Source of the DNA: Escherichia phage AV118 | Length of the DNA: 64,000 nt | Sequence record: OR352948.1 | Reading direction: 5' to 3' (one strand) | In this document: positions 1-64,000 of the stretch, in pieces | Layout: each line of letters begins with the position of its first letter | Position numbering within the stretch: position 1 is the stretch's first letter | Program-made: the position numbers and the translations under genes | The notes under the pieces: generated by a model | The model's input: the letters and a program-made list of their open reading frames with translations, nothing else | Database searches by the model: none | Told to the model about the DNA's origin: nothing

Positions 1-223
1 ATTCCTGGAACTGGGATAATGAGTTCTCAACCATAAATTTTGAGTAGTCGACCTGAGCAATTGACATAGATTTCTTTTCATTAATAGCATTAATGATTTT
101 AAAGAATTCGTTCTCAGGTTTTTCTTTAAACATGTCAGCACATTTTTGAATCGCATCAGCGTCATTAGACTTCCATGCAATTTGGTGCTCGTTAAGTTGG
201 ACGTCATCATCAAATAAGTTCAT
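1..223 (-). CDS. 62: Clamp loader small subunit gp62, N-terminal part only (gene runs off the window start)
   Basis: Reverse-strand translation from ATG at 221-223 reads [17 protein letters not shown]..., matching the recalled T4 gp62 N-terminus; sits directly upstream of gene 44 as in T4. Confidence 0.75.
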
Positions 224-224
224 A

Positions 225-1187
225 TTATTTCCAAGTCAGTTCGCAGGTCAGTTGAAGAAGCATATACATAACATGTAATTCAATATTACTTGCTAATCCA
301 TGAAACTTATTATTTTCGCCTGCAATTTCATAAAGCGAAATAATACTTTTACCTGGTGCAACTTGGTCATAACATTCTGAAACTAATTTATCGATGAACC
401 ATGAATAATCTGCAGCATATTTTGGAGCTAATGCACGAAGTTGTTTGATATCTTTGTTCTTCATTGCTTCTATGACATCATCTACCGTGCCACGGTCATT
501 AGTTACGATAGACAAAATACCCGCATCAAGAACACCTTTAGACGAGTACTGGTCTAATTGACCAATTGTACGACGAAAGTCCGGGAAGTTCTTTTTAACC
601 AGAGCTGCAACAACTTTCATATCAGCGATTTCGATATTTTCGTTCTTACAGATTTCAACCATACGATGAATCATTTTCTTCATCATCGAGATTTTATCTT
701 CTTCGGTTGGACGTCCGAATTCGATAACTCGACAACGACTACGTAACGGTTCGATAATTCCATCGATGTTGTTAGCAGTAATAATAATAGAACAGTTACT
801 AGAGAATTCTTCCATAAACGTACGAAGGTGACGTTGTGATTCGGCGAGGCCACTACGGTCAAATTCATCGATAACGATAACTTTCGGCTTGCCTTCCATT
901 GAGACTGAACGAGCGAATGCAGTTAATGGACCACGCACAAAATCAATCTTACAATCAGAACCGTTGACGAACATCATTTCGGCATTAATATCATTACATA
1001 ATGCTTTTGCTACGGTTGTTTTACCTGTACCAGGAGAAGGAGAGTGTAAAATAATATGAGGAAGTTTTCCTTTAGATACTAAAGACTTGAATGTTTCATG
1101 GTCATACGCAGGCAGAATACATTCGTCAATGGAAGAAGGACGATATTTCTGTTCTAGAATGTGTTCTTTGGAATTGATAGTAATCAT
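225..1187 (-). CDS. 44: Clamp loader ATPase subunit gp44 (RFC-like AAA+)
   Basis: 320 aa; Walker A GTGKTT and Walker B VIVIDEFD; near-identical along its length to recalled T4 gp44 ([17 protein letters not shown]...). Confidence 0.95.
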
Positions 1188-1262
1188 GTAATTTTCCTCA
1201 TTATCATTAAACTGGAGGATTTCTCCTCCATAATCGTATCACAATAAACGTAAAGCTTTGAC

Positions 1263-1949
1263 TTAGAAGTCGTGAGTAGAATCGGCTTCCATCGCAATAA
1301 CATAACTTACTTGAGAGCTTTCAAACTTGGCTGCAACTTTATCACCAGCTCCCCACAACATTACTTTATAGTTACCTGGCTGGATTTTCATATTAGCCAT
1401 ATTGATTACGAAGTTAAAGTTGTTAGAACCATCATAATCGGTAAGAGTCAAAGAATACTTAGGACGAGTTAGTCCTGAATCTTCAACTTTATTATAGCCA
1501 TTGATAACAATTTTACCATCTTTATTTGTAATAGCAATTGTATCAATCTGAAGACCACGTGAAACTCGAAGCAATTGTTGAAGGTCTTCAGCTTTAATTT
1601 CAGTAATCACAGAAGCTACTGGGAATTGAATTGGCTTATTAGGAAAAACAATTGTGCTCTTGTCAGCGGCAGGCCAATAAACTGTGGAACGTGTATCTGC
1701 AATTTTAATATTGCCATCAGTGTGCATTGAAATTTCAGCATCATCAGACACTAGACTCAAAATGCTTAAGAAGCTATTCAAATCATAAAGTGCTACGTCA
1801 AAATCAATTTCATCAGAGATATTTGCTTCCGCATAAGTGGTGCCATTAACTGCACGAGTCATAATAAATTTACCTTGACTCAGCAGAATGCCAGAGTTAA
1901 TAGAAGCGAAGTTTTTCAGAATATTTACGGTTTCACGGCTAAGTTTCAT
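1263..1949 (-). CDS. 45: Sliding clamp gp45
   Basis: 228 aa, same length as T4 gp45 and high identity to it (MKLS...ALEADSTHDF). Confidence 0.95.
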   Translation of the reverse strand: MKLSRETVNILKNFASINSGILLSQGKFIMTRAVNGTTYAEANISDEIDFDVALYDLNSFLSILSLVSDDAEISMHTDGNIKIADTRSTVYWPAADKSTIVFPNKPIQFPVASVITEIKAEDLQQLLRVSRGLQIDTIAITNKDGKIVINGYNKVEDSGLTRPKYSLTLTDYDGSNNFNFVINMANMKIQPGNYKVMLWGAGDKVAAKFESSQVSYVIAMEADSTHDF

Positions 1950-2836
1950 TTAGGTTTCCTATTAGCATAATAATTTGTCCAAGACCGGATAGCACCTTGG
2001 TATGATTCATCATTAAAACCATGCTGAATTGCATGTTTTCTAAATGTAATATAACTTGGTTTTCCTAAAGCAATCCACAATTCCTTTAATTTTTGTTCAT
2101 GAAATATCCATGTACCTCTAGCTTTAGATTTTCTGAATTTATCCTTAAATTCTTTGGTTGCATTTCTTTTCGAAGCTGCGATAGAGGCCTTTGCTCTATT
2201 TTCAGGTTTAGACCAATACAATGTTTTAGATATTTTTATTTTATCTTTAACATTAGGAGAATTCATTATATCTTTAAATTTTAAAGCAAAATCTCTATCG
2301 CTAAACATTTTTTTAGAAAGAATAGAAACTTTCTCTCTTCGTTCTTTGGTCCAATATGTTTTTTGAAATTCTCTAATTGCGTTTAAATGATTCTCCGACA
2401 ATTTGCAATTTTTTCTAACACCGACGTAATCTTCGTTTATTTCGTTTTTAGAAAGTTTTACTATTTTGCCTGTTTTTAAATTTTTATACGGTGCATATCC
2501 TTTAGCTGATATTCTAGACTTCTCGTTAGCATAAGCCTTATTAAAATATTTTTCATTTGAAACGGCTTTAACATTGAGTTGGAATAGTCTTTCTATTCTT
2601 CTAGGGTCTAATGTGGTTTCGCCTAAAATTTTTACAGAATATTCGCCTTGGTCTATTAATCTGGTATATAAAGGAGAATACGAGGAATTAACACTACCGG
2701 TATATATTTTACCGGTAGAATCTTCAATAATATCCTTTCCATTAAAATGACACGAAACTTTAGAACCTATATAATAACACGGGTATTCATTTTTAATCTC
2801 ACGATTATAAAAGGTTATAAGATATATTAAATTCAT
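1946..2836 (-). mobile_element. Free-standing homing-endonuclease-like gene (Seg-like, degenerate GIY-YIG N-terminus, basic C-terminal repeats)
   Basis: N-terminus MNLIYLITF...YYIGSK resembles a GIY...YIG module; lysine/arginine-rich C-terminal half; paralog of the ORF at 13650-14471; inserted between 45 and rpbA; ATG sits 5 nt after the rpbA stop with no own SD. Confidence 0.45.
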
Positions 2837-2841
2837 AATTA

Positions 2842-3258
2842 TCAAGCAGCAACCATCTGCTTTTTAATAGTTTCAGGCAGTGATTCAATATATTCTGGAA
2901 TTTTAGAAGCAACAATTTCGCCAGCTGCAATTAGTTGTTCGTCGGCATCAACACAGTAGGAATCTTCCAGACGCTCAGAACCGTCTTTATCAAGAACGAT
3001 TTTTGCGCCAGCTTCAATAGAATCGTTATAGTGCTTACGCATCAGATGAATCCACATATCAGATACATCGTTATCAATAAAACCATAAATCATAAAACGA
3101 GTTTCTTGTGGCAAAGATTGGAGTTTTTTAGCACTTGCGTCATCACAATGCAGGACCCATGCTTTACGAACACGATTATGGTTATGTGGGTTAGCGTCAG
3201 TACGGATAGAAGTAACTTTCAGATCAGCAGCAGTGAAACCTTTAGCAGTAGTAAACAT
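2842..3258 (-). CDS. rpbA: RNA polymerase-binding protein RpbA-like
   Basis: 138 aa ORF at the syntenic position between 45 and 46; assignment is by position and size only. Confidence 0.5.
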   Translation of the reverse strand: MFTTAKGFTAADLKVTSIRTDANPHNHNRVRKAWVLHCDDASAKKLQSLPQETRFMIYGFIDNDVSDMWIHLMRKHYNDSIEAGAKIVLDKDGSERLEDSYCVDADEQLIAAGEIVASKIPEYIESLPETIKKQMVAA

Positions 3259-3270
3259 ATTATTTCTCTC

Positions 3271-3471
3271 TTATTCGTAGAAGTCGGTAACTGTCCATGC
3301 AGAATTGCGATTAGACATTATTTTATTATACTCGTCTTTAAAAGCAGATTTGAGCATTTGTTCAGTAACAATATGTTCTTCACCTGAAAACGTATTGGTC
3401 AGAACATATTTTTTAATTTCAGGGACAACAAGAAGATGTTGTCCGGTTGAATACTCCATGTTGTTCTCCAT
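3271..3471 (-). CDS. Hypothetical protein (45.2-like position)
   Basis: 66 aa ORF tightly packed between rpbA and 46. Confidence 0.45.
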   Translation of the reverse strand: MENNMEYSTGQHLLVVPEIKKYVLTNTFSGEEHIVTEQMLKSAFKDEYNKIMSNRNSAWTVTDFYE

Positions 3472-3513
3472 TTAATTTGATGTGGTCATTATAACCACAT
3501 CGTGTTAAAGCGT

Positions 3514-5202
3514 TTATGAAACAGTCATTACCGTAAATCGTCCAACTTTGCTCATTTGAAGATGTTGTCCATAAGCTTGTGGGTCATGGTCTCTGTGACT
3601 AATTATAAACACGTTTGCATCGGTTAGAGAGTTAAGAATTGTTGAAATAGCTTTAATACCTTCAGAATCAGTCGCGGAATCCATGACTTCGTCCATAATT
3701 AATGTATTGATTCTAACACCAGAGACCTTTTCAGCAATATCTCGCCATGTAAACAACAACGCGATATCGATACGTGCTTTTTCACCTTGACTAAATGAAG
3801 CATAACTGAACTCTTCACGACCACGTGATTTTATAGATTCATTGAATTCTTCGTCAATAGAAAACACGTAATCAGCTTCCATGATTTTAAGATAATGGTT
3901 AATCTGCTTGTTGAACAGAGGCACATATTTTTTAATGATAGCACCTTTAATACCAGAATCTTTTAACATATCTGTGATAATACCACGATGGTATTTTTCA
4001 AGAACGATATCCGATTTTGTTTTAATGATTTTATCAAGTTCTTTTTGAAGCAAAGCTATCTCATCGGCATGGTCGATAAATTCCGCTGAGGCTTGTTCTA
4101 TTGCAGCTTTAACTTTCTTAGCTTTATCAATAGTGGCAATCATTGCTTGTTTCTTGGTACGAATATCAGATGCAAGGTCCTGTTTAGTCTTAACATTAGC
4201 TCTATATTCGTCCACTAGGACACTCAGATTATCTCTGTGGCAGGTAAGTTGCTCGAATGAGTGATTACATTCATGAAGCTTATCGGTAATCTTAGAGACA
4301 ATAGGATCACCCTGGTGCAACTGTGATGCGCAAGTAGGACATGTACCGCCATCATGATACATCTTAATAACTTTGTTGTATGAGTCAATTTTAGATTTAA
4401 TCAAGAATGCTTCTTGTCCTATCTTGTTGAATGCCTCAGTAGGGTCTTCATCAAGAACGATATTAAGTAGTCGCTCATTAGCTTCTTCGATTTCTGCTTT
4501 TAATGAACGAGCTTCTTTAGCTAGGTCGTCATACATATTCTGTAGACGCGCTACATTATCACCAGATAATTTCTTTTGACGTTCGATATTCTCGTTATAA
4601 ATCTTAATTTGTTGGATAACACCATCTTTCTTGGCATCGAGAACTTGTCCCTGGGAATTAAGTTCTCGAACTTGAGACTTATTGATTTTATCCATTTCAG
4701 CGAGTGTGCCGACTTCTAAAAGGTCTTCGACAAGTTTTCTACGAGCAGGGGTGCTAAGAGCCATGAAAGGGGTATACCCTGCCGTCCCAAGCACAACGAT
4801 CTGTTTAAAAGACGCGTATGACATTCCGATGCTACGTTCAAATTCTTCTTGGAAGTCACGACTGCTGGCAGATTCATCAAGACGAACACCGTCAACGGAG
4901 ATTTCGAAAATATTGGGCTTTTGGCCACGTTTAATGAAGTATTTTTTATCATCGAATTCCATCCAAAGCTCAACTAAGAGCTCTTTCTTGTTCGTGCTAT
5001 TAATGATTTGTCCTTTCTTAACATCACGAAATGGTTTACCGAAAAGTCCGAAAGTAATGGCTTCTAACATCGTAGATTTACCACCGCCATTTTTACCAGT
5101 GATTAATGTCTTTTGAACTTTATCTAATTGGATATCAATAGGATTCCCACCTACCGACATGATGTTTTGATAACGAACACGATTTAATTTAAATGATTTC
5201 AT
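3514..5202 (-). CDS. 46: Recombination endonuclease subunit gp46 (Rad50/SbcC-like ATPase)
   Basis: 562 aa; Walker A GKNGGGKST, central coiled coil with CPTC zinc hook, C-terminal LIMDEV Walker B/D-loop; T4 gp46 size and order. Confidence 0.9.
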   Translation of the reverse strand: MKSFKLNRVRYQNIMSVGGNPIDIQLDKVQKTLITGKNGGGKSTMLEAITFGLFGKPFRDVKKGQIINSTNKKELLVELWMEFDDKKYFIKRGQKPNIFEISVDGVRLDESASSRDFQEEFERSIGMSYASFKQIVVLGTAGYTPFMALSTPARRKLVEDLLEVGTLAEMDKINKSQVRELNSQGQVLDAKKDGVIQQIKIYNENIERQKKLSGDNVARLQNMYDDLAKEARSLKAEIEEANERLLNIVLDEDPTEAFNKIGQEAFLIKSKIDSYNKVIKMYHDGGTCPTCASQLHQGDPIVSKITDKLHECNHSFEQLTCHRDNLSVLVDEYRANVKTKQDLASDIRTKKQAMIATIDKAKKVKAAIEQASAEFIDHADEIALLQKELDKIIKTKSDIVLEKYHRGIITDMLKDSGIKGAIIKKYVPLFNKQINHYLKIMEADYVFSIDEEFNESIKSRGREEFSYASFSQGEKARIDIALLFTWRDIAEKVSGVRINTLIMDEVMDSATDSEGIKAISTILNSLTDANVFIISHRDHDPQAYGQHLQMSKVGRFTVMTVS

Positions 5203-5453
5203 ATGTATTCTCTTCGAATGAAGTCCTCTACATATTTTAACATGTCATCCCTATCAGCAAAATATTCATCTAGTTCTGCATACATAACAACACCTGGTGC
5301 ATACTCACAGGTAACATACATTGTTCCAAAGAAACGAGGAGTTGATTCCTCGTAATTCTCAGTCCATTCAACGATACCAATATAACCGTCACCAATACTA
5401 AATTCATGACGATGGATTTCATAATCAGTCTTCGTCATTATACGCATCCTCAA
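5199..5453 (-). CDS. Hypothetical protein (46.1-like)
   Basis: 84 aa ORF overlapping the 46 start by 4 nt (coupled arrangement). Confidence 0.45.
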   Translation of the reverse strand: MRMRIMTKTDYEIHRHEFSIGDGYIGIVEWTENYEESTPRFFGTMYVTCEYAPGVVMYAELDEYFADRDDMLKYVEDFIRREYI

Positions 5454-5682
5454 TACACGCTTCAGCCATTTTAAGAATAGAGCCAGGAGTATCGTTGTCC
5501 ATTATATTAAAGCTAAATTCAATAGCCCAGTCAGTGCAGACATGAACTGCTTTAACTTCATTGCCTTCAACGCGTAATGGCTCAATCCAATACTTGATAG
5601 TGTTCTCGAATCCATCGTCATCTTTAACGTCCATTTCAACTTCAAGCCTGAGTCCAGCATTGTTAAATTCATCTAAAGTCAT
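5425..5682 (-). CDS. Hypothetical protein (46.2-like)
   Basis: 85 aa acidic ORF between 47 and 46. Confidence 0.45.
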   Translation of the reverse strand: MTLDEFNNAGLRLEVEMDVKDDDGFENTIKYWIEPLRVEGNEVKAVHVCTDWAIEFSFNIMDNDTPGSILKMAEACIEDAYNDED

Positions 5683-6701
5683 TGTGTTGCCTCAATATAA
5701 AGTTCGTTGGAATATTTGACCAGCGCTTCTCTGTCTTCATCTGAGATATCTGGAATCGCGTCAATATATTCTTTAATGATATCTTGAAGTGATTTAATCT
5801 CGATTTCCTGGTCGTCATCAGATTCAACACTGTTATCAACTTTAGAAACCATACGAAGAGAGTGAACTACTTTTTCAAGTTCAGATTCAAACTTAGTCAA
5901 CTCTGAATCAATTTCTGATACTATAACACGTACGGCTAGATTAGTATAATCAGAATAATTGATTTTGCCTTTAAATGGATAAGTGATTCGTCGATGCCAT
6001 GTTGTTTCATTAGGAATAAATTCCATACGTTCAACATCAGTGTCAAATACCCAGAATCCGCGAGGGTCGTTCTCATCACCTGCAGTAAGGGTCCATGGTG
6101 TCCCAATATATTTGACGTTAGCAGCTTCAGAGATTGTGTGGAAGTGGCCAGACCAGACTTGTTTATAGGTCTTTAAGAAATCAGGTTCAAGCCCATGAGA
6201 CTTCATTCCTTTATAGAAATAGAAGCCATTTAATTCCCAGTGCCCAACACAATACGCTGCAGAAGAAGTCTTGATGTGCTCTAAGATTTCACCTGTATTT
6301 TCTTCACACATCCATGGAATCAAATCAATCAAGCACCCATCAAAATCTACTGTAGTTGGCTTATCATAAATTATTACGTTTTTACGATGGCTCAATAATT
6401 CTTGAACAGTGTTAGGATATAAGGTTGTTTTATAAAAGAGATCATGATTCCCAAGTATTGTATGGACTGTTATACCAGCGGCTTCCACCAAATCAAACAT
6501 TTCACGCGTGAATTCCATACAACGTTGTGTGGTGTGGGCTCTGACATCAAATGTATCACCATATTGAATCCATGTTGTTATTCCATTTGCGACGGAATAG
6601 TCGATCATTTGTCTGAAACCGTCACGTTGTATAGCTTGAATCCAATCGTCGTCTTTTTTGACGCCTAGATGCAAATCGCCTATATTAAGTATTTTCATCA
6701 C
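5679..6701 (-). CDS. 47: Recombination nuclease subunit gp47 (Mre11/SbcD-like phosphoesterase)
   Basis: 340 aa; calcineurin-like motifs DLHLG, GDTFD, GNHD, GHWE; T4 gp47 size and order. Confidence 0.9.
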   Translation of the reverse strand: MMKILNIGDLHLGVKKDDDWIQAIQRDGFRQMIDYSVANGITTWIQYGDTFDVRAHTTQRCMEFTREMFDLVEAAGITVHTILGNHDLFYKTTLYPNTVQELLSHRKNVIIYDKPTTVDFDGCLIDLIPWMCEENTGEILEHIKTSSAAYCVGHWELNGFYFYKGMKSHGLEPDFLKTYKQVWSGHFHTISEAANVKYIGTPWTLTAGDENDPRGFWVFDTDVERMEFIPNETTWHRRITYPFKGKINYSDYTNLAVRVIVSEIDSELTKFESELEKVVHSLRMVSKVDNSVESDDDQEIEIKSLQDIIKEYIDAIPDISDEDREALVKYSNELYIEATQ

Positions 6702-7501
6702 ATACCTTTAAATTTGGAGTAAATTATATTGTGGTACGATATATCAGGAAACCCTTTATCGACCGCAATTTTTCTAAACTTATTAGGACTTATTTTACCA
6801 CACTCCATCCATAATGCAAACAACTCGTCAAAATGCTCATATGCTGGACCTCGACGAGCTTTTGACACAGCAGCACTTATGCGAGCCTTTTTCTCAGAAT
6901 CAAGGTTTTTAAGAGAATTACTTATTTTATTTTTTTGCTCTTCTGAATTGAAGGTGCCTTTTTCCCAGCCTAAAGGTTGGCTTCCTTCATGGAACATTTT
7001 TCTTGAAGTTCCATTGGTATACCATATTTTACCTTTATTGTGCCCTGATGCTTTATATTTTGGTGAGCGTCCTTTTATAAATCCTTCAGGTATAGTAGGA
7101 GCAAATGTTTGTTCAAGGGTTTCTGGGTTATACGAATGTATGTTATTTTTGGCGTTATGAGACCCATATAATGGGTGATTTTTACCAGAAACATCACGCC
7201 CAAAGAAACCAGTTGGTGATGCCAAAGACATATTCATATACAAAGGATTTTTATGAGCTTGAACTCTAATTTGATAGTCCTTTTCCACCTTTAAAGCTTC
7301 TTCTCGTGTTGGATGTTCGCTCAAAATACAAGAATCAAACAACGTAGGATTTTCTAAAAGTTCTTTGTTATAAATTTTACGATAGGCTTTAGATAGAATA
7401 GTACCATGATACCCGTTTAAATGTTTTTCTAAGCTAGTCGAACCTATGTAAAAAGGTGGTAGCTTATCTCCAGAATAAATTGTCAAATAGACTATAAACA
7501 T
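6698..7501 (-). mobile_element. Free-standing GIY-YIG-type homing-endonuclease-like gene (Seg-like) with its own terminator, promoter and SD
   Basis: From the internal ATG the product starts MFIVYLTIYSGDKLPPFYIGSTS (GIY...YIG-like) with downstream GKNHPLYG and SGHNKGKIWYTNG DNA-binding-like repeats; strong SD aaggag; lies where T4 carries a-gt. Confidence 0.5.
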
Positions 7502-7525
7502 ATATTTCTCCTTTGATTTAAGGAG

Positions 7526-7555
7526 ATTATAACACGCCTTTAATGAAGCGTAAAC
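7526..7555 (-). promoter_or_regulatory. Sigma70-type promoter for the homing-endonuclease gene
   Basis: Minus strand reads GTTTAC, ~17-18 nt spacer, TGtTATAAT, about 25 nt upstream of the SD. Confidence 0.45.
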
Positions 7556-7583
7556 AAAAAAAGGAAGCACTAGGCTTCCTTTT
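7554..7583 (-). terminator. Rho-independent terminator (palindromic, possibly bidirectional)
   Basis: A-run, ggaagc-actag-gcttcc hairpin, T-run; on the minus strand the hairpin is followed by a U-run. Confidence 0.5.
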
Positions 7584-7646
7584 GATATCGCCTAAGGCTT
7601 ATAGGTCCTTAGAAATCTGGATGTTCATCTTCAACAAAGCTAGTAT

Positions 7647-7847
7647 TCATCGCTGCCACCATTTTTTAAGTTGATGTGAATCTACCCATACCTTCGCTAC
7701 AGGCTCAATATTAAAAATACCATCGGACGTACGTCCAATCATTTTGTATTCGGTTTCAGATTGCTTGATACAAATATCACCATAAGAGCGAAGTCTAAAA
7801 GCGGCTCCTACTAGAAGCCGTTTAAACTTTGTTTGAACTAGCGCCAT
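7647..7847 (-). CDS. Hypothetical protein
   Basis: Small ORF between the homing-endonuclease cassette and 55; internal start chosen to avoid overlap. Confidence 0.3.
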   Translation of the reverse strand: MALVQTKFKRLLVGAAFRLRSYGDICIKQSETEYKMIGRTSDGIFNIEPVAKVWVDSHQLKKWWQR

Positions 7848-8145
7848 TAATGATGTCCTCAATAGCCTGACGAGTAGTAACCCACTGGATTTTAATTAAC
7901 TTGTCATTATATGGTTGTCTTAGAATATCCCGAGATTTCTTAATAGCATATTCGTAAGCTTCGAAGTTGTTTTGAATTGCTGCTTCTTGAGCATGAGCAT
8001 AAAGACGGTTTAGTTCAAAACGATTCTTTTTAAGAATCTTTTCGGATTTTTTACGTGCTTCAGCTTCATTTTTCTTTTGGATTTCTTGTAGCATTTTAGC
8101 TACTGCATCTTCTGCTTCTTTATTTTCAATAATCTCGGTAGTCAT
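7822..8145 (-). CDS. Hypothetical protein
   Basis: 107 aa charged ORF in the T4 a-gt/47.1 interval. Confidence 0.4.
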   Translation of the reverse strand: MTTEIIENKEAEDAVAKMLQEIQKKNEAEARKKSEKILKKNRFELNRLYAHAQEAAIQNNFEAYEYAIKKSRDILRQPYNDKLIKIQWVTTRQAIEDIINGASSNKV

Positions 8146-8146
8146 A

Positions 8147-8356
8147 TTATCTCATTAAATTAAAATAAAAACGTCCGTCCTCTTCAATACAGAACTCATA
8201 CTCAACCGGAGTCCCATTTATCGAAAATAACACGTCATGTGGGTTCAAAGGGTCGATGTCAAAATTAATTTTAAATTCACGACCCAACAGTTTTACCAAA
8301 TAAGGGATTGCTTCGTCAAAAGGTTCTTCTAAGTAGTTAGAGATGTCAATTGTCAT
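8147..8356 (-). CDS. Hypothetical protein (47.1-like position)
   Basis: ORF immediately downstream of 55; start set at the internal MTIDIS Met to clear the 55 coding region. Confidence 0.35.
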
Positions 8357-8903
8357 CCTCATATAAAAAATCCAAACTAGGCGAATCGCTAACAACTTCC
8401 TTCTTTTCAGCCCCAGGAGCTTTATAAGCGGATTCTTCATAATGCGTCATTTTATCGTAGATGTCTTGAATAAACGTTTCATCTACCAACGCTACCATAT
8501 CATCGTCATGACTGTCGTAGACATTATGAACGAAGTAACTATATTTCTTTGCAACTTCCTTACGTTCTTTTTTGATACGTTGGACAAAAGCATTAAAACA
8601 AGCTCGAGTTATGTATGCATGTGGGTTATTGTACTTAGTTTCGTCGAAATTATGAAGTCCCTTAATAGAGGCTTCAATCCCATCTGCAATCATCTCCTGC
8701 TTCCAAGACTGGGTATATCCTGAAAAGTTGAAACGTTTGGACAGGCCTTCGGCGATAAGCATAATTGCTAAACCGATGGTATCATTCTGACGAATAATTT
8801 TGTTTGGGTCTTTATTATTTAAGAGCTCCTTTTTCCACTCGATTATAGCGGCGAGAAGCTCTTTATTATTCACATAGTTATTTTTAGGTTTTTGTTCAGT
8901 CAT
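8346..8903 (-). CDS. 55: Late-transcription sigma factor gp55
   Basis: From the MTEQKPK start it is 185 aa and near-identical to recalled T4 gp55 (NYVNNKELL...DFLYE); SD gagg upstream. Confidence 0.9.
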
Positions 8904-8924
8904 AAGTACCTCTTGGCTCAATTC

Positions 8925-8960
8925 ATAGGTCTATTATATCATAATATTTAGAGACCTATC
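8925..8960 (-). promoter_or_regulatory. Promoter/stem-loop cassette upstream of gene 55
   Basis: Inverted repeat ataggtct / agacctat bracketing a TGaTATAAT extended -10 on the minus strand. Confidence 0.4.
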
Positions 8961-9058
8961 TTAAAGCACGAGATACTATCAAAGATACGTAACTTTCATA
9001 AAGTTGTCGACTTAAAATTCACCAAACTTTTCTTCGGTTATAGCGATTCAAGATAGTT

Positions 9059-9286
9059 TCATTCTATTTCCTTTGCTGCAAATAAGGCAGCATCCAACGA
9101 ATCAAATTGGTCAACAAAATCAATATTTAACGCATCGTCAACCGTAGCATATAACCACCATTGTTTGAATTCATATTCAAGAATAAATCCAGGCCCTTCA
9201 ATCTGAGGAAGACCTAGGCTATTTGTACCAACTTCGTAACCAGCTAGACGGAGGTCATTAATCAAAGTTTCTGTTAATACGCTCAT
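9059..9286 (-). CDS. Hypothetical protein (55.x block)
   Basis: 75 aa acidic ORF. Confidence 0.45.
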   Translation of the reverse strand: MSVLTETLINDLRLAGYEVGTNSLGLPQIEGPGFILEYEFKQWWLYATVDDALNIDFVDQFDSLDAALFAAKEIE

Positions 9287-9615
9287 TTTACCGCCTTAAC
9301 AATTTTCAAGTCAACGAATTTTTTCTTACGTTGATTTTTCATACGACGGATAGTCTTTTCAGAGATTTCATGTTTCTGATAAGCTTTAGATTCAACACCA
9401 AATGCAGCAACGTCAAATTCAGAAAGAATATATTGTACTAGAATTTCACGAATAGAATTACGTCCAATTTTCTGGTCGTGTTTTTGCATGATTTCATAAA
9501 GACGGAATTCCCACGCGTCAAGAACTTGAGGAGTAACAATATTGCCGGATTCCAGAAGAGCAACAACTTTATCGAAAGCGAAAGAATTAACTACGTTTTT
9601 GATTTTAGTAGACAT
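9283..9615 (-). CDS. Hypothetical protein (55.x block)
   Basis: ORF with SD gaggaaa before the MSTKIKN start; directly downstream of the 48-bp promoter repeat. Confidence 0.5.
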   Translation of the reverse strand: MSTKIKNVVNSFAFDKVVALLESGNIVTPQVLDAWEFRLYEIMQKHDQKIGRNSIREILVQYILSEFDVAAFGVESKAYQKHEISEKTIRRMKNQRKKKFVDLKIVKAVK

Positions 9616-9634
9616 ATTATTTTCCTCGGTTATT

Positions 9635-9682
9635 TTATTATCCAATGAGAGCATTATACTCTGCTCTCAAGAGTTTGTAAAT
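9635..9682 (-). promoter_or_regulatory. Strong early-type promoter, copy 1 of a 48-bp perfect repeat
   Basis: Minus strand: TTTACA, 17 nt, TATAAT; the -10 sits in the loop of a gagagc/gctctc inverted repeat; identical 48-mer at 38307-38354. Confidence 0.6.
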
Positions 9683-9684
9683 CG

Positions 9685-9885
9685 TTATCCGAACTTTTTA
9701 GCGCCTTTCCAGCCTTCGTACATAACTGCACAAGTCAGTAGTACAGCATGCTGGCATTCTTTGTATTTGTAAATCCAGAACCAGCGTAAGAAGTCTTCAT
9801 CCTCAACGCCGTTGAGTTTCATATTGGCAAAGAATTCGGCACGTTCTTCACGAAGCTTTTGCGATAACATAGATTCAGGATTCAT
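9685..9885 (-). CDS. Hypothetical protein
   Basis: 66 aa ORF. Confidence 0.4.
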   Translation of the reverse strand: MNPESMLSQKLREERAEFFANMKLNGVEDEDFLRWFWIYKYKECQHAVLLTCAVMYEGWKGAKKFG

Positions 9886-10016
9886 TTTGTGTTCCAGGCC
9901 CCATTTTCATCGATGAACTTAATCCAGTCATTTACAGACCATTTAGTTGTATCGCCCTTTGGATTAACATTTAAAGTATATAATCCCTGCTTAAAAAGCA
10001 TTCGTTTGATATTCAT
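9882..10016 (-). CDS. Hypothetical small protein
   Basis: Internal start MNIKRML preceded by SD gaggaaa. Confidence 0.3.
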   Translation of the reverse strand: MNIKRMLFKQGLYTLNVNPKGDTTKWSVNDWIKFIDENGAWNTK

Positions 10017-10023
10017 AATTTCC

Positions 10024-10317
10024 TCAACTGTAACGATAACATTCGTTAGCTTTACGTTTGGCTTCAGTATGAGAAGTATTATAATCATAATCTTCTTTAC
10101 TGTAAACATCTTTTTTCAACTTACGAACTTCTTTGCGGAGTTGTCGATTCATTTCATTCTTGACTTCAGAATCAACGCCTTTCATACGTTTCCATTTATC
10201 TGAGCGGAAGATGTTTTCAACCATGTCTTTGTGGCTAACACCGTCAGGAGCTTTACGCTTACCAAAATAGTCGTAATCGCGAACTTTCAAATCTTTACGA
10301 CGATATGTTTTACCCAT
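10024..10317 (-). CDS. Hypothetical basic protein
   Basis: Lysine/arginine-rich ORF; SD gagg before the MGKTYRR start. Confidence 0.4.
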   Translation of the reverse strand: MGKTYRRKDLKVRDYDYFGKRKAPDGVSHKDMVENIFRSDKWKRMKGVDSEVKNEMNRQLRKEVRKLKKDVYSKEDYDYNTSHTEAKRKANECYRYS

Positions 10318-10324
10318 AAGTACC

Positions 10325-10612
10325 TCAGAGGTTGATTGATACAATGCGTTTGATAAAATTCACTTCACTTACTGAAAGGTCTTTAAGACCGATTGATTCT
10401 AAACGCTGAGTAAGCGTCAACATCGTGATATAGTCCCATTGTGTTTTAGACGTTTGATAAGTACGGACGCCATTAGCAATTTCAACATGCAAATCGGAAA
10501 TGGTAACGAATACCGGTCGCTCGTCATTAACTTTAAGGGTTAGAACAACTTTCTTTGAATCTAAACTAATCATTTTATTTTCCTCTGTGGTAGATGGTGT
10601 TAATCTTAACAT
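10325..10612 (-). CDS. Hypothetical protein
   Basis: 95 aa ORF. Confidence 0.45.
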   Translation of the reverse strand: MLRLTPSTTEENKMISLDSKKVVLTLKVNDERPVFVTISDLHVEIANGVRTYQTSKTQWDYITMLTLTQRLESIGLKDLSVSEVNFIKRIVSINL

Positions 10613-10740
10613 ATCTATCGAGGATGTAAACTGTTTTATGAAAATATTTTTTGATTTGAGAGGGGCACAAGGAGATAGTGAAGTGAAGATTCCAATGGAT
10701 TATATTAGAAATGAGATAAAGAAGACCAGGCGGCACCTGG

Positions 10741-11049
10741 TCAATCTTCTATGATATCAGAGTCATATCCTAATGAAATCAAGGACTTTTTAAACTCTGC
10801 AATATTCTTTTGTTTCTTATCATTTAAAAATATGACAGGATAACGAATATTAAGTGAAGTGAATCCTGCACGTTTAGCAAGAGATACGATTAAAGGACGG
10901 TCATATTCAATCTTACCATTATTAGTGAGGACTTTATAAAATGTATAAGGAGCATTGAGCTCCTTTAAAAGTTTTGTAACAGTATAACATCCTGGACAAC
11001 GTCCAACTTCTTCAGGGATGCCATAAATTTCAATCTTGTTGTGTTCCAC
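10741..11049 (-). CDS. nrdH: Glutaredoxin-like protein NrdH
   Basis: 102 aa with CPGC redox motif; adjacent to nrdG/nrdD as in T4. Confidence 0.7.
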   Translation of the reverse strand: MEHNKIEIYGIPEEVGRCPGCYTVTKLLKELNAPYTFYKVLTNNGKIEYDRPLIVSLAKRAGFTSLNIRYPVIFLNDKKQKNIAEFKKSLISLGYDSDIIED

Positions 11050-11051
11050 AA

Positions 11052-11264
11052 TTATTCCTTGCCAAGAACAGAATTCAGTTTATTAGTAATTTTGTCCAAA
11101 CGTTCATTGAATTCGCTGGAGGATAAACCCTTTTCCGGAGAAATTAAACTAATCACGAAAAATACAACAGTAAAAGGAATAAGAAAAATAGCTCCAACTG
11201 CCATAAATGAAAAGAACGTTACAGTTGTAAGAAAATCAGCTAAACCTTTACGAAATTTATACAT
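11052..11264 (-). CDS. Small membrane protein
   Basis: 70 aa with one hydrophobic helix (LTTVTFFSFMAVGAIFLIPFTVVFFVISL). Confidence 0.45.
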   Translation of the reverse strand: MYKFRKGLADFLTTVTFFSFMAVGAIFLIPFTVVFFVISLISPEKGLSSSEFNERLDKITNKLNSVLGKE

Positions 11265-11374
11265 ATTTGCCCTTAATTAACTAAGCATTGATAAGCACTA
11301 AACTATATTGCGAATAAAATTCTGGACCAAAACGAAAAATCATATCATTTATAGTATCCATAATGTAATTCAAT

Positions 11375-11845
11375 TTAATCATGTTTCCACACCCCATCGG
11401 TATTTGACCAAAGTCGCTGATTATCTGATCCTCGCCACAGCTTTTTAGTCGGAAGATTTTTCTCATACTTCCCATCAATAATAACATCAACATATTTAAG
11501 CATTTCTAGTTGTTTAATATCTTCAAAATTATATCCTGTCCACAACCAAATGCTTTTATTGGGATAAAGATTTTTAATAGTTTGAACCACAGAGTGAATC
11601 ACATCTCTGTTATCAGGATAGAGAGGGTCACCTCCGGTTATAGTCAATCCTTCTATATAATCATTATTCAAACATTCAATTAATTGTTCTAGTGTTTCAC
11701 CAGTGAATGGAATACCATTTCTAGCATTCCATGTTGATTTATTATAACACCCTTCGCATTTATGCAAACAACCCGTAACGAAAAGAACGACCCTGCAACC
11801 AGGGCCATTCACAAAATCGCAAGGATAAAATCTATCATAATTCAT
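11375..11845 (-). CDS. nrdG: Anaerobic ribonucleotide reductase activating protein NrdG (radical SAM)
   Basis: 156 aa with CxxxCxxC cluster (CLHKCEGC); same size as T4 NrdG. Confidence 0.9.
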   Translation of the reverse strand: MNYDRFYPCDFVNGPGCRVVLFVTGCLHKCEGCYNKSTWNARNGIPFTGETLEQLIECLNNDYIEGLTITGGDPLYPDNRDVIHSVVQTIKNLYPNKSIWLWTGYNFEDIKQLEMLKYVDVIIDGKYEKNLPTKKLWRGSDNQRLWSNTDGVWKHD

Positions 11846-13659
11846 TGGTGTTTAACCCTATGCATGATTTCTTTATTTTTACCGAGATTAAATCCGCGTT
11901 CGTTCGGATTTCCCAAATAACCGCATGTTCTTCTTATGGTGTTCATCTTTTTAGGATCAGTTTCTCCACAGATAGAACAAACAAATCCGTTTTCAGTAGG
12001 AGTCATTTCATGGGTACTTCCACATGTAAAACATTTATCTACTGGCATATTAACACCAAAATAATCTAAATGTTGTGCAGCATAATCCCACACGGCCTCA
12101 AGTCCTTTTAAGTTATTTTTCATATCAGGAAGTTCAACATAAGAAATGTGACCACCTGTCGCAATGAAATGATATGGCGCTTCACGAGAAATCTTTTCAA
12201 ACGGAGTAATATTTTCTTCTACTGAAACGTGGAAACTGTTAGTGTACCAGCCTTTATCGGTAACATCTTTTACACTTCCATATTTTTCTGTATCGAGTTT
12301 ACAGAAGCGATAACAAAGGTTTTCAGCAGGAGTCGAATATAAACTAAAAGCAAATCCAGTTCTTTCGGTCCACTGCTTAAGATGAGCATTCATTTTAGTT
12401 AAAATTTCTTGCCCAATATCACGACCGACAAGAATATTCAATTCGTGAATACCAATGTATCCTAAAGACACTGAACTTCTACCGTTTTTAAATAACTCAA
12501 TTATGTCGTCATCAGGTTTAAGACGAACCCCGAATGCACCTTCTTGGTAAAGAATAGGAGCTACAGTTGCTTTAACACCCTTTAAAGAACTAATTCTACA
12601 CATCAAGGCTTCAAAACACAGATCCATTCGTTCATTGAATAATTCAACAAATTTCTGTTCATTGAACTGTGTTCCAATATAAGAATCTAATGCGATACGA
12701 GGAAGATTCAGTGTTACAACGCCGAGATTATTACGACCGTCAAGAATTTCATTTCCAGTTGAATCTTTCCATACGCTCAAGAAACTACGGCAACCCATCG
12801 GAGAAACTGGAACTGAAGAACCGGTAATAGCTTTATTATTCTTAACTGAAATAATGTCAGGATACATTCTTTTGCTTGCACATTCTAACGCAAGTTGTTT
12901 AATATCATAGTTTGGATCATCTTTATAAAGATTAACACCTTCTTCAAAAAACATAACAAGCTTAGGGAAAATAGGAGTTATTCCATCACGTCCAAGGCCT
13001 TTAATGCGGTTTTTAAGAATTGCCTTCTGAATCATTCGTTCAGTCCAGTCAGTTCCTGTACCAAATGTAATTGTTACAAAAGGTGTTTGTCCGTTTGAAC
13101 TAAAGAGAGTATTTACTTCATATTCATAAGCTTGGAATGCATCGTATACATCTTTTTCTGTTTTAGATTGAGCATAATTCAACGCATCAGCGATTTGCCA
13201 TTTTTCTGCATCCTCAATATGTTTTGCATAGGTGCGTTTAACATAAGGAGAAAGTACTTTATCTACATTAGCAAAAGTCGTTCCGCCGTATTGATGGGAA
13301 GCAACCTGTGCAGTAATTTGTGCCATAATTGCAGTAGCAACACCGATTGATTTAGGAGTTTCAATCTGTGCATTACCAAGCTTAAATCCATTCTCAAGCA
13401 TTCCTTTTAAATCTACTAAACAGCAATTAGTAAAAGGCAATGATATACTGTAATCTAAATCGTGAAAATGAATTAATCCGACATTATGAGCATTTACAAT
13501 ATGGCTCGGAAGAATACTACAAGCGATATGTTTAGAAACAATACCGGCCATTAAATCTCTTTTTGTTGGAAAGACACGAGAATCTTTGTTGGCATTTTCG
13601 GTATTTAATTCTTTATCTTTATTTGAAATAAAATTTAAAACATCTTTCTCTAAAGACAT
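11842..13659 (-). CDS. nrdD: Anaerobic ribonucleoside-triphosphate reductase NrdD
   Basis: 605 aa, C-terminal zinc ribbon (CFTCGS...CSICG) and glycyl-radical tail (RTCGYLG); uninterrupted, no intron. Confidence 0.95.
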   Translation of the reverse strand: MSLEKDVLNFISNKDKELNTENANKDSRVFPTKRDLMAGIVSKHIACSILPSHIVNAHNVGLIHFHDLDYSISLPFTNCCLVDLKGMLENGFKLGNAQIETPKSIGVATAIMAQITAQVASHQYGGTTFANVDKVLSPYVKRTYAKHIEDAEKWQIADALNYAQSKTEKDVYDAFQAYEYEVNTLFSSNGQTPFVTITFGTGTDWTERMIQKAILKNRIKGLGRDGITPIFPKLVMFFEEGVNLYKDDPNYDIKQLALECASKRMYPDIISVKNNKAITGSSVPVSPMGCRSFLSVWKDSTGNEILDGRNNLGVVTLNLPRIALDSYIGTQFNEQKFVELFNERMDLCFEALMCRISSLKGVKATVAPILYQEGAFGVRLKPDDDIIELFKNGRSSVSLGYIGIHELNILVGRDIGQEILTKMNAHLKQWTERTGFAFSLYSTPAENLCYRFCKLDTEKYGSVKDVTDKGWYTNSFHVSVEENITPFEKISREAPYHFIATGGHISYVELPDMKNNLKGLEAVWDYAAQHLDYFGVNMPVDKCFTCGSTHEMTPTENGFVCSICGETDPKKMNTIRRTCGYLGNPNERGFNLGKNKEIMHRVKHQ

Positions 13660-14471
13660 AATTCTAATTTATCCTTTTGAAATTCTTCGTCTAAATATGG
13701 GTTCCAACCCATTTTAAACCTTTTGATGAAATTATCAATTCTAAATTTCGGTAAATTTAACTCCGCAAAAATAGATGATTTACTTTTAAAATCTGGACCT
13801 AAATAATCATATAAAATTTCTGCGTATTTTAACCATAATATATAAGTACCAGATTTAATTGCTCTAGGAGTTTTCCAAGGTTTTACGCCGTACATCGGAT
13901 TTCCACTTCCTTTATGCCTGATAGAAGATGAAATTCCAATTTTAATTTTAGCTTCCTTTGTGTGCGAAAATCCATGATGTGGATTTTCTTTCCAGTATTT
14001 TTTAGAAGCTTCTGATATTTTCTTTCTGGCTAAATTAGTATGATGCTTTCCATAAAATCCATGATTTTTACCTTTATTACGATTTCTTTTAATCATGGTT
14101 ATTGATTGCTTTTCTCTAGTTTCTTTAGAAGGAGAAACACCGTACGTTGTAAATTGACCATTAGCATATGCTAAATTAAAATACTCTTTATTCCATATAT
14201 CTTTTTCTATATTCTTTTGAAATTCAGCTTCAATGCTAGTTATTTGTTCATCTCCGACTAATTGAAAATATAATATTTCAACTTTCGGTGTTTCTTTCAA
14301 CAGAGCTTTTTGAAATTCGGAAGATGACGAAGACGAATAATAAAATTTACCATTTTTATCAATAATATTCGTTCCGTCAAAAGTGCAATTGGTTTTACTT
14401 CCAATATAATAATATGGCGGGGTTTTAGCATTAATTCTACTAATAAATGATAGTTTATATACTACATTCAT
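13650..14471 (-). mobile_element. Free-standing homing-endonuclease-like gene (Seg-like), paralog of 1946-2836
   Basis: N-terminus VYKLSFI...YYYIGSK, shared EYFNLAYAN segment, C-terminal repeats GKHHTNLARKKIS and HGFSHTKEAKIKIG; ATG abuts the gene 49 stop (TGAATG); inserted between 49 and nrdD. Confidence 0.45.
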
Positions 14472-14941
14472 TTTAAACTCTTTCTAAGCTGCTTCTTAAA
14501 TGAAGCTATTAATTGTGTTTTGGTGTCAGATTCATTATATTCAAATCCTCTTTGAAGCATCTCGGCCATCATTTCCTCTTTTCCTAAACGAGAAAATTCC
14601 TTTGATTTATCTCCAACGAAGTTAGGGTGAATATTATTTTGGGTGTAATCGGATTTTAAATAAGTAAGTAAATTTTCTAACCATTCAAGATAATCAACGC
14701 CTTGTCCCTTTAAACCAGAGCGATTAAATTTATGTTTCATTTGACCTTCTGCAGCATTGCAGAGATTACAAAGCAATCCACGTACCTTTCCTGCTTTTGG
14801 TCCATTTAATTCATGGTCATGATCGAGGTGATTAGCTTGAACATCAGGATTTAGTTCTCGTTGGCAAATTAAGCATTTACCGTTTTGTGCATCATAAAAT
14901 TTCTGTTTTTCTTCTTTATATAATTTGCCAGTCAATAACAT
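14468..14941 (-). CDS. 49: Endonuclease VII (Holliday junction resolvase) gp49
   Basis: 157 aa, same length as T4 endo VII; Cys/His zinc site (CLICQ...HLDHDHE...CNLCN). Confidence 0.9.
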   Translation of the reverse strand: MLLTGKLYKEEKQKFYDAQNGKCLICQRELNPDVQANHLDHDHELNGPKAGKVRGLLCNLCNAAEGQMKHKFNRSGLKGQGVDYLEWLENLLTYLKSDYTQNNIHPNFVGDKSKEFSRLGKEEMMAEMLQRGFEYNESDTKTQLIASFKKQLRKSLK

Positions 14942-14983
14942 AATAAAACCCTTACCTTAAATAGATAAGGGTATTTATTATTT

Positions 14984-15469
14984 TCAAGTATTGTAAAACA
15001 TTTGATGCAATCGCTTATATTGCCGAATCATTTGGTCAGAAAAAGAAATTTGAGTTTCAAGCCATTCAATGTATTCTGCGGCAGCTTGCATCAGGTTACC
15101 TTCATAGCCATCGTTATTTTCTTGTGCAGCTAATTTAGCTAATGCGTATGAAATACGTTCACCTTGAAAATCGGCTTTAGGCTTCTGAACAACTTGATTA
15201 GTTCGCTCTACAACTTCTTCAATTTCGCCATTTTCGACTGATTCAGTATTCCACAAACACCAATACGTAATTGGCTTATCGTAGATGTTAATAATCTTTC
15301 CATCAGAAAGTTCAATTTCAATAATTCCAGTATCAGGTTCTATATCATCTTCACATTCTTTTGCAAGTTCACGAACTTTAAAGACAGTACCTGCACTAAG
15401 TTCCGGCCAGTAATTACACAGCCCTGTATCAGCACGATTAATTCTAAACCACTTATCTACTGTAATCAT
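14984..15469 (-). CDS. Hypothetical protein (pin/49.1 position)
   Basis: ORF with SD ggag before the MITVDKW start. Confidence 0.45.
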   Translation of the reverse strand: MITVDKWFRINRADTGLCNYWPELSAGTVFKVRELAKECEDDIEPDTGIIEIELSDGKIINIYDKPITYWCLWNTESVENGEIEEVVERTNQVVQKPKADFQGERISYALAKLAAQENNDGYEGNLMQAAAEYIEWLETQISFSDQMIRQYKRLHQMFYNT

Positions 15470-15592
15470 GTCCCATCTCCATATCAATTAAGTCATTTAT
15501 CGTTGGTTCATTATACACCGTTTCTTCATCAGTGTAAACCGGTTCTTCCGGCTCTGGCTCTACAGTTTCCCATCTAGCCGCCCACCAAGGTT

Positions 15593-15913
15593 TTATAGCG
15601 TAATCCATTCTCTTACTGTCTGAGTTACTACACGTTCTCGAAGCTCAACCAGTTCAACGGTAGGAACTGCATAATACCAATCAGAATGGTAAGAACCTGA
15701 GCGAGATTCATTTACAGCCACATGTACATTATGTTTTGGACTAAAATAAACACACTGACGATATTGGCATTTACCATCTTGCACCCAGTCTTCTATTTCG
15801 ACAGGTTTAAGATAATCGGAAAAATCGAAATCATAGTTTTCTGAAAATGCATCATGGTCTTCAATGATTTCACTCAGAACTGCATCAACATCTAATTTAT
15901 TTTCAATAGTCAT
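15593..15913 (-). CDS. Hypothetical protein
   Basis: 106 aa acidic ORF. Confidence 0.45.
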   Translation of the reverse strand: MTIENKLDVDAVLSEIIEDHDAFSENYDFDFSDYLKPVEIEDWVQDGKCQYRQCVYFSPKHNVHVAVNESRSGSYHSDWYYAVPTVELVELRERVVTQTVREWITL

Positions 15914-15923
15914 TTTTCACCAA

Positions 15924-16133
15924 TTAATTTCGCAATTTATTAAGTTCTTCATAATCAATCCAGGATTCTAATCCTGATGGCAAATCAGATTCAATTTCCC
16001 AAAGAAGTTCTTCAATTTTATGAAGACGATCTAGTTCTTCAGCAGGAATAGTAACCATTGACGGAGCTTTTGCTACATTAATATCGTAAATCATATTTAC
16101 CCCAGTTTGACCATACAATCGCCGTATTTCCAC
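15924..16133 (-). CDS. Hypothetical protein
   Basis: 69 aa ORF. Confidence 0.4.
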   Translation of the reverse strand: MEIRRLYGQTGVNMIYDINVAKAPSMVTIPAEELDRLHKIEELLWEIESDLPSGLESWIDYEELNKLRN

Positions 16134-16312
16134 TTAGAAATAGACTTTTCACCGTTAGAATAATAAACTTCAAGTTTAGCACGATTATTTTTAATTTGAA
16201 TAACCTTTGCTGTCATCAAAGTTCCATACCCATAATAAACTGCAACTTCATCACCTACATATACCGCGCTTCCGCGGTAATCGTGAATATAGTCAGTTCC
16301 TTCGAGCATCAT
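16097..16312 (-). CDS. Hypothetical protein
   Basis: 71 aa ORF. Confidence 0.4.
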   Translation of the reverse strand: MMLEGTDYIHDYRGSAVYVGDEVAVYYGYGTLMTAKVIQIKNNRAKLEVYYSNGEKSISKWKYGDCMVKLG

Positions 16313-16572
16313 TTAAAATATTCTCGCAGTTGGTCAAATCCACCAATATGACTTCCATCAGGAGCAAATACTTGTGGCATTGTCAAACCAATTTGAGTAT
16401 CACGACCTAGTTTAGCCAGAAGCTCAGCGATTTTCTCATCATCAAAAACACCTTTTTCCGGCATAATGTTGATAAATTCAAACGGCTGTTTCTTCACGGT
16501 CAAAAGACGTTTTGCATTATCGCAATACACACATTTATGAATGTTGCTATCATAACCATATACTTTAAACAT
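16309..16572 (-). CDS. nrdC: Thioredoxin/glutaredoxin NrdC
   Basis: 87 aa with CVYC active site; essentially identical to recalled T4 NrdC. Confidence 0.9.
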   Translation of the reverse strand: MFKVYGYDSNIHKCVYCDNAKRLLTVKKQPFEFINIMPEKGVFDDEKIAELLAKLGRDTQIGLTMPQVFAPDGSHIGGFDQLREYFK

Positions 16573-16594
16573 ATTATTCCTTAATTCCTAGTAC

Positions 16595-16816
16595 TCATTT
16601 AAAAGTCTCGTCGTAATCAAGACTTTGGCCCGTTTGTTCTTTATGTTTGTATATAATATCACTTACTTCTGATAGCATATTTTTATATGAACGAGTTAAA
16701 GCAGATTTAAGCACGCTGTATCTATCAGGAAATTTACCATGTTCATTATAATACGCTATTGCTAATTCACGGACTGCCTTTTCAGCAGTCTCCGTATATT
16801 CTTTACGCTTTGTCAT
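16595..16816 (-). CDS. Hypothetical protein (nrdC.1-like)
   Basis: 73 aa ORF. Confidence 0.45.
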
Positions 16817-16818
16817 TT

Positions 16819-17208
16819 TTAATCCAAAATATTATTAGGCATTGGTTGAACACTCACAAGTTCTTTAAAGAACTCAGTAGAATCAGGCAATTTAACCATT
16901 TCCGGAGCATGCTTACTGAATTTATGTTTACATTGACGGCATTTATATTCAAGCTCTGGTTTACGCCAGTTAATCAATTGAACTTGTTCAGTACCGCATT
17001 CAGGGCAATTAGGAACGTTTTTAGAAGCTCTTTCACGTCGTTCAACCATAGCCATAATAGCATCCCATGCTGGAGGTTTAAAATCTAAATCGTCGCAGCC
17101 GTGAATCTTTCCACGCATTTCCATATCATCTTCCTCACCAGCCATAATAATTTTAATTAAACTGGAATTACTTGAAGCTGCAATGTCTTCTAATAAACGC
17201 TTTTTCAT
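16819..17208 (-). CDS. Zinc-ribbon protein (nrdC.2-like)
   Basis: 129 aa with CPECG...CRQCKH. Confidence 0.5.
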
Positions 17209-18155
17209 TTCAATACCTCAATAGCATTACGTAAACCATTTGCTTTTGCATTAAGAGCTTTTAACAATTTGGTGTGTTCTGCAATTTGGGCTTCAACTCC
17301 AATCAAACGGGCATTGAGATATTCACGTTCTTCACTCAGATTATCAACCTTTTCTACTTTAGGCTCTTTTACAACTGTCTTATATGTATTAGGGTTCTTC
17401 AGTTTAATTAGAATGCGTGAACTGTACAGCATTGAATCATTATCTTCGGATTCGTCGAACGTTTCAACAACATCCATAGTCTCTAACAATGTAATAAGTT
17501 TATAAGACAACGAACGAATAGTTTTGTTGTGCTTATTAATTTCTTCGGCTTTCATGGTACCGAGATTACGTGAGTAATAATAAGGAACCTGGATATCAAT
17601 TGATAATGATGCGTTACCATTACCGGTTGGTTTGAATACTGCAGTAACCCAATCTTTAACATGAACTTTATTTGTACGACCATCACCGCCTGTGAATAAT
17701 TTACGAGAATGTTTAAAAAGCATATTCACTTGTTTATTGAATTCACAAGCAAATTTATCAGCGAATTTAGTTTCAGGAATGGTAGATAACCAATCAGCCA
17801 AATGAGTCTTTTTAACATCATTAACAATAGTGAATTCAACCAAATCGGTTTTAGATGTCACAGATTTAATAAAGCTCGGCTTCATAAAGTTTTTAATGTT
17901 ATCGCGAGCTACAGTAGAAGATAATAAACGAGAACGTTTGAACCATTGAAGCAGTGTCCCTAATGAATGAGAATACGCATTCTGAGTATCTTTACAGATA
18001 TGATTTTCTTGGCCTGTATATGTACCAAAATCTCGAAGAATACCACTTACTACATCTCGGTGTGGAACATCAAATCCTAGTGCACCAGAAGCGCGCTGAG
18101 CATGAACGTTAGCGATAAGACCGGCAAAGTATTCAATGTAATGTGAACGTGTCAT
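17205..18155 (-). CDS. Hypothetical protein with C-terminal coiled coil (nrdC.3-like)
   Basis: 316 aa ORF; assignment by size and order only. Confidence 0.5.
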   Translation of the reverse strand: MTRSHYIEYFAGLIANVHAQRASGALGFDVPHRDVVSGILRDFGTYTGQENHICKDTQNAYSHSLGTLLQWFKRSRLLSSTVARDNIKNFMKPSFIKSVTSKTDLVEFTIVNDVKKTHLADWLSTIPETKFADKFACEFNKQVNMLFKHSRKLFTGGDGRTNKVHVKDWVTAVFKPTGNGNASLSIDIQVPYYYSRNLGTMKAEEINKHNKTIRSLSYKLITLLETMDVVETFDESEDNDSMLYSSRILIKLKNPNTYKTVVKEPKVEKVDNLSEEREYLNARLIGVEAQIAEHTKLLKALNAKANGLRNAIEVLK

Positions 18156-18212
18156 AATATTTTCCTCTCGTTAAGATAGAAAGATTATACTCCAACCATC
18201 CTTGGTTGTACA

Positions 18213-19208
18213 TCATTCCTTAAGAAGTTTTACTACCTGAATAAGATTAGCTCGTTCTGTTTTATTTTTACCGTTTAAGCCTGCTAATCGTGAGATTTCA
18301 TCGTCGGTCTGTTGAATAGTTACATTAAGTTCGTTAATCAAAGCTTCAAAGTATTTGATTTGCTCAGCATGTTTTGATTCAAATTTCTGAACCGGAATAA
18401 CGTCTTGGTTTAGTTCATCAATAAGGTCTTTAAGAGCATCTTCTTGGTTGATATCATATTCAACTTCTTTTATTTCTTCAACAAGCTCGTCTTTATATCT
18501 AACGTCTTTTAGTCCTGGGATCGGGCCTAAAATCTCTTCTTTAAGAGTACAAACATATCCAATACGGTATCCAATGCCGTCTCGCTTGATATCAACTTCG
18601 TCGATAAATCCACAATGTTTAAAACCAGAGCCGATTAGGTCAAAATATCCTTGACGTCGTCCTTCAAACGTTACACGAACTACTAAGATGGTTTTGCCAC
18701 CAACCTTTTGAAGCTCACATTTATAAAAGTCTGTTGAACCTGAATAACGTGGATGAGTTTTAAAGTTCATCTGACGATCTAGGCCCATTTGTAAACGTGC
18801 TGTTACGGCCAGAAAACGTGTTTGGTTCTCGTTAAGATGAGCAACAATCCATTTCAAAGGCATTTTACCATGTTCACGACCGAACAAATCAGTACGTCCT
18901 AAATTACGCAGGATATTGTTAGAGTTAATCATCGACAGAACGTTAAGTTTATTCAGCGCGCTGAAGATTCCATCGGCCATTGATTTTCCGTAACCTTTAC
19001 ATGCTTTAATAAGCGCTCGCGGTAGATTAGTATAGATTTCAGACGGCATATGAAAATCAAATTTACTAGTCAGTAATTGATGAACTTGGATAGCAATTTG
19101 TTCATAATTAAGTGCTCTGCGATCGTTATGGTCTTTAAACCACACTTTAATCTGTGAAGCACATAAACCGTTAATTTCATGTTTTACCGCATCAGATGTA
19201 ATGCTCAT
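18213..19208 (-). CDS. Hypothetical protein with C-terminal coiled coil (nrdC.4-like)
   Basis: 331 aa ORF. Confidence 0.5.
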   Translation of the reverse strand: MSITSDAVKHEINGLCASQIKVWFKDHNDRRALNYEQIAIQVHQLLTSKFDFHMPSEIYTNLPRALIKACKGYGKSMADGIFSALNKLNVLSMINSNNILRNLGRTDLFGREHGKMPLKWIVAHLNENQTRFLAVTARLQMGLDRQMNFKTHPRYSGSTDFYKCELQKVGGKTILVVRVTFEGRRQGYFDLIGSGFKHCGFIDEVDIKRDGIGYRIGYVCTLKEEILGPIPGLKDVRYKDELVEEIKEVEYDINQEDALKDLIDELNQDVIPVQKFESKHAEQIKYFEALINELNVTIQQTDDEISRLAGLNGKNKTERANLIQVVKLLKE

Positions 19209-19270
19209 AACTATTTCCTCAGATTGAATTGGAATTCAAAACCATTATAACCCGTCCTTGGGTAAAGCGT

Positions 19271-19798
19271 TTATGCGTGAACCGTCTTTAAACGTTCTTC
19301 AAATTTCCGAAGAGTACTAATACGTTCTGCTTTCTGTTTTGTATAGTTTGCAATACGTTCTGAAGTGAGAGCGTATCGTTCGTTTACTGATTCTTTCATG
19401 AAGTCAGGGATTTCACGAGAAGCTTTAATTTCATCAAACTTATCGAGTACTGCCTGGTCTTCAGCGATTAAATTTTCGTACATCTCGATATCTTTCTTGA
19501 TAAACTCGATATCTTCCTGGGTTACTTTGGATAAACGAGATGCTTTATCCTTTTTGTACTGCTCGTTAGTTTCACGAGACCAGAATAATGTACGTTTTTT
19601 GTTAGTGTTTTTGTAGACTTCCACAATTCCAACTGAATCGATGATAACAATCCAATTCCAGCGAGATTTGAAAATCTGACCTCCGTCCACGGTAATCTCG
19701 TTACCATAAGCAATGTCATTAAAGAACTTACTTTGTGCTTCAGATTTAAATTTACCGTCGTTATAATTTACCAGGTTGAAAATATCTTTAGCGTTCAT
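19271..19798 (-). CDS. Hypothetical protein (nrdC.5-like)
   Basis: 175 aa ORF; SD ggagg; promoter cassette upstream. Confidence 0.5.
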   Translation of the reverse strand: MNAKDIFNLVNYNDGKFKSEAQSKFFNDIAYGNEITVDGGQIFKSRWNWIVIIDSVGIVEVYKNTNKKRTLFWSRETNEQYKKDKASRLSKVTQEDIEFIKKDIEMYENLIAEDQAVLDKFDEIKASREIPDFMKESVNERYALTSERIANYTKQKAERISTLRKFEERLKTVHA

Positions 19799-19814
19799 GT
19801 TTTACCTCCAGTAG

Positions 19815-19854
19815 TTGATAGGTCTATAATAACATAACCATAGACCTTGTAAAC
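19815..19854 (-). promoter_or_regulatory. Promoter/stem-loop cassette
   Basis: Plus strand ttgataggtctataataacat...gtaaac; minus strand gives GTTTAC -35 and a TA-rich -10 inside a ggtctat/atagacc inverted repeat. Confidence 0.4.
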
Positions 19855-19856
19855 AA

Positions 19857-20144
19857 CTAAAAGAAACTTTTTTCGGTATTTTTTCCACTGAACCAAACAG
19901 ACTTCGGGATTTTTTGTAATTTTTCAGATTTAAGTTTCTCTTCCTGTTCTTTCTTATATACACCCTTGTCGTACTGGAGCATCTCTATGGCATTCTTTTG
20001 CAAACGATCTAAGGTAATTAAGGCTTTAGTTTTTCCTTTCAAGGAAGAGTCTTGGCGAACCTCCTCGCTATATTGCATCGTAGAACTAACCATACGATGA
20101 GCATACAGTTCTACTGCGGCTTTAATTTTTTGCATAAAATCCAT
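19857..20144 (-). CDS. Hypothetical protein
   Basis: 95 aa ORF. Confidence 0.4.
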   Translation of the reverse strand: MDFMQKIKAAVELYAHRMVSSTMQYSEEVRQDSSLKGKTKALITLDRLQKNAIEMLQYDKGVYKKEQEEKLKSEKLQKIPKSVWFSGKNTEKSFF

Positions 20145-20283
20145 AACATATCCTCTTTGATTTGTACATCATTATTTTTAAATATTTCTATGCCCTCAGT
20201 AGGTTCCTGGTGTCCTTCTTTGAGGTAAGCCATATGATTATTCATCTTTATGGCTTTTGTTACCTCAGAACTTCCTATAAAGC

Positions 20284-21264
20284 TTATTTCAGTAAAGTAA
20301 CTTCCGAGATTTCTTCCCAACCATCTTTATCAGTTGAAATAAAATCTGCTACATAAAGAGCCGTACGTAATGATACATTGCGAAGACGAGATACGTTAGC
20401 CTTCATCCAGGACAATGCTTTGTACGTTTCTGCATCCGTCAGGCCACGTTTCTGCATCATGTCAGTAGATAATATTACATCTTCAACTCGAACCATAATC
20501 TCTTCATTAGAGTGTACTCCAAGGTCGAGATACACTGAACGAGATACTAAAGCTTGAAGGTGTGGAGCAAGTTTCGAACCCCGTTCTAACTCTTTATCGA
20601 TATCAACGTTTGTAATGAAAACGATAGTACCTTCAAACTCAAATTCTTTATCAATACCCTTATCCTCGAGATAAGATGACGCAGTGCTCCAACAAACTTT
20701 GCGTTTATCGCCGGTATCTAATGCTGCTTTAAGAAGGTTCAAGATGTCCATATCTGAGAATACGTCAACGTCGTCGATTAAGAGAACGCTGTCTGCATCA
20801 CGGTTGAGCCAAAGTTGTTCGTAAAGGCCAATACCAGAGATTTTACCATTAATGCTTTTGTATTTGATGAAACCATTATCATTAGCGTTATTAAGTGCTT
20901 TATCCAGAGAATACGTCTTACCAATACCGGCTGCACCTGAAATAATGAGTGAACGAATTTTGCCATCGATAATGCCATTCGTCATCATGTTCATTACTTT
21001 AAAGCGTTTGTTGATACGAGTTTTCATATCTTCAGTGCTTTCAATAACTGCAACTGGTGACGTCCCAACTCCTTCCATTACGATGTCTGATTTGAAGACC
21101 CATACTCCACGTTCAGAACCATCAATCATAACGAAAATTTTACCATCACCTAAGTGGGAACATTCAGGATTAAGCTTTGCCGGGAACCATGTCTTTGTGG
21201 CAACATAAGAACCAGAGATTTCGTTATTACGATAGATACCTTTTTTGATTTGAACGTTGAACAT
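20284..21264 (-). CDS. P-loop NTPase
   Basis: Walker A GAAGIGKT and Walker B LLIDDVD; SD ggag before the MFNVQ start. Confidence 0.6.
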   Translation of the reverse strand: MFNVQIKKGIYRNNEISGSYVATKTWFPAKLNPECSHLGDGKIFVMIDGSERGVWVFKSDIVMEGVGTSPVAVIESTEDMKTRINKRFKVMNMMTNGIIDGKIRSLIISGAAGIGKTYSLDKALNNANDNGFIKYKSINGKISGIGLYEQLWLNRDADSVLLIDDVDVFSDMDILNLLKAALDTGDKRKVCWSTASSYLEDKGIDKEFEFEGTIVFITNVDIDKELERGSKLAPHLQALVSRSVYLDLGVHSNEEIMVRVEDVILSTDMMQKRGLTDAETYKALSWMKANVSRLRNVSLRTALYVADFISTDKDGWEEISEVTLLK

Positions 21265-21290
21265 TTTATTCTCCAATTTACTCATTTCGT

Positions 21291-21331
21291 TTCGATAGGT
21301 CTATAATAACATGTTTAAAGCAAAAGTAAAC
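21291..21331 (-). promoter_or_regulatory. Promoter/stem-loop cassette
   Basis: gataggtctataataacat...gtaaac family. Confidence 0.4.
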
Positions 21332-21333
21332 AA

Positions 21334-21552
21334 TTATTTGCGACGAGATTTTTTGGTAAGAGGTTGAAAGAACACTGCTTTACCGGCTGGGGTTAAGGTG
21401 ACCCGTAATGCATTACCGATTCCTAAGGATGCTTTAACTAGACCTTTAGCTTTCAGTTCACCGAATGCTTGACATTGGTCTGCATCACGAGTGTTAACCA
21501 TAAGACCTTTATCACCGGCTTCACGAATCATTTCTAACATTTTGGTTTTCAT
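21334..21552 (-). CDS. Hypothetical small protein
   Basis: Start MKTKMLEM with SD gaggag. Confidence 0.4.
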   Translation of the reverse strand: MKTKMLEMIREAGDKGLMVNTRDADQCQAFGELKAKGLVKASLGIGNALRVTLTPAGKAVFFQPLTKKSRRK

Positions 21553-21565
21553 TTTGTTCTCCTCT

Positions 21566-21608
21566 TGTTTTGATAGGTCTATAATAACATATCCTAAAAG
21601 CATGTACA
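21566..21608 (-). promoter_or_regulatory. Promoter/stem-loop cassette
   Basis: ttgttttgataggtctataataacat family. Confidence 0.4.
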
Positions 21609-21657
21609 CTACTTTTTAAAAATATTTTAACCCCCTAAAGGGACCCGAAGGCCCTTA

Positions 21658-22647
21658 TCATTTATAGTATGAATTGTGGTTTTCTAAGTAGACTTGTTCA
21701 AGGAAATCATCCCAGAAACTCATATCTACTTTTTGTTGCATACCGTTCTTAGCGGCTTGTTCCGATGCTTGTTCAACTTGGTCAACGATATCTTCTAGGA
21801 ATTCTTGTACAGTTTTAAACGTATGTTTACCAAGCTTAACATCGAGAATAAATGGAGCATCCTGAAGTGGGTAAACCAGGTCGCCGGTTTTGTAAATTTC
21901 CAATAATTGAAGTCCACCACGACATGCATGACTCAATGCTTTCCAGTCAATACCTTCGTTGGCTTCAGCCTTACGAGCACGTTCACCATAGTTCTCTTCC
22001 AGTTTAACCAGGATGGCATTGAACTCTTTGTTAGTTAACGTATCTTGGAATTTACGGTCCAACAGACTATAAAATGTTTGCTTACCTGTTTTCTCGTTTT
22101 CGGTTTCAACCCATGAAGCAAATTCACCTACAGGCAGAACATTCTTCATATGTGATAAACGAATTACTGCACCATTATCAAAGTATTGTCCCCATTCATT
22201 AGAACGTTTAAGGGCTTGACGAAGAACAGCCAGTCGAGAACCCTTGACACCGTATTTAGAAGCTTGCTTACGGACATACCCTAAATAAGATTTCATGTTA
22301 GTAGTATAGAAACGAGACCTGTTATCTTGAATATACTTCCATACATCAGGCAAATCAGATTTAACTACTAGACTTTGTGGAGTGTGAAGCATATCTAATG
22401 CGACGGTTTCACCATCCGCAGCTAGTTTAAAGAAATATTTGAGACTGTACAACTCATGGTCCACGTCGTCTTTTGTGTTCTTAGAAGATGTGTTATTCGT
22501 GTTCTTGCTCATGTGTTCTTTAACGTTACCGGTCAAAATATCACGAGCATGAGGGACATAAATTTCTTTAAAATCGATGTCAGATTCAGGAGTAGACGTT
22601 CCATAAAGGTGGCTGCCAAAGTAGCCTTTCATAATTGTTTTCATCAT
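21658..22647 (-). CDS. Putative Pol-beta-type nucleotidyltransferase-fold protein
   Basis: N-terminal GSHLYGTSTPESDIDF fits the G[GS]x9-13 DxD signature; 329 aa. Confidence 0.45.
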   Translation of the reverse strand: MMKTIMKGYFGSHLYGTSTPESDIDFKEIYVPHARDILTGNVKEHMSKNTNNTSSKNTKDDVDHELYSLKYFFKLAADGETVALDMLHTPQSLVVKSDLPDVWKYIQDNRSRFYTTNMKSYLGYVRKQASKYGVKGSRLAVLRQALKRSNEWGQYFDNGAVIRLSHMKNVLPVGEFASWVETENEKTGKQTFYSLLDRKFQDTLTNKEFNAILVKLEENYGERARKAEANEGIDWKALSHACRGGLQLLEIYKTGDLVYPLQDAPFILDVKLGKHTFKTVQEFLEDIVDQVEQASEQAAKNGMQQKVDMSFWDDFLEQVYLENHNSYYK

Positions 22648-23117
22648 TTAGCCTTATATTCAAGAGTAGGACAGACTTTTTCTTTACGAGCTTTAAGGTA
22701 TTCGCCTATTAATGATTTCTTACGTTCAATAGGCTCAAGTCCATTTTTAATTCGTTCTTGGTTTTGTGCAATGAGCTCAATTTCTTTATAATATTTTCTG
22801 TCGTTATATTTGTCTAACAACCAAGACGGACCAATTACCAACCCGGTAGCAATAAAAGCCATGACTGCTACCATTAAAATGCCTACACCAATTGAAGCTG
22901 GAACTAATGTCCATAGACTGCTAAAAACAAAGAATTTAGTTAAAATTTCCTGGCCAATGATTGTGACTGCTGCTAAAATAGCAAATCCAATAATTGAAAC
23001 GGCCAATACCGGGATTAACGTTTTCCAAAAATAAGCACACAACGTTTTCGGCCGATTCCATGTACTATTGAACGCGGCATAAATTTTAAAATGCCAAGAG
23101 TTTTCATTGATAATCAT
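22644..23117 (-). CDS. Integral membrane protein
   Basis: 157 aa with several hydrophobic helices. Confidence 0.5.
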   Translation of the reverse strand: MIINENSWHFKIYAAFNSTWNRPKTLCAYFWKTLIPVLAVSIIGFAILAAVTIIGQEILTKFFVFSSLWTLVPASIGVGILMVAVMAFIATGLVIGPSWLLDKYNDRKYYKEIELIAQNQERIKNGLEPIERKKSLIGEYLKARKEKVCPTLEYKAK

Positions 23118-23126
23118 AATAATTCC

Positions 23127-23656
23127 TTATTTCAAAGTCGGGATAATGGAATCAAGATAAGCTTTAAGAGCAACTGCTTCATCTTTGTCTAATGTAATGA
23201 TATGTTGACGAAGGTCATCAATTTGACGAATAACTACGACATCACCGTCTTCATAAGAAGGATTAACGCCTAGGACTGTTGTATAGTCAGGGCGGTCCTG
23301 ATTTGTAATAAAAGCATTACGGCATTTAGCCCATTGAAGTTTGGCCTTTTTGGCTGTTTCAGATTCAATGAATTCTTTCACCTTAGCGACAAATGTTTTC
23401 CAATTATTAATATAAAAACATTCATCTTCGGTTTCGATATTAACCCCACTATAAAGTCCGTGATAAAAACGAACTTGAAGGTCTTCATCAATGTTAATTA
23501 CAGATGCATGACCAGGTGGATTGAGTTTCAAAATCTTGTCTAGTTCCATAGGAAGAATAGTAACAACATCATCTTCTTGCGTCAGAACATACGCATAACC
23601 ACGTTTTTCGATACATAAATCGCCAAACAACTCGGTTGTTTCAATTACAGTTTTCA
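23127..23656 (-). CDS. Hypothetical protein
   Basis: ORF taken from the MKTVIETT ATG. Confidence 0.45.
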
Positions 23657-23657
23657 T

Positions 23658-23838
23658 ATTATTCACCAATTAAAGTTTCAACAAAATTCACCAAAGCATC
23701 CTGGCAAGCATCAACCTGATTTTCATAAAAGTCTCCGTTATCATTTACCGCGTGATAAGCTACAACATTCAAATCTGAATCGGCTTCACGTAGGTCACGG
23801 ATAAGGTCCATCAATTTATTAGCTTGTTCACGGGTCAT
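23658..23838 (-). CDS. Hypothetical small protein
   Basis: 59-codon ORF (MTREQANKLMDL...) found by manual translation, just under the track threshold. Confidence 0.25.
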
Positions 23839-23958
23839 TTTACCATACTCGTTTCAATAAGATTCACTATGCCGTTTACCATGTTATAAGTAAACATCGG
23901 ATAATTGTATTGTATCACAACGTATACGATAAGCAAAAGTTTCATTTTGTTCTCCATT

Positions 23959-24003
23959 TGTTTTGATAGGACTACTATAACATAGTCCTATCAAGATGTA
24001 AAC
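23959..24003 (-). promoter_or_regulatory. Promoter/stem-loop cassette
   Basis: gataggact-actataacat-agtcctatc, a 9-bp inverted repeat with TGtTATAGT in the loop on the minus strand; GTTTAC 17 nt upstream. Confidence 0.45.
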
Positions 24004-24236
24004 TACCGATTATGTTTTAAATGTTGATAAAGTTCTTCAACTTGTTTAGGGTCCAAAACAATTAGGTCATTTTCTTGGCGAAGATAAATCCATCCCTTAT
24101 CTCCAGGACCATTTTTACAAAACATCACCGCCATATCATCATCTTCAGCGCTTTCAGGTAAAAGTTCAAGTACACCGTCTTCAGATTTTCCAGTATAATC
24201 GTAAAGCATAATATCCTCACATAATCTCGTTAACAT
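24003..24236 (-). CDS. Hypothetical protein
   Basis: 77 aa ORF. Confidence 0.4.
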   Translation of the reverse strand: MLTRLCEDIMLYDYTGKSEDGVLELLPESAEDDDMAVMFCKNGPGDKGWIYLRQENDLIVLDPKQVEELYQHLKHNR

Positions 24237-24396
24237 ACATTTGCAATTCGGTGTGGGCGTCAGCCATCTTTTTCATAGCTCTGTTAATGTCGATGTCTCC
24301 ATCTTCGCAACCATGAGCATTTTCCCAATCAGATACCGCATTAGCGTACTCTTCAATCAAAAACATTAACTTAGAAATTTTTTCTTTACGTGACAT
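24217..24396 (-). CDS. Hypothetical small protein
   Basis: Start MSRKEKISK with SD gaggag. Confidence 0.35.
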   Translation of the reverse strand: MSRKEKISKLMFLIEEYANAVSDWENAHGCEDGDIDINRAMKKMADAHTELQMYVNEIM

Positions 24397-24402
24397 AACG
24401 TT

Positions 24403-24452
24403 CTCCTCTAGTAAGTAAGGTTTACTATAACACAACCTGAGGAGAAGTAAAC
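24403..24452 (-). promoter_or_regulatory. Promoter/stem-loop cassette
   Basis: ctcctc...tttactataacac...gaggag...gtaaac. Confidence 0.4.
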
Positions 24453-24463
24453 TGATAGATGCC

Positions 24464-24491
24464 AAAAAGCCCCGACCTTTCGGAAGGGGCT
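24464..24491 (-). terminator. Rho-independent terminator downstream of rI
   Basis: Minus-strand RNA agcccc-ttccgaaaggtc-ggggcu followed by UUUUU; same sequence recurs at 39588-39615. Confidence 0.6.
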
Positions 24492-24497
24492 AGTAAA

Positions 24498-24800
24498 TTA
24501 GATAGATGTAGGCTCTAATTTTATTTTCATGAACTCGGCAAATTGTCTGGCAGTTTTTATGCCTTGTTCATGACATTCAAATGCATCATCACAGGGACTA
24601 TTTTTGTAATGCTTTGCCATATACTTATAGAATTTTTCAGAATTCTCGACATTTTGAATTTCAAACAAAGTATATACGTTTTTAATCCCTGATTCCATAA
24701 AGTTATCAAAATATGGGTCGATATATGCAGTACCAACGATAGGAGTTGTTGCTGCAAAAAACCCCAGCATCGCCATGACAGCTATCGCTCTTAAGGCCAT
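24498..24800 (-). CDS. rI: Lysis-inhibition regulator RI (signal-anchor periplasmic protein)
   Basis: 100 aa with N-terminal hydrophobic anchor; DPYFDNFMESGI and PCDDAFEC match recalled T4 RI; upstream of tk as in T4. Confidence 0.65.
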   Translation of the reverse strand: MALRAIAVMAMLGFFAATTPIVGTAYIDPYFDNFMESGIKNVYTLFEIQNVENSEKFYKYMAKHYKNSPCDDAFECHEQGIKTARQFAEFMKIKLEPTSI

Positions 24801-24812
24801 ATAGGCCTCCTG

Positions 24813-25025
24813 TTAATTTTGGCCAGTATTTATTTTTCGCCTTTGGACGGCCTTAACATCTGTGAGGTATTTTTCCAGCTTGCGCTTGCGTGTATAATCA
24901 GCTTTAGAACCAGTTTGACGGATATCCTCGTTTAAATGAGAAATAGAATGTCCTAATTCTCTTCGGATTTCATCCAATTGGGTTACAGTAAGATTACGAA
25001 GTTGTCTTTCGTTTAATTGCTGCAT
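24813..25025 (-). CDS. Hypothetical protein (rI.1-like)
   Basis: 70 aa basic ORF. Confidence 0.4.
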
Positions 25026-25052
25026 ATATACCTCTTGGTTAGATATTAGTAT

Positions 25053-25634
25053 TTATAACAACCCTGTCAAATCGTTCCAATGCTTCCGGCATAATGACAC
25101 ATATCTATCGGTATCACCAATTTCAATTTGACTGCCATCTGTAATTGGAAGTCCGTCTTCCGTGACTCTAGCTACCATTGTGGCCTTTTTACCACAATGA
25201 CAAACACCTTTAAGTTCAACAAGTTTATCGGCAATAGCCATTAATGCTTGAGAACCTTCAAATAGATTACCTTTAAAATCTGTTCGTAGTCCATATGCCA
25301 TTACCGGCACATTGTACACGTCAACAATACGACTAAGTTGATACACCTTTTCAGTAGTTAAGAACTGAGCTTCGTCAACAAATACACAATGAATATCCTT
25401 TTGTGCTGCAGCCCATTTATAAAATTCAAAGATATCCATGTCTTTTGTAATTATATTGGCATCCTGACGAATACCAATACGAGAGACTATTTCACCTTTT
25501 GAATCACGAGTATCAATAGCCGGTTTAAGAACTAATACACCCATGCCACGTTCTTTATAGTTATGTGCGGCAGTAAGTAATGAAGCAGACTTACCAGCGT
25601 TCATAGCGGCATAGGTAAAAATTAAACTAGCCAT
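25053..25634 (-). CDS. tk: Thymidine kinase
   Basis: 193 aa with P-loop GKSASLL and C-terminal zinc ribbon (CHCGKK...CRKH). Confidence 0.9.
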   Translation of the reverse strand: MASLIFTYAAMNAGKSASLLTAAHNYKERGMGVLVLKPAIDTRDSKGEIVSRIGIRQDANIITKDMDIFEFYKWAAAQKDIHCVFVDEAQFLTTEKVYQLSRIVDVYNVPVMAYGLRTDFKGNLFEGSQALMAIADKLVELKGVCHCGKKATMVARVTEDGLPITDGSQIEIGDTDRYVSLCRKHWNDLTGLL

Positions 25635-25643
25635 AAGAGTCCC

Positions 25644-25826
25644 TTATAGTGAATTCACGTAGTCAATGAGTTCTTGTTCTTTCCTGTCAAATGATTCCAA
25701 CAATGCTTGATATTCTTCGTCCGTCAAAGGAGCATATTCATCATACGCATTGGTGGCTGCTTGCTCATCCAATAGGTCATGGATAAGTTCAAACAGTTTA
25801 GTTTTCTCTTCTTTAGTCAATTTCAT
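25644..25826 (-). CDS. Hypothetical protein (tk.1-like)
   Basis: 60 aa acidic ORF. Confidence 0.4.
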   Translation of the reverse strand: MKLTKEEKTKLFELIHDLLDEQAATNAYDEYAPLTDEEYQALLESFDRKEQELIDYVNSL

Positions 25827-26039
25827 TTAGGTTCACCTTCTTTAACGAAATCTGGGTAAGGGTAAAATCCTGAGTAAAACCCTTCACCTTTATGATTGCT
25901 ACAACCTTTGTTCGAACAGTAACACCAATAATCAAAATCACAAGCCATTTCGTCATTGCATAAAGCAAAAACTACAGGCCATTCGCATTTTTCGCATTTA
26001 GCACCTGTAAGAATTTTTGTTTGACTCATAGCCATGTCA
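25823..26039 (-). CDS. Cysteine-rich small protein
   Basis: CEKCEW...CNDEMACDFDYWCYCSNKGCSNHKG. Confidence 0.4.
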
Positions 26040-26238
26040 CCTTTAAGCAATATTCTTCTACATGTTGTTTACGGCCTTTCTTATCAATAAAGGTATATTC
26101 AACGAATGTTCCGATGTAGTCTTTATCTACATCATGTGGACTATTAATTGGACATTTAGTACGACAAATGCGTTCCCATTGACGAATAATTACTGCCTTA
26201 TTCTTTGGATCATATGGATGTGGATAATGTATATTCAT
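26026..26238 (-). CDS. Hypothetical protein
   Basis: ORF whose ATG overlaps the stop of the macro-domain gene. Confidence 0.4.
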   Translation of the reverse strand: MNIHYPHPYDPKNKAVIIRQWERICRTKCPINSPHDVDKDYIGTFVEYTFIDKKGRKQHVEEYCLKVTWL

Positions 26239-26732
26239 AATAACGGTTCCCAATCAACAATCACAATTTCTAGTTTAGTGGAATACGTATCTAAAATCTC
26301 TTCGATGACATCCCAGTTTCCACCACCAATACCTGCACCAATTCTTGGCATATAAATTACAGGCTTTGTTATCTTATTCTTTCCGAATTCATTTAATTCT
26401 ATTATACAATTCATTAAAGCAGAGTACTCAAAATTAGGTCCCGGCTCAAACTGTGTATAAAGATTAAAGCAATAAGCTTTATGGGTCTTAAAATATTTTT
26501 CATAAACCGAATAAGTCCCGAGTTTAGACTTGTCTCCGAATTCGGTTTGAAGTTTATCGGCTTCTAAAATTTTTGGATAAGCCTTTGCTAATTGGCCTGC
26601 TACACCGGCGCCCATTGTATGAAAACAATTACACCCATGAGCAATATTATTACCTTTAGAAAACAGGGCGACAATATCGCCCTTGATATAGTTTTTAATC
26701 ACTTGCTGCAAGTCCTCTATTATAAGAGTCAA
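26235..26732 (-). CDS. Macro-domain protein (ADP-ribose-binding/processing fold)
   Basis: IAHGCNCFHTMGAGVAGQLAKAYP and MPRIGAGIGGGNW match macro-domain glycine-rich motifs; T4 tk.4 position by order. Confidence 0.55.
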   Translation of the reverse strand: MTLIIEDLQQVIKNYIKGDIVALFSKGNNIAHGCNCFHTMGAGVAGQLAKAYPKILEADKLQTEFGDKSKLGTYSVYEKYFKTHKAYCFNLYTQFEPGPNFEYSALMNCIIELNEFGKNKITKPVIYMPRIGAGIGGGNWDVIEEILDTYSTKLEIVIVDWEPLL

Positions 26733-27033
26733 CTAGACGGTCCACCATAGAATTGCATGCTGCCTTATCTTTAGGTTCCGCCACCGAGCATTCTAATATT
26801 TGCCATTTTTTATAGTATCTTTTAATTAAGGTAGACGCCTTGAACCTACTAGACGCCCCATCTTTTTCTCCGTCTTTATACGCGTATAACAATTTTTGTG
26901 AAAAATCTACTTTACACTCTTGACTTTTACCACAATAATCAGACGCCGTTCTGTTTGTATACTCCGTTACATCAGTATATGTAGTATTAGCAAGAGCGTT
27001 AAATGAAACCAAGCTAACTATTAAAGCCAACAT
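26695..27033 (-). CDS. Secreted small protein (vs position)
   Basis: N-terminal signal peptide (MLALIVSLVSFNALA) and four Cys; positional equivalent of T4 vs, not verified by sequence. Confidence 0.4.
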   Translation of the reverse strand: MLALIVSLVSFNALANTTYTDVTEYTNRTASDYCGKSQECKVDFSQKLLYAYKDGEKDGASSRFKASTLIKRYYKKWQILECSVAEPKDKAACNSMVDRLVDSYNRGLAASD

Positions 27034-27038
27034 TTTGG

Positions 27039-27581
27039 TCATTCTTTTATTTCCAGTAGTTTATTTGATTTAAGGTAATTAGCCTTTTCTAGGACTTCAG
27101 AAGCATATTTACTTCCAGCACTTGTCTTCCATCCTGCATTATATGAGGATATAGCTTTTCTTATATCCCCATTATGTATATTTAACCAATAAGAAAATTC
27201 GATATAAGCCCATCTGGCTGAATTAGACCGCTTAGATAGCATTTTCTTAATTTGGGCATCAGACATATTATAACCAAGCTGGTTAATTCTTGCCCTCATT
27301 GTTGGTAGATAATTTTGGAACATTCCATACGCATGGTGACCTTTCTTATCTTTAAGATTAATACCGGCAGATGATTCCTGCCATAGTATTGCGGCCATTA
27401 TGTATCCAAGTCCTTTCTTATGCATATTTTCATGCGTTTTAAATTTTCCGTCCTTAGAAAACTGTTCCCCAAACTGATAAGCATAATTCAAGTTATCGAG
27501 TTGGACATTACTAAAAGTATGCTCGGAGCTATGTGCTGATAACGAAAGAGCAAATAGACCAGCGAGTAGTGCTTTTCTCAT
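27039..27581 (-). CDS. Secreted protein, possibly lytic-transglycosylase-like (vs.1 position)
   Basis: Signal peptide MRKALLAGLFALSLSAHS; 180 aa. Confidence 0.45.
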   Translation of the reverse strand: MRKALLAGLFALSLSAHSSEHTFSNVQLDNLNYAYQFGEQFSKDGKFKTHENMHKKGLGYIMAAILWQESSAGINLKDKKGHHAYGMFQNYLPTMRARINQLGYNMSDAQIKKMLSKRSNSARWAYIEFSYWLNIHNGDIRKAISSYNAGWKTSAGSKYASEVLEKANYLKSNKLLEIKE

Positions 27582-27589
27582 GTTTACCT

Positions 27590-28048
27590 CTAGATTTTAA
27601 TCACTGCTTTAGAAGCTTTTCCTGGTAGTCGTTTACTGTTAATAATAGCCATTCTACATTGAAGAGTCTTCATTTTGAATGCCGGATTTTCGCGACAAAC
27701 TGTAAGTCCTAACCAAAGATTTCCGTCAGTTATTTCTAAACGGCCTGGGCGATATTCGACACCTTCGACAAAATCTTCATCAACATCCGGACGTGCCGGC
27801 ATTGATAAAAATTCTGCAACTTCTTTAACGTGATTTTTTACTTTATGAAATAATTCAAAAACGTAATTCTCATCTATTTCTCTCTGGATGGCACGATCTA
27901 AGAGATGTTGAGAATACTTGATATGAAAGCCTGGTAGTCCAAGAGACTTTGCAGCATCTTTTATACCGGCATTTATTTTGCGGAACTCCGTTTCAAAGAT
28001 TCGACGGAGTTTATTACGGCGGATAAAAACATCCGAATTGATAGTCAT
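27590..28048 (-). CDS. regB: Sequence-specific endoribonuclease RegB
   Basis: 152 aa, near-identical to recalled T4 RegB (MTINxxVFIRRNKLRR...PGKASKAVIK). Confidence 0.85.
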   Translation of the reverse strand: MTINSDVFIRRNKLRRIFETEFRKINAGIKDAAKSLGLPGFHIKYSQHLLDRAIQREIDENYVFELFHKVKNHVKEVAEFLSMPARPDVDEDFVEGVEYRPGRLEITDGNLWLGLTVCRENPAFKMKTLQCRMAIINSKRLPGKASKAVIKI

Positions 28049-28056
28049 TTTGATTT

Positions 28057-28105
28057 CTCCTCTAGTTGACAGGTCTATAGTAACACAACTAGAGGAGAAG
28101 TAAAC
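28057..28105 (-). promoter_or_regulatory. Promoter/stem-loop cassette upstream of regB
   Basis: Perfect 12-bp inverted repeat ctcctctagttg/caactagaggag around tctatagtaaca, with gtaaac at the end; the regB SD is part of one arm. Confidence 0.5.
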
Positions 28106-28109
28106 TACT

Positions 28110-28325
28110 TTATTGATAAAATGGAGTTAAAGCCCAGGATTCTTTAGATACTATATTGGCGAAATGCCTCATCTCTTCGATTTGGCGACGACGCTGGTCA
28201 GCATAGTCTTCTTCGCCTTCTTCCTTACAGTCTTCAAGGTCTTCTTCAAGATACTTTAAGTATTCACTACAAATTTTGTTGACCTTTTCTTGGAAGTCCA
28301 ATAACCCAGTAATAGTAGAAGCCAT
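28110..28325 (-). CDS. Hypothetical acidic protein (vs.3 position)
   Basis: 71 aa ORF. Confidence 0.4.
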   Translation of the reverse strand: MASTITGLLDFQEKVNKICSEYLKYLEEDLEDCKEEGEEDYADQRRRQIEEMRHFANIVSKESWALTPFYQ

Positions 28326-28591
28326 TAGTATTTTTCCTCAGGTCGAAATACCGCACGACATGCCCACATACTGGCTTCTTTTAGATGTTGCTTAGCGTAC
28401 TTAAGAGCCTGCACTGCATCCATATCTTCTTTGGTTTGTTGCTCTGTTTCATTTTCTTTCAAGATATATGCTTCTTCAATCAGAGCATCAAACAACAATC
28501 CAAGACGGACTTCAGCATCTTTAATAGCGTTCACTTTACCAATTTTATCATCGGTATGCGGCTTGTAACCTTTAATATCTTCAATCGACAT
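28325..28591 (-). CDS. Hypothetical helical protein at the T4 vs.4 (Acb2) position
   Basis: 88 aa from the internal MSIEDIK start; second ORF after regB, where T4 carries vs.4; no sequence verification possible. Confidence 0.35.
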   Translation of the reverse strand: MSIEDIKGYKPHTDDKIGKVNAIKDAEVRLGLLFDALIEEAYILKENETEQQTKEDMDAVQALKYAKQHLKEASMWACRAVFRPEEKY

Positions 28592-28805
28592 AAGGAATTT
28601 CCTCATCTGTGGCAAGGTCATATTCGACCAATTGGATAGGCTCATTAATACCATATCCACGTACAGTGATATCAGTTGTCGGATAGTTTCCAGTAATATC
28701 ACCCGTTCTAAATGCTTCAATGAATGATTGCTCGCCTGAGCAACTAAACCAGGCGGCAAAACATTTTAAAACATCTTCAGACCCTTCTATAATCAATTTA
28801 GCCAT
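28581..28805 (-). CDS. Hypothetical protein (vs.5 position)
   Basis: 74 aa ORF. Confidence 0.4.
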   Translation of the reverse strand: MAKLIIEGSEDVLKCFAAWFSCSGEQSFIEAFRTGDITGNYPTTDITVRGYGINEPIQLVEYDLATDEEIPYVD

Positions 28806-29167
28806 TATAGACTCTCAGTAAAGGTACGAGCGATAACGTCGCGTTGCTGTTCCGGAGTCAGAGAGTTAAAGCGAACTGCATATCCGGATACACGGATGGT
28901 CAGCTGCGGATATTTTTCTGGATGCTTAACTGCATCTTCCAAAGTTTCACGACGCAGAACGTTAACGTTCAGATGTTGACCACCTTCAATTTTAACTTTA
29001 GGTTGATGTTCAATTTCAATTTCACGGGCATTCAAACCGTAGAAAATTTCCGGGTCTACAATAGCGTCTTCTTTAAAAGTCTTAGAGACAATAATCCGGG
29101 CTTGAGTACCGTCTTCAAAATAAATAGTGCCTTTATGTGCACCTTCAAGAATTTGATATGCTTTCAT
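28805..29167 (-). CDS. Autonomous glycyl-radical cofactor (GrcA/YfiD-like; T4 Y06I homolog)
   Basis: C-terminal ~60 aa ([60 protein letters not shown]) carries the RVSGY glycyl-radical motif and matches recalled E. coli GrcA. Confidence 0.85.
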
Positions 29168-29173
29168 ATAACC

Positions 29174-29482
29174 TCAGTTAGAAAATAAATTTATCCAAGT
29201 TTTTTCTTTAATCAAAAATGGGTCGGAATTAAACGCCATTAAACTTTGAGTGATTAATCCCTTAAATGGCCCATCAATAAATTCCATTTTGAAATGCGGA
29301 ATACTAGTCATCAACCGTGCATTAGGAGCAGTACAAAGAACCTGCTGCCCTGCGAACGGTCCTTTAGTCAAACGGTATCGTTTAGGTTTAAAATGGTAAA
29401 TCTCGTAATTTTCTACAAGAGCCATTTTATTGCATACTGGGCTGTTATAACAATATTCAAAAACTTCAATAGTGGTCATCAT
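29174..29482 (-). CDS. Hypothetical protein
   Basis: 102 aa ORF. Confidence 0.4.
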   Translation of the reverse strand: MMTTIEVFEYCYNSPVCNKMALVENYEIYHFKPKRYRLTKGPFAGQQVLCTAPNARLMTSIPHFKMEFIDGPFKGLITQSLMAFNSDPFLIKEKTWINLFSN

Positions 29483-30018
29483 TGCATTCCAATCACAAAA
29501 AATTGAGGACGAGCATTACCGCCGATGCAATATTTGCTTTTGCAACAGTGTTGGACTGTTTTAATATGTACATTGTAAATCTTATCCATATCAGGAGCTT
29601 TAATAGGCTCGTCAATTATGTACAGAATACGAGAAAGCGTTAATCCACGGAATTTAGAACCTTCATTGCCAATAAAACTACGAACAGAATCAGTAAATAA
29701 ACGGAATCGAATATCGTCGCTAGAATAACGAGAAAATTCTTTTTTAATGTTGCCGGCAGAAATTTTAGCATAAGCTGAAGTATTAGAAAGAACAATAACT
29801 GTTCCACCATCATACAGCCAATTAACAGCAAAATTAGTTACTGCGGTCGATTTACCTGATTGTCTGCCGCCGTCTAAACGAAGTGTACAGTACTGCTTGA
29901 GTACGTCTTCAAATGGTGGGACATAACCGTTCTTACAAATTTCTTCTACTCTAGCATCAGAATGGTGTGTAAAAGCATTCATCAGGGATAGATAAGGACC
30001 AGTTAAAAATGTTCTCAT
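29479..30018 (-). CDS. P-loop protein
   Basis: Walker A GGRQSGKST. Confidence 0.5.
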   Translation of the reverse strand: MRTFLTGPYLSLMNAFTHHSDARVEEICKNGYVPPFEDVLKQYCTLRLDGGRQSGKSTAVTNFAVNWLYDGGTVIVLSNTSAYAKISAGNIKKEFSRYSSDDIRFRLFTDSVRSFIGNEGSKFRGLTLSRILYIIDEPIKAPDMDKIYNVHIKTVQHCCKSKYCIGGNARPQFFVIGMQ

Positions 30019-30080
30019 TTAGTTTCTCTTTTAGGTTGGGCCATTCCGTGGCGCATGAATTGTCCATTTCTGTATTTACC

Positions 30081-30129
30081 CCTCCAAGTAATTATGAATA
30101 TACTATCACAATTCTAGGAGAAAGTAAAC
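30081..30129 (-). promoter_or_regulatory. Promoter/stem-loop cassette (variant)
   Basis: cctccaag...tatactatcac...ctaggag...gtaaac. Confidence 0.35.
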
Positions 30130-30131
30130 TG

Positions 30132-30434
30132 TTATTTACCTTTAATTACTTTAGCTGCTTCGATAGCCGCTTGCTGAAGGTCATCCATAGACATACCAAA
30201 TTTAGAAGCAAAGTTATCAATTTTCTTTTCGACAGCATTCAAAGGCTTGGCCTGTTTACCTTCATTAGCGCCAGGAAGAGCGAGAATACGCTCTTTGTCA
30301 ATATAAAGGCTTACAAGTTTCTTACGGTCTTTATCGGACAAATCATGAAATGAATGGGCCTTTTTATTTATAGCGGCTTCTAATTTACCTGCACTCACTC
30401 GCGCTTCAGTAATAAATTCTTGATATGTTTTCAT
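30132..30434 (-). CDS. Internal-protein-like head protein with capsid-targeting N-terminus
   Basis: Starts MKTYQEFITE|A, matching the T4 IP capsid-targeting sequence with an (L/I)xE protease site. Confidence 0.6.
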   Translation of the reverse strand: MKTYQEFITEARVSAGKLEAAINKKAHSFHDLSDKDRKKLVSLYIDKERILALPGANEGKQAKPLNAVEKKIDNFASKFGMSMDDLQQAAIEAAKVIKGK

Positions 30435-30497
30435 TTTTGTTTCCTTGTTTGTTTTGATAGAGTAATTATACCATATTAATACTTAAGCGTAAACAAT

Positions 30498-30758
30498 TTA
30501 AGCTTTACCGCCAGAAATAATTCCGAAGTTGTTAAAATCGTATCCAATATCGTCAACATCTACTTTAGGACTTACTACAACATAAGCAATTTCACTACGT
30601 TTTGCATAGGTGTTGATTTCTTTACCATCGCCACCTAAGAAAGAATACCCATTACGTTTTAATGAGCCAAAGTCTTCGGCATCACCAATGAAAGCTTTAA
30701 CTTTAAATTTAGGACCTTTGGCATCTGCTTCAGCGATAAATTCTTGATACATTTTCAT
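30498..30758 (-). CDS. Internal-protein-like head protein with capsid-targeting N-terminus
   Basis: Starts MKMYQEFIAE|A. Confidence 0.6.
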   Translation of the reverse strand: MKMYQEFIAEADAKGPKFKVKAFIGDAEDFGSLKRNGYSFLGGDGKEINTYAKRSEIAYVVVSPKVDVDDIGYDFNNFGIISGGKA

Positions 30759-30764
30759 TTTTCC

Positions 30765-31178
30765 TTAGTAAATTGATTTACCATAGTATTTGTACCAAGT
30801 CGGACGTTGAGCAATTTTTTCATCTAAGCGTGCTTGACTTATCGCAATGGACGCTTCAGACGGGACGTAATTATTACGAAATTCTATAGGAATGTCGGAA
30901 ATATCCTGGACAGTCGTGTCCTTGATTTTGAAACCACGTTTCAAGCATTCAGCGATTAGTTCGATTTGACGTAAACGTAAAAATTCGAGTTTGTCGTAAA
31001 AGAATGTTACGTGACCTGTGCCTAAGATAAATGTTGGAGAGATTTTAAAATCCTTTACACGTTTACCGTTTTGAACATGTTTACGGACTGCACCAAATAC
31101 GCGTGGTAATTCACGATACTCAGCCATAAGATGTTGGTCGGTCAGTTCAGAAACAAGTGTTAAATTGATACGGGTCAT
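30765..31178 (-). CDS. denV: Endonuclease V (pyrimidine-dimer DNA glycosylase)
   Basis: From [12 protein letters not shown] it is 138 aa and near-identical to recalled T4 DenV. Confidence 0.9.
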
Positions 31179-31183
31179 AATTT

Positions 31184-31235
31184 CCTCCAAGTAGTTGATG
31201 AATGTATAGTATCAAAGTCCTTGGAGGAAGTAAAC
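31184..31235 (-). promoter_or_regulatory. Promoter/stem-loop cassette upstream of denV
   Basis: 8-bp inverted repeat cctccaag/cttggagg around gtatagtatc, with gtaaac at the end; the denV SD ggagg lies in one arm. Confidence 0.5.
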
Positions 31236-31236
31236 A

Positions 31237-31518
31237 CTATTTTTCTGAAGCGCCTGAAATATATTTTTCAAGACGTTGTTTCATTAGCGAGCCGTTCTTA
31301 GCGATTTCTTCCGGTTTATCGCACATACGTAACAAGGCTTCAAGCTTAGCGATATCGCTGGTACGTTCAAATTTGCGAGTATCTATCTTACTAGCAAGTT
31401 CAGAAATACGTGCTAATAGACTTTCAGCTTCAACCAAAGCTGCACCTAGCTTAGTTGCAAATGTGTCAGTAGCTTCATTAAGAATAGATTCTGATAAAAA
31501 TTCATTGTATGTTTTCAT
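31237..31518 (-). CDS. Internal-protein-like head protein (ipII/ipIII position)
   Basis: From the internal start [10 protein letters not shown]|S; lies between e and denV as ipII/ipIII do in T4. Confidence 0.55.
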
Positions 31519-32003
31519 ATATACGCTTTCCAAGTTCCTGTTTTAAATGTTGAGATTACGCGTTTCGCGCGATTAGGTGTCTGACGATACCATTTAGATT
31601 GGGCTAGATTTACTGCCGCTTCGTCCCAACGTTTCTGTTGAAGCATACGAAGAGAATTAGTAAAACCGGCGACGCCTGCTACACCCATTTGGAAGACCAT
31701 ATTGACCAATGCACATCGACGAACCGCATCTAAAGAATCATATACCGGTTTAAGTTTAGCATTACCCAAGATTCCGCGAACGGCTTTATCAACGTCTTCA
31801 TTAAATAGCTTTTCAGCCTCATCGAGGGTAATTGTACCGTTGCATTTACGTCCGATCATTCTGTCAAGTTCAGCTTTAGCTACGGCTAAAGACGGGTTCT
31901 TTGTTACTAAATGGCCTATGCCAATCGTCCAAAAGCCTTCAGTGTCTTTGTATAAAGTTAGTCTAAGACCTTCGTCATTACGAAGCATTTCAAATATATT
32001 CAT
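31515..32003 (-). CDS. e: Lysozyme (endolysin)
   Basis: From MNIFEML it is 162 aa with high identity to recalled T4 lysozyme (catalytic region EGLRLxxYKDTEGxxTIGIGH). Confidence 0.9.
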
Positions 32004-32030
32004 AATACCTCCCACGTTTATAGGAGGTAT
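32004..32030 (-). promoter_or_regulatory. SD-sequestering hairpin with embedded late-promoter-like box upstream of e
   Basis: Minus strand acctcc-TATAAACGTG-ggaggt, then att-ATG; the 3' arm is the SD; loop TATAAACG is one mismatch from TATAAATA. Confidence 0.45.
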
Positions 32031-32037
32031 TTATTAC

Positions 32038-32496
32038 TTATAGGAGGGTAGTGAGCACCTTATATAATGATTTGCCCATTACATATTCCCATTGAGAAGG
32101 TTTAATTAAAGCGAATGCATCAAATTCAGGAATCTGACGTCCGTCTGGGAATGTATGATAGGAATTACAAACACTGTTTCTGAATTGCTCGTGCTCTACA
32201 GGGATGGTATATAGGAACAGATGAATATTCTTATTATCTGAGTAATGATGTTCACCTAGGTCTTTCAGGAAGGCAGGGTCATATTGTGTAAACCCAGTTT
32301 CTTCTTCGCATTCACGAATAGCGGCTTCAATAGGAGATTCGCCAGGTTCGACATGGCCTTTAGGAATATCCCACCGATGAGCTAAAGAACCTTTAGGACG
32401 AGAACCAGTTACACGCCCCATGAATAATTCTTTATCTTCGGTAAGGAAAATAATACCGGCTGATAGTTCTTTCACTTTATTTTTCTTACTCATCAT
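32038..32496 (-). CDS. nudE: Nudix hydrolase NudE
   Basis: Nudix box GHVEPGESPIEAAIRECEEETG; position after e as in T4. Confidence 0.8.
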   Translation of the reverse strand: MMSKKNKVKELSAGIIFLTEDKELFMGRVTGSRPKGSLAHRWDIPKGHVEPGESPIEAAIRECEEETGFTQYDPAFLKDLGEHHYSDNKNIHLFLYTIPVEHEQFRNSVCNSYHTFPDGRQIPEFDAFALIKPSQWEYVMGKSLYKVLTTLL

Positions 32497-32737
32497 CTCG
32501 GTCCCATGATTTGGCCATTAATTCGGACATAAATTCTTCAATGCGCGTTTCTTTAGATGGACTTTCACTATTAGAGACCGCAAGTTTGTAATCTGCAATA
32601 GGACAGAACATATCAAGGTCCATATTAAGGTCGTCTTTGATTTTTTCTTCTGACACATCTTTATCGTATGTGTACAGATAACTATCACATGATTCTGATT
32701 TAATGTAAATTGCTATACTCATCTCAAATTCCTGCAT
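32486..32737 (-). CDS. Hypothetical acidic protein
   Basis: 83 aa ORF. Confidence 0.4.
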   Translation of the reverse strand: MQEFEMSIAIYIKSESCDSYLYTYDKDVSEEKIKDDLNMDLDMFCPIADYKLAVSNSESPSKETRIEEFMSELMAKSWDRDDE

Positions 32738-33198
32738 TCGGTAATAAAACGTTCAACTTCATTATTCTTGGCTTTTATCTTGTCTTTATGTTCTTGTAAA
32801 CTACTTTTAATAAGATTAATAATGATAGCGACAGTGCCGCCGCCAATGATGCCACCAATAATACTTACGATAGTAGATGCTAATAAGATAGCAATAATAT
32901 CAACAAAACCGAAAGAACTCACCTTAGTACTAAAAAACCATATAGACGGTACAAATATAATCCATCCTGTTATCCATTGGCACTTATTGAAAAACTTTTC
33001 AAGCTCAGCTTGAGTTGTTCGTATTACTTCATCGATAGGTTGATATCCGTTAATGTATCTGTTCACGATAATACCTGCTGACTGGTCGATTTTAAATTCT
33101 TGGCAAATATGTTTCACTAAGTATGATGGACATCCTGTCCAATCTACTGAATAGTATGAAATACCTTCATTGCCGTCGTCTATATTATTGTTAATCAT
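32719..33198 (-). CDS. Membrane protein
   Basis: Two long hydrophobic segments including a GGIIGGG-rich helix. Confidence 0.45.
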   Translation of the reverse strand: MINNNIDDGNEGISYYSVDWTGCPSYLVKHICQEFKIDQSAGIIVNRYINGYQPIDEVIRTTQAELEKFFNKCQWITGWIIFVPSIWFFSTKVSSFGFVDIIAILLASTIVSIIGGIIGGGTVAIIINLIKSSLQEHKDKIKAKNNEVERFITECRNLR

Positions 33199-33884
33199 TA
33201 CCAGCCTTCCATAGGGAATTCCAGATAAACTTGAGCATTGACACGAATTTCATTGGTAATCTTTTTAACTCGGTCTGTATTACGAGATACACGTCCGAAC
33301 CAACGCCATCCGTTACTAATTGCACGAGAACCAGTGTGCCATGTTTGCCAATCAAATTGAAGAAGAGTACGGTCTGGAGCTTCCCATTTCTCTAGTTCGC
33401 CTTTTTCGATTTTTTCGAGGACTTCTTTGTGCCACTGGCGATAGATAAGTTTGCCATCAGGAATCTGACTGAACTCTGCAGTTCCTGTTGCAAAATGAGT
33501 AGGACACACATCAGCGTTAACAAGACCAAGAATATGTTCAGACAAATAGCGAGGATTGTCATAGTCAGGTTGTCCTGCAGTAATAAAGTGTTGACCAACT
33601 GGAATATCAGGGCGTGGAACATCGTCATGGTGATATCCAGGAATAGCAGGGTACCAGCCAGGCATCAGCATGTGGACTCGTGAATCAAATACAACATCCG
33701 AGTCTTTCCAATCGTCAGGGAGATTTTGGATAAAGCTACGAGTAATTGGACCGCCATTATCAAAAGCAAAATTCAAATCGCAATTAAAGAACATAGGCTC
33801 GTTTTTAATCTGGCCATTTTTAATCGCATGAGCAAAACCACCTACTGCACGAGCTTGACTATTAAACACTTTAGAACTATTCAT
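33198..33884 (-). CDS. Hypothetical protein
   Basis: 228 aa, His/Asp/Trp-rich; no family assignable by eye. Confidence 0.45.
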   Translation of the reverse strand: MNSSKVFNSQARAVGGFAHAIKNGQIKNEPMFFNCDLNFAFDNGGPITRSFIQNLPDDWKDSDVVFDSRVHMLMPGWYPAIPGYHHDDVPRPDIPVGQHFITAGQPDYDNPRYLSEHILGLVNADVCPTHFATGTAEFSQIPDGKLIYRQWHKEVLEKIEKGELEKWEAPDRTLLQFDWQTWHTGSRAISNGWRWFGRVSRNTDRVKKITNEIRVNAQVYLEFPMEGW

Positions 33885-33885
33885 A

Positions 33886-34191
33886 TTATTTTCCTCGGCA
33901 TTCTTTAATGAAATTTTCTAGATTGGTAGATTCAATAGCTTTTTTACGAGCTTCTGCATGTTCTTCTTCGGACAATTTACATTTATAATTGACCCAGACA
34001 TTATGGTCGAAACTAGTCGTGGCATATAATAACAATGCTCCAACGAATAGCAAAAACGGTGATAAGAATACAAAACCAGGAACACCATCCATACTGTAAG
34101 CCTTTTGTAATACTGCAACAGAAAGAGCTGCGTAAAAAGGTGATGCAAATATTGTTAAAAGACCAATTCGGTTGGTTTCGCCTAATTTCAT
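33886..34191 (-). CDS. Membrane protein
   Basis: 101 aa with two hydrophobic helices; SD gaggag. Confidence 0.45.
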   Translation of the reverse strand: MKLGETNRIGLLTIFASPFYAALSVAVLQKAYSMDGVPGFVFLSPFLLFVGALLLYATTSFDHNVWVNYKCKLSEEEHAEARKKAIESTNLENFIKECRGK

Positions 34192-34204
34192 AATATTCTC
34201 CTCA

Positions 34205-34249
34205 TGTTTTAATAGGACTACTATAACATAATCCTATAATTATGTAAAC
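34205..34249 (-). promoter_or_regulatory. Promoter/stem-loop cassette
   Basis: aataggactactataacataatcctat...gtaaac. Confidence 0.4.
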
Positions 34250-34261
34250 AGTTTTGCGAAA

Positions 34262-35218
34262 TTATTTGAAAGGTTTTACCATATGAAAATTTTCTTTAAA
34301 CCGTTTGATGTAATCATTTTTGCCGAGCTTATGATACATAGCCACTACTTCATAATAGTTCTCGTATGCGTACTCACGGAACCAACCGGAGGTGATGCTT
34401 GTGCAGACTTTTTCTAATGCCATCATGAAACTGGCTTCAGGGTTAATTTTAAAGTCATTAGGAATTTGAGAACGTTCTAATGCTAGTACACATGATTCTT
34501 CATATACACCAGCCAGTTTAATCATTTCGGGTAACGATTCGAACTTCTCGCGTGAGGTCATGACTTCAGAACCGTCTTTCATATAAAATGTATACGCTGG
34601 ACGGTCTGTTAGTGCAATGGCTTCATGAATAGTATCATGGTCATATGTATAGATGTCATCTTTAAAGAACGCACTTTTAGAAGTGTCAAGAACTGGGTGA
34701 GCATAGTTCAAGGTTTCTTTCTGGCGTTTCAGCATAATTTCAGTAAGTTCATCGTTCAGTGTAACACCTTTACCACGAAGATACTGAATATGGTTCATAG
34801 TCTTTAAAAAGAATGGATTATTTTTCTTGAAACGATGAGACATCTTAATTGCAAGACCTATCTCAGGAGTTGCCCAGTAAAACCCGTTCAAACGGTCTTT
34901 AGTCAAATTTTTCTTGGCGTATTTTAAAAGGTCATAAGAAGACGTGAAATCTTCAGGAGTGAGTTCACCGACTAATTCACGGACATTAGTGATTGCCGGA
35001 ACAATATATGCTTCAAAATGAGTTTCGCGTCCATTATGGAAGCATTTGAAAACTTGGACATCAGGGTTATCTTGGTGAACATATACACCCATCATTTGAT
35101 TTTTGAATGCATTCCAAGAACCTTGGTCCGCAATAAAGTCCCAATCACTATTTTTGATAGCGCTAGAATCAATAAGACCGTGATAGTGAAGTGCACGAGA
35201 ACCAATAACTAACATCAT
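34262..35218 (-). CDS. Hypothetical protein, possible nucleotidyltransferase-like N-terminus
   Basis: GSRALHYHG...SDWDF loosely fits a GS...DxD signature; weak. Confidence 0.4.
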   Translation of the reverse strand: MMLVIGSRALHYHGLIDSSAIKNSDWDFIADQGSWNAFKNQMMGVYVHQDNPDVQVFKCFHNGRETHFEAYIVPAITNVRELVGELTPEDFTSSYDLLKYAKKNLTKDRLNGFYWATPEIGLAIKMSHRFKKNNPFFLKTMNHIQYLRGKGVTLNDELTEIMLKRQKETLNYAHPVLDTSKSAFFKDDIYTYDHDTIHEAIALTDRPAYTFYMKDGSEVMTSREKFESLPEMIKLAGVYEESCVLALERSQIPNDFKINPEASFMMALEKVCTSITSGWFREYAYENYYEVVAMYHKLGKNDYIKRFKENFHMVKPFK

Positions 35219-35243
35219 AATAATTTCCTCGAATTTAGATTAC

Positions 35244-35483
35244 TTAAATTTCGCGACATGCGATATCATATTCATCCCAGAGGTCATCATGTGAAGCCTC
35301 TACCAATGGAACGATTGTACCGTTTATGTCTTCATTATAAGGGCAAATTGTACAGTGCGCATCTTCGAATCGGATGCCTTTGTGTTCAGATTTTTTATAA
35401 CGCATATCGAATATCTTTGCAAACTTTTCACGAGTAATGGTTTTAGCAACCACTTTGGTTCCAATACTTTCATAATAAATCAT
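35244..35483 (-). CDS. Hypothetical protein
   Basis: Start MIYYESIG with SD ggag. Confidence 0.4.
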   Translation of the reverse strand: MIYYESIGTKVVAKTITREKFAKIFDMRYKKSEHKGIRFEDAHCTICPYNEDINGTIVPLVEASHDDLWDEYDIACREI

Positions 35484-35494
35484 CGTGGACTCCA

Positions 35495-35541
35495 TTTAAT
35501 TTGATAGGACTACTATAACATAGCCCTATCTTGTTGTAAAC
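35495..35541 (-). promoter_or_regulatory. Promoter/stem-loop cassette
   Basis: ttgataggactactataacatagccctatc...gtaaac. Confidence 0.4.
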
Positions 35542-35545
35542 TGTT

Positions 35546-35743
35546 TTAGCAAGAATAACTAGATGATACCCAGCCTTGAACAGTGATACTATTGTGGGAT
35601 AATGAGATCGCGTCCTGGAGATTCAGACCTGCGTTATCTTCAATCCATAATGTAACTTCTTCGCGTTCTTCTGTTGCAATTTGGAACAGGTTTTCCAGGG
35701 CAGCTACTGCCGTACGTACAGCACAATCTAATTCACGAGACAT
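35546..35743 (-). CDS. Small protein, paralog 1 of 3 (C-terminal GWVSSSxxC family)
   Basis: 65 aa ending ...TVQGWVSSSYSC. Confidence 0.5.
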   Translation of the reverse strand: MSRELDCAVRTAVAALENLFQIATEEREEVTLWIEDNAGLNLQDAISLSHNSITVQGWVSSSYSC

Positions 35744-35752
35744 ATCGTTTCC

Positions 35753-36025
35753 TTAGCAAGTGTGAGAAGATGCGACCCAACCACCAGTTTCGAGGCTCAG
35801 GTTGTAGTCGTATTGGTAAACGTCAGCCCATTCAGCATAGCCGTTTTTTGTACAACGTTCAAGATCGGCTTTAAGATGTCCGGGTGAATGATAGGTTCCA
35901 CCCATACCATAAGCTGGGTACAAGTCGAATGTTGTGTTTTGTTTATCAGCAATTTCTTTGGCAGCCTCAATAGCTGCATAGATTTTTGCTACAGCTTCAG
36001 CCAGTTCGGTTTGTTCTTTAGACAT
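35753..36025 (-). CDS. Small protein, paralog 2 of 3 (C-terminal GWVSSSxxC family)
   Basis: 90 aa ending ...LETGGWVASSHTC; junction to the next gene is tgcTAAGGAAnnnnnATG. Confidence 0.5.
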   Translation of the reverse strand: MSKEQTELAEAVAKIYAAIEAAKEIADKQNTTFDLYPAYGMGGTYHSPGHLKADLERCTKNGYAEWADVYQYDYNLSLETGGWVASSHTC

Positions 36026-36034
36026 AATGATTCC

Positions 36035-36340
36035 TTAGCACAACGCAGAAGACGAAACCCAAGCACCTTCAGTAATAACGTAACCATTACCTTCACGCTT
36101 AACATCGCCACCGTTATTTTCAATTTCATTTTTCATCCACTGGGATACGATTTCACCCTTAGGATAATAAGTACGACCGCTACCATAATCACCTACAGAA
36201 AATGATACGGCATATTGGTCTGCGATCTTTGTTGCTTCTTCTTCGATACGTTCAGATTGATTCAGAAGTTTATAAATTGCATCTGAAGCAGATTTGGCAT
36301 CATTAAACTCTGGTACTTTAATTTCAATAATCTTACTCAT
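36035..36340 (-). CDS. Small protein, paralog 3 of 3 (C-terminal GWVSSSxxC family)
   Basis: 101 aa ending ...ITEGAWVSSSALC. Confidence 0.5.
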   Translation of the reverse strand: MSKIIEIKVPEFNDAKSASDAIYKLLNQSERIEEEATKIADQYAVSFSVGDYGSGRTYYPKGEIVSQWMKNEIENNGGDVKREGNGYVITEGAWVSSSALC

Positions 36341-36696
36341 TTTCTACATTCCTTAATAAAGTTTTCGATTGTTTCATTTTCACGTCTAGCTAGGAGTTCA
36401 TTATAACTAATCATTTGAGAAGCGTAAATCTTTTTATTTTTCTTGTTATGGTAAATAAAGTCATAGTAAAAATAGACTACAGTACAAAATGATGCGATGG
36501 ATGCAAAGGCTTGGGTATACCGTAAGTCCTGCCATTGGTCTGTGAATCCGCCAGTGTTCCCTATAAATCCTAACACAACGCCGTCAATAAGAAATCCAAC
36601 TAATCCAAAGGCAAATCCCATGCCAATACTCATAATAAAAATTAGAATGTTCTCACCAAGAGAAGGCCATACGGTTAAGAGTTGAGGCTTTTGCAT
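36337..36696 (-). CDS. Membrane protein
   Basis: 119 aa with hydrophobic helices; SD aaggaaa. Confidence 0.45.
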   Translation of the reverse strand: MQKPQLLTVWPSLGENILIFIMSIGMGFAFGLVGFLIDGVVLGFIGNTGGFTDQWQDLRYTQAFASIASFCTVVYFYYDFIYHNKKNKKIYASQMISYNELLARRENETIENFIKECRK

Positions 36697-37037
36697 CTTA
36701 TTTCCTTAACGAATTCCATAGCTTCTTCATATTCATACTTTTTAACAACTTCATCATACTGAGCTTGGGCTTTTGCGCACTGAACTTTCCATTCACGAAC
36801 TCGAGCTCTGTGATGACGGCCTTGGTACCAATATCCCACTCAGTTAATAGGCATTAATAAAAATGGCACAATAAACGACCCGGCTATAATAAGTAAAAAC
36901 ACTGCATCAGACGATATAACTTTATTGGAATCTAAAATAGCTCCTATAATCATAAAGATTAAAAATGCTAAAGCTAAAATAGGGCCAAATAATACTTCGT
37001 TTGGGATTAATTTACGTTTGTATTCGTATGCCCAGGC

Positions 37038-37639
37038 TTAATTGGCATGTACAGGGTTGGCTTTGACATATTCTCTACATTCCATAATAAATTGCTCAAG
37101 GATTAAATTGTTAGTGAAATTAGGACTAACAACCATAGTTTCATAAAGCGCATCAATAGCACTTAAAGCATCAACTCTTTTAAGCAAAGGCTTGCCTTCA
37201 TACATAGTTTCAGAATCGACGATTAAAGTGAAGTAGTATTTTTTATTATCGACTAGAACTTCTGTATCGATATAAAACATATTAGACCTCAGAAGCTTAT
37301 CTCTAAAACCATAATAATCTTTAGAGCGTTCGCTGATATATTCCCATTCAGTGTTTAAACAACAAACAGACCATGTAGGAGCAACGAAATCGGTGAATCT
37401 AATATCATGGTCTGCAACTAGTTTAGCAATAGCTCCGATATCATGAATCATAATACCTGGGGCTAATAAAGATTTTCTGCTATGGCTAGCCGTTTTCTCA
37501 GTAGTCTCATAAGAAGACGACCAGTACCATTTACGTCCAGTTGCAACATATCGTAATGAATCAACTAAAGACGTAGGTGGATTTACCTTATCTCGGAACT
37601 CTTCGAACATTGAGTCAATATCATTATTTTGGTTTCGCA
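37038..37639 (-). CDS. Hypothetical protein
   Basis: About 200 aa from MRNQNN with SD aaggag; no recognisable motif. Confidence 0.45.
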
Positions 37640-37661
37640 TGTTAACTCCTTTATTATCCAA

Positions 37662-37688
37662 AAGGAGGACCGGAGTCCTCCGTATTAT
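37662..37688 (-). terminator. Rho-independent terminator
   Basis: Minus-strand hairpin ggaggac-uccg-guccucc followed by UUUU, directly after the stop at 37690. Confidence 0.45.
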
Positions 37689-37689
37689 T

Positions 37690-38283
37690 TTATTTCAAAG
37701 AGTTAATATATTCTTGTACATCAGCAGAAGTGGTTTCGACACCAGCTGGAGTGCCATTGAACGTTTCAACACGAGTCAGAGTGTCTTCGATATCAACCTT
37801 AGTCAGTGCAGCGATTTCAATTACATCATCGGCCGTAGAGATACCAAGGGCATTAGCTGCTCGAGTTTCACGAATGTATTCGAGTTTGATTGCCAGATTC
37901 TGACGAGCATCATCAAGTTCAACCACCTTACGAGCAATTTCAATTCGCATAGCGGCATACCCGTCAGCTTTTGTATTAAGTTGTTCGGCAGTTCGACGAT
38001 ACAGAAGACCAAGCTTAGCATGCATGGTAACATCTTGTCCTTCAGCCAAGAGCTTACGAATTTCACGTTCCTTAGAAGCGGCTTGCTTGTTCTTTTCATT
38101 AACAAGTTCGCGAATACGTTTTTCTTCATTAATAGATTTAACAGAAGCCGTTTTTAGTTCTTTGATTTGGGTAATCAACTTATCTGCAGCTGCGTTATAC
38201 TGTTCTTCGACAGTCAGATTTTTAGCCATAGCAGTACCCAGTTTAGTGCGGATGAATTCAACAAGTTTTTTCAGTGTGTTCAT
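37690..38283 (-). CDS. Coiled-coil protein of unknown function
   Basis: About 197 aa from MNTLKKL; heptad-rich central region; driven by the second copy of the 48-bp promoter repeat. Confidence 0.5.
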
Positions 38284-38306
38284 ATTATTACCTTTCAATT
38301 GGTGGT

Positions 38307-38354
38307 TTATTATCCAATGAGAGCATTATACTCTGCTCTCAAGAGTTTGTAAAT
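38307..38354 (-). promoter_or_regulatory. Strong early-type promoter, copy 2 of the 48-bp perfect repeat
   Basis: Identical 48-mer to 9635-9682 (TTTACA, 17 nt, TATAAT on the minus strand). Confidence 0.6.
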
Positions 38355-38581
38355 TATTTTTTAATCAAATTGACATAAAACTCGGCGTCTTCCGGGTGCA
38401 TGCCTTCACAGTATTCTTCAACCATGAACTTCTTAACGGCTTCATAAGGACCACTCAGATTAAGCTCAGTTGTCCAGAACTTGGAATCTTGGACTGAATC
38501 GATACGAACTTCAGGGTGACGGTTGCGAATAACTTCTTCAGTGTATTCATAATCAACGACATCAATACTAACTGTAGCCAT
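38354..38581 (-). CDS. Hypothetical acidic protein
   Basis: 75 aa ORF; SD gaggag. Confidence 0.45.
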   Translation of the reverse strand: MATVSIDVVDYEYTEEVIRNRHPEVRIDSVQDSKFWTTELNLSGPYEAVKKFMVEEYCEGMHPEDAEFYVNLIKK

Positions 38582-38588
38582 TTTGTTT

Positions 38589-38640
38589 CTCCTCTGTAGT
38601 TGATAAGTCTATAGTATCATAGACCATAGTTGTTGTACAT
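38589..38640 (-). promoter_or_regulatory. Promoter/stem-loop cassette (variant)
   Basis: ctcctctgtagttgataagtctatagtatcatagac...tgtaca. Confidence 0.35.
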
Positions 38641-38648
38641 CATTATTT

Positions 38649-38954
38649 TTAATTTTTCCAACTTAACAACTTGTAGTGTCCTTCATTAATACGTGGTTTA
38701 TCCCAAGAAATACTAATATATGATTCACTGTCAATAGAAGTCGTTTGGTTTTTCTCTACCGTAAGACCTTCACTTTCCAGCCATTCAATAGTATTTGCGC
38801 ATAAATCAGAAGAACACCTCATTGGAAACCGGCAAGATTTTTCACCTTTAGCTGCAGTGTTATACATCTTTTCTAAAATACGCTTTTGCACGTTTTTAAA
38901 AATAGTTTCAGCAGATTCTTCAGATTTTTTATTCAGTTCAGTGTAAAGACTCAT
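38649..38954 (-). CDS. Hypothetical protein
   Basis: 101 aa ORF; SD gaggaaa. Confidence 0.45.
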   Translation of the reverse strand: MSLYTELNKKSEESAETIFKNVQKRILEKMYNTAAKGEKSCRFPMRCSSDLCANTIEWLESEGLTVEKNQTTSIDSESYISISWDKPRINEGHYKLLSWKN

Positions 38955-38962
38955 AACATTTT

Positions 38963-39011
38963 CCTCTATGGTTGATAAGTCTATAGTATCATGTCCTTAG
39001 AAGAAGTAAAC
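38963..39011 (-). promoter_or_regulatory. Promoter/stem-loop cassette (variant)
   Basis: cctctatggttgataagtctatagtatcat...gtaaac. Confidence 0.4.
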
Positions 39012-39044
39012 ATCTTTATGAAATATTTTTATGCCCTAGATACC

Positions 39045-39071
39045 AAAAGGCCCCAACCATAAGGAAGGGGC
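39045..39071 (-). terminator. Rho-independent terminator
   Basis: Minus-strand gcccc-loop-ggggcc followed by UUUU, downstream of the ORF ending at 39078. Confidence 0.45.
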
Positions 39072-39077
39072 ATTCTA

Positions 39078-39542
39078 TTATTTAATTTGTTTAGCAGACC
39101 AGATACGGTCTTTAATAAGTTTTTGGATATCTTCAACATACTCAAGGCTATGAGCGTGAGGATTATCTTTGAAGCTATGTGCTCGTGCCAGTTTCTGTCC
39201 TTCTGTTTTGATTACTAAAAGCTCTTTAAGAATTGCTTCATACTTAGAAATAATTCCTTTGGCGATATTTTTTTCTTGAGCTGCTTTAGGGTCCACTTTT
39301 GGCGCAGGTGCTTTACCTGTAGCTTTCTGGAACAATTCACCTGATGCAGCTAGGCTTTTAAAAACTCGGCTAACAGTATTAGCATTAGTAAAACCTTCGG
39401 CTTTAAAATCTCTAATAAAACGGAAACGTTCTTCATCAGAGGCGTCTTTGTAAGAATATTTACCTGCTTGAATTGCTGCAATCGCAGCGGCTTTTACATC
39501 TGAACTAGATTGTTCAGTCAAAAATTCAGCGTATGATTTCAT
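39078..39542 (-). CDS. Internal-protein-like head protein (divergent capsid-targeting N-terminus)
   Basis: Starts MKSYAEFLTE|Q, the same pattern as the other IP-like genes; Ala/Lys-rich, 154 aa. Confidence 0.45.
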   Translation of the reverse strand: MKSYAEFLTEQSSSDVKAAAIAAIQAGKYSYKDASDEERFRFIRDFKAEGFTNANTVSRVFKSLAASGELFQKATGKAPAPKVDPKAAQEKNIAKGIISKYEAILKELLVIKTEGQKLARAHSFKDNPHAHSLEYVEDIQKLIKDRIWSAKQIK

Positions 39543-39587
39543 GTTGCTTTTCCTAAGTTAATTAACTTATCTATTTATTATTATGCC

Positions 39588-39615
39588 AAAAAGCCCCGAC
39601 CTTTCGGAAGGGGCT
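39588..39615 (-). terminator. Rho-independent terminator (repeat of 24464-24491)
   Basis: Same agcccc...ggggcu hairpin plus U-run on the minus strand. Confidence 0.55.
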
Positions 39616-39926
39616 AAGCCTTGCGGCAACCTTGTCGGGGTTCCACCTGCTAAGGCAAGTGTTTGTACGAAACGCCGGGATTCGAACCCGGTTATTAAGC
39701 AGTTGACGCTACTCAATATTTTTAAAAGGCCATATCTCGACCATATCCGAACGTTCCGTCAAAAACGCTACTCGGCTTACGGCAAAGATATTTCCTCGAA
39801 TCGATAATTCGGTGCGCCGTTTCTGCTGTGATATAAGGGGGCATTAACAAAACATAAAGATTTATTAATGCCAGTCCTTACTCAGGGAACATCAGTCCGA
39901 CGACTTACCGGTAGCGACCCGGCTTC

Positions 39927-40271
39927 TTATTTTGACATATCATCAATTTGCTCTCGACGCCGACGCCATAGATTAATCGCTTCATAAACACATTCTGCGT
40001 TTGGTATATGACGGCAATAATATAATGATTCGCGTTTCTGGAATCGATGTTGCAATTGGATTTCGTTTAAAAGGTCTTTACGGTCAAAGTATTCAAAACT
40101 AGTTAACCTGGAACGGTTTTTAATGAACTTCCAATGACCAAATTCATTTTGAACATAGATGTAATCTGCATGTTGGTATAACAAATTAATCAATCGGTCT
40201 GAAATAACTGTATCATGTTCGTTAAAATAAAACGTTAAATCATGAACTACTAAGTAAACATTACCTTTCAT
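39927..40271 (-). CDS. Hypothetical protein
   Basis: Start MKGNVYLVV with SD gaggaaa immediately downstream of tRNA-Arg. Confidence 0.4.
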   Translation of the reverse strand: MKGNVYLVVHDLTFYFNEHDTVISDRLINLLYQHADYIYVQNEFGHWKFIKNRSRLTSFEYFDRKDLLNEIQLQHRFQKRESLYYCRHIPNAECVYEAINLWRRRREQIDDMSK

Positions 40272-40289
40272 ATTTTCCTCACTTAAAAT

Positions 40290-40366
<77 letters not shown>

Positions 40367-40466
40367 ATGATGCGGCTTTGGGTGTTTCAGTGTTACTCGT
40401 TTGTAGGTTCTACTTTTAACCCTTATTCGAACAACTTACCTACCTAAGAGCGTACTCACCGCGAAT

Positions 40467-40541
40467 TGGTGGCCCTGGCTGGTTTCGATCCAGCTACCTA
40501 TCAGTTATGAGCTGACAGCTCTCCCATTGAGCTACAGGGCC
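40467..40541 (-). tRNA. tRNA with CAT anticodon (Ile-lysidine or Met)
   Basis: Hand-folded cloverleaf: acceptor ggccctg/cagggcc, D-arm gctc-aatggga-gagc, anticodon stem gtcag/ctgat with loop ctCATaa, T-arm gctgg-atcgaaa-ccagc, encoded CCA. Confidence 0.7.
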
Positions 40542-40637
40542 TAAATAACTTTCTATTATGAAAGGCACTTGAGGGAGCACCTTTGGTAATAGAGGGTAGA
40601 TTAATAATAACACATAATTCTTAAAGCAAATTACGTT

Positions 40638-40928
40638 TTACCGTACCATATTAATGTAGTTATATTCAATGCAACGTAATTTCAAAGGGTTCTTGAAAAT
40701 ATCATATTCAAGAGGGCCTTTTTCTGTTTCAATAAAGAAATCAAAGTTAACTGTGTTAAATTTAACGTCTTCACAGAGTAATTTAACTTGTGAAGATGAA
40801 CGGTCGATATAAACCTTTTCAACCTCAAAGATAGTCAGAATACCGTAGTCATTAACCAGTGCTTTAGCTGCACGTTGGTCGCTTTCATATCCGTTCTCAA
40901 TGGACGATACTTTAGCATAAAGAATCAT
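40638..40928 (-). CDS. Hypothetical protein
   Basis: 96 aa ORF. Confidence 0.45.
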   Translation of the reverse strand: MILYAKVSSIENGYESDQRAAKALVNDYGILTIFEVEKVYIDRSSSQVKLLCEDVKFNTVNFDFFIETEKGPLEYDIFKNPLKLRCIEYNYINMVR

Positions 40929-41287
40929 GAATGTTCCACCATTTCAAAGGTATGAGCATCAACAATATGATACCAGTCAAAATTTTCTTCCGCGTTTTTA
41001 TAAATTTCGCGAAGAGCTTCAACAGTTTTTCCTGTAGCAACAAGATCGTCAATACCACCAAGAGGATAACAGTAATAACCAGCAAACAGAAGGAAATTAA
41101 TAGTTTCTGTAGGTTCTGGATGCAGAACACCGTTATCATCTACCACTTCAAAGAAAGTGTAAGAAGGAGTACAAGTTTTAATCCAAGCCCATGCTTGGGC
41201 TGCTGAATCAAATGGACTGCGTATCAAACGACAATCAGGGTCTTTAGAAGGATTTGCTTCAAAATCCGCATATACGTGATATTTCAT
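40925..41287 (-). CDS. Hypothetical protein
   Basis: Start MKYHVYADF with SD aaggtga. Confidence 0.45.
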   Translation of the reverse strand: MKYHVYADFEANPSKDPDCRLIRSPFDSAAQAWAWIKTCTPSYTFFEVVDDNGVLHPEPTETINFLLFAGYYCYPLGGIDDLVATGKTVEALREIYKNAEENFDWYHIVDAHTFEMVEHS

Positions 41288-41288
41288 T

Positions 41289-41474
41289 TTACTCACCTTT
41301 TGCAATTTTATCCATAACGATAGCGATTAAGCCGATTAGAAATGCTACTACCAATGAGATAGAATTTTCTGTTGTTGTCAGTAGTCCACAAATGAATCCT
41401 ACAAACATCGAAAAACTAAAAGCCATTGAAGCAATTACTACAGCAACATTACGAATCAGTTCAGCGCGTTTCAT
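41289..41474 (-). CDS. Small membrane protein
   Basis: Single hydrophobic helix; SD ggag. Confidence 0.4.
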   Translation of the reverse strand: MKRAELIRNVAVVIASMAFSFSMFVGFICGLLTTTENSISLVVAFLIGLIAIVMDKIAKGE

Positions 41475-41495
41475 TTTATTTCTCCATTTACTCAT

Positions 41496-41541
41496 TTGTT
41501 TTGATAGGACTACTATAACATATCCCTATAGGCTTGTATAC
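41496..41541 (-). promoter_or_regulatory. Promoter/stem-loop cassette
   Basis: ttgttttgataggactactataacatatccctat... Confidence 0.4.
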
Positions 41542-41543
41542 CT

Positions 41544-41807
41544 TTATTTCAAATATATTGCGTATTTTTTATAGCCACCAGGCTCGTGTCGAAGACCTTT
41601 ATCATTCGCAAAACGTTGAATGTTATTGAACTGATTTTCATCAAGTTCGGATGTGTCAAATACGAAAAAGTTTCGTTTGTTACCAAGCGTGATATGCGGA
41701 GTTAAGTCAATGTTATACAAATTAAGAATATCAGCAATAACCTGATTGACCGCTTTGTTAATTTTCACACCAGATGATTCTGAGATGAATTCGTTGAAAG
41801 TTTTCAT
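41544..41807 (-). CDS. Internal-protein-like head protein with capsid-targeting N-terminus
   Basis: From the internal start MKTFNEFISE|S. Confidence 0.55.
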   Translation of the reverse strand: MKTFNEFISESSGVKINKAVNQVIADILNLYNIDLTPHITLGNKRNFFVFDTSELDENQFNNIQRFANDKGLRHEPGGYKKYAIYLK

Positions 41808-41823
41808 TTTAGGTTCCATTTGG

Positions 41824-41869
41824 TTGTTTTGATAGGACTACTATAACATAGTCCTATCGTGTTGTAAAT
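41824..41869 (-). promoter_or_regulatory. Promoter/stem-loop cassette
   Basis: gataggacta-ctataaca-tagtcctatc, a 10-bp inverted repeat. Confidence 0.45.
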
Positions 41870-42180
41870 TATTTTATGCCTTTAGAAGAAATGGTATTTT
41901 GGCGTTTGACCCCTGTTTGTGAAAAATCGTGGTTATCGATTTGGTCGACTCGCATAACACCAAATGCAGATTTAATTTTAGCCTTTGAACCTTTTTTAAT
42001 ACTAATTACCATATAAGTATCATTTTTCTTATATTCGAAATTTGTTACTTCAACGCCTTGATTAGAAATTGACTTAATAATAGCATTAGCGTATTCATCA
42101 TCTAACGGACCGGTGGTGTTAATAATAAAATTTTTATCGGCTTTAGTAGCTTCAGCGATAAACTCTTGATAAGTTTTCAT
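41869..42180 (-). CDS. Internal-protein-like head protein at the ipI locus
   Basis: Starts MKTYQEFIAE|A; immediately upstream of 57B, as ipI is in T4. Confidence 0.6.
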   Translation of the reverse strand: MKTYQEFIAEATKADKNFIINTTGPLDDEYANAIIKSISNQGVEVTNFEYKKNDTYMVISIKKGSKAKIKSAFGVMRVDQIDNHDFSQTGVKRQNTISSKGIK

Positions 42181-42195
42181 TTTATTTCCTTGAGG

Positions 42196-42244
42196 TTGTT
42201 TATTTGATAGGATGATAGTAACACACCATCATCCTTATGTAAAC
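42196..42244 (-). promoter_or_regulatory. Promoter/stem-loop cassette
   Basis: gataggatgat-agtaacacacc-atcatcc...gtaaac. Confidence 0.4.
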
Positions 42245-42257
42245 TGTTTTGTGAAAA

Positions 42258-42943
<686 letters not shown>

Positions 42944-42947
42944 TTTA

Positions 42948-43682
42948 TTACCTTAAGATTGTTTCAATTTTAGAATAAAGCTCTTCTAAAGAGCCGTCGT
43001 TTGTAATAACTAAATCGCCTTCTTCAATAGGCAACCCAGCTTCTGTAATATGTTTATCTGTGGATTCCGTACCAGAGCGAACCACATGAATAACTGTAGC
43101 ACCCATCGCTCTAGCGGTTTCCATTTCATGGACTTGGCGTGTATCGGTCACAACATAGTAATCGAAATCACTTCCAATATAATCCATATAGTTTAATGCA
43201 AAAAGTTTAACCCAATACATACGGTCAAATAAATTAACGACAACATCCGTACCGAGGGCTTGCATAAGACGGCGGATTGACCATGTGTCGTTGATATTAT
43301 TTATAGCTTCACGCAGGGCTTCATATGGTTTAATATCTAGATACGAATATCCACCTTCTAACGATGATAATACTTTAACATTATTAATTGGTAAATATTG
43401 ACTTTGCAAATAAATTAGCGCTTCTTCCAATAATTCAATAACATCCAACTTATTGATATTTAATGGCGTTTCACGGTCATATCCGATACCTTCAAAGTAT
43501 TCGTATTTCAACTCTGTGAATACATCAGGATTTTCAGCATGCCTACGTCCCCAGGCTATTGCTAGAGAGTCTTTAATTGGATATGCTAATTGGTATTTTA
43601 CGGATTTAAAGTTTGAATTGATGTAATCAGCAGTAGTGTCTTTACCACTACGTTTGATGCCACTTAAAAAGATTAGCTCCAT
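42948..43682 (-). CDS. 1: Deoxynucleoside monophosphate kinase gp1
   Basis: 244 aa with P-loop GIKRSGKDT; matches recalled T4 gp1 N-terminus. Confidence 0.9.
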   Translation of the reverse strand: MELIFLSGIKRSGKDTTADYINSNFKSVKYQLAYPIKDSLAIAWGRRHAENPDVFTELKYEYFEGIGYDRETPLNINKLDVIELLEEALIYLQSQYLPINNVKVLSSLEGGYSYLDIKPYEALREAINNINDTWSIRRLMQALGTDVVVNLFDRMYWVKLFALNYMDYIGSDFDYYVVTDTRQVHEMETARAMGATVIHVVRSGTESTDKHITEAGLPIEEGDLVITNDGSLEELYSKIETILR

Positions 43683-43735
43683 AGGTTTTCCTCATATAAT
43701 TTATGAGTGATTATAACATACGGAGCTAGAAGCGA

Positions 43736-44326
43736 TTAACGCAAGGAAGGGTGTCTAGAAATGGATTTAGATTCGACCGCTTGACGTGGTTGTTGAGATA
43801 CAATGACTTCACCATCCTTTTCTATCGTCATATACGCATAGTGAATAGTTGCTACGCACGTAACGGCAGGGTCAGAATCTTCAGTGTAACTAAATTCAAT
43901 TTCACTCAAATCAGAAATCCATGGTTTATAGAAATTTGCCGTCAAAACTACTTCTGTCTTATTGTTGTTTAAAATGTGCAAAGTAACAAACTCAGGACCA
44001 TCGGAGTGGGCCGTATTATGCCCAGTTATATAGTTATTAGTGCTGAGCATCCATTTATACATGTTCATCCAGGACGTCATGTCTTCATCAACTATAAATC
44101 GTACAACAAAAGGGTCATATTCAAATGTGGTGCCTGCACGCATTGCACGTCCTAACCCCATCGTGCCTGTCACAGTTTCAACAACAGGAATTCTCACACC
44201 TGGCAACGGTGCCGTTTGGGCATTGAGCACAAAACCTGAAGTTCGTGTACTATCTGGGATATCCACAACAAAGTTTGTTATATTTGTTTGGTTAAAAATC
44301 TGTCTCGTTGGACGAGTCATAAGCAC
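43736..44326 (-). CDS. 3: Tail completion/tube terminator protein gp3
   Basis: ORF between genes 1 and 2, as in T4; start may be a few codons downstream. Confidence 0.65.
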   Translation of the reverse strand: MLMTRPTRQIFNQTNITNFVVDIPDSTRTSGFVLNAQTAPLPGVRIPVVETVTGTMGLGRAMRAGTTFEYDPFVVRFIVDEDMTSWMNMYKWMLSTNNYITGHNTAHSDGPEFVTLHILNNNKTEVVLTANFYKPWISDLSEIEFSYTEDSDPAVTCVATIHYAYMTIEKDGEVIVSQQPRQAVESKSISRHPSLR

Positions 44327-44422
44327 CTCAAAAACGCTTTAATAAAAATGCAGTATAATGGTTTTAGGTCTCTTCCATTAATCTGGTTCAACAGAATATC
44401 AGAAGAACGGAAGAGAATAGAA

Positions 44423-45244
44423 TTAAGATTTCCAAACAGTATTCGCAGAGAAACGTTTTCCTTTTGACATAAACTGCTGAGTAGGTAACATGATTATGTT
44501 AGCCCAGTCTTTAGGAGCTATTTCTGTTATTGTTCCTCTAATGTGGCCTGGCAGGTATGCTTTAATCATTTTGTCAGCACCTTGAAATCCTTTCACCTTG
44601 CTCCAGTCTATCTTCAACTTTGTGTTATTAGTAATAGTAGTTGTGCTAGCATATTGCTTCAGCAATTCTTCAAGAAACTGTTGTCGTGCTTTAGGTGGGA
44701 TATAGTGCAAGTTTAACCCATACATCAAATTATGTTTACCTAATCCTAAATAAATAATCAAAGGATAACGGTCCCAGTATGGCAGAGTATCTTTATGTTT
44801 AGCATCATACACGTAAGTATAAATTTTGCCTGGCGTAGGCTTGACTACTTTATGACCTTTTACACTTTTCTTAATTGTTTCAACAAACCACTTAGATGAT
44901 TTGTTGTTTACTGCTGCGCCTTCATTTCTAATCTTTTCTCGTATTGAACTGCGAAACGAGTTTATCATCAGAAGTTGACGTTCTTGCTTATTGAGTTTAT
45001 TTTTAGGTTTAGATTCAAGCGTTTCAATTTTCTGTGCAGTCTTAATAGATGATGCATATCTAGACATTGCAGATGTAAACGACGAGTATTTTATTCCTTT
45101 TGATTCTGCAAATGCTTTTGCGGTGATTCCTTTCTCTTTAGCTTTCTTGTATTCTAATCCTATCTCAATCCATTTTCTTTCATTCATAGACTGAGCAATC
45201 TTAGGGGCTTGTGCGCCTTCAGATATAATTTGGAATATGCTCAT
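44423..45244 (-). CDS. 2: DNA end-protector protein gp2
   Basis: 273 aa, matching T4 gp2 in size and order. Confidence 0.8.
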
Positions 45245-45246
45245 AA

Positions 45247-45696
45247 TTACCCCTTGTATCCGAGTTTTCTAAGTCCGTCTTCGGTTAGAACTCGAAATTT
45301 TATATTTCTCTTTTCAGCAACAGCTGAGGCAGCTTTCCATTTGTCACAGTTCACAGACCAGGTATATATTTCATTCATATAACGTTTCTTTGCTGCGGTC
45401 GTAAGATTTGCGGGCTTAATAGGTGGCTGAGTTTCTTTCTTTGGTTTTATTTCTACAAAAAACTCTTGACCTGATGCATCTTTCATCCATATGTCCATAT
45501 AGTATCGACGTTTCTTACCTTCAGCATTACAAAAATATGGAATTACTGCTGTTTCACTACCCCATGCAATAATTTCTGGATTTTTATCCAACCATTCGAA
45601 AAAGAATTTTTCCCAGTTTGAACGATACGTTATTTTGGTATGGTCTCCACGGTATTTTTTTAAATTTTTTGGGACCCATTTACCAGAGTAGGCCAT
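45247..45696 (-). CDS. 4: Head completion protein gp4
   Basis: From [11 protein letters not shown] it is 150 aa, near-identical to recalled T4 gp4; SD aggagg. Confidence 0.85.
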
Positions 45697-45707
45697 GTTG
45701 TCCTCCT

Positions 45708-45715
45708 TATAAATA
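45708..45715 (+). promoter_or_regulatory. T4-type late promoter for gene 53
   Basis: Exact TATAAATA about 43 nt upstream of the gene 53 TTG start. Confidence 0.55.
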
Positions 45716-45722
45716 GTATTAT

Positions 45723-45730
45723 TATTTATA
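45723..45730 (-). promoter_or_regulatory. T4-type late promoter for gene 4 (divergent from the gene 53 promoter)
   Basis: Plus-strand tatttata is TATAAATA on the minus strand, about 27 nt upstream of the gene 4 ATG. Confidence 0.5.
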
Positions 45731-45757
45731 CCAATTTCATATTGGAAGGAGACTATC

Positions 45758-46333
45758 TTGTTATTTACATTCTTCGACCCAATAGGATATAGTGCTAAAA
45801 CAGTTAATAAGAATGCACCTACTATTCCTATGACAGACATATTTCGTAACTATAAAGAGTACTTTAAGCGTGTGGCTGCCAATTATAGATTACGTTCTTA
45901 TTACATTAAAGGCTCTCCACGTCCTGAAGAACTAGCGAATATCATTTATGGCAACCCGCAATTATACTGGGTTCTTTTGATGTGCAACGATAACTACGAC
46001 CCGTATTATGGTTGGATTACATCTCAGGAAGCAGCGTATCAAGCTTCTATTCAGAAATATGCTAATGCTGGTGGAGACCAAATTCTTTACCATATTAATG
46101 AGAACCGTGAGAAATTTTACAATTTAGTTTCATATCCTGATGAGCCTTTAGTGTGGTACGATAAAGGTGATGAAGCTCGTAAGTATCCGCAATATAAAGG
46201 ACCTTTAGCTGCAGTAGATACTTATGAAGCGGCAGTATTAGATAATGAAAAACTTCGTAAAATAAAAATTGTTGCAAAAGAAGATATAAACTCGTTTATC
46301 ACAGATTTGATTCGTGAGATGGAGATTGCATAA
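45758..46333 (+). CDS. 53: Baseplate wedge protein gp53
   Basis: TTG start preceded by SD ggaagga; product MLFTFFDP... near-identical to recalled T4 gp53. Confidence 0.9.
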   Translation: MLFTFFDPIGYSAKTVNKNAPTIPMTDIFRNYKEYFKRVAANYRLRSYYIKGSPRPEELANIIYGNPQLYWVLLMCNDNYDPYYGWITSQEAAYQASIQKYANAGGDQILYHINENREKFYNLVSYPDEPLVWYDKGDEARKYPQYKGPLAAVDTYEAAVLDNEKLRKIKIVAKEDINSFITDLIREMEIA

Positions 46334-48066
46334 TGGAAATGATTAGCAGTAGCCTTAATTGGTTCGTGGGTGTTGTCGAGGACAGAATGGACCCATTAAA
46401 ACAAGGGCGAGTTCGAGTTCGAGTCGTTGGTCTTCATCCGGCACAGAGAGCACAAGGTGATGTACAAGGTATTCCTACAGAAAAACTTCCATGGATGACT
46501 GTTATTCAACCTATTACGTCTGCATCAATGTCAGGTATTGGTGGTTCTGTTACAGGTCCTGTTGAAGGAACTCGAGTATATGGTCATTTCTTAGACAAAT
46601 GGAAAACAAACGGGATTGTACTTGGTACGTATGGCGGAATTGTACGTGAAAAGCCTAATAAACTTGAAGGTTTTTCAGACCCGACAGGCCAGTATCCGCG
46701 ACGTTTAGGTAATGATACGAACGTATTAAACCAAGGTGGTGAAGCTGGTTATTATTCGAACTCTAACGTAATTCAAGATAACAACTTGGATTATGGTATA
46801 AACCCAGACGATACAGATTTAGCAAATATTCCAGAAGATGATGACCCTAATTTTACAATAACAGAAATGTTACGTCGTGACGAAGGTCTTCGTGATAAAG
46901 TGTATTGGGACCATCTCGGATATCCTACCGTAGGTATTGGTCACCTTATCGTAATGGAAAAGACCCGAGATATGTCTCGAATTAATAAATTGTTATCTGA
47001 TCAAGTAGGGCGTGAAGTAACAGGAAATCCCGGAACTATTACATTAGAAGAAGCAACAGCGTTATTTGAGAAAGACCTTGCTAAGATGCAGAAAGACATT
47101 CGTTCTAATTCTAAAGTAGGTCCTGTTTATGCTAAAATGAACAGGTCTCGTCAAATGGCATTAGAAAACATGTGCTTCCAAATGGGTGTTGGTGGTGTAG
47201 CAAAATTCAATACTATGCTTAAAGCAATGGCCACAGGCGATTGGAAAACTGCATACAAATCTGGACGCGATTCATTATGGTTCCAACAGACTAAAGGACG
47301 CGCTTCACGTGTAACAACAATTATTTTAACCGGTAATATGGAATCATACGGTGTTCCTGTTAAAACACCGCCTTCACCAGGAGTTGGTGCCGATTTAGTT
47401 ACTAGAAATACCGATCCAGAAGACCCGGCCGGTCCTCCTGTTCCATTAGATTCACGTATCCTTTTTAAAGAACCAGAATCAAGTTATCGTGGTGAGTATC
47501 CATACGTTCATGCTATGGAAACAGAAAGTGGTCATATCCAAGAATTTGACGATACTCCAGGTAATGAACGTTATCGCTTAGTTCATCCAACAGGGTCATA
47601 TGAGGAAGTTTCTCCGTCTGGGCGTCGTACTCGTAAAACTGTAGAAGACCTTTTTGACATCACTAATGGTGATGGGAACTTCTTGATTTCTGGCGATAAG
47701 CTTGTTAACGTTGGTGCTAATGAAATATATTATAACATGGCAGACCGCCTCCATCAAATAGACGGCAATGACACAATCTTTATTCGTGGTAACCAATCTA
47801 AAACTGTTGAAGGCGATGGAACTCTTTACGTTAAGGGTAATATCAAAATAGTTGTTGACGGAAATGCAGATATTCTTGTTAAAGGTGATGCTAAAACTCA
47901 GGTCGAAGGGAATCATGATTACACCGTCAACGGAAACGTTAAATGGACTGTTAATGGTAATGTTGATATGACTGTTGCCGGGGATTGGGCAGAAACAATG
48001 TCTACAATGAGCTCAGTAGCTTCAGGACAATACACTGTTGACGGATCTCGTATTGATATTGGGTAA
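46333..48066 (+). CDS. 5: Baseplate hub and tail lysozyme gp5
   Basis: 577 aa; central T4-lysozyme-like domain (DEGLRDKVYWDHLGYPTVGIGH) and C-terminal VxGxxxxx beta-helix repeats. Confidence 0.95.
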   Translation: MEMISSSLNWFVGVVEDRMDPLKQGRVRVRVVGLHPAQRAQGDVQGIPTEKLPWMTVIQPITSASMSGIGGSVTGPVEGTRVYGHFLDKWKTNGIVLGTYGGIVREKPNKLEGFSDPTGQYPRRLGNDTNVLNQGGEAGYYSNSNVIQDNNLDYGINPDDTDLANIPEDDDPNFTITEMLRRDEGLRDKVYWDHLGYPTVGIGHLIVMEKTRDMSRINKLLSDQVGREVTGNPGTITLEEATALFEKDLAKMQKDIRSNSKVGPVYAKMNRSRQMALENMCFQMGVGGVAKFNTMLKAMATGDWKTAYKSGRDSLWFQQTKGRASRVTTIILTGNMESYGVPVKTPPSPGVGADLVTRNTDPEDPAGPPVPLDSRILFKEPESSYRGEYPYVHAMETESGHIQEFDDTPGNERYRLVHPTGSYEEVSPSGRRTRKTVEDLFDITNGDGNFLISGDKLVNVGANEIYYNMADRLHQIDGNDTIFIRGNQSKTVEGDGTLYVKGNIKIVVDGNADILVKGDAKTQVEGNHDYTVNGNVKWTVNGNVDMTVAGDWAETMSTMSSVASGQYTVDGSRIDIG

Positions 48067-48069
48067 TAT

Positions 48070-48585
48070 ATGGCACAAATACTTCCTTTAAATACCGACT
48101 TAGGAGAAGACATGGAAGGGGCGTCTATTGACGTCCTTTTTACTCCGCAGTTAGAAACAACCGAAACTTTAGTGTCAATAAATATAACAGATTATGAACC
48201 GACACAAGGCATTACGGTAGATGGTAATCGTTTATATGGAACATATGAAAGTGTGTTTAGCTTTTCTTCGGACGCATTGAAATACCGATTAAATGATGAT
48301 TTTGAAACCGCATCTTCATGGGATGATTTACCAAAAGATGAGTCCACACAGTTATATTTGTGGAGAGCTCCTCAGAATCTTCGTAAAGTGTTTAGTTATA
48401 CGGTTGAAATGATTTATAACTACCAAGAAGAAAGTTCATCAGGCGGTTCTAGAAGCGACTCTGGTACAGAACCTCCACCGGCTCCAGTACAAAAAACTCT
48501 TACTAAGGTTTATACAAAAACTATAGTAGGAAATTGGAGCAAATGGGCTCATCAATTACGAAACTATGTTTATGAGAGGCCGTGA
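48070..48585 (+). CDS. 5.1: Baseplate-associated protein gp5.1
   Basis: 171 aa ORF between 5 and 5.4. Confidence 0.6.
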
Positions 48586-48587
48586 AA

Positions 48588-48881
48588 ATGTCTGGCTTAA
48601 GTTACGACAAGTGCGTTACAACAGGTCATGAAGCATGGCCTCCTACTGTAATAAATGCTTCCCAATCTAAAGTGTTCACCGGCGGTATTCCTGTTCTTGT
48701 GGCAGGAGACCAAATAACACCTCATACAGAAATTAAAAAACCATACGAGACTCATGGAGGTGTTACTGAACCTCGTACATCTAAAGTATACGTCACCGGT
48801 AAAAAGGCCGTTCAAATGGCTGACCCAATTTCATGCGGGGATACTGTTTCTCAGGCCTCGTCAAAAGTCTTTATAAAATAG
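48588..48881 (+). CDS. 5.4: PAAR-repeat tail-spike tip protein gp5.4
   Basis: [19 protein letters not shown]...PISCGDTV; essentially identical to recalled T4 gp5.4. Confidence 0.85.
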
Positions 48882-48889
48882 GAATTAAA

Positions 48890-50863
48890 ATGGCAAACAC
48901 TCCTGTAAATTATCAATTAACCCGAACAGCGAATGCTATTCCCGAGATTTTTATCGGGGGCACATTTGCCGAAATCAAACAGAACATTATCGAATGGCTT
49001 AATGGGCAGAATGAATTTCTTGATTATGATTTTGAAGGTTCACGCTTAAACGTATTGTGCGACCTTTTAGCATATAACACTCTTTACATCCAACAGTTCA
49101 GTAATAGTGCAGTGTATGAAAGTTTTATGCGTACTGCAAACTTGCGTAGTTCTGTTGTACAAGCGGCTCAAGATAACGGATATCTGCCTTCATCTAAATC
49201 AGCAGCACAAACAGAAATTATGCTAACATGTACAGATGCATTAAATAGAAACTATATCACCATTCCACGTGGCACTCGTTTCTTAGCATACGCTAAAGAT
49301 ACTTCTGTTAACCCGTATAACTTTGTTTCTACTGAAGATGTCATTGTAGTTAAAGACAAAAATAACCAATATTTTCCACGTCTTCGATTAGCTCAAGGAC
49401 GTATTGTTCGCACTGAATTAACATTTGATAGATTAAAACCTATCATTATTCGTGATAAGAATATTGACCGTAATTTGGTTAAGTTGTATGTTGACGGAGC
49501 AGAATGGATTAACTGGACTCGTAAGTCGATGGTTCACGCTGGTTCTACGTCAACAATCTATTATATGCGTGAAACAGTTGATGGGAACACCGAATTTTAT
49601 TTTGGTGAAGGCGAAATCTCTATTAACACGTCAGAAGGTGCGTTAACATCTAACTATATTGGTGGCCTTAAACCTGTTCAGGGTTCTAAAATCGTAATTG
49701 AGTATATTTCTACTAATGGCGCAGATGCTAACGGTGCTGTAGGATTTTCTTATGCTGATACATTAGCTAATATCACGGTAATCGATATTAATGAGAACCC
49801 TAGCAATAACCCAGACTTTGTTGGGGCCGACGGCGGTGGTGACCCTGAAGATATTGAACGTATCCGCGAATTAGGCACAATTAAACGCGAAACTCAACAA
49901 CGTTGTGTAACCGCTTCCGACTATGACACATTCGTTTCTGAGCGGTTTGGTTCTATTATTCAAGCGGTTCAAACATTCACAGATTCATCTAAACCAGGGT
50001 ACGCCTATATTGCTGCTAAGCCTAAATCTGGATTGTATTTGACTTCTGTCCAACGTGATGATATCAAAAACTATTTGAATGATTATAACTTAGGGACTAT
50101 TACACCTGTTGTTATTTCGCCTGATTATTTGTTTATCAAAATGAATATCAAAGTTACATATGCGTTGAATAAACTCCAAGAATCAGAACAATATCTTGAA
50201 GGGCAAATTATTAATAAAATTGACCGATATTATATTGAAGATGTAGAAATTTTTAACTCATCGTTTGCAAAATCTAAAATGCTAACTTATGTCGATGATG
50301 CAGATATTTCTATTATTGGTTCTTCAGCTACTATTCAAATGGTTCGCGAAGTACAAAACTTCTATAAAACGCCTGAGGCCGGTATTAAATACAATAATCA
50401 GATTAAAGATAGATCGATGGAATCTAATATATTCTCGTTTGATTCGCACAGACCTAATCCGGAAAATGCAAACGAAACTATTAAATACGGTGTTCGCATA
50501 GTATCTTCTGACCGTAATGACCGTGGCATAGGTCAAGTTATTATTGGTCCATTTGCAGATGGTGATGTTGTTGAAAACGAAAATATACAACCTTATACAG
50601 GTAATGATTTTAATAAACTTACTGTTACTGACGGACGAAACAAATACTATTCAATTGGTGAAGTGAATTATCCTGCCGATTCGATTTATTGGAACATTGC
50701 TAAAATTGACCTCACTTCAGACCGTTTTGAAGTTCAAACAATTGAACTTTATTCCGACCCTGCAGATGATATTATTTTTACAAAGGATGGTTCTTTAATC
50801 GTATTCGAAAATGACTTACGTCCTCAGTACTTAACTATAGATTTGGAGCCTATTTCACAATGA
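48890..50863 (+). CDS. 6: Baseplate wedge protein gp6
   Basis: Starts MANTPVNYQLTRTANAIPEIF, matching recalled T4 gp6. Confidence 0.9.
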   Translation: MANTPVNYQLTRTANAIPEIFIGGTFAEIKQNIIEWLNGQNEFLDYDFEGSRLNVLCDLLAYNTLYIQQFSNSAVYESFMRTANLRSSVVQAAQDNGYLPSSKSAAQTEIMLTCTDALNRNYITIPRGTRFLAYAKDTSVNPYNFVSTEDVIVVKDKNNQYFPRLRLAQGRIVRTELTFDRLKPIIIRDKNIDRNLVKLYVDGAEWINWTRKSMVHAGSTSTIYYMRETVDGNTEFYFGEGEISINTSEGALTSNYIGGLKPVQGSKIVIEYISTNGADANGAVGFSYADTLANITVIDINENPSNNPDFVGADGGGDPEDIERIRELGTIKRETQQRCVTASDYDTFVSERFGSIIQAVQTFTDSSKPGYAYIAAKPKSGLYLTSVQRDDIKNYLNDYNLGTITPVVISPDYLFIKMNIKVTYALNKLQESEQYLEGQIINKIDRYYIEDVEIFNSSFAKSKMLTYVDDADISIIGSSATIQMVREVQNFYKTPEAGIKYNNQIKDRSMESNIFSFDSHRPNPENANETIKYGVRIVSSDRNDRGIGQVIIGPFADGDVVENENIQPYTGNDFNKLTVTDGRNKYYSIGEVNYPADSIYWNIAKIDLTSDRFEVQTIELYSDPADDIIFTKDGSLIVFENDLRPQYLTIDLEPISQ

Positions 50864-53800
50864 CAGTAAAAGCGCCAGCAGTCACAAGTCTCAGAATATC
50901 CAAGTTGTCCGCTAACCAAGTTCAAATACGCTGGGATGACGTTGGTGCTAATTTCTACTATTTCGTAGAAATCGCTGAGACTAAAACGGCAGACGGGGGA
51001 ATAATTCCCACTGCCAGCTACAGATGGATAAATTTAGGATATACTCCTAATAGCAACTGGTTCGAAAGTAGCTTAGACCCATTAACTTCTTATATTATTC
51101 GTGTATCAACTGCCGCCGAAGGCTTCGAGAGATCTGATTGGGTATATACCGAAATATTTGAATCATTTCAGACTAACGCGTATACATTTCAACATATGAT
51201 TGAAATGCAATTGGCTAACACTTTTATTAGAGAAAAATTTACAAATAACAACATGTCTTATGTCGATTTTAATAACGACACTATAATGGCAGCTCTAATG
51301 AATGAATCGTTCCAATTTAGCCCTGCTTATGCGGATATTTCATCTATTAAAAATTTCATTATTGGCGAAAATGAGTATCATGAAATTCAAGGTTCGATTC
51401 AACAGGTGTGTCATGATATAAACCGTGTTTATTTGATGGAATCCGAAGGAATTCTTTATTTGTTTGAACGGTATCAGCCTGTGGTTAAAGTCTCTAATGA
51501 TAAGGGACAAACCTGGAAATCGGTTAAATTGTTTAATGACCGTGTAGGATACCCTGTATCAAGAACAGTGTATTACCAGACAGATTACACCACGTATGTT
51601 CTTGGGTATGATAAATTATTTTACGGCCGTAAATCAACAGATGTTCGTTGGTCTGCTAATGATGTGAGATTTAGTTCTCAAGATATAACATTTGCTAAAA
51701 TTGGTGACCAGTTAAATTTAGGATTTGATGTAGAAATATTTGGTAACTACGCATCATTACCTGCTAACGTATCACGTATTGCAGAAGCTATCGTTTGCAA
51801 TGACGATTATGTATACGTTGCTGCTCGAGATAAAGTTCGTTTTATTAAAACTAGTAATGCCCCTATTGATTCAGACCCGTTATCTCCGACATATTCCGAA
51901 CGTTTGTTTGAACAAGAAACATTTAACATCACAGGTAACCCTAAGGCAGTTTGCTATAAAATGGATTCTGTCGGCGGTAAAATATTTGCACTGATTATTG
52001 GTGAAGTTGTTAATCTTAATGACGACCCGAGGACCACTCCTATTGTTGATTCTGTTGATAAGGGTGTTTACGTTCTAGACCATGATGCTGGCACATTTAA
52101 ACGTGTGTTTGGTAATACTGAAGAAGAACGCCGTCGTATTGAACCAGGGTACACCAGTATGTCTACTGATGGTGTTGAGTTATCTATTTCATCTAGTAAT
52201 TTTAAATTTCTAGAATCGGATATTGTTGGTGACCCGAAAACACAAGTCAAGTATGGTTTAATCGGTGCTGTTAAATATGAGTATCCTCGTGAATGGCTGG
52301 CTGATAAACATTATCATATGATGGCATTTATTTCAACTGAAGACTCTCAATGGGAATCGTTCACTCCCCAACCAATGGAATACTATGCTGAGCCATTCTT
52401 TAGTTATTCTAGAAAGTCTGGTACTCGTTGTTGGATTAATAACTCAGACAAGGCCGTTGTAATTTATTCTGATTTACTTTACACTAAAGTTATTGAGAAT
52501 CGTCCGCTTAGTTCTTCAGATCGAGAAGTTCATGAATATTGGAAGGATGGCGACTGTACAATAGTGATGCCTAACGTAGATTTCACCGGATTTAAAAAAT
52601 ATGCATCCGGCATGATTTTCTATAAAGCATCAGGTGAGATTATTTCTTATTATGATTTTAGTTATCGTGTTAGAGATAATGTTTCTATAATTTGGAAGCC
52701 TACTAATATATTCTTAACAGCATCGTTACAAAACCAAGAAAAAGATACCACATGGACTCCTGTAGAAGAGAACGGCATTGCAGACCCAGATTTACGACCA
52801 TTGCTCACTACAATGATGCCGGAGTCTTATCTTTTAGATAATACAAACTTCGAAGCATTCTGCGAGGCTTATATTCAGTATCTTTCTGACGGTTATGGGA
52901 CCCATTATAACAACCTTTTGAATCTTATTAAAAATCAATATCCGCGCGAAGAACATGCGTGGGAATACTTATGGTCTGAGATTTATAAACGAAACATTTA
53001 CTTAAACGCCGAAAAACGCGATTTAGTGTCTCGTTTCTTTGAATCAAGAAGTTATGACTTCTATTCAACTAAAGGAACTGAAGCATCATATAAATTCTTG
53101 TTTAAAGTGCTTTATAACGAAGATGTTGAAATTGAAATTGAATCTAGTTCCGGGACCGAATATGATATCATCATTGAATCTGATTCGTTGACAGAAGATT
53201 TGGTCGGACAAACCATATACACCGCGACAGGGCGTTGTAATGTGACGTATATCGAGAGAAGTTACTCTAAAGGTAAATTACAATGGACAGTAACAATTCA
53301 CAACCTCTTAGGTCGTTTAATCCAAGGACAGGAAGTTAAAGCTGAAAGACTCCCTGGTTTTGAAGGTGAAATTGTTCGTGGTATTAAAGGTAAAGAGCTT
53401 TCTCAGAACAACATTGATTACATAAATCGTGGTAGAGCATACTACGTAATGAAGATTAAATCTAAACTTCCATCATCTCGTTGGAAATCAGACGTATTAC
53501 GTTTTGTTCATCCGGTTGGATTTGGATTTATCGCAATTACACTTCTCACAATGTTTATTAACACTGGATTAACACTTAAACATGTTGAAACCATTATTAA
53601 TAAATACAAAAACTATAAGTGGGATTCTGGATTACCGACTAAATATGCAGACCGAGTGGCTAAATTAGACCCACAAGGAAATGTTGAGTTTGACCCTATT
53701 ACAGGTAAAGCGATATATGAAATAGGCCCTATGGCTGGTCAAGATTATCCATTGCCTGAAGATTATAACGCTGAAAACAATAACTCCATATTTCAAGGTC

Positions 53801-53958
53801 AACTTCCATCGGAACGACGTAAACTGATGAGCCCGTTATTTGATGCTTCCGGAACAACATTCTCTAGATTTAGAGATTTGGTTGAACAACGGTTAATCGA
53901 TAATGTGGGAAATCCAAGAGACCCCGTGAATCCACCACAGGTTAAATTAGATGAATGA
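50860..53958 (+). CDS. 7: Baseplate wedge protein gp7
   Basis: 1032 aa, same length and position as T4 gp7. Confidence 0.9.
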   Translation: MTVKAPAVTSLRISKLSANQVQIRWDDVGANFYYFVEIAETKTADGGIIPTASYRWINLGYTPNSNWFESSLDPLTSYIIRVSTAAEGFERSDWVYTEIFESFQTNAYTFQHMIEMQLANTFIREKFTNNNMSYVDFNNDTIMAALMNESFQFSPAYADISSIKNFIIGENEYHEIQGSIQQVCHDINRVYLMESEGILYLFERYQPVVKVSNDKGQTWKSVKLFNDRVGYPVSRTVYYQTDYTTYVLGYDKLFYGRKSTDVRWSANDVRFSSQDITFAKIGDQLNLGFDVEIFGNYASLPANVSRIAEAIVCNDDYVYVAARDKVRFIKTSNAPIDSDPLSPTYSERLFEQETFNITGNPKAVCYKMDSVGGKIFALIIGEVVNLNDDPRTTPIVDSVDKGVYVLDHDAGTFKRVFGNTEEERRRIEPGYTSMSTDGVELSISSSNFKFLESDIVGDPKTQVKYGLIGAVKYEYPREWLADKHYHMMAFISTEDSQWESFTPQPMEYYAEPFFSYSRKSGTRCWINNSDKAVVIYSDLLYTKVIENRPLSSSDREVHEYWKDGDCTIVMPNVDFTGFKKYASGMIFYKASGEIISYYDFSYRVRDNVSIIWKPTNIFLTASLQNQEKDTTWTPVEENGIADPDLRPLLTTMMPESYLLDNTNFEAFCEAYIQYLSDGYGTHYNNLLNLIKNQYPREEHAWEYLWSEIYKRNIYLNAEKRDLVSRFFESRSYDFYSTKGTEASYKFLFKVLYNEDVEIEIESSSGTEYDIIIESDSLTEDLVGQTIYTATGRCNVTYIERSYSKGKLQWTVTIHNLLGRLIQGQEVKAERLPGFEGEIVRGIKGKELSQNNIDYINRGRAYYVMKIKSKLPSSRWKSDVLRFVHPVGFGFIAITLLTMFINTGLTLKHVETIINKYKNYKWDSGLPTKYADRVAKLDPQGNVEFDPITGKAIYEIGPMAGQDYPLPEDYNAENNNSIFQGQLPSERRKLMSPLFDASGTTFSRFRDLVEQRLIDNVGNPRDPVNPPQVKLDE

Positions 53959-54955
53959 TTCAAGTGTTATCTATCGTGCAATAGTTACATCAAAATTTAG
54001 AACAGAGAAAATGCTGAATTTTTATAATTCAGTTGGGGATGGAGATGATAAGAACTCCATTTATATTACGTTTGGACGTTCAGAGCCTTGGGCGTCAAAT
54101 GAAAATGAGGTGGGCTTCGCCCCACCTTATCCTACAGATTCTGTTCTTGGTGTTACTGATATGTGGACCCATATGATGGGTACCGTTAAAGTTTTACCTT
54201 CAATGTTAGATTCTGTTATTCCTAGACGTGATTGGGGAGATGTGCGATATCCAGACCCTTACACGTTTAGAATTAACGATATAGTCGCATGTAATACTGC
54301 TCCGTACAACGCGACAGAAGTTGGAGCTGGTTGGTTAATTTACCGTTGTTTAGATGTCCCTGACGTAGGGCTCTGTTCAATAGAATCTTTAGATAATAAA
54401 GATGAATGTCTTAAATTGGGTGGTAAATGGACTCCGTCTGTTCGTTCTATGTCTCCTCCTGAAGGCAGAGGCGATGCTAATGGGGTTATCGAAACCGGTG
54501 ATGGATATATTTGGGAATATCTTTATGAGATTCCTGCCGATGTGTCAATTAACCGTTGCACTAATGAATATCTTGTAGTTCCATGGCCGGAAGAAATTAA
54601 AGAAGACCCCACCCGTTGGGGATATGAAAATAACTTAACTTGGCAACAAGATGACTACGGCTTGATTTACCGTGTTAAAGCCAATACGATGCGGTTTAAA
54701 GCATATTTTGATTCTGTTTATTTCCCTGAGGCAGCTTTGCCTGGTAACAAGGGTTTTAGACAGATATCAATTATCGCAAACCCGTTAGAAGCTAAGAAAA
54801 ATCCAAATGACCCTAATGTTAAAGCAGAAAAGGATTATTACGACCCTAGAGACCTGCAACGTCATTCTGGTGAAATGATTTATATGGAAAATCGACCACC
54901 TGTTATTATGGCAATGGACCAAACAGAAGAAATTAACATTTTGTTTATGTTTTAA
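53951..54955 (+). CDS. 8: Baseplate wedge protein gp8
   Basis: 334 aa, same length and position as T4 gp8. Confidence 0.9.
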   Translation: MNDSSVIYRAIVTSKFRTEKMLNFYNSVGDGDDKNSIYITFGRSEPWASNENEVGFAPPYPTDSVLGVTDMWTHMMGTVKVLPSMLDSVIPRRDWGDVRYPDPYTFRINDIVACNTAPYNATEVGAGWLIYRCLDVPDVGLCSIESLDNKDECLKLGGKWTPSVRSMSPPEGRGDANGVIETGDGYIWEYLYEIPADVSINRCTNEYLVVPWPEEIKEDPTRWGYENNLTWQQDDYGLIYRVKANTMRFKAYFDSVYFPEAALPGNKGFRQISIIANPLEAKKNPNDPNVKAEKDYYDPRDLQRHSGEMIYMENRPPVIMAMDQTEEINILFMF

Positions 54956-54958
54956 TTA

Positions 54959-54983
54959 GGGAGCCTTCGGGCTCCCATTTTTG
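54959..54983 (+). terminator. Rho-independent terminator after gene 8
   Basis: gggagcc-ttcg-ggctccc hairpin followed by a T-run. Confidence 0.6.
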
Positions 54984-54987
54984 TATC

Positions 54988-54995
54988 TATAAATA
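54988..54995 (+). promoter_or_regulatory. T4-type late promoter for gene 9
   Basis: Exact TATAAATA 33 nt upstream of the gene 9 ATG. Confidence 0.55.
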
Positions 54996-55027
54996 GAATA
55001 TAATATCGGACAACAAAAGGCAGAATT

Positions 55028-55900
55028 ATGGCATTTTTTAAGCAAACTCCTAAACAATTAATCGATACCGGCGAAATTGGTAATGCCTCAACAGGTGATA
55101 TCTTATTCGACGGTGGTAATAAAATAAATGACGATATCAACGCTATTTACAATGCATTTGGCGATCAACGTAAAATGGCCGTAGCAGATGGAACCGGACC
55201 TACAGGTCAAACTATTCATGCCACAGGCTATTATCAAAAAGGAAAGGCGGTCGATTATCAAACTCCTATTAAACCAGGCACTATGCATGATATTGATGCT
55301 TCTGATGGTGGTGTGATTGTTATTATTGACCGTCCTGAATTAGGTGACTCGGTAGAATTCATAAACTCTAATGGGTCTATTTCTGTTAACAATCCTTTAA
55401 GTATCCAAGTAACTGATGGTTCAATTAAAGGTGTTCTTAATAATCTTGTTATTTCCACCCCTTATACCCATGTTGTTCTTCGTTGTGTTGAACTTAATGG
55501 GCCAACTTCAGTATGGAATTATTCTACTGATAGCATGTTTGGGCAGAAAGAATCTCCCGTCGATGGGACTTGGAGTCTTACAGGAAACTCAGTTTCTATT
55601 CCTCTGTTTTATCGCACAGATTATAACATGGCTAAATTGCTTGTTACATGCCAATCCGCAGACGGTAGAAAAATAAAAACATGTGAAATAAATATTCTAA
55701 TAGATACAATTAACTCAGAAGTTCTTTCTACCGAATTTGCAGTAATGCGAGTTGGTAATGTAGATGAAACCGACGAGATTGCTAATATTAGCTTTAGTAT
55801 TATTAACAACTTTGCTACTATGACGATTACATCCGATATTATTGGATTACGTTCAGCAGTTAAAATTATCTCAACTCAGAAAATTGGGGTCGCTCAATAA
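55028..55900 (+). CDS. 9: Baseplate protein gp9 (long-tail-fiber socket)
   Basis: 290 aa; size and order as T4 gp9. Confidence 0.9.
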   Translation: MAFFKQTPKQLIDTGEIGNASTGDILFDGGNKINDDINAIYNAFGDQRKMAVADGTGPTGQTIHATGYYQKGKAVDYQTPIKPGTMHDIDASDGGVIVIIDRPELGDSVEFINSNGSISVNNPLSIQVTDGSIKGVLNNLVISTPYTHVVLRCVELNGPTSVWNYSTDSMFGQKESPVDGTWSLTGNSVSIPLFYRTDYNMAKLLVTCQSADGRKIKTCEINILIDTINSEVLSTEFAVMRVGNVDETDEIANISFSIINNFATMTITSDIIGLRSAVKIISTQKIGVAQ

Positions 55901-57705
55901 TGAAACAAAATATTAAAATTGGTAACGTCGTTGATGACGGACAAGGCGATTACCTTCGTCGAGGTGGTGAAAAAATAAATGAGAACTTTGACGAAATCTA
56001 TTATGAATTAGGTGATGGTGAAGTTCCTTATGCAGCTGGTGCATGGAAGACTTATGATGCGGCTGATGGTCTTAATCTTAAGGCTGCTTGGGGTAAATCT
56101 TATGCAATTAATACTACTTCTGGGCGAGTTTCGGTAAATCTTCCTAAAGGGACAATTGCAGACTATAATAAAGTTATTCGTGCTCGTGACGTATTTGCAA
56201 CTTGGAACATTAACCCTGTTACTTTAATTCCGGCAAACGGAGATACGATTAAAGGTTCTTCATCTCCGGTAGAAATTAACGTTCAGTTCTCTGATTTAGA
56301 ATTAGTTTATTGTGCTCCTGGACGTTGGGAATACATCAAGAACAAACAAATTGATAAAATAGTTAGCTCTGACATTAGTAATGTTGCTCGTAGAGAATAT
56401 CTGGTTGAAACCCAAGGTCAGACCGATTTCATGGATGTTTTTAACGGTACCTCTTATAACGTTAACAACATTCGCGTAAAACATCGTGGCAACGAATTGT
56501 ATTATGGTGATGTATTCAGTGATAATAGTGATTTTGGTTCTCCAGGCGCTAATCCTGGTGAACTGGTTGCACTCGATGGATTTAATATTAGATTACGCCA
56601 ACCATGTAATGTTGGGGACACTGTACAAATTGAGACATTCCTAGACGGTGTTTCTCAGTGGCGTAGTTCATATACTCGTCGCCAAGTTCGCATTTTAGAT
56701 AGTAAATTGACTGCTAAAAAGTCTATTGACGGAAGTATTTACGTCACTGATTTGAGTACATTCAGGTCTATTCCATTTACAGCATTTGGTATTAATCCTA
56801 CAGAACCACCTAACCCGAATTCATTAGAAGTTCGCTTCAATGGTATTCTCCAAGAATTAGCGGGTACTGTTGGAACTCCTATTTTCCGTTGTGAAGGTGT
56901 GGATGCTGATTCTGAAGAGTCATGCGCTAATCTCGGTGGGACATGGACTCAATCGTATACAGATTATGCGATTGAATATACTGATAATATCCCTAGCGCA
57001 ATTCTGTTTGACCGTCAATTTGAAGACCAAGACATTATTACCATCACATGGTTTAATAACGATTTAGGAACTCTTCTTGAAATGGAAGAAATCCTTGATG
57101 TCGCTGATGAGAAATATGTTTCTCAAGGGTCTAACATTGAAATTACTGGTGACGTTGCATTAACCGATTTCGATAAAATTGGATGGCCTAATGTAGAACC
57201 TGTTCCTAAGTATGAACGTGAATTCTCGACTATCTCAGCAATATTTGACACAATTTATCCTGTTGGGACTATTTACGAAAATGCTGTTAACCCTAATAAT
57301 CCGGCCACTTATTTAGGTTTTGGTTCATGGAAAATTTGGGGACAAGGCAAAGTATTAGCAGGTTGGAATGACGACGCGTCGGATCCTAATTTTGCATTAA
57401 ATAATAATGACCTTGACGTCAATGGTAACCCTACTCATACCGCAGGTGGTACCGTTGGCGTAACATCCATCACATTAGAAAATGCTGATTTACCAGCTAC
57501 ACAAACCGATGAAAAGGTTCTTATTTCTGATGATAATGGTACAGTAATTATAGGCGGTTGCCAATATGACCCGGATGCAGAAGGTCCTATTTACACTAAA
57601 TATCGTGAAGACCATGCAAAGACTAATGGATCTCATGTTCCAGCGCGTTCTATAACTAATATTCAGCCATCTATAACAGTATACCGTTGGGTAAGGATTG
57701 CATAA
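55900..57705 (+). CDS. 10: Baseplate wedge protein gp10
   Basis: 601 aa; size and order as T4 gp10. Confidence 0.9.
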
Positions 57706-58364
57706 TGACTGTACTTAATACAAAGGCGGGAGTTATTTCCCGTCATGCCGATTTTTTGAATTACAGAAAAAATCCAGATCAAATTGATGTTTTAAACAAC
57801 CAAGCTGTAGGTTCCGTGACTATTTCTCAGTTAGCTCGCGGTTTTTATGATGCTAACGTAGAATCTGCAATAAATGATGTCCATAATATGGCACGAGCTG
57901 ATATTGGTACTGTTGTCACAAACACTTCAGGCGTATCGCCTGAAGGTACAGCACAAGTTGATTATTGGACTTTTTCTGGTGATGTTCTCGACGATACTTT
58001 GGCCCCTGGAACGCCGGTCGTTATTAACGTATTTGGACTTGCTGTTAAAGCAACAATCGGTATGACTGATAACGAATTAACGGCACAAGTTCGTATAGCT
58101 TTACAAGAAGCCATTGCTAATCAAATCGCTATTTCTTCTTATAAAGACCATCCGTCTGAAGGTAATAAACTTCAGGTGACATATTTAGATAACCAACGTC
58201 ATGTGTTGCCAACATATGCTTCGTTTGGTGTAACAATTTCGCAAGAAATTTTGTCTGAAGCAAAATCCGGATACGGAACATGGAATTTATTGGGTGCCCA
58301 AACGGTTACTCTTGATAACCATGATACTCCTACCGTTTTCTACCACTTTGTGAGAGCCTCATGA
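57705..58364 (+). CDS. 11: Baseplate wedge protein gp11 (short-tail-fiber attachment)
   Basis: From [13 protein letters not shown] it is 219 aa, matching recalled T4 gp11; ATG overlaps the gp10 stop. Confidence 0.9.
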
Positions 58365-59944
58365 GTAATAACAATACATACCAACACGTTTCAAATGAAT
58401 CTATTTACGTTGAATTCGACCCTACGGGGTCGAATTTTCCAGATACAGTCACTAATGTCCAAGCCGCATTAGCTGCCATTTCTCCTTCAGGTGTTAATGG
58501 CGTATCGGAAGCAGCAACTACTACACCTGGAATTATTCAAATAGCTACTCCACAAGAAGTTATTGATGGATTAGATAATAGTAAAGCTGTTACTCCGGCA
58601 ACACTGAATGCTCGTCTACAATATCCTAATGCAACCGAAACTCAATATGGCTTAACTCGTTATGCTACTGAAGATGAAGCAGTAACCGGAACTATTGACG
58701 ATGCATCAATTACTCCGCTTAAATTGAATCAAAAAATAGACAATGTATTTCAGACAAAAGTGTCAACAGAAGCAACAAATGGTGTAATTAAAATTTCAAC
58801 TTCTGCTGCGGCATTAGCTGGTTCTGACGATACAACGGCAATGACGCCGTTAAAAACACAACAATTAGCAATTAAACTTATTTCACAAATTGCTCCAAAT
58901 AATAGTGACGCCACCGAATCTATTACCGGTGTTGTTCGTTTGGCTACAGTTGCTCAAGCACAACAAGGCACCCTGCGTGAAGGCTATGCAATTTCACCTT
59001 ATACCTTTATGAATTCAGTAGCATCAGAAACTAATAAAGGTGTCGTTAAACTAGGGACACAGACTGAAGTAAATAGTAACAACTCTTCAGTTGTAGTGAC
59101 CGGCGCAACATTAAACGGGCGCGGTGCTACAACTTCTTTACGTGGAGTTGTTCGTTTAACTACACAAGCGGGTAACCAATCAGGTGGTGATGGTTCTTCT
59201 GCCCTTGCTTGGAATGCTGATGTTATCCACCAACGAGGCGGACAAACTATTAATGGCACGCTTCGCGTTAATAATACGTTGACGGTTGGTTCTGGCGGCG
59301 CTAATATAACGGGTAATGTCAATATGACCGGTGGTTATATTCAAGGCAATCGTATTGTGACTCAAAATGAATTAGACCGAATTCTTCCAGTTGGCGCTAT
59401 TACAATGTGGGCTGCAGATAGTTTACCGAGTTCTGATTGGCGCTTCTGCCACGGTGGGACCGTTTCTGCTTCAGAATGTCCGGTATATGCTTCCAGAATT
59501 GGGACACGATATGGTGGTAGCTCTTCTAACCCCGGCTTGCCTGATATGCGTGGATTATTTGTTCGCGGCTCAGGTCGTGGCAACCATTTAACTAACCCTA
59601 ATGTTAATGGTAATGACCAATTCGGTAAGCCTCGTCTGGCGGTAGGTTGTACCGGTGGATATGTTGGTGAAGTGCAAAAACAACAGATGTCATATCATAA
59701 GCATGCTGGCGGTTTTGGCGAACATGACGATTCCGGTGCATTTGGTAATACTCGTCGTTCAAACTTTGTTGGTACTCGTAAAGGACTTGACTGGGATAAC
59801 CGTTCATACTTCACCAATGATGGATATGAAATTGACCCAGCATCACAACGAAATTCCAGATATACATTAAATCGTCCTGAATTAATTGGAAATGAAACAC
59901 GTCCATGGAACATTTCTTTAAACTATATCATTAAGGTAAAATAA
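58361..59944 (+). CDS. 12: Short tail fiber protein gp12
   Basis: 527 aa, same length as T4 gp12. Confidence 0.9.
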
Positions 59945-61392
59945 TGGCTGATATAACTCTGGTAGATTTACCATATGTTGACGGCCCGCCAGACGCGGGC
60001 CAGAGTCGTATTGAATGGATTAAAAACGATGAAGAAATAACAGGTGCTGACACAAAATACGGTTCTGAAGGTGTAATGAACCGTCCTATTGTTGAAGTTC
60101 AACGTAACGTAGAAGCGTTAGATGTTAATATTAAAACTATAGCATCTTCTTTGAATACAGCCAATGAAGATATTAAAGTTATTCAAGGTATTTTAGATGT
60201 TTCTGGGGATGTTGATGCTCTTGCACAGATAGGCCAGAACACCCAAGATATCGATGTCATTAAAGTCACAGTTCAAACCCATGCTAGTGAATTGAATGAT
60301 TTGAATGAACATATTGATGCTAATACTGATGATATTGGTGTTTATAATCAGGAAACAGATTCAGTTTATAGAACGGTTCGTAACGACCTGCTTTGGATTA
60401 AAAATGAATTAGGACAATATACTGGTCAAGATATTAACGGGGTTCCTACTCCAGGAAATGATAGCACTGGTATGAAACGTCGTATTATGACTAATAGCTC
60501 CGTAATTGTTGACCACGGTGTTCGATTAACTGATCTAGAAACTAAATTTGCTGATTCTGACGTCGGCTCTTTAACTATTGAAGTTGAACACTTGCGTGAA
60601 GAAATGGGGCCTCGTACTTCTTTCACTACTCCAGTGTTTAGTCGTCTTTCCGGTATTGATTTAACTTTGTCGCGTCAAAATGCTGACTTGGATGGCATTA
60701 AACAGTCTATTGGGTATCCTAATACGACTTCTATTATTACTACAACTAATGCGAATAGTTCAGCAATAAACGACATTAATCTTGAGCTCAATCAATCCGG
60801 TGGTATTAAACCTCGTTTGACTACGGTAGAAACTGCCATTGGCGCTGATGATTTGCCTACTACAATCCAAGGACGTATTAAACTCAATACCGATGCTATC
60901 GGAGCATTGAACACTGTTGTCGGCTCTGATTCTTCGTCAGGATTGCGTTTTAATGTGTCATGGTTAAATAACGTAGTCGGTGTTGACGCTTCAGGTGGGA
61001 AACCGGAACCAGACGGCTCTTTGCTTTATCGTACTCGAGAGCTTGAAGGAACTATTAGTTGGATGAGTAATGACATTCAGAACATTCAAACTGATGTTGG
61101 GACTAATTCCACAGGAATTAAGGGTTCTGTAAACACATTAAATACTCTTATAAATGGCACCAACCCAAATGGTTCGACTGTTGAAGAACGCGGTATATTG
61201 CCTACAGTTAAAAGTCATGATATGACAATTAATGGTTTAACTTCTAGAATTGCTACTCTTGAAACTGATTTGGCCGCTGCAGAAGCTGAAATCCAAACTC
61301 TTAAGGACGCTGGATATATTGAAGATGCTCCTTCAGACGGTAAATTCTATGTTCGCAAAGATGGTGCATGGGTTGAACTTCCTACAGCTTAA
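59944..61392 (+). CDS. wac: Fibritin (whisker/neck protein)
   Basis: 482 aa coiled-coil protein with C-terminal foldon GYIEDAPSDGKFYVRKDGAWVEL. Confidence 0.9.
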   Translation: MADITLVDLPYVDGPPDAGQSRIEWIKNDEEITGADTKYGSEGVMNRPIVEVQRNVEALDVNIKTIASSLNTANEDIKVIQGILDVSGDVDALAQIGQNTQDIDVIKVTVQTHASELNDLNEHIDANTDDIGVYNQETDSVYRTVRNDLLWIKNELGQYTGQDINGVPTPGNDSTGMKRRIMTNSSVIVDHGVRLTDLETKFADSDVGSLTIEVEHLREEMGPRTSFTTPVFSRLSGIDLTLSRQNADLDGIKQSIGYPNTTSIITTTNANSSAINDINLELNQSGGIKPRLTTVETAIGADDLPTTIQGRIKLNTDAIGALNTVVGSDSSSGLRFNVSWLNNVVGVDASGGKPEPDGSLLYRTRELEGTISWMSNDIQNIQTDVGTNSTGIKGSVNTLNTLINGTNPNGSTVEERGILPTVKSHDMTINGLTSRIATLETDLAAAEAEIQTLKDAGYIEDAPSDGKFYVRKDGAWVELPTA

Positions 61393-61396
61393 TGAA

Positions 61397-61414
61397 AAGG
61401 GCCTTCGGGCCCTA
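61397..61414 (+). other. Stem-loop after wac (weak terminator or RNA-stability element)
   Basis: agggcc-ttcg-ggccct hairpin without a clean T-run. Confidence 0.3.
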
Positions 61415-61424
61415 AAGGATTTAT

Positions 61425-62351
61425 ATGTCAGGTTATAATGCACAAAACCCTAAAGAATTAAAGGACGTAATATTACGTCGTTTAGGCGCTCCTATTGTAA
61501 ATGTTGAATTAACTACAGACCAAATTTATGATTGTATTTCACGAGCGTTAGAACTTTATGGCGAATACCATTTTGACGGGTTGAATAAAGGTTTCCATGT
61601 ATTTTTTGTTGATGACGAAGAAAAATACCGTCACGGCGTATTTGATATGCGTGGTTCTAACGTATTTGCTGTAACAAGAATTATAAGAACAAATGTTGGC
61701 TCTATTACTTCAATGGATGGTAATGCAACTTATCCATGGTTCACTGATTTCCTTTTAGGAATGGCTGGTGTTTCAGGTGGTATGGGTAGTAATTGTGGTA
61801 AATTCTACGGACCGAACGCTTTTGGCGCTGACCTCGGGTATTATTCTCAATTAGTATCTTATATGGGTATGCTTCAAGATATGATTGCTCCTCTTCCAGA
61901 TTTTTGGTTTAACTCTGCAAACGAGCAATTAAAAGTAATGGGTAACTTTAGACAGAAAGATGTCATTATCGTTGAATCGTATGTTCGCTCTTATATCGAG
62001 ACCCATAAGATGGTAGGAAATACAGTAGGGTACGGTCAGGTTGGTCCTCGTGATTCATGGTCTATTTCTGAACGTTATGATAATCCAGACCATAATTTGG
62101 TCGGGCGTCGAGTTGGTGAAGATCCTGCAACTAAACAAGGCGCATATAACAACCGCTGGGTTAAAGATTATGCAACTGCATTAGCTAAAGAGCTTAATGG
62201 ACAAATTCTTGCTAAACATCAAGGTATGATGTTACCGGGTGGCGTCACTGTTGATGGTGTTCGATTAATTGAAGAAGCTCGTTTAGAGAAAGAAGCTTTA
62301 CGAGAAGAGTTATATTTACTGGACCCTCCTGCAGGTATTTTGGTAGGTTAA
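61425..62351 (+). CDS. 13: Neck protein gp13
   Basis: 308 aa; size and order as T4 gp13. Confidence 0.85.
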
Positions 62352-62352
62352 T

Positions 62353-63117
62353 ATGGCAACTTATGATAAAAATCTTTTCGCCAAGCTAGAAAATCGTGGT
62401 GGGTATTCTCAGACAAATGAGACCGAAATCCTCAATCCATTTATCAATTTTAATAATTATGAGAATAGTCAGACATTAGCCGATGTTCTAGTGGCAGAAA
62501 GCATACAGATGCGCGGTATTGAATGTTTTTATGTTCCACGTGAATATGTTGCCGTGGACCTTATCTTTGGTGAGGACCTTAAAAATAAATTTACTAAAGC
62601 ATGGAAATTTGCTGCATATCTGAACTCTTTTGAAGGTTATGAAGGAGCGAAATCGTTCTTCAGCAACTTCGGAATGCAAGTTCAAGACGAAGTTACATTA
62701 TCTATTAACCCGGGTCTTTTCAAACACCAGGTCAACAATCAGGAGCCCAAGGAAGGTGATTTAATATACTTCCCAATGGACAACAGTTTGTTTGAGATTA
62801 ACTGGGTTGAACCATATGACCCATTCTATCAAGTAGGTAAAAATGCGATTCGTAAAATTACTGCAGGCAAGTTTATTTACTCTGGCGAAGAAATCAATCC
62901 GGTGCTTCAGAAAAATGAAGGTATCAATATACCTGAATTTAGTGACTTGGAACTTAACCCTGTTAGAAATCTTGACGGTATCCATGACATTAATATCGAT
63001 GAATATTCTGAAGTTGAGCAAATCAATTCAGAGGCAAGTGAATACGTTGAGCCGTATGTAGTAGTTAACAACCGTGGTAGACAAAATTCACCGTTTGACG
63101 ACGGATTTATGAATTAA
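62353..63117 (+). CDS. 14: Neck protein gp14
   Basis: 254 aa; size and order as T4 gp14. Confidence 0.85.
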
Positions 63118-63169
63118 TAAATAGATAAGATAAAGCAAACACCGGTCGAAAGGCCGGTTAGGAGAAATG

Positions 63170-63991
63170 ATGTTTGGCTATTTTTACAACTCGTCGTTCA
63201 GGCGATATATCACAATGATGGGCGATTTGTTTTCAAATATCCAAGTTAACCGTCAATTGTCTACAGGCAATAAATTAATTAGGGTTCCTATTACGTATGC
63301 ATCTAAAGAGCACTTTATGATGAAACTTAATAAATGGACCTCTATAAACTCACAAGAAGATGTGGCTAAAGTCGAAACTATTCTACCACGTATAAATCTC
63401 CAAATGGTAGATTTCGTTTATAACCCAACGTTTAAAACGAATATATTGAATAACTCTCTTTTGAGTAAATCGACTAAGGATATTGTAGACCAATACAACC
63501 CATCACCAATTAAAATGATTTTTGAACTGAGCATCTTTACTCGTTATGAAGATGATATGTTCCAAATCGTTGAGCAAATTATTCCATATTTTCAGCCGCA
63601 TTTTAATACGACTATGATTGAGCAATATGGGCAGGATATTCCATTTGAAAGGGATATTAAAGTCGTATGGATGTCAGCAGCAATGGATGAACAAATAGAC
63701 GGTGATAATTTATCCCGTCGACGTTTAGAGTGGTCATTAACATTTGAAGTAAATGGATGGATGTATCCTCCGGTAGGCGCAGCCGAAGGCCTTATTAAAA
63801 CGACTTATCTTGATTTTCATGCTAATGAACGAGACCTTCAAACAGCCGCCAGTGTTTTTGAATCAGTTGATACAGAAATTAAACCGAGAGACGTTGAAGC
63901 ACAAGATTGGAATGGTGAAGTTGAACAAACTTATACTCATGATATTCCAATCCCGACTCCACCAACCCCTCCTGGTCCTAGAAAACAATAA
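63170..63991 (+). CDS. 15: Tail sheath stabiliser/terminator gp15
   Basis: MFGYFYNSSFRRY... matches recalled T4 gp15; ends at PPGPRKQ. Confidence 0.85.
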   Translation: MFGYFYNSSFRRYITMMGDLFSNIQVNRQLSTGNKLIRVPITYASKEHFMMKLNKWTSINSQEDVAKVETILPRINLQMVDFVYNPTFKTNILNNSLLSKSTKDIVDQYNPSPIKMIFELSIFTRYEDDMFQIVEQIIPYFQPHFNTTMIEQYGQDIPFERDIKVVWMSAAMDEQIDGDNLSRRRLEWSLTFEVNGWMYPPVGAAEGLIKTTYLDFHANERDLQTAASVFESVDTEIKPRDVEAQDWNGEVEQTYTHDIPIPTPPTPPGPRKQ

Positions 63992-64000
63992 GAGGTAAAT

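Follow-up and report, generated by a model that had tools for sequence, protein, structure and literature searches.

A hairpin enclosing the early promoter of regB may occlude the ribosome-binding site on read-through transcripts of an RB69-like phage

The regB locus

The DNA analysed here (hereafter the window, i.e., the whole stretch of 64,000 nt) comes from an RB69-like (Mosigvirus) T4-type phage and is 98–99% identical to such phages. Its regB gene is collinear with RB69 regB and 98% identical, at the DNA level, to the annotated RB69 locus. The genes surrounding the hairpin described below are all on the minus strand, and the features of the regB upstream region are collected in Table 1.

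Table 1. Features of the regB upstream region, from regB to the gene before it (positions in the window).
Feature	Position	Strand	Remarks
regB	27590-28048	minus	152 aa, sequence-specific endoribonuclease; Pfam REGB_T4 E = 6e-69, residues 3-151
regB ATG	28046-28048	minus	
Candidate RegB/S1 target, 11 nt, GGAGAAATCAA	28050-28060	minus	First 6 nt within stem
Hairpin 3' arm, CAACTAGAGGAGAA in mRNA sense	28055-28068	minus	Carries the Shine-Dalgarno sequence
Shine-Dalgarno GAGGAG	28057-28062	minus	Within 3' arm, 8 nt before ATG
GGAG, expected RegB target	28057-28060	minus	Expected cut between 28059 and 28058
Hairpin loop, 17 nt, TGTTACTATAGACCTGT	28069-28085	minus	Carries TG, -10 and predicted start
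Predicted transcription start (+1)	near 28070	minus	G, 7th nt after -10; placed by rule
-10 hexamer TACTAT	28077-28082	minus	In loop
Extended -10 TG	28084-28085	minus	In loop
Hairpin 5' arm, TTCTCCTCTAGTTG	28086-28099	minus	Anti-Shine-Dalgarno and promoter spacer; covaries with 3' arm
-35 GTTTAC, T4-type early promoter	28100-28105	minus	Adjoins 5' arm; TAC invariant, GTT nearly so
Upstream gene, Vs.3-like ORF, 71 aa	28110-28325	minus	Stop codon TAA 28110-28112

The ORF preceding regB is 40% identical to T4 Vs.3. The possibility that this 71-aa gene is an unrelated insertion bounded by the promoter cassette was considered and rejected; as the gene is a diverged Vs.3 homologue, gene replacement at the regB junction is without evidence. 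Its stop codon ends just 4 nt before the regB -35 element, so that read-through RNA would run straight into the regB cassette. Farther upstream, genes are tightly packed from about 30018 down to 28110, and the terminator scan gives no convincing terminator from the next upstream cassette (at about 30131) down to regB. From this arrangement, transcriptional read-through into regB appears plausible in this phage. The upstream cassette (30065–30135, minus strand) reads GTTTAC-TTTCTCCTAGAATTGTGA-TAGTAT-...-CTTGGAGGGG, with weak CTCC/GGAG pairing, and precedes a 36-aa ORF (ATG at 30067) that overlaps the 5' end of vs.8. The promoter of this cassette is the probable source of read-through into regB. 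On the other side, vs.1 and vs lie downstream of regB, vs.1 starting 8 nt past the end of regB, and no promoter cassette is seen between regB and vs.1.

Sequence and predicted folding of the inverted repeat

The earlier note on this DNA had pointed to a perfect 12-bp inverted repeat before regB (ctcctctagttg / caactagaggag, at 28057–28068 and 28086–28097 on the plus strand). The repeat is present and is actually perfect over 14 bp (TTCTCCTCTAGTTG at 28055–28068 and CAACTAGAGGAGAA at 28086–28099, plus strand), with 17 nt between its arms, and it reaches 19 nt if two mismatches are allowed. In mRNA sense, from 28112 to 28046 on the minus strand, the region reads TAA AGTA GTTTAC TTCTCCTCTAGTTG TGTTACTATAGACCTGT CAACTAGAGGAGAA ATCAAA ATG. 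The further claim that the Shine-Dalgarno sequence (SD) GAGGAG, with its GGAG, is part of one stem arm is borne out as well, this arm being the 3' one.

In sense-strand RNA, the hairpin is found in the MFE and centroid structures alike. The MFE of a 96-nt RNA is -23.9 kcal/mol (z = -3.5; none of 200 shuffles folds as well), and the 14-bp stem is predicted at -21.4 kcal/mol on read-through RNA. Rfam covariance models give no match at E <= 1 on either strand of 27500–28500.

The repeat is also the longest perfect one of the 64-kb window with a loop of at most 40 nt. Two repeats of at least 12 bp are found in the window, compared to 0.33 ± 0.69 expected from 40 dinucleotide-preserving shuffles. 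It is thus extremely improbable that the repeat is a functionless chance palindrome or a by-product of adjacent consensus elements. The CTCC/GGAG core does pair automatically where a CT-rich spacer meets an SD, but CTCC is missing from the spacer of most other cassettes in the window, and the distal stem positions, which the SD core does not include, covary from lineage to lineage (see below). Moreover, as the same layout is present in T4 and many T4-type phages with other stem sequences, the repeat is not a chance match.

Two other readings of the hairpin were rejected. An intrinsic (Rho-independent) terminator is dismissed because the stem is not followed by a U-tract, the next sequence being AAAUCAAAAUG / AAATCAAAATG; the terminator scan calls no site at 28055–28099 either. 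A protein-binding palindrome was also discarded, as the arm sequences vary while their complementarity is retained.

An early promoter is nested in the hairpin

The 5' arm of the hairpin is the spacer separating the -35 and -10 elements of regB's own early promoter, whose extended -10, TGT-TACTAT (28085–28077), falls in the loop. The start predicted from this promoter is located two bases ahead of the 3' arm, so that it is enclosed by the stem, as is the -10. When 25 regB upstream regions are compared, the spacing, the TG and the TAnnnT positions are invariant or nearly so; the promoter hexamers and TG are near-constant and the stem positions variable. The promoter fits TTTACW-N17-TAYWAT, the form published for T4/PST cassettes (TTTACW...N17...TAYWAT; PMC4122927). 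It is missed by a generic sigma-70 scan because TTTACT/TACTAT agrees with TTGACA/TATAAT at just 8/12 positions, and its assignment relies on conservation and on its fit to the T4-type consensus. The T4 late promoter TATAAATA is absent from the hairpin, the promoter being of the early GTTTAC-N17-TGnTACTAT type. Stop codon, promoter (28077–28105), SD and ATG (Table 1) thus follow each other in a PeSL-type (promoter-early stem-loop) layout, which will be considered below.

As the 5' arm is flanked by the -35 and the -10, RNA made from this promoter does not contain it and cannot form the hairpin, wherever its exact start is. Consistently, promoter-proximal RNA (starting at 28070 or 28072) is predicted to fold at 0.0 kcal/mol, GGAG being unpaired with a probability of 0.80–0.98. 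On read-through RNA, in contexts of 141–340 nt, P(unpaired) is predicted to be 0.00 for every base of GAGGAG. According to these models, the hairpin would be able to form only on RNA entering from upstream.

RegB self-cleavage and the accessibility of the SD

In T4, RegB is established to cut its own SD, resulting in autoregulation (Sanson and Uzan 1993 and Piesiniene et al. 2004, as summarised in PMC3014915; PMC2988021). This cleavage is reported to be conserved among T4-related phages, RB69 being one of those sequenced (PMC3014915), and takes place at a GGAG, rarely a GGAU, in the regB SD. RegB needs its RNA single-stranded, secondary structure being inhibitory (PMC1702504; PMC3014915), as illustrated by the structured GGAG sites of T4, which resist it (PMC1702504). 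When GGAGAAATCAA is compared with the published target consensus, GGAGRAYARAA (PMC1702504), 8 of the 11 positions agree, and this candidate target is predicted to be single-stranded only in the promoter-proximal RNA. RegB self-cleavage uses this open, promoter-proximal leader and not the hairpin.

The earlier note had proposed an autoregulatory switch, in which refolding of one and the same regB mRNA would give either ribosomes or RegB access to the SD and its GGAG. Both elements are indeed in the stem, and RegB cleaves its own SD, a reaction that structure blocks (PMC3014915; PMC1702504). Such a switch is nevertheless very unlikely. The 5' arm, being promoter spacer, is absent from promoter-made transcripts, and the promoter-proximal leader is thus unable to fold; neither an alternative pairing partner nor a RegB-dependent refolding trigger was found, and nothing in the sequence points to RegB-dependence of hairpin formation. 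The predictions for read-through RNA leave the helix permanently closed (P(unpaired) = 0.00), which argues for a static block rather than a switch. The other parts of the proposal fare better. Folding is predicted to hide the ribosome-binding site (RBS), the SD having a P(unpaired) of 0.00 on read-through RNA, and it would shield GGAG, since RegB requires single-stranded RNA; only the toggling of a single leader between a protected and an exposed state falls. In these models, the hairpin would sort transcripts by their start point, and would not toggle one leader between two states.

Conservation and covariation across T4-type phages

A RegB profile identified 41 regB loci in IMG/VR, whose upstream regions were compared. 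Together, the window, T4 and the IMG/VR loci give 29 distinct regB upstream sequences, which were folded. In 25 of these 29 read-through folds, the SD pairs with a CTCC located just past the -35, at -14 to -21 kcal/mol, while the promoter-proximal RNAs of the set are predicted at about 0 kcal/mol. T4 regB has the same layout with another distal stem (GTTTAC-TTTTCCTCTTGACTG-TGGTATAAT-...-CAGTTAAGAGGAG), and distal stems differ from lineage to lineage: TAGTTG/CAACTA, TTGACTG/CAGTTAA, TTTATG/CATAAA, TTTTAGT/ACTAAAA and TGTAG/CTACA. In one locus (L028), the SD is GAGGAT and is matched by a 5' arm reading ATCCTC. In Karamvirus-like loci, an inner hairpin surrounds the -10, and a short CTCC/GGAG helix closes the structure.

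Covariation was assessed on an alignment anchored by sequence alone, on TCC and GGAG, since GGAG is misaligned in several sequences of a plain MAFFT alignment, which makes the latter unsuitable for pair counts. In the anchored alignment, two-sided changes occur at 10 of the 14 stem pairs. The number of two-sided change cells is 47, compared to 20 ± 3.5 after shuffling, and none of 500 shuffles reaches 47. The covariation score is 0.301, versus 0.113 after shuffling and no more than 0.106 when the register is slid.

The SD-pairing stem is kept in about 10 of 12 regB lineages. SD pairing and the hairpin are absent in two lineages (L029-32 and L036-37), and the hairpin is thus not indispensable. 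The SD hairpin is also absent from a distant, Aeromonas phage 44RR-like locus (L042), where an intrinsic terminator (GGGCTCC-TA-GGAGCCC, then ATTTTTGTTTT, at about 1405–1500) lies upstream of regB and is followed by a GTTTAC...TGATAGAAT promoter. This terminator and promoter are an alternative way of uncoupling regB from upstream transcription. A distant locus (L043) has a G+C-rich tetraloop hairpin, AGGCC-TACG-GGCCT, directly 5' of the regB GGAG (at about 1440–1476). That hairpin appears to be downstream of the predicted promoter, hence inside the leader, in an architecture unlike that of the window.

The level at which the pairing acts was also approached by comparing strands. Fold energies in sense and antisense are alike (15 of 25 more stable in sense; Wilcoxon p = 0.36), so that G.U asymmetry is not evidence for an action on sense RNA over one at the DNA level.

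Related cassettes in the window and their exchange between loci

On the minus strand of the window, at least 19 early cassettes are built alike, with two kinds of stems: those enclosing the -10 only, and those in which a pre-start segment pairs with the SD. When each pre-start segment is paired with its own SD, the duplex of regB is the strongest (-19.1 kcal/mol), followed by those of denV (ATG 31178; -17.3), a mobD.2a-like gene (ATG 24396; -14.1), and the genes starting at ATG 38954 (-11.2) and ATG 7501 (-9.2). Own duplexes are on average more stable than cross-cassette ones (-7.0 vs -5.6 kcal/mol; permutation p = 0.002), but own pairing is clearly above cross-pairing in only about 5 of the 19 cassettes, about a quarter being SD-pairing. 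The SD-pairing stem is therefore not part of the promoter consensus, as only some of the 19 cassettes have one.

One recurrent stem enclosing the -10 only, (TT)GATAGGACTA-TGTTATAG-TAGTCCTATC(AA), is found in the minus-strand cassettes at 24002, 41868, 35540 and 34248, with the SD outside. It spans 23963–23994, 41831–41858 and the regions near 35512–35540 and 34220–34248, is without a U-tract, and fits the AGNA-loop-TCNT PeSL stem of T4/PST (PMC4122927). The denV cassette (31176–31240, minus), in contrast, is of the SD-pairing kind: GTTTAC-TTCCTCCAAG ... TGATACTAT ... CTTGGAGGAA-ATTATG, with a 10-bp perfect stem at -17.6 kcal/mol. T4 denV (L001, 7354–7416, minus) has the same design, with the compensated stem ATCTCCTGTAG / CTACAGGAGA.

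Three other observations were made on these cassettes. A terminator-like hairpin, TTCCGAAAGGTCGGGG then CTTTTTGG, is identical at 24470–24485 and 39594–39609 (both minus); the former copy lies directly upstream of the early cassette at 24452, forming a true terminator-promoter composite, and the regB cassette is without such a terminator. A variant cassette at 7501–7554 (minus) reads TATAAT-CTCCTT-AAATCA-AAGGAG, its anti-SD CTCCTT directly following the -10. Its predicted start is just beyond the 5' arm, which would give the same promoter-dependent occlusion with another geometry. Finally, a (C)TATCAAC-like motif is located at or just after the predicted start of many cassettes (28064–28072, 31194–31202, 19815–19823), and reads CTGTCAAC at regB. 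It looks like a part of the cassette consensus that is independent of the stems.

Cassettes also seem to move. The T4 denV cassette (L001, 7354–7416, minus) is identical at 59 of 63 positions to that of regB in a JS98-like locus (L027, 1434–1494, plus), and is far nearer to it than to its positional counterpart, the denV cassette of the window; both cassettes are also much less similar to their positional counterparts in other phages. This near-identity indicates that cassettes have been exchanged or converted between genes, in line with the proposal of the PeSL papers, and part of the covariation may thus reflect whole-cassette replacement, and not stepwise compensation. Despite this exchange, regB retains a predicted SD-pairing cassette in most lineages.

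These results bear on another explanation, namely that the regB element corresponds to the PeSL cassettes described by Arbiol and Comeau and acts mainly as an attenuator or terminator of upstream transcription, or as a DNA-level recombination module for gene shuffling, with an incidental SD overlap. The 19 or more similar promoter/stem-loop cassettes of the window, the many stems enclosing the -10 but not the SD (such as GATAGGACTA / TAGTCCTATC at 24002 and 41868) and the exchange indicated by the near-identical T4 denV and L027 regB cassettes all fit this explanation. In addition, a reporter assay has shown that transcription is terminated by one PeSL stem (PMC2839356), and a DNA-level role is compatible with the fold-energy comparison (p = 0.36). 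However, the regB stem is without a U-tract, AAAUCAAAAUG following it, and is missed by the terminator scan; recombination requires sequence identity, yet here pairing is conserved while the sequence changes. Furthermore, the SD-pairing stem is present in about 10/12 regB lineages, versus only about 5/19 cassettes of the window. That SD pairing is kept at regB, yet clear in few cassettes of the window, argues for selection for SD occlusion at regB, and the PeSL explanation with an incidental overlap is judged unlikely.

A model for transcript-dependent occlusion of regB

The explanation that we favour, and regard as fairly probable, is that the hairpin forms a composite early-promoter/stem-loop cassette which would occlude the regB RBS, and shield its GGAG, on read-through transcripts only. 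Polymerase engaged at the regB promoter would start in the loop, near 28070, giving an mRNA without the 5' arm and with an open SD. This mRNA would be translated, and then cut at GGAG once RegB accumulates, as expected from the known autoregulation. The polycistronic RNA covering the vs.8 to vs.3-like operon would, on the other hand, carry both arms, and the 14-bp helix would form once the 3' arm is transcribed. It would block 30S binding, and GGAG would presumably become a poor RegB substrate. RegB synthesis would thus be strictly dependent on its own early promoter, with the read-through RNA still able to supply the downstream vs.1 and vs genes. The functional steps, i.e., the presence of read-through RNA in this phage and the block of translation and cleavage on such RNA, are those that we infer.

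In T4, the early promoter of regB is shut off 2–3 min after infection, and the middle promoter Pvs.7 starts at 64382 (PMC2988021). T4 regB is at 62740, with Pvs.7 about 1.6 kb upstream, and the read-through RNA would there include Pvs.7 transcripts. A homologue of Pvs.7 (a MotA box plus a -10) was sought in the window and not found, so that read-through in the middle mode is supported for T4 only.

A related proposal gives the buried GGAG the main role: it would spare long polycistronic transcripts from RegB, so that vs.1 and vs stay expressed. It draws on the need of RegB for a single-stranded GGAG and the resistance of structured GGAG in T4 (PMC1702504), on vs.1 lying 8 nt past regB with no cassette seen between, and on the full pairing of GGAG predicted in the long RNA. 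Other SD-pairing cassettes, however, contain no GGAG, such as those with GAGGAA at ATG 38954 and ATG 10573, which indicates that RegB shielding is not the general reason for this design. We consider it quite unlikely as the main explanation. It is nevertheless not exclusive of occlusion of the RBS on read-through RNA, as both effects would come from the same helix, and it may form part of that mechanism.

Relation to known systems and biological meaning

Hairpins of this kind are known in T4. The SD of e, soc, 49 and I-TevI is in the 3' arm of a helix on long, upstream-started transcripts, an arrangement that is conserved in relatives of T4. That transcripts begun at a promoter inside the hairpin escape this sequestration has been demonstrated in the case of e and I-TevI, and is accepted in that of soc and 49 (PMC3014915). 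As in these genes, the internal promoter of regB is predicted to yield a translatable RNA without the 5' arm. Their internal promoter is however a late one (TATAAATA), which delays expression until late in infection, whereas that of regB is of the early, sigma-70 type. Unlike in these genes, the regB 5' arm is itself the -35/-10 spacer, and regB expression is predicted to be restricted to the first minutes. Aeh1 mobE, of an Aeromonas phage, and T4 segB provide another parallel, as a hairpin hides the RBS of a tightly limited nuclease gene; these are homing-endonuclease genes, for which no embedded early promoter is described (PMC3014915).

The regB module also resembles PeSL cassettes in that it spans the upstream stop codon, an early promoter with a stem-loop, and the SD and ATG, is repeated in the genome and bears signs of exchange. 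The published reading of PeSL stem-loops is that they terminate or attenuate transcription and serve as sites of recombination (Arbiol 2010, PMC2839356; Comeau 2014, PMC4122927). Unlike PeSL stems as so interpreted, that of regB has no U-tract behind it, extends across the -10 and the start site, and is paired with the SD, and the text of the PeSL papers contains no discussion of SD-stem pairing (PMC2839356; PMC4122927). With the known RegB autoregulation, the present case shares the gene, the SD GGAG and the early promoter; that autoregulation, in which a role of the hairpin is undescribed, needs an accessible SD, whereas the hairpin concerns read-through RNA. regB is absent from the RBS-sequestering hairpin cases of the review (PMC3014915) and, likewise, was not found as one by full-text searches; the primary regB papers may mention it. 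RBS control by a promoter-embedded hairpin being already known for T4 genes, regB is most likely an additional, early-promoter case.

A broader, more tentative idea, for which the odds are rather low, is that SD-pairing promoter hairpins provide a general translational insulation of T4-type early cassettes, including those of regB, denV, the mobD.2a-like gene and others. If so, these genes would be translatable and RegB-sensitive only on RNA from their own early promoter, their read-through or middle-mode copies would be silent and RegB-resistant, and part of the PeSL stem-loops would be translational, and not transcriptional, devices.

RegB puts an end to early phage gene expression and must itself be produced only briefly. 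Promoter shut-off and self-cleavage are the known controls of regB, to which the hairpin would add a third safeguard, encoded in cis. This would account for how regB resides within a long transcription unit and yet is not expressed at later stages. The overall view of T4 gene regulation is unchanged, late genes being already well known to use the mechanism. The presence of this design at denV, and at further early genes, nevertheless suggests that some PeSL cassettes may tie translation to promoter identity.

Follow-up and report, generated by a model that had tools for sequence, protein, structure and literature searches.

Two spare parts of pyruvate formate-lyase (PFL) have been validated by experiment, the phage T4 protein Y06I, encoded by vs.6, and Escherichia coli YfiD, also named GrcA (Wagner et al. 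2001, cited in PMC8683613). As that work is summarised in PMC8683613, both proteins are radicalised by the PFL-activating enzyme and reactivate PFL that has been cleaved by O2. Residues 1-60 of YfiD are disordered and promote both binding to cleaved PFL and activation, and residues 61-127 duplicate the fold of PFL residues 693-759 (PMC8683613). With Y06I characterised in 2001 and named GrcA in RefSeq, the vs.6 element is in itself ordinary; the evolutionary signal that it carries is less so.

The closest known evolutionary phenomenon is the intragenic recombination between host and phage described for psbA of cyanophages, in which segments of the photosynthesis genes psbA and psbD have recombined with host copies (Sullivan et al., 2006, PMC1484495). 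Here too, we are dealing with an auxiliary metabolic gene of T4-like phages whose parts have differing genealogies, one segment nesting in the host clade and the other following the phage phylogeny. Unlike in the cyanophages, the carrier is a virulent enterobacterial phage with modified cytosine that degrades the host DNA, and the exchanged DNA is one sharply bounded tract of ~173 nt that is still 97-100% identical to the present-day host gene.

Identification of a vs.6 ortholog in a Mosigvirus

The window analysed in this study is a 64,000-nt stretch of Escherichia phage AV118 (OR352948.1). The features discussed below are as follows, with the basis of each in brackets.

29174..29482, minus strand: homolog of vs.7, upstream neighbour of vs.6 (ORF)
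29172..29175, minus strand: Shine-Dalgarno-like GAGG, 4 nt 5' of the vs.6 ATG and overlapping the stop of the vs.7 homolog (sequence)
28805..29167, minus strand: vs.6/Y06I ortholog, a 120-aa GrcA-like autonomous glycyl-radical cofactor, stop included (ATG..TAA ORF, Pfam, T4 synteny)
28988..29167, minus strand: 5' half, codons 1-60, GrcA N-terminal region of the phage lineage (low E. coli identity, phage-typical codons)
28815..28987, minus strand: Escherichia-derived tract, gene nt 181-353, codons 61-118, structured glycyl-radical domain (nucleotide identity to E. coli grcA)
28868..28894, minus strand: RVSGYAVRF glycyl-radical motif, residues 92-100 (sequence and alignment to E. coli GrcA/PflB)
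28883-28885, minus strand: Gly95 codon GGA (sequence and alignment)
28805..28814, minus strand: last three codons and stop, GAG AGT CTA TAA, with phage-specific synonymous states; E. coli homology ends here (alignment)
28581..28805, minus strand: homolog of vs.5, downstream neighbour, translationally coupled to vs.6 (ORF)
11842..13659, minus strand: nrdD, class III anaerobic glycyl-radical ribonucleotide reductase, functional context only (Pfam NRDD 4e-170 and Gly_radical)
11375..11845, minus strand: nrdG, radical-SAM activase of NrdD, functional context only (Pfam Fer4_12 and Radical_SAM)

The ORF at 28805..29167 is the Mosigvirus ortholog of T4 vs.6, a gene whose identity and function are already known. 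It shares 92.3% of its nucleotides and 113/120 residues (94%) with T4 vs.6 (NP_049730), which is of equal length, is flanked by vs.7 and vs.5 within the same denV-regB block and has the same 5'/3' mosaic described below. The gene order of T4 (denV, vs.8, vs.7, vs.6, vs.5, on to regB) is retained in the window. The two proteins differ by six substitutions in the N-terminal half and at residue 73, which is Arg in the window and in E. coli and His in T4. The Mosigvirus Escherichia phage 55 encodes exactly the same protein (100% identity), so the window can be assigned to an RB69-type phage. Its neighbouring genes are only 70-79% identical to those of T4. Homologs of vs.6 were found in ~1,590 of 50,697 phage records, which cover T-even genera infecting Escherichia, Klebsiella, Enterobacter, Citrobacter, Aeromonas and Vibrio as well as T5-like Demerecviridae.

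The product is a stand-alone protein of ~14 kDa with its own Shine-Dalgarno sequence and stop, and no catalytic barrel is fused to it. A ribosome-binding site is annotated in the phage 55 record at the same place as the GAGG of the window, and the vs.6 stop overlaps the ATG of the vs.5 homolog (TAATG). A promoter scan around vs.6 gave scores no better than those of shuffled sequence, and a terminator scan likewise gave nothing informative.

The best PDB match of the protein is 6OWR, the NMR structure of E. coli YfiD/GrcA (E = 2e-42), and Pfam Gly_radical (PF01228) matches residues 60-101 (E = 2e-18), with Gly95 as the radical glycine, aligned with Gly102 of E. coli GrcA. The best NCBIfam model is GrcA (TIGR04365), whose alignment covers residues 18-120. 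Its score of 159.1 bits falls under the equivalog cutoff of 170 bits because the N-terminal half of the phage protein is divergent; E. coli GrcA scores 233.9 bits.

Residues 61-120 are identical at 60/60 positions to residues 68-127 of E. coli GrcA (P68066; 6OWR), including the radical glycine motif; the E. coli copy was taken from the chromosomal ung-grcA locus. By contrast, the N-terminal 60 residues are identical at only 19/60 positions (~30%, MAFFT). They are still alignable, with M..Q.I, AR.IV.K, F.ED and RE..E..P.V in common, and the HMM and PDB alignments reach back to window residues 18-21. Both proteins consist of an N-terminal region followed by a glycyl-radical domain and presumably share PflA and cleaved PflB as partners. 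The phage protein is seven residues shorter, and its gene lies in a lytic early-gene cluster whereas E. coli grcA adjoins ung.

PFL itself is a ten-stranded barrel of ~760 aa with catalytic Cys418/Cys419. The window protein was ruled out as a PFL since only profile positions 679-744 of 744 align, and the label "pyruvate formate-lyase" that the gene bears in some phage records is a misnomer. With the C-terminal domain of PflB (residues 696-759) it shares the fold and the motif, at ~80% amino acid and 79% nucleotide identity over the last 60 codons; however, the phage protein is no enzyme and has no catalytic barrel, and the tract is clearly derived from grcA, not from pflB.

The initial annotation had described the ORF as a GrcA/YfiD-like spare-part cofactor whose last ~60 residues nearly equal those of E. 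coli GrcA and whose N-terminal half is divergent. These points agree with the alignments to grcA and Y06I given here, and with the experimental validation of Y06I as recounted in PMC8683613 (Wagner et al. 2001).

Escherichia DNA in the 3' half of vs.6

At codon 61 (GAA GGT GGT), nucleotide identity to E. coli grcA switches from ~50% to 95.6% in the window and to 98.4% in T4, and for the T4-type gene vs.6 in general the 3' half shows 96-100% nucleotide identity to E. coli. Over the last 183 nt, the window and E. coli differ at eight sites (8/183), all synonymous, of which five fall within nt 181-353 and three in the last three codons; the G/T/A at gene nt 354/357/360 is common to all Mosigvirus vs.6 copies. 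T4 differs from E. coli at 3/183 sites, two of them synonymous and one located within nt 181-353. No E. coli homology was found 3' of the vs.6 stop codon.

Synonymous divergence (dS) over the last 60 codons places the phage copies close to Escherichia. Relative to E. coli, it is 0.046 for T4, 0.095 for a Salmonella-infecting Tequatrovirus and 0.20 for the window, as compared with 0.045 for an Escherichia cryptic lineage, 0.36 for Citrobacter amalonaticus, 0.65-0.8 for Klebsiella/Enterobacter and ~1.0 (1.02) for Salmonella. Among 81 bacterial grcA genes, the nearest to the phage tract is that of E. coli, followed by Escherichia sp. and then Citrobacter. In neighbour-joining trees, Tequatrovirus, Mosigvirus, E. 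coli and Escherichia sp. formed one clade in 287/300 bootstraps, and monophyly of all phage tracts was recovered in 0/300. When the whole 64-kb window was compared by megablast with 5,426 complete E. coli genomes, only one region matched, 28797-28989, and its matches were grcA and, more weakly, pflB. The tract is at least 95% identical to that of E. coli in 638 phage records, and the next records reach only 80-87%.

A different history is seen in the 5' half, which is 50% identical to E. coli at the nucleotide level and 72-76% identical to the homologs of Jiaodavirus and Karamvirus. We compared both halves in a triplet test with the window or T4 as child and with E. coli versus a Jiaodavirus, Karamvirus or Pseudotevenvirus homolog as parents. 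For codons 1-60 the informative sites favoured the phage parent (e.g. 63:20), whereas for codons 61-120 they favoured E. coli by 24:2 for the window and 27:0 for T4 (Fisher p = 4e-10 to 2e-20). Composition points in the same direction: GC3 rises from 0.23 in the 5' half of the window gene to 0.37 in its 3' half (from 0.39 to 0.43 in E. coli grcA), and the percentile of phage codon preference falls from the 91st to the 16th. The contrast in codon usage and composition is modest; it agrees with a mosaic and is suggestive rather than decisive.

Thus, vs.6 is a mosaic of an old phage 5' half and ~173 nt of Escherichia grcA DNA. The suggestion of the initial annotation that part of the gene was acquired from, or recombined with, the host is borne out by the switch at codon 61, the nesting of the tract within Escherichia and the affinity of the 5' half with T-even phages. 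The comparison of codon usage between the halves that it proposed leans the same way, if weakly, and the similarity is not just of the ordinary family level, since identity reaches synonymous sites. Among the papers that could be searched, none was found that describes a nucleotide-level vs.6/grcA mosaic.

Timing and probable recurrence in Tequatrovirus and Mosigvirus

For this part we analysed 15 Tequatrovirus/Mosigvirus and 5 Jiaodavirus sequences, out of ~640 and ~130 available records. IMG/VR supplied six intact close relatives (L097-L102), and a scan of metagenomes returned mostly bacterial grcA and one further Mosigvirus-like copy. With only ~173 nt, the tract has weak power for dating and for counting events. 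In the same neighbourhood, an ipII-like gene has been exchanged independently and recently between the two genera.

Between the window and T4, the genes flanking vs.6 are 70-79% identical, with dS of 0.8 to >2. Within this background vs.6 forms an island, where dS drops to 0.39 for the 5' half and to 0.21 for the 3' half, and the 3' ~160 nt of the vs.7 homolog also belong to it. In 14 copies, fixed differences between Mosigvirus and Tequatrovirus number 12 over nt 39-170, as against zero over nt 181-351 (Fisher p = 4e-4). Pairs of copies from different genera show on average 18.8 differences in the 5' half, against 5.6 in the tract; for pairs from the same genus the averages are 2.2-5.3 and 5.0-5.4, respectively. 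The tract therefore has no genus structure, as its differences are alike between and within genera. Over nt 181-353, the consensus of the phage copies does not deviate from E. coli at any position. Copies without a single difference from E. coli over these positions were found in both genera (L098 in one, OES_C-2 and L100 in the other), beside copies with up to 10 changes. The variants that arose since acquisition comprise 16 GC>AT and 13 AT>GC changes, with no clear AT bias. The entry or re-entry of the tract into both genera therefore postdates the divergence of the 5' halves.

Exchange with the host was probably recurrent, because the tract lacks genus structure, copies identical to E. coli occur in both genera, and separate host-like patches are found in Jiaodavirus (see below). 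An alternative that we regard as a real possibility, and yet doubt, is one host-to-phage acquisition after which the tract or the whole of vs.6 spread between Tequatrovirus and Mosigvirus by recombination during co-infection, with no repeated conversion. Such a spread would fit the island of raised window-T4 identity, which takes in the whole of vs.6 and the end of vs.7 and in which even the N-terminal half has dS of 0.39 against the 0.8 to >2 of its surroundings. It would also fit derived variants common to both genera (e.g. nt 285A and 324A in the window, CE1 and Nami), the exchange of the ipII-like gene, and the fact that private variants of the Tequatrovirus and Mosigvirus tracts match no bacterial donor; with 156 candidate donors, none was significant after correction. 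On the other hand, it needs a crossover within ~10 nt (between nt 170 and nt 181) that carried no derived mutation along. It must also accommodate a tract consensus equal to E. coli, the persistence in both genera of identical copies beside copies with 10 changes, and the separate patches in Jiaodavirus that resemble other hosts.

We favour repeated conversion from E. coli over such a single acquisition with spread between genera. Codons 1-60 derive from an old phage grcA lineage distributed across Straboviridae, and the Escherichia patch is best explained by homologous recombination or gene conversion between fragments of host grcA and phage vs.6. Its entry postdates both the split of Escherichia from Citrobacter/Salmonella and the divergence of the Mosigvirus and Tequatrovirus 5' halves. 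The left edge of the patch lies where similarity between phage and host stops, and the right edge at codons that double as the translation-initiation region of vs.5. Counting against this explanation is the early breakdown of host DNA by T-even phages, which must make recombination with the chromosome a rare event.

Host-like patches in Klebsiella Jiaodaviruses and their absence from other phages

The vs.6 copies of Jiaodavirus have Leu84/Glu88, which are Klebsiella-type residues. Over its first 165 nt, their tract shares 92.7-94.5% identity with Klebsiella/Raoultella-like grcA, against ~85% with E. coli. Among members of the genus, identity is 97.8-100% in the 5' half and only 92.7-98.2% in the tract. 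One allele, from a metagenome contig (L184), departs from the Jiaodavirus consensus at 10 sites, and at 8/10 of them it agrees with the grcA of a Raoultella (binomial p = 3e-7, 156 donors tested). The same allele is present at 99.5% identity in the cultured Klebsiella phage ATCCa, which is 98.9% identical to phage pKp20 in the 5' half and 100% identical in the last 18 nt. Jiaodavirus thus provides a second case of a host-like patch, distinct from the first but with identical edges.

No phage tract exceeded 95% identity to the 3' half of Salmonella grcA (best 84%), and none exceeded 95% to the grcA 3' half of a Klebsiella MAG (best 87% at full length). In Krischvirus and T5-like coliphages, dS to E. 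coli is saturated and no patch is present although they infect E. coli. Host-patch exchange is lineage-limited, considering both this saturation and the lack of any phage nearly identical to Salmonella grcA, and it may be restricted to copies that are still similar enough to the host gene for recombination.

A broader form of the recurrent view is that the radical half of vs.6 is repeatedly overwritten by conversion from the grcA of whichever enterobacterial host the lineage currently uses. In this way, a strictly lytic T-even phage that degrades host DNA would continue to carry an auxiliary gene "updated" to the host allele, and the 5' half would be spared only because it is too dissimilar for recombination. 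The Escherichia-type tracts of Tequatrovirus and Mosigvirus and the Klebsiella/Raoultella-type patches of Jiaodavirus would be instances of this process. We put this forward tentatively, as having a little under an even chance of being right.

Proposed function and anaerobic context

It is very likely that vs.6 is a phage spare part for the host PFL and, in its origin, a mosaic of the old phage 5' half with an Escherichia tract that was probably exchanged recurrently. By analogy with the T4 and E. coli proteins, the window protein would be radicalised by the PFL-activating enzyme and would rescue O2-cleaved PFL. In the proposed mechanism, host PflA would place the radical on Gly95 of the C-terminal domain, and this domain (a beta-strand, the Gly loop and a helix) would substitute for the C-terminal piece of PflB that is lost when O2 cleaves the enzyme at Gly734. 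PFL activity could then be regained in microaerobic infected cells, and the production of acetyl-CoA, ATP and formate would be kept up. The divergent N-terminal half may represent a phage version of the region that recognises cleaved PFL.

Formate might in addition serve as reductant for the phage NrdD, which is of the class of formate-type class III ribonucleotide reductases. For these enzymes, formate is the overall reductant according to the work of Mulliez (1995) and Wei (2014) as cited in PMC11226230. This role offers a rationale for vs.6 travelling with nrdD/nrdG, an association from which the initial annotation had derived an adaptation to anaerobic infection. Both genes are indeed present in the window; however, they lie ~15 kb from vs.6 and are not adjacent to it. 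The link is purely positional and, in this window, weak. A role of vs.6 in anaerobic infection together with nrdD/nrdG is plausible but inferred.

We also considered whether Vs.6 serves as a spare part or regulator for the phage NrdD instead of the host PFL. On the strength of the Gly_radical match, an earlier comparative-genomics paper suggested that the protein acts in nucleotide metabolism (PMC1524935), and in Aeromonas phage phiAS5 the vs.6 homolog adjoins nrdG, being located between nrdG and nrdC/nrdH. Nevertheless, the radical domain is identical to that of GrcA, 80% identical to the PflB C-terminus and not NrdD-like, and T4 Y06I complements cleaved PFL, as reported in PMC8683613 from Wagner et al. 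2001. An NrdD partner is thus very unlikely.

Direction of transfer, constraint and artefact

The similarity of the phage and E. coli sequences far exceeds what chance would give and also exceeds the conservation usual within the family, as it extends to synonymous sites. The direction of transfer is from host to phage. Identity alone gives no direction, and one could imagine that Escherichia took the 3' half of grcA from a T-even phage. This is very improbable, since the C part of the E. coli gene agrees with its Citrobacter, Salmonella and Klebsiella counterparts no less well than the N part does (C/N-part dS of 0.36/0.54 against Citrobacter and 1.02/0.84 against Salmonella), and since grcA occupies a conserved chromosomal context (ung-grcA) and the tract has a host-like composition, with GC3 of 0.36-0.41 against 0.18-0.23 in the phage 5' half. 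Related phages beyond Tequatrovirus and Mosigvirus that carry non-Escherichia tracts also speak against it.

Purifying selection on a domain that has to fit host PflB/PflA could in principle produce family-level conservation with no DNA transfer. The last 60 residues are in fact highly conserved in all homologs, bacterial and phage, and are identical in 13/81 bacterial GrcA sequences. However, even where bacteria encode exactly the same 60 residues, their grcA genes depart from that of E. coli at 13-21 synonymous sites, whereas the phage tracts retain synonymous identity (dS 0.05-0.20). Other phages are saturated, and the tract is specifically nearest to Escherichia. This reading is already refuted by these data, and we consider it extremely improbable.

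Synonymous identity might also have converged through translational selection or a constraint at the RNA level, as grcA is highly expressed with biased codons and the phage relies on host tRNAs. Against this, the phage and E. coli tracts also share non-optimal codons (AAG, CAT, GTA, TAT, TTT, CGC), and the 5' half of vs.6 is phage-typical in its codons. Furthermore, the N and C parts of bacterial grcA have similar dS, so that the C part is under no special nucleotide constraint. Convergence is contradicted by these observations and is hardly credible.

Finally, the phage was presumably grown on E. coli, but a chimeric assembly or contamination by host reads can be dismissed as having a negligible probability, because no E. 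coli genome matches the window tract above 95.6%, the eight substitutions of the window occur in none of them, and the same mosaic is present in the T4 reference and in >630 independently sequenced phages (638 with the tract).

Implications for T-even phages

Apart from the tract, nothing in the 64-kb window can still be recognised as E. coli DNA, and the same apparently holds for this part of T-even genomes. The tract shows that virulent T-even phages have, in the recent past, traded short stretches of homologous DNA with the host chromosome. The mosaic also divides the spare part into a structured half that is identical to the host protein and an N-terminal recognition half that was free to diverge or was adapted by the phage. 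If the exchange is recurrent, vs.6 would provide a compact natural system of ~173 nt, whose partners are known, for the rate of gene conversion from host to lytic phage, and would also test whether the exact PFL/GrcA allele of the host matters for infection in the low-oxygen gut.

Genomic neighborhood of vs.6

Close to vs.6, the GrcA-like glycyl-radical cofactor gene, we identified three ORFs whose products start in the manner of internal proteins:

30132-30434, minus strand, ipII-like ORF, 93-96% nucleotide identity to T4 ipII
30498-30758, minus strand, companion ORF of the ipII-like ORF with a common N-terminal start
31237-31533, minus strand, companion ORF of the ipII-like ORF with a common N-terminal start

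All three proteins begin with MK(T/M)Y(Q/N)EF, which resembles the capsid-targeting N-termini of internal proteins. The dS between the ipII-like ORF and T4 ipII was 0.10, and the genes around it showed 70-79% identity to T4 with dS values from 0.8 to >2. This ORF forms an island of its own, distinct from that of vs.6, in which Mosigvirus and Tequatrovirus have exchanged DNA recently.

One mechanical gene call near vs.6 overlapped the vs.5 homolog by ~180 nt, and the true start of this vs.4-like gene is probably an internal ATG:

28325-28759, minus strand, mechanical ORF of 144 aa with a TTG start
28581-28805, minus strand, vs.5 homolog

In many phage records vs.6 itself is labelled 'pyruvate formate-lyase' or 'acetyltransferase', both of which are misnomers for a 120-aa protein.

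Homologs in other phages and bacteria

Homologs of 130-137 aa were found on ~150-kb phage contigs in IMG/VR (L115-L120 and L126), several of which come from human-associated samples. Their radical domains carry Pasteurellaceae-type residues (N..D..T), and all except L119, whose best match was Pantoea (80%), showed 79-84% nucleotide identity to grcA of the Pasteurellaceae type, from Haemophilus, Gallibacterium or Aggregatibacter. The three members of this group placed in the tree (L116, L118 and L135) clustered with Pasteurellaceae in 136 of 300 bootstraps. Such homologs may represent another host-associated lineage.

In the T5-like Demerecviridae (IrisVonRoten, L090, and EH4, L094; positions 301-669), the homolog is 122 aa long and has a tRNA-Met gene as its neighbor. 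The N-terminus of this protein likewise opens with MKAYQ, the rest of the N-terminal half being different. The radical domain has ~72% nucleotide identity to E. coli grcA, and these copies therefore lack the host patch.

Disrupted copies were also observed in IMG/VR, including a Jiaodavirus-like one with a frameshift after residue ~42 (L123) and two with an in-frame stop within the N-terminal half (L135 and L137), which may be pseudogenes, sequencing errors or cases of recoding. Among bacterial contigs, enterobacterial-type grcA occurred in a genome labelled Vagococcus sp. WN89Y (L032) and in a 275-kb 'Klebsiella sp. WOUb02 plasmid' (L023); contamination, mislabelling or a plasmid-borne copy could account for these records.

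Possible relationship with anaerobic ribonucleotide reduction

The start of nrdD (11842-13659) is adjoined and overlapped by an ORF with a motif typical of homing endonucleases:

13650-14471, minus strand, 273-aa ORF with a NUMOD3 motif

In Aeromonas phage phiAS5, a distant T4-like phage, the vs.6 homolog (L093, positions 301-678) lies directly between nrdG and nrdC/nrdH, an adjacency without equivalent in the window. This location lends positional support to a functional tie between vs.6 and anaerobic ribonucleotide reduction.

Follow-up and report, generated by a model that had tools for sequence, protein, structure and literature searches.

Six T4-type internal protein genes with capsid-targeting leaders in the Mosigvirus phage AV118

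INTRODUCTION

Relatives of the T-even phages reportedly hold at least 10 types of internal protein (Ip) with only the capsid-targeting sequence (CTS) in common, as far as papers citing Repoila's 1994 study relay it.

The best-described members of the family are the three Ips of T4. Mutagenesis of IPIII assigned targeting to positions 4 and 7 and processing to positions 8 and 10 (reviewed in PMC9026906), and a 10-residue CTS suffices to package foreign proteins in T4 (PMC9026906; PMC7697877). Ip1, Ip2, and Ip3 each block their own GmrSD type IV restriction enzyme, Ip2 being the inhibitor of GmrSD-ECOR21 (PMC12373910), and IPIII stripped of its CTS still works in the cytoplasm (PMC9391042). BrxU, an enzyme of the GmrSD family, cuts Mosigvirus DNA (PMC13390438). 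When Silas et al. screened ip4 to ip10 against 15 GmrSD groups, no reproducible new inhibition emerged (PMC12373910). T4 IPIII mutants show a reduced burst and slower head assembly, and Ip lysines touch DNA phosphates (PMC9026906; PMC3012670). Proteins that are loaded into the head in advance and reach the host together with the DNA are likewise found in P22 (gp7, gp16, and gp20), T7 (core), SPN3US/phiKZ (inner body), and N4 (vRNAP), and in phiKZ-like phages a gp21-related protease likewise cuts after Glu. These ejection proteins, however, are mostly DNA conduits or enzyme carriers and have neither a sequence relationship to the Ips of AV118 nor an MKTYxEF(I/L)xE leader.

Here, we analyze a 64-kb stretch ("the window") of Escherichia phage AV118 (OR352948.1), a Mosigvirus (RB69-like) whose window shares 97% nucleotide identity with phage mogra over the region. 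The six leader-bearing genes found in it belong to the known, highly variable T4-type Ip family and are ordinary for a Mosigvirus, save the one at 39078–39542; their interpretation is essentially textbook already (Repoila 1994; Rao & Black 2010; Silas 2025).

RESULTS

Six ORFs open with a capsid-targeting leader

The six minus-strand leader ORFs listed in a preliminary description of this DNA are all present: within the 64-kb window, the leader MK[TMS][YF]xEF[IL]xE opens six ORFs and no others, each encoded on the minus strand (30132–30434, 30498–30758, 31237–31518, 39078–39542, 41544–41807, and 41869–42180). In the six-frame translation of the window, the motif MK-x-[YF]-x-E-F-[ILVM]-x-E also occurs six times, each time heading an ORF, and a degenerate DNA version of the leader was found six times versus an expectation of 0.00 from 100 dinucleotide-preserving shuffles. 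Two of the mechanically longest ORFs (31237–31533 and 41544–41819) begin a few codons 5′ of the MK(T)(Y/F) ATG, the start that annotated relatives use for 31237–31518 and 41544–41807.

Over residues 1 to 10, the leaders have a mean pairwise identity of 7.0/10. The targeting positions (Y/F4 and F7) and, at the level of the motif, the processing positions (I/L8 and E10) are occupied as in T4-type CTSs in all six proteins, and five of the six genes fall into PHROG families named internal head or internal virion protein, the exception being 39078–39542. The earlier reading of these N-termini as T4-type CTSs thus holds. The conserved leader residues are encoded by synonymous codons (TAT/TAC for Y4, GAA/GAG for E6, TTT/TTC for F7, ATT/ATC for I8), which argues that the similarity is kept at the protein level, beyond copied DNA. 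Once the first 10 residues are removed, no pair of the six bodies reaches a BLASTP E value of <0.01, in keeping with the divergence described before, and the sole profile-level tie among them joins 30498–30758 and 41869–42180 via phrog_2667. Judged by dN/dS, which lies between 0.08 and 0.31 in the five computable pairs (dS is saturated for Ip9), the six genes are evidently under purifying selection.

In their leaders, their neighborhoods, and their upstream layout of early promoter and stem-loop, the genes are like those of the T4 Ips, and the proteins are likewise small and mostly basic. Five of them sit at vs.8-denV-e or trna.4-57B, which are polymorphic ip loci, and 39078–39542 occupies a third site. 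The AV118 set differs from that of T4 in that no IPI or IPIII homolog was found anywhere in the window and in that, by BLASTP, five of the six bodies resemble no T4 Ip, the exception being a direct ortholog of ipII. A tblastn match to the IPIII N-terminus at ~6.1 kb was rejected, as it is weak and internal to a large ORF rather than a CTS gene. Structure prediction for the bodies, which had been proposed as a check, yielded folds that gave no functional clue, and no solved structures were found for sequence relatives of IPII, Ip7, Ip9, or the protein at 39078–39542.

Members of named Ip families

The ipII ortholog at 30132–30434 (minus strand; 100 amino acids [aa]; CTS MKTYQEFITE; mature form ~90 aa, pI 9.7) shares 93% amino acid and 95.7% nucleotide identity with T4 ipII (dN/dS 0.29) and matches phrog_7857, "internal virion protein," with an E value of 4.5e-55. 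Since the flanking core genes are 66 to 79% identical to T4 at the nucleotide level, against 95.7% for ipII, the sequences indicate a recent lateral exchange of this gene. Next to it, starting 6 nt past the end of the denV ORF, lies a distant Ip7-family paralog (30498–30758, minus strand; 86 aa; CTS MKMYQEFIAE; mature pI 6.4), the equivalent of RB69ORF125c and mogra_155, which matches phrog_2667, "internal head protein" (E 4e-21), and is 75% identical to VR25 gp125 (dN/dS 0.20). The equivalent gene is annotated as "hypothetical" with a truncated start in mogra and as "internal head protein" in the RefSeq entry of RB69.

The Ip5-family gene at 31237–31518 (minus strand; 93 aa), the equivalent of RB69ORF127c, overlaps with its ATG the stop codon of the lysozyme gene e (ATGA). 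It belongs to phrog_3499 (E 2e-46) and is 89% identical to VR25 ip5, annotated as "similar to T6 Ip5" (dN/dS 0.10). Regarding the cut site, the preliminary description had placed (L/I)xE at residues 8 to 10 throughout; this stands for all six proteins as a motif, but 31237–31518 has LNE at residues 13 to 15 in addition to LSE at 8 to 10, and it is LNE that Ip5 homologs conserve, even where the site at 8 to 10 is lost. Because LNE rather than LSE is kept, this protein is probably cleaved after E15. In RB69ORF127c, the leader has decayed (MKTYMNFYQN...) and the downstream LNE site is still present.

Two further genes adjoin each other at the other polymorphic locus. The Ip9-family gene (41544–41807, minus strand; 87 aa; CTS MKTFNEFISE; mature pI 9.0) matches phrog_7673, "internal head protein" (E 5e-49), is annotated as Ip9 in mogra (mogra_129), and is 74% identical to VR25 ip9. 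The Ip7-family gene (41869–42180, minus strand; 103 aa; CTS MKTYQEFIAE; mature pI 9.5) occupies the classical ipI locus adjoining 57B, and its product ends in a Lys/Arg-rich disordered tail.

Across the set, the mature forms divide into four that are strongly basic (pI 9.0 to 9.7) and two that are near neutral (pI 6.3 to 6.4), the latter unlike the classical basic Ips. The basic majority and the tail of Ip7, together with the head assembly defect of T4 IPIII mutants, the lysine-phosphate contacts, and the lack of reproducible GmrSD inhibition by Ip4 to Ip10, would suit proteins that are packaged for mainly structural or physical reasons, such as DNA charge neutralization, condensation, ejection, or core assembly, and that have no specific defense target. 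We consider this unlikely, since a generic counter-ion leaves the extreme divergence of the bodies, their presence or absence among near-identical phages, and the transfer of ipII unexplained, and since two of the six proteins are not basic and all three properly tested T4 Ips have specific targets. Structural and anti-defense roles of Ips can coexist.

Promoters, PeSL elements, and the ipIII junction

Three elements of the PeSL (promoter-early stem-loop) type, members of one 65-nt repeat family (D1), lie on the minus strand 5′ of Ip7 (42196–42244; early promoter TTTACA-N17-TACTAT and stem-loop), between Ip7 and Ip9 (41824–41868; TTTACA-N17-TATAGT and stem-loop), and 3′ of Ip9 (41496–41540), flanking both genes on both sides. 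These repeats are like the PeSL cassettes, mobile regulatory units, of other T4-like phages (Arbiol 2010; Comeau 2014, PMC4122927), their hexamers are close to TTTACW-N17-TAYWAT, the consensus published for T4/PST (PMC4122927), and T4 ipI, ipII, and ipIII have the same upstream layout as the element at 42196–42244. A further early-type promoter (30465–30494, minus strand; GTTTAC-N17-TATAAT) lies 5′ of ipII and precedes ipIII in mogra. Early-type promoters are found at three of the six genes, as for the T4 ip genes. A generic sigma-70 scan returned 55 sites versus 46 ± 8 in shuffled sequence, with no excess, so that we base our promoter calls on conservation of the PeSL repeats and on T4 having the identical layout. 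Directly 5′ of the six genes, we found no perfect late promoter (TATAAATA), and we assume that they are expressed during prohead assembly; a time-resolved omics paper on T4 does not mention ip genes.

The gene ipIII is present in mogra, AV109, and PhAPEC2 and absent from AV118. In the alignment, the junction of this indel falls inside ATGAAAAC of CTS codons; by this evidence, AV118 has lost ipIII via a junction within the leader. Unlike PeSL exchange, this junction lies outside any PeSL, which fits the older idea of Repoila of shuffling within the IP palette. It also marks the leader DNA as recombinogenic, and together with the missing perfect late promoters and the eroded leader of RB69ORF127c it could suggest that, in some of the six, the leader is a recombination scar, spread through exchange of cassettes at CTS codons and PeSLs onto early cytoplasmic proteins of which no meaningful amounts are packaged. 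Candidates would be 30498–30758, which shares a transcript with denV, and those genes that have early promoters. Several observations make this very improbable. The targeting and processing residues are found in all six proteins despite synonymous codon differences and are kept in homologs whose bodies are just 45 to 75% identical, the proven T4 Ips share the early-promoter/PeSL layout, in T4 any protein bearing the leader gets packaged (PMC7697877), and RB69ORF127c still has its downstream LNE site.

A widespread CTS-bearing protein outside the named families

The gene at 39078–39542 (minus strand) encodes a protein of 154 aa (CTS MKSYAEFLTE; mature form 144 aa, pI 9.6) at the third locus, 3′ of the tRNA genes, where T4 has e.8 and where relatives carry another CTS gene (RB69ORF149c/PhAPEC2 gp133). 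It matched no named Ip family and falls into phrog_2280, "unknown function." With the CTS removed, its body matches 510 phage records, and all 25 of these that were sampled, as well as ~90 cluster members, are labeled "hypothetical" or "uncharacterized." Compared with the Tequatrovirus ortholog, dN/dS is 0.08, and distant homologs retain a CTS-like N-terminus despite divergent bodies, which suggests that the CTS is under selection. A 3,202-aa mucin-like repeat protein (P0023) that surfaced as an HMM homolog, with 14 weak repeats, was dismissed as spurious by composition and repeat structure. The AlphaFold2 model predicts two entirely helical domains with no match to a known fold. On the 5′ side, a terminator hairpin is followed by the late-promoter-like sequence TAATAAATA (39572..39613, minus strand), which agrees with the T4 late promoter TATAAATA at 7 of 8 positions; the promoter is perfect at the equivalent position of the Tequatrovirus ortholog (G4507). 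A second hairpin (39045–39071) lies on the 3′ side.

Because this family is wide (Mosigvirus, Tequatrovirus, and relatives) with all sampled entries "hypothetical," and because a canonical CTS is combined here with its own terminator-bounded cassette of the late-promoter type and an unmatched fold, it is tempting to speculate that the protein founds an unrecognized class of injected internal proteins, aimed at a host defense newly linked to Ips. We offer this as a tentative reading whose chances are somewhat short of even. What goes beyond the textbook picture is only that a common CTS-bearing family escapes current annotation.

The repertoire compared with relatives

We counted ip genes per genome in the syntenic regions of nine annotated phages, the degenerate CTS DNA pattern being too loose for IMG/VR. 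The set had been called expanded, which is true relative to T4 and T2 (three ip genes each, against six in AV118) but not relative to closer phages: the same syntenic region holds seven CTS genes in mogra, AV109, and RB69, five in PhAPEC2, and eight in VR25, placing AV118 within the range of five to eight found in Mosigvirus and Gaprivervirus, with ipIII lost and one gene simply the IPII ortholog. AV118 shares its polymorphic loci with Ip4-Ip13-type proteins (Ip5, Ip6, Ip7, Ip9, and Ip10 of VR7/VR25; RB69ORF125c/127c/156); the VR25 genes are 45 to 89% identical in amino acids to the Ip5, Ip7, and Ip9 homologs of AV118, and the Ip7 paralog is also present. The combination differs from that of these carriers, with ipII present, ipI and ipIII absent, and no gene of the RB69ORF123c/124c/149c type. 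Nor do more Ip species support the larger payload that had been proposed: the scaffolding core is the route by which Ips get into the head, so that a payload of six species is more plausibly one of greater diversity than one of greater size. In the searchable literature, we found no virion proteomics for the six proteins or their Mosigvirus orthologs, and searches for Ip7, Ip8, Ip9, and Ip10 by name matched only unrelated papers.

DISCUSSION

As a whole, the six T4-type Ip genes are very probably best explained as a repertoire of counter-defense cassettes, for whose products we infer packaging, cleavage, and injection. The N-terminal CTS of ~10 to 15 residues would bind the gp22-based scaffolding core, building each protein into the prohead, where the gp21 prohead protease would cut past (I/L)-x-E, at E10 in five proteins and probably at E15 in the Ip5 homolog, and release a mature protein of 8 to 16 kDa inside the head. 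The gp21 of mogra, the closest relative, is 88% identical to that of T4 and the block gp20-67-68-21-22-23 is conserved, AV118's own copies lying beyond the 64-kb window. At the next infection, the mature proteins would exit the head with the DNA and serve as pre-made first-response counter-defense factors. The cassettes would be shuffled among T4-like phages by recombination, for which both the PeSL promoter/stem-loops and the codons of the common CTS would serve as sites.

The anti-defense role, raised as a candidate in the preliminary description, is by analogy the accepted one, with T4 Ip1, Ip2, and Ip3 each blocking a different GmrSD (PMC12373910). The likeliest targets would be modification-dependent type IV enzymes of the GmrSD family directed against the arabinosylated cytosines in Mosigvirus DNA. 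Orthology to a proven GmrSD inhibitor is found only in 30132–30434 (T4 Ip2), whose likeliest target class, judging by sequence, is that of Ip2, namely, GmrSD of the ECOR21/BrxU type; the other five bodies are dissimilar to Ip1 to Ip3. For Ip5, Ip7, and Ip9, GmrSD inhibition is a conjecture that may be wrong, since no reproducible hit came out of the screen of ip4 to ip10 against 15 GmrSD groups. Both that screen and the unrelated bodies, as well as the two-domain helical model of the 154-aa protein with no known fold, would also agree with injected effectors that mostly act on other immediate-early barriers, for instance BREX, retrons, abortive-infection sensors, RecBCD-like nucleases, or superinfecting phages. 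We regard this as rather unlikely, if less so than a mainly structural role, since all three characterized Ips act on GmrSD and since GmrSD enzymes are extremely diverse, the 15 representatives having been tried on glucosyl-hmC phages, not on arabinosylated Mosigvirus DNA.

Modification-dependent restriction enzymes form a very diverse family, and each Ip disarms a single variant of it, so that the Ip repertoire would help to decide which wild strains of E. coli and Shigella a T4-like phage infects. The AV118 set, consisting of IPII, Ip5, two versions of Ip7, Ip9, and one unnamed protein, with neither IPI nor IPIII, thereby sets testable limits to the host range, with predicted sensitivity to GmrSD enzymes of the CT596 and ECOR17 types. 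Predictions of this kind may be useful in selecting therapeutic phages.

Six leader-bearing genes in a T4-type gene order

The region 30000-42300 matched 958 phage records in a database search, the top match being Escherichia phage mogra (Mosigvirus, RB69 group; 96.9% identity, 100% query coverage), and it keeps the T4 gene order: vs.8, internal protein (ip) genes, denV, e, nudE, e.2-e.8, tRNAs, trna.2-4, ip genes, 57B, 57A, gene 1 and gene 3. Where T4 has eight tRNA genes the window has only two, Arg-TCT and Met-CAT (40290-40366 and 40467-40541); tRNA content varies among relatives, with three annotated in PhAPEC2 and Asn plus Met in AV109. Between 32719 and 37661, five minus-strand ORFs resembling T4 e.2-e.5 (32719-33198, 33886-34191, 36337-36696, 37038-37661 and, more weakly, 36675-36839) have in common the C-terminal motif E-(N/R/Q)-F-I-(K/T/M)-E-C-R, also seen as a DNA repeat; the first and third are annotated as membrane proteins in relatives. 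Three small paralogs in tandem on the minus strand at 35546-36340 (65, 90 and 101 aa), similar to RB69ORF136c/137c/139c, share the C-terminal sequence G-x-W-V-x-S-S-x-x-C.

The preliminary description had named six ORFs with T4-type N-terminal capsid-targeting sequences (CTS) and divergent bodies, and both the ORFs, at their coordinates, and this architecture held up. In a six-frame scan of the window, MK-x-[YF]-x-E-F-[ILVM]-x-E was found exactly six times, each at a minus-strand ORF start, and its degenerate DNA form gave six matches against 0.00 expected from shuffled sequence. The six leaders agree at a mean of 7.0 of 10 residues, while no pair of leader-stripped bodies matches at BLASTP E<0.01. 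Synonymous codons differ between the genes at conserved leader residues, so that it is the protein sequence that is conserved, and dN/dS against orthologs in other genera (0.08-0.31 in the five genes where it was computable; dS is saturated in Ip9) indicates that these are real genes. All six carry Y/F4, F7, I/L8 and E10; in T4 IPIII, mutagenesis showed that positions 4 and 7 of the leader control targeting and positions 8 and 10 control processing (PMC9026906), and foreign proteins are packaged when they carry just this 10-residue leader (PMC9026906; PMC7697877). The predicted mature proteins are of 8-16 kDa, four of them basic (pI 9.0-9.7) and two near-neutral. The prohead protease gp21 of mogra is 88% identical to that of T4 and lies inside a conserved gp20-67-68-21-22-23 block; the AV118 protease gene falls outside the window. 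We consider it very probable that all six are genuine packaged internal proteins (Ips).

Five of the six can be assigned to named families. The product of 30132-30434 is the IPII ortholog (93% amino acid identity to T4), that of 30498-30758 is a distant Ip7 paralog (RB69ORF125c; phrog_2667, E 4e-21), and those of 41544-41807 and 41869-42180 are Ip9 and Ip7, respectively, by family match and the annotation of relatives. Ip5 is represented by a homolog at 31237-31518 that shares 89% identity with VR25 ip5, a gene whose annotation notes similarity to T6 Ip5. Since LNE at its residues 13-15 is kept in relatives and the site at 8-10 is not (LTV in VR25, YQN in RB69), cleavage probably follows E15; a leader of this length would be comparable to that of IPI, which has 19 residues. 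The sixth gene, 39078-39542, encodes a 154-aa protein of phrog_2280 (“unknown function”).

Expression signals

None of the six genes has a perfect T4 late promoter, TATAAATA, directly upstream. IPII, Ip9 and Ip7 are instead preceded by early-type promoters and stem-loops, and because T4 ipI, ipII and ipIII share this layout, it is no argument against membership of the Ip family. The start of 30498-30758 lies 6 nt past the end of the denV ORF, and the ATG of the Ip5 homolog overlaps the e stop codon. The expression timing of the six genes is accordingly putative. A 65-nt promoter/stem-loop repeat, resembling the PeSL (promoter-early stem-loop) elements described for T4-like phages (PMC4122927), occurs in five copies (34201-34265, 35493-35557, 41493-41557, 41821-41885 and 42196-42260) and brackets Ip9 and Ip7 singly. 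Other copies precede two further small-gene cassettes. A perfect TATAAATA motif occurs inside the ipII coding sequence (30365-30372, minus strand), directed toward vs.8.

Repertoire size and exchange of ip genes

The set had been called expanded, which is true relative to T4 and T2, with three genes each, but not relative to other related phages, which carry 5-8 CTS-type ORFs; neither an unusual set nor, as an inference from its size, a larger payload is borne out. Counted over the vs.8-to-gene-1 region of each relative, there are seven such ORFs in mogra, in AV109 and in RB69 (one RB69 leader being decayed), five in PhAPEC2 and eight in VR25, several with variant leaders; PG7 has at least one in a compared region that stops short of the 57B locus.

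Homologs of IPIII and IPI were found nowhere in the window. ipIII is present in mogra, AV109 and PhAPEC2 and precisely missing from AV118: in an alignment of window 30380-30520 with positions 1880-2640 of the mogra sequence compared, the window tracks the mogra ipIII upstream region as far as ATGAAAAC and then mogra ipII, placing the ipIII indel junction inside the shared leader codons. PhAPEC2 has ipIII without ipII, mogra has both, and AV118 has ipII only. At the nucleotide level ipII is 95.7% identical to T4 ipII, as against 66-79% for denV, e, nudE, 57B and gene 1, a disparity that suggests recent lateral movement of the ip gene; mogra ipIII is 90% identical to T4 ipIII. Judging from these sequence comparisons, an ip cassette may recently have been transferred between Tequatrovirus and Mosigvirus.

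An uncharacterized family at the third ip locus

The family of the 154-aa protein, at the ip locus downstream of the tRNA genes, is the sole item that goes beyond current annotation. Its leader-less body matched 510 phage records, 469 of them over at least 80% of its length, and the family is “hypothetical” or “uncharacterized” in 25 of 25 sampled records and in all of the approximately 90 named members examined in three protein clusters. Just 11 relatives emerged when 1.84 billion representatives were searched exhaustively with a profile. The distant ones lie in T4-like genomic contexts and retain CTS-like starts (MLKFNEFLAE, MLEYSEFLKE, MKFKEFLIE and MISFNEFVDGNLITE) ahead of divergent bodies. 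The AV118 gene is flanked by two hairpins and preceded by TAATAAATA, a 7/8 match to the late promoter; in the Tequatrovirus ortholog the match at this position is perfect (TATAAATA). Adjoining the ortholog in PhAPEC2 and RB69 (11162-11725 and 15551-15991, respectively, of the sequences compared) is an extra CTS gene that starts MKTYAEFLTEAAKLPSE, encodes 146-187 aa, is annotated as hypothetical and is preceded by TAATAAATA; this extra gene is absent from the AV118 window, and the third ip locus is therefore itself polymorphic.

Structure prediction, proposed as a way to examine the bodies, produced folds for the 154-aa protein and Ip7 but no functional clue from either. In the AF2 model of the former (mean pLDDT 69.7), a Pro/Lys/Ala linker joins a helical N-domain (residues 11-72, pLDDT 77-89) to a long helical hairpin; Foldseek gave no PDB match below E 0.1. 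The Ip7 model (mean pLDDT 74, core ~90) consists of a beta-alpha-beta-beta-alpha-beta domain of ferredoxin-like fold and a basic, disordered tail; its matches are limited to the generic superfold, and in BFVD the sole match is another Ip7. No solved structure related by sequence to IPII, Ip7, Ip9 or the 154-aa protein was found.

Probable roles

The identity and probable role that the preliminary description gave these genes match the accepted view in the literature, and its interpretation is accordingly no discovery. According to Silas et al. 2025 (PMC12373910), who cite Repoila 1994, at least 10 Ips, recognised by their signal sequence, occur in related phages. The same study shows that T4 Ip1, Ip2 and Ip3 each inhibit their own distinct GmrSD type IV restriction enzyme, and in its tests ip4-10 gave no reproducible new match against 15 GmrSD groups. 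IPIII is required on ECOR17 and is active without its CTS if supplied in the cell (Srikant et al. 2022, PMC9391042). Mosigvirus DNA contains arabinosylated cytosines and is cut by BrxU, a GmrSD-family enzyme (PMC13390438).

For the IPII ortholog, a GmrSD-type enzyme would be the most plausible target; for the other five proteins, GmrSD specifically seems a rather doubtful one. An anti-defence role of whatever kind is, protein by protein, slightly favored. In the proposed sequence of events, the CTS would direct each Ip into the scaffolding core, where cleavage by gp21 would release the mature protein into the head; the mature Ips would then be co-injected and may inhibit the first-line defences of the host.

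Follow-up and report, generated by a model that had tools for sequence, protein, structure and literature searches.

Small acidic phage proteins with a C-terminal W-x-S-S-S-x-x-C motif and their gene linkage to a predicted nucleotidyltransferase

T4-like phages are among the best-studied viruses, and yet no function is known for about half of their early genes. In the stretch of Escherichia phage AV118 DNA analysed here (OR352948.1; 64,000 nucleotides, hereafter the window) three short adjacent genes code for proteins which end in nearly the same residues; the locus raises the questions of whether these proteins are otherwise related, on what level their ends are conserved, and which partner the ends may serve. 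The region is 98% identical to genomes of Mosigvirus, T4-like phages of the RB69 type (e.g., vB_Eco_F27 and APCEc01), and in annotated relatives the ORFs of the array are called "hypothetical proteins" (RB69ORF136c to 139c). The array is located in the variable early region between the lysozyme gene e and e.6, with e.3 upstream and, downstream, an 83-aa ORF followed by RB69ORF134c.

Three genes with a common tail

Inspection of the ORF list and of the sequence confirmed the three minus-strand ORFs of the original prediction, which are further identified by their PHROG and family HMM matches (see below): paralogue A (101 aa, orthologue of RB69ORF139c) occupies positions 36035-36340, paralogue B (90 aa, also modelled by AF2) positions 35753-36025, and paralogue C (65 aa, orthologue of RB69ORF136c) positions 35546-35743. 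A carries a Gly-rich loop (YGSGRTYYP, 36161-36187) and so does B (YGMGGTYHS, 35885-35911), while C has the N-terminal helix and the tail and no such loop. The tail itself, also confirmed, reads WVSSSALC in A (36038-36061), WVASSHTC in B (35756-35779) and WVSSSYSC in C (35549-35572), all on the minus strand; with the C-terminal ends ...TVQGWVSSSYSC (65 aa), ...LETGGWVASSHTC (90 aa) and ...ITEGAWVSSSALC (101 aa), the endings GWVSSSYSC, GWVASSHTC and AWVSSSALC follow the common pattern W-V-[S/A]-S-S-x-x-C-stop. A six-frame scan of the whole 64 kb window found this ending on no ORF other than these three, and chance is thereby excluded.

The two internal junctions had been described as stereotyped. 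Indeed, both have the form TGC-TAA-GGAA-N5-ATG (TGC TAA GGAA tcatt ATG between A and B, 36023-36040; TGC TAA GGAA acgat ATG between B and C, 35741-35758; both minus), with the Shine-Dalgarno sequence overlapping the stop codon, as in translational coupling. As a special signal, the junction did not hold up: the window's minus strand has eight instances of the arrangement TAAGGA-N4-9-ATG, which is therefore ordinary stop/Shine-Dalgarno coupling of the T4 type, and only the TGC part, the codon of the terminal Cys, is specific to the array. The start codon of A overlaps the stop codon of e.3 (ATGA).

Within e.3, upstream of the array, a promoter-like site (TTTACG-17-TATAAT, 10/12) is found at 36400-36428 (minus), and a T4 middle promoter is annotated in e.3 in the record of a relative. 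Between the array and the next cassette lies a PeSL-like early promoter with a hairpin (GTTTACA-N5-ATAGG..TATGTTATAGTAGTCCTAT; 35504-35541, minus; dG -16 kcal/mol, z -5.2), at the site of which a terminator is annotated in a relative's record. The next cassette is composed of the 83-aa gene (phrog_3723, of unknown function; 35244-35495, minus) and of the gene of a 318-aa protein discussed below, and is closed by a second PeSL-like promoter/hairpin (34212-34249, minus). We read the three ORFs as real genes of early or middle expression, coding for small, acidic, cytoplasmic proteins with an amphipathic N-terminal helix.

The N-terminal bodies had been taken as unrelated, an assignment which turned out to be wrong. 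Both larger proteins are matched by phrog_899 (E 3.5e-19 for the 90-aa and 3.4e-22 for the 101-aa protein) and, over their whole length, by the family HMM (E 1.1e-23 and 3.5e-23, in the same order); the 65-aa protein matches phrog_4882 and reaches merely E 0.002 with the same HMM, which was built from a 146-row alignment that includes the window's own three sequences. When the three proteins are aligned, an N-terminal helix (..A-x-x-I-A-D/E..), a hairpin motif and the tail emerge as their common features; the hairpin bears a second conserved motif, YG[M/S]G[G/R]TY, present in the 101- and 90-aa copies and missing from the 65-aa one. Since it lacks the Gly-rich loop and keeps helix and tail, the 65-aa protein is a degenerate or reduced member of the family. 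The array is thus correctly described as three diverged whole-length paralogues, and not as unrelated bodies carrying a tag; the homology along the length and the second motif likewise speak against the idea of a fixed tag on a variable body.

A further proposal was that the gene ends are recombination linkers; in a related form, they would be the remnant of a very recent duplication, a feature of the DNA and not a protein motif. Direct repeats are indeed detected at the three gene ends. These repeats are just 63-76% identical (63-73% for the tails themselves), with synonymous changes among the Ser codons (TCT/TCG/TCA/AGT), the longest exact string common to the ends is TGCTAAGGAA, and the genes as a whole are only ~45-55% identical in nucleotides (143-181 matches over 280-332 aligned positions); moreover, the protein motif is kept in phages with unrelated DNA. 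Because the tails have diverged in DNA with synonymous codons, conservation acts on the protein, and the probability left to an explanation at the DNA level, refuted by the identity and repeat analysis, is negligible.

A phage family with a strict C-terminal motif

Searching 1.84 billion cluster representatives with a six-sequence profile retrieved 146 proteins with E below 1e-3, of 64-143 aa and nearly all aligned through their last residue. Within this alignment W83 and S86 are invariant, and A26, Y39, G40, G42, Y45, S87 and C90 reach a conservation of at least 90%; the conservation of the tail is therefore upheld on the protein level, and by this alignment the tail is the most conserved element of the family. 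Adding two sequences from the first search gave a set of 148, of which 131 end exactly at W-x-[S/A/P]-S-S-x-x-C, as all three window proteins do, and nine more with one extra residue; the median pI of the set is ~4.55, and in half of its members the terminal Cys is the sole one. Loop and tail are joined by an acidic linker of 2-58 residues with a median net charge of -4, in which D, E, G, S and Y are abundant. Further copies of the motif recur inside this linker: W-x-S-S-x-C in 10 of the 148 members (mean 0.2 and maximum 2 in shuffled sequences) and W-x-[SAP]-S in 31 of them (2.1 +/- 1.6 in shuffles). As these copies exceed the shuffle expectation, the tail behaves as a self-contained short functional motif, rather than merely as a structural strand.

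The AF2 model of the 90-aa protein, computed with the family alignment as input, has pLDDT 91 and pTM 0.78 and comprises H3-29, E32-35, E43-46, H48-60, H64-73, E81-85 and H86-89; the predicted architecture of the paralogues is accordingly that of a long N-terminal helix, a beta-hairpin with the Gly-rich loop, an acidic linker and the tail. In this monomer the tail is folded, the strand 81-85, which holds the Trp, being followed by the turn 86-89 (pLDDT ~83); judged from the model, it could simply be an element of the structural core. Searching the PDB with the family profile yielded no solved relative, only designed helical bundles and comparable noise, and the predicted fold is novel. Scans of the three proteins and the 146 members against Pfam, NCBIfam, PADLOC and PHROG gave unannotated PHROGs only; a word-indexed homologue search with the 101-aa protein alone gave six matches, and a profile search of 5.8 billion proteins gave 83, all short stand-alone "hypothetical" proteins with no informative domain fusion. 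A kinship with ubiquitin-like or sulfur-carrier proteins (ThiS, MoaD) was considered and rejected, the prediction being a helix with a three-stranded sheet and the C-terminus a Cys, not Gly-Gly.

By tblastn, the 101-aa protein was found in 397 phage records, including phages of Escherichia, Shigella, Klebsiella, Enterobacter, Serratia, Citrobacter, Yersinia, Edwardsiella and Aeromonas. The paralogue order A > B > C is kept in the enterobacterial T4-like phages, and the three would be ancient tandem types retained across genera. In T4 itself e.2 abuts e.3 directly; scanning positions 1-80,000 and 120,001-168,903, on either side of the late-gene block at 80-120 kb, with the HMM, a regular expression and phmmer detected no member of the family, and neither was a homologue of the 318-aa protein found in the same regions. 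The statement that the array matches no named T4 family is borne out over the 129 kb thus scanned. The anticipated expansion and contraction was also observed, from zero to six detectable copies per locus in other phages.

Linkage to a predicted nucleotidyltransferase gene

The most informative feature of the locus, absent from the original prediction, is the linkage of the array to the gene of the 318-aa protein, the orthologue of RB69ORF134c, which in the window lies downstream of it (34262-35218, with the array at 35546-36340, both minus). In 13 IMG/VR loci retrieved by a degenerate DNA pattern for YGMGGTYYP, contigs of 355-390 kb included, a same-strand homologue of this protein was found downstream in all ten that reach far enough (10/10; phmmer E 3e-11 to 4e-75). 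For the reverse sample, 80 IMG/VR loci were chosen only for a relative of the 318-aa protein (39-95% identity), and family ORFs were called at an HMM E of at most 0.01 within 4 kb. At least one was present in 71 of the 80, and the 148 matches were without exception on the strand of the enzyme gene (148/148) and, in 146 cases, upstream of it; nine loci had no copy, 21 had one, 29 two, 19 three and two had six. Since divergent W..SS..C ORFs are found in four of the nine "empty" loci, at least five of the 80 are without a detectable member.

As a control, iterative searches with the enzyme's other window neighbours were carried out in 50 loci in which the enzyme is less than 60% identical: the 101-aa membrane protein, the 83-aa protein, e.3 and the e.5-like gene were recovered in 0/50 and the e.6-like gene in 5/50, whereas the small family was present in 42/50. 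The linkage is therefore specific and outlasts the rest of the synteny. The 83-aa gene, kept in 12 of 30 near loci and in none of the 50 distant ones, is confined to close relatives and so does not belong to the core of the module. Array and enzyme gene are not always adjacent, the gap ranging from 1 to about 1600 nt across loci.

The same arrangement surrounds the enzyme homologues of a 366-kb ENA contig and of a Tara marine contig, and it recurs in phages that are not T4-like, namely the Pseudomonas Otagovirus PE09, with at least six copies, and the E. coli Phapecoctavirus DE16, with three. All told, the module was verified in T4-like phages of enterobacteria, in an Aeromonas phage, an Otagovirus, a Phapecoctavirus and metagenomic contigs of up to ~390 kb, one of them marine; the enzyme has homologues in 733 GenBank phage records. 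A survey of 185,579 species genomes turned up only five MAG contigs with the module, all four of those with upstream DNA show array and enzyme together, and the five are probably phage DNA; the module is restricted to phages, and cellular genomes are essentially devoid of it. Only 4 of 57 loci have tRNA genes at a distance of up to 4 kb, and the neighbourhood thus gave a negative answer when considered as support for a function of the enzyme on tRNA.

The 318-aa protein belongs to phrog_2141 and to Pfam DUF7277 + DUF7275, and the window genes as a whole are clear members of phrog_899, phrog_4882 and phrog_2141 / DUF7277+DUF7275 (E 1e-19 to 1e-148). Its 2,131 homologue clusters carry no functional name, with the exception of one apparent mis-annotation ("prohead assembly scaffold protein"); in two Acinetobacter phage records a homologue is independently annotated as "putative nucleotidyltransferase". 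Such an assignment agrees with the residues invariant in 42 homologues, G6-S7, D25-x-D27 and E69, which make up the hG[GS]...D-h-D...E signature of the pol-beta superfamily of nucleotidyltransferases (NTases); judged by this alignment, the catalytic motif is intact. Invariant positions of the C-domain are K125, H128, K139, T140, R165, E168, Y172, H174, H194, D195 and H198, together with E240, E241, C243, E248, R249, K270, C272 and S274-R281. MenT/AbiEii enzymes combine the catalytic D-x-D with a conserved Lys and an acidic residue in the second lobe (D41, K137 and D152 in MenT1), for which the invariant D25, D27, K125 and D195 are candidate counterparts. The AF2 model (pLDDT 92, pTM 0.86) predicts a bi-lobed NTase fold with a helical second domain, as in MenT and AbiEii, which would place the enzyme in the MenT/AbiEii structural class, with DUF7275 as an extra conserved His/Cys-rich C-domain. 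No PDB relative was found by sequence, and in Pfam only DUF7277 and DUF7275 are significant, with no match to AbiEii/DUF1814; faint NTase-type matches are limited to DUF6036 and Polbeta (E 0.045-0.1, in one of 42 members each). The pI of the protein, ~6.5, is not basic.

A putative two-part module and its alternatives

We propose that the array proteins and the DUF7277-DUF7275 NTase together form a conserved module of two parts, to which the array would contribute the small one. Every paralogue may dock on the enzyme via its tail, to which the invariant Trp, two Ser hydroxyls, the terminal Cys thiol and the free carboxylate would contribute, and the tail may be offered to the active site or to the C-domain either as an acceptor, through nucleotidylylation of Ser, or as a pseudo-substrate. 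The tail is favoured for this role because it is the sole feature kept by all paralogues, ends the protein and is sometimes repeated. A single NTase could have several paralogous proteins as its clients, their variable acidic bodies having different tasks, and the variable copy number and the retained paralogue types would thereby be explained. What the data show is the family with its motif, the predicted folds, an NTase whose catalytic motif is intact, and the linkage of the genes; from these we infer a physical interaction, with the tail as its interface and a chemistry taking place on it. We regard a functional partnership between the small proteins and the NTase as fairly probable, give the complete reading (an NTase with tail-docking small clients) about an even chance, and hold a covalent modification of the tail to be possible, on balance doubtful. 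Candidate modifications are nucleotidylylation of Ser, the addition of a group derived from a nucleotide, or a crosslink between Ser and Cys after activation. In its boldest form, as a new phage-encoded protein-modification system in which a MenT-like NTase with its His/Cys-rich accessory domain covalently modifies the C-terminal W-x-S-S-S-x-x-C of small acidic effectors, thereby switching on or targeting a host-directed family that diversifies by tandem duplication, the proposal is speculative and rather unlikely. Of the original idea of a diversifying family whose tail is a signal, the real family and the motif-like tail survive, the unrelated bodies and the recombination linker do not.

Some observations run against this reading. 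The tail is folded in the monomer model, the NTase is not basic, and the gene neighbourhood gives no tie to tRNA genes. In the window the 83-aa gene and the promoter/terminator hairpin separate the array from the NTase gene; at least five of the 80 enzyme loci have no detectable member, nor was a small partner detected beside two actinophage homologues, which match in the C-terminal domain only; and profile searches found no fusion of the small protein to the NTase. As to the acceptor role in particular, the known protein modifiers of NTase fold (GlnE, GlnD, DrrA, MNT) act on Tyr, not on Ser.

Three other explanations were weighed. The NTase could be a toxic tRNA-end nucleotidyltransferase of the MenT/AbiEii type directed against the host, which the small proteins restrain, or whose release they time, mainly by means of the N-terminal helix, the tail being only structural; MenA1 acts on MenT1 in this manner (PMC10435456; PMC11375011). 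Such an antitoxin would be expected in a 1:1 ratio, whereas one to six conserved paralogues accompany each enzyme, with types kept across genera, and genes and promoter/terminator elements often intervene. In addition, the MenT phosphoacceptor is a Ser or Thr at the second position ahead of the first Asp (T39 in MenT1, S78 in MenT3; PMC11375011), and in the 42 homologues positions 23 and 24, beside D-x-D, are variable, leaving no conserved Ser/Thr at this site. The missing AbiEii/DUF1814 match and the near absence from cellular genomes (the five MAG contigs mentioned above) point the same way, as does the lack of any likeness, in sequence or fold, of the small proteins to antitoxins of the MenA1, AbiEi or YefM-Phd type; and the invariant Ser-Ser...Cys-COOH, the fixed position of the stop and the internal motif repeats would be left unexplained. 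We therefore consider this account improbable. A comparably low probability is given to the small proteins being independent effectors of the same pathway, i.e., host-takeover or anti-defence proteins acting as acidic nucleic-acid mimics or as binders of small molecules through the Gly-rich loop and the Ser-rich tail, co-inherited with the enzyme and not modified by it; as a variant, they might possibly bind the nucleotide product of the NTase. The low median pI (~4.5) and the acidic linker (median net charge -4) fit such a role, as does the tail folded in the AF2 model, and a Gly-rich loop with Ser hydroxyls, both judged from conservation, is a composition typical of phosphate binding; tandem, copy-variable arrays in the e.x region, here bounded by PeSL elements, are typical of accessory genes (PMC2839356; PMC4122927). 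By itself, though, it accounts neither for the exact Cys ending nor for a linkage to one enzyme family that persists down to 39% identity after the other neighbours are lost, and the proteins resemble no known sponge, DNA mimic or anti-defence protein in sequence or fold.

Far less probable, indeed hardly to be expected, is that the proteins are RiPP-like precursors whose S-x-x-C-COOH end becomes a C-terminal thioether ring (lanthionine- or AviCys-like) after nucleotidylylation of Ser by the NTase and elimination. The third Ser stands three residues ahead of the terminal Cys (i, i+3), and lantibiotics of the epidermin type have ring-forming S-x-x-C-COOH ends; several tandem "precursor" genes beside one enzyme gene and internal S-S-G-C repeats would also suit the proposal. 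Against it, the flanking ORFs (33886-37661) include, according to Pfam, no LanB/LanM/LanKC/LanD-type or other RiPP enzyme family, there is no export or protease gene, the proteins are folded domains of 65-140 aa with a confidently predicted tail and not leader-core peptides, and no dehydratase of the NTase type is known. Membership among lanthipeptide or AviCys precursors was accordingly rejected, no dedicated enzyme being nearby and the tail being predicted as folded; only the S-x-x-C-COOH spacing fits.

The preferred reading, an NTase with small tail-docking clients, may also be compared with systems already described. Pol-beta-type NTases acting on a defined residue of a partner are known from GlnD/PII, GlnE/glutamine synthetase, MNT/HEPN and CitX with the acyl carrier protein (ACP) of citrate lyase; CitX acts on a Ser, in a carrier protein that is small and acidic. 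No homology to GlnD, GlnE, MNT or CitX was demonstrated, most of these enzymes target Tyr, and none of their substrates is known to have a C-terminal Ser/Cys motif or to come in tandem paralogue arrays. ANT(2'') and LnuA are small-molecule enzymes of ~160-180 aa, without DUF7275 and without partner proteins. In outline, an NTase with a small partner, the module is alike to MenA1-MenT1 and to other MenAT and AbiEi-AbiEii pairs (PMC10435456; PMC11375011). It differs from them in an enzyme that by sequence falls outside AbiEii/DUF1814, has the added His/Cys-rich DUF7275 and lacks the conserved phosphoacceptor; it is phage-only and not chromosomal, with one to six paralogous small genes instead of one; and its small protein is dissimilar in fold and sequence to MenA1, MenA3 and AbiEi, its hallmark being the C-terminal W-x-SSS-x-x-C and not only a helix. 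The clusters phrog_899, phrog_4882 and phrog_2141 / DUF7277+DUF7275 are purely computational and labelled "unknown function", and no paper was found in the literature on either protein family or on their association.

What were three anonymous ORFs can now be treated as parts of a defined and testable module, in which a widespread, phage-restricted family with an unusually strict C-terminal motif is genetically tied to a catalytically intact NTase; since the parts are small, testing them by biochemistry and genetics would be inexpensive. If the enzyme modifies the small proteins, or is controlled by them, the module would be a new example of phage nucleotidyl-transfer biology, and could bear on host shut-off, on defence and counter-defence that target tRNA, and on protein-tagging chemistry.

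Promoter/hairpin elements, and genes near the predicted nucleotidyltransferase

On the minus strand of the window, a composite early-promoter/hairpin element of the form GTTTACA-N5-ATAGG-NN-TATGTTATAGTAGTCCTAT is present in five copies (23966-24003, 34212-34249, 35504-35541, 41504-41541, and 41832-41869), against none expected by chance, and its hairpin has a dG of -16 kcal/mol (z -5.2). The copies look like the PeSL cassettes known from T4-type phages (PMC2839356, PMC4122927); two of the five exactly flank the cassette formed by the 83-aa gene and the predicted nucleotidyltransferase gene. As for other neighbours, genes for tRNA-Arg(tct) and tRNA-Met(cat) are located on the minus strand (40290-40366 and 40467-40541), some 4 kb from the array of three paralogues on its upstream side. 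In three distant phages, RNA-repair or phosphoesterase genes, encoding a PNKP-like kinase/phosphatase, an RNA ligase, and a metallophosphoesterase, are found no more than a few kb away from the module (L022, 1-499; L112, 1288-1947; L115, 1-277). A function of the nucleotidyltransferase on RNA ends is compatible with the neighbours at these three loci, which are too sparse to count as evidence for it.

The e.3 to e.5 region

A second repeated C-terminal motif, F-[IV]-K/M-E-C/I-R, occurs in four ORFs of the window (33886-34191; e.3, 36337-36696; e.4, about 36675-36839; the e.5-like gene, 37038-37661) in the forms NFIKECRGK, NFIKECRK, FVKEIRCKSLNS, and FIMECREYVK..., and is carried also by e.3, e.4, and e.5 of T4 (FVIDCRKIK, FVKESRCKSQS, and FVKECREYVK); the proteins sharing it, some of them membrane proteins, are otherwise unlike each other. 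Comparison with relatives indicates that the e.4 homologue (about 36675-37070, minus strand) is broken: an in-frame stop replaces the Trp of the relatives (..LLMPIN*VGYW.. versus PINW), and a frameshift relative to F27 and SA79RD lies near the 5' end, reflecting either a pseudogene or sequencing errors. The label "sulfurtransferase" given to this homologue in the vB_Eco_F27 record looks spurious, the protein being a small membrane protein.

Expansion, extension, and truncation of family members

The arrays of two further loci, L101 (413-1901 and 3116-3421) and L105 (2552-3989 and 5073-5537), and of Pseudomonas phage PE09 (L114, 533-2988) are expanded to at least six family members, some with shortened tails such as ..GGWYSSHC and ..WEGSSC; in each of L101 and L105, one member lies downstream of the enzyme. 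Other members (L070, 3461-3985; L087, 2583-3062; P0124, P0143, and P0145) are extended at the N-terminus by about 60-100 residues that precede the helix-loop-tail unit, and such proteins probably account for the 221-position length of phrog_899. Frameshifts have shortened the 101-aa paralogue to 71 aa in RB69 (P0002, RB69ORF139c), with loss of the tail, and to 64 aa, again without the tail, in one metagenomic contig (P0005); since it is truncated in both, this paralogue, at least, is dispensable in some genomes.
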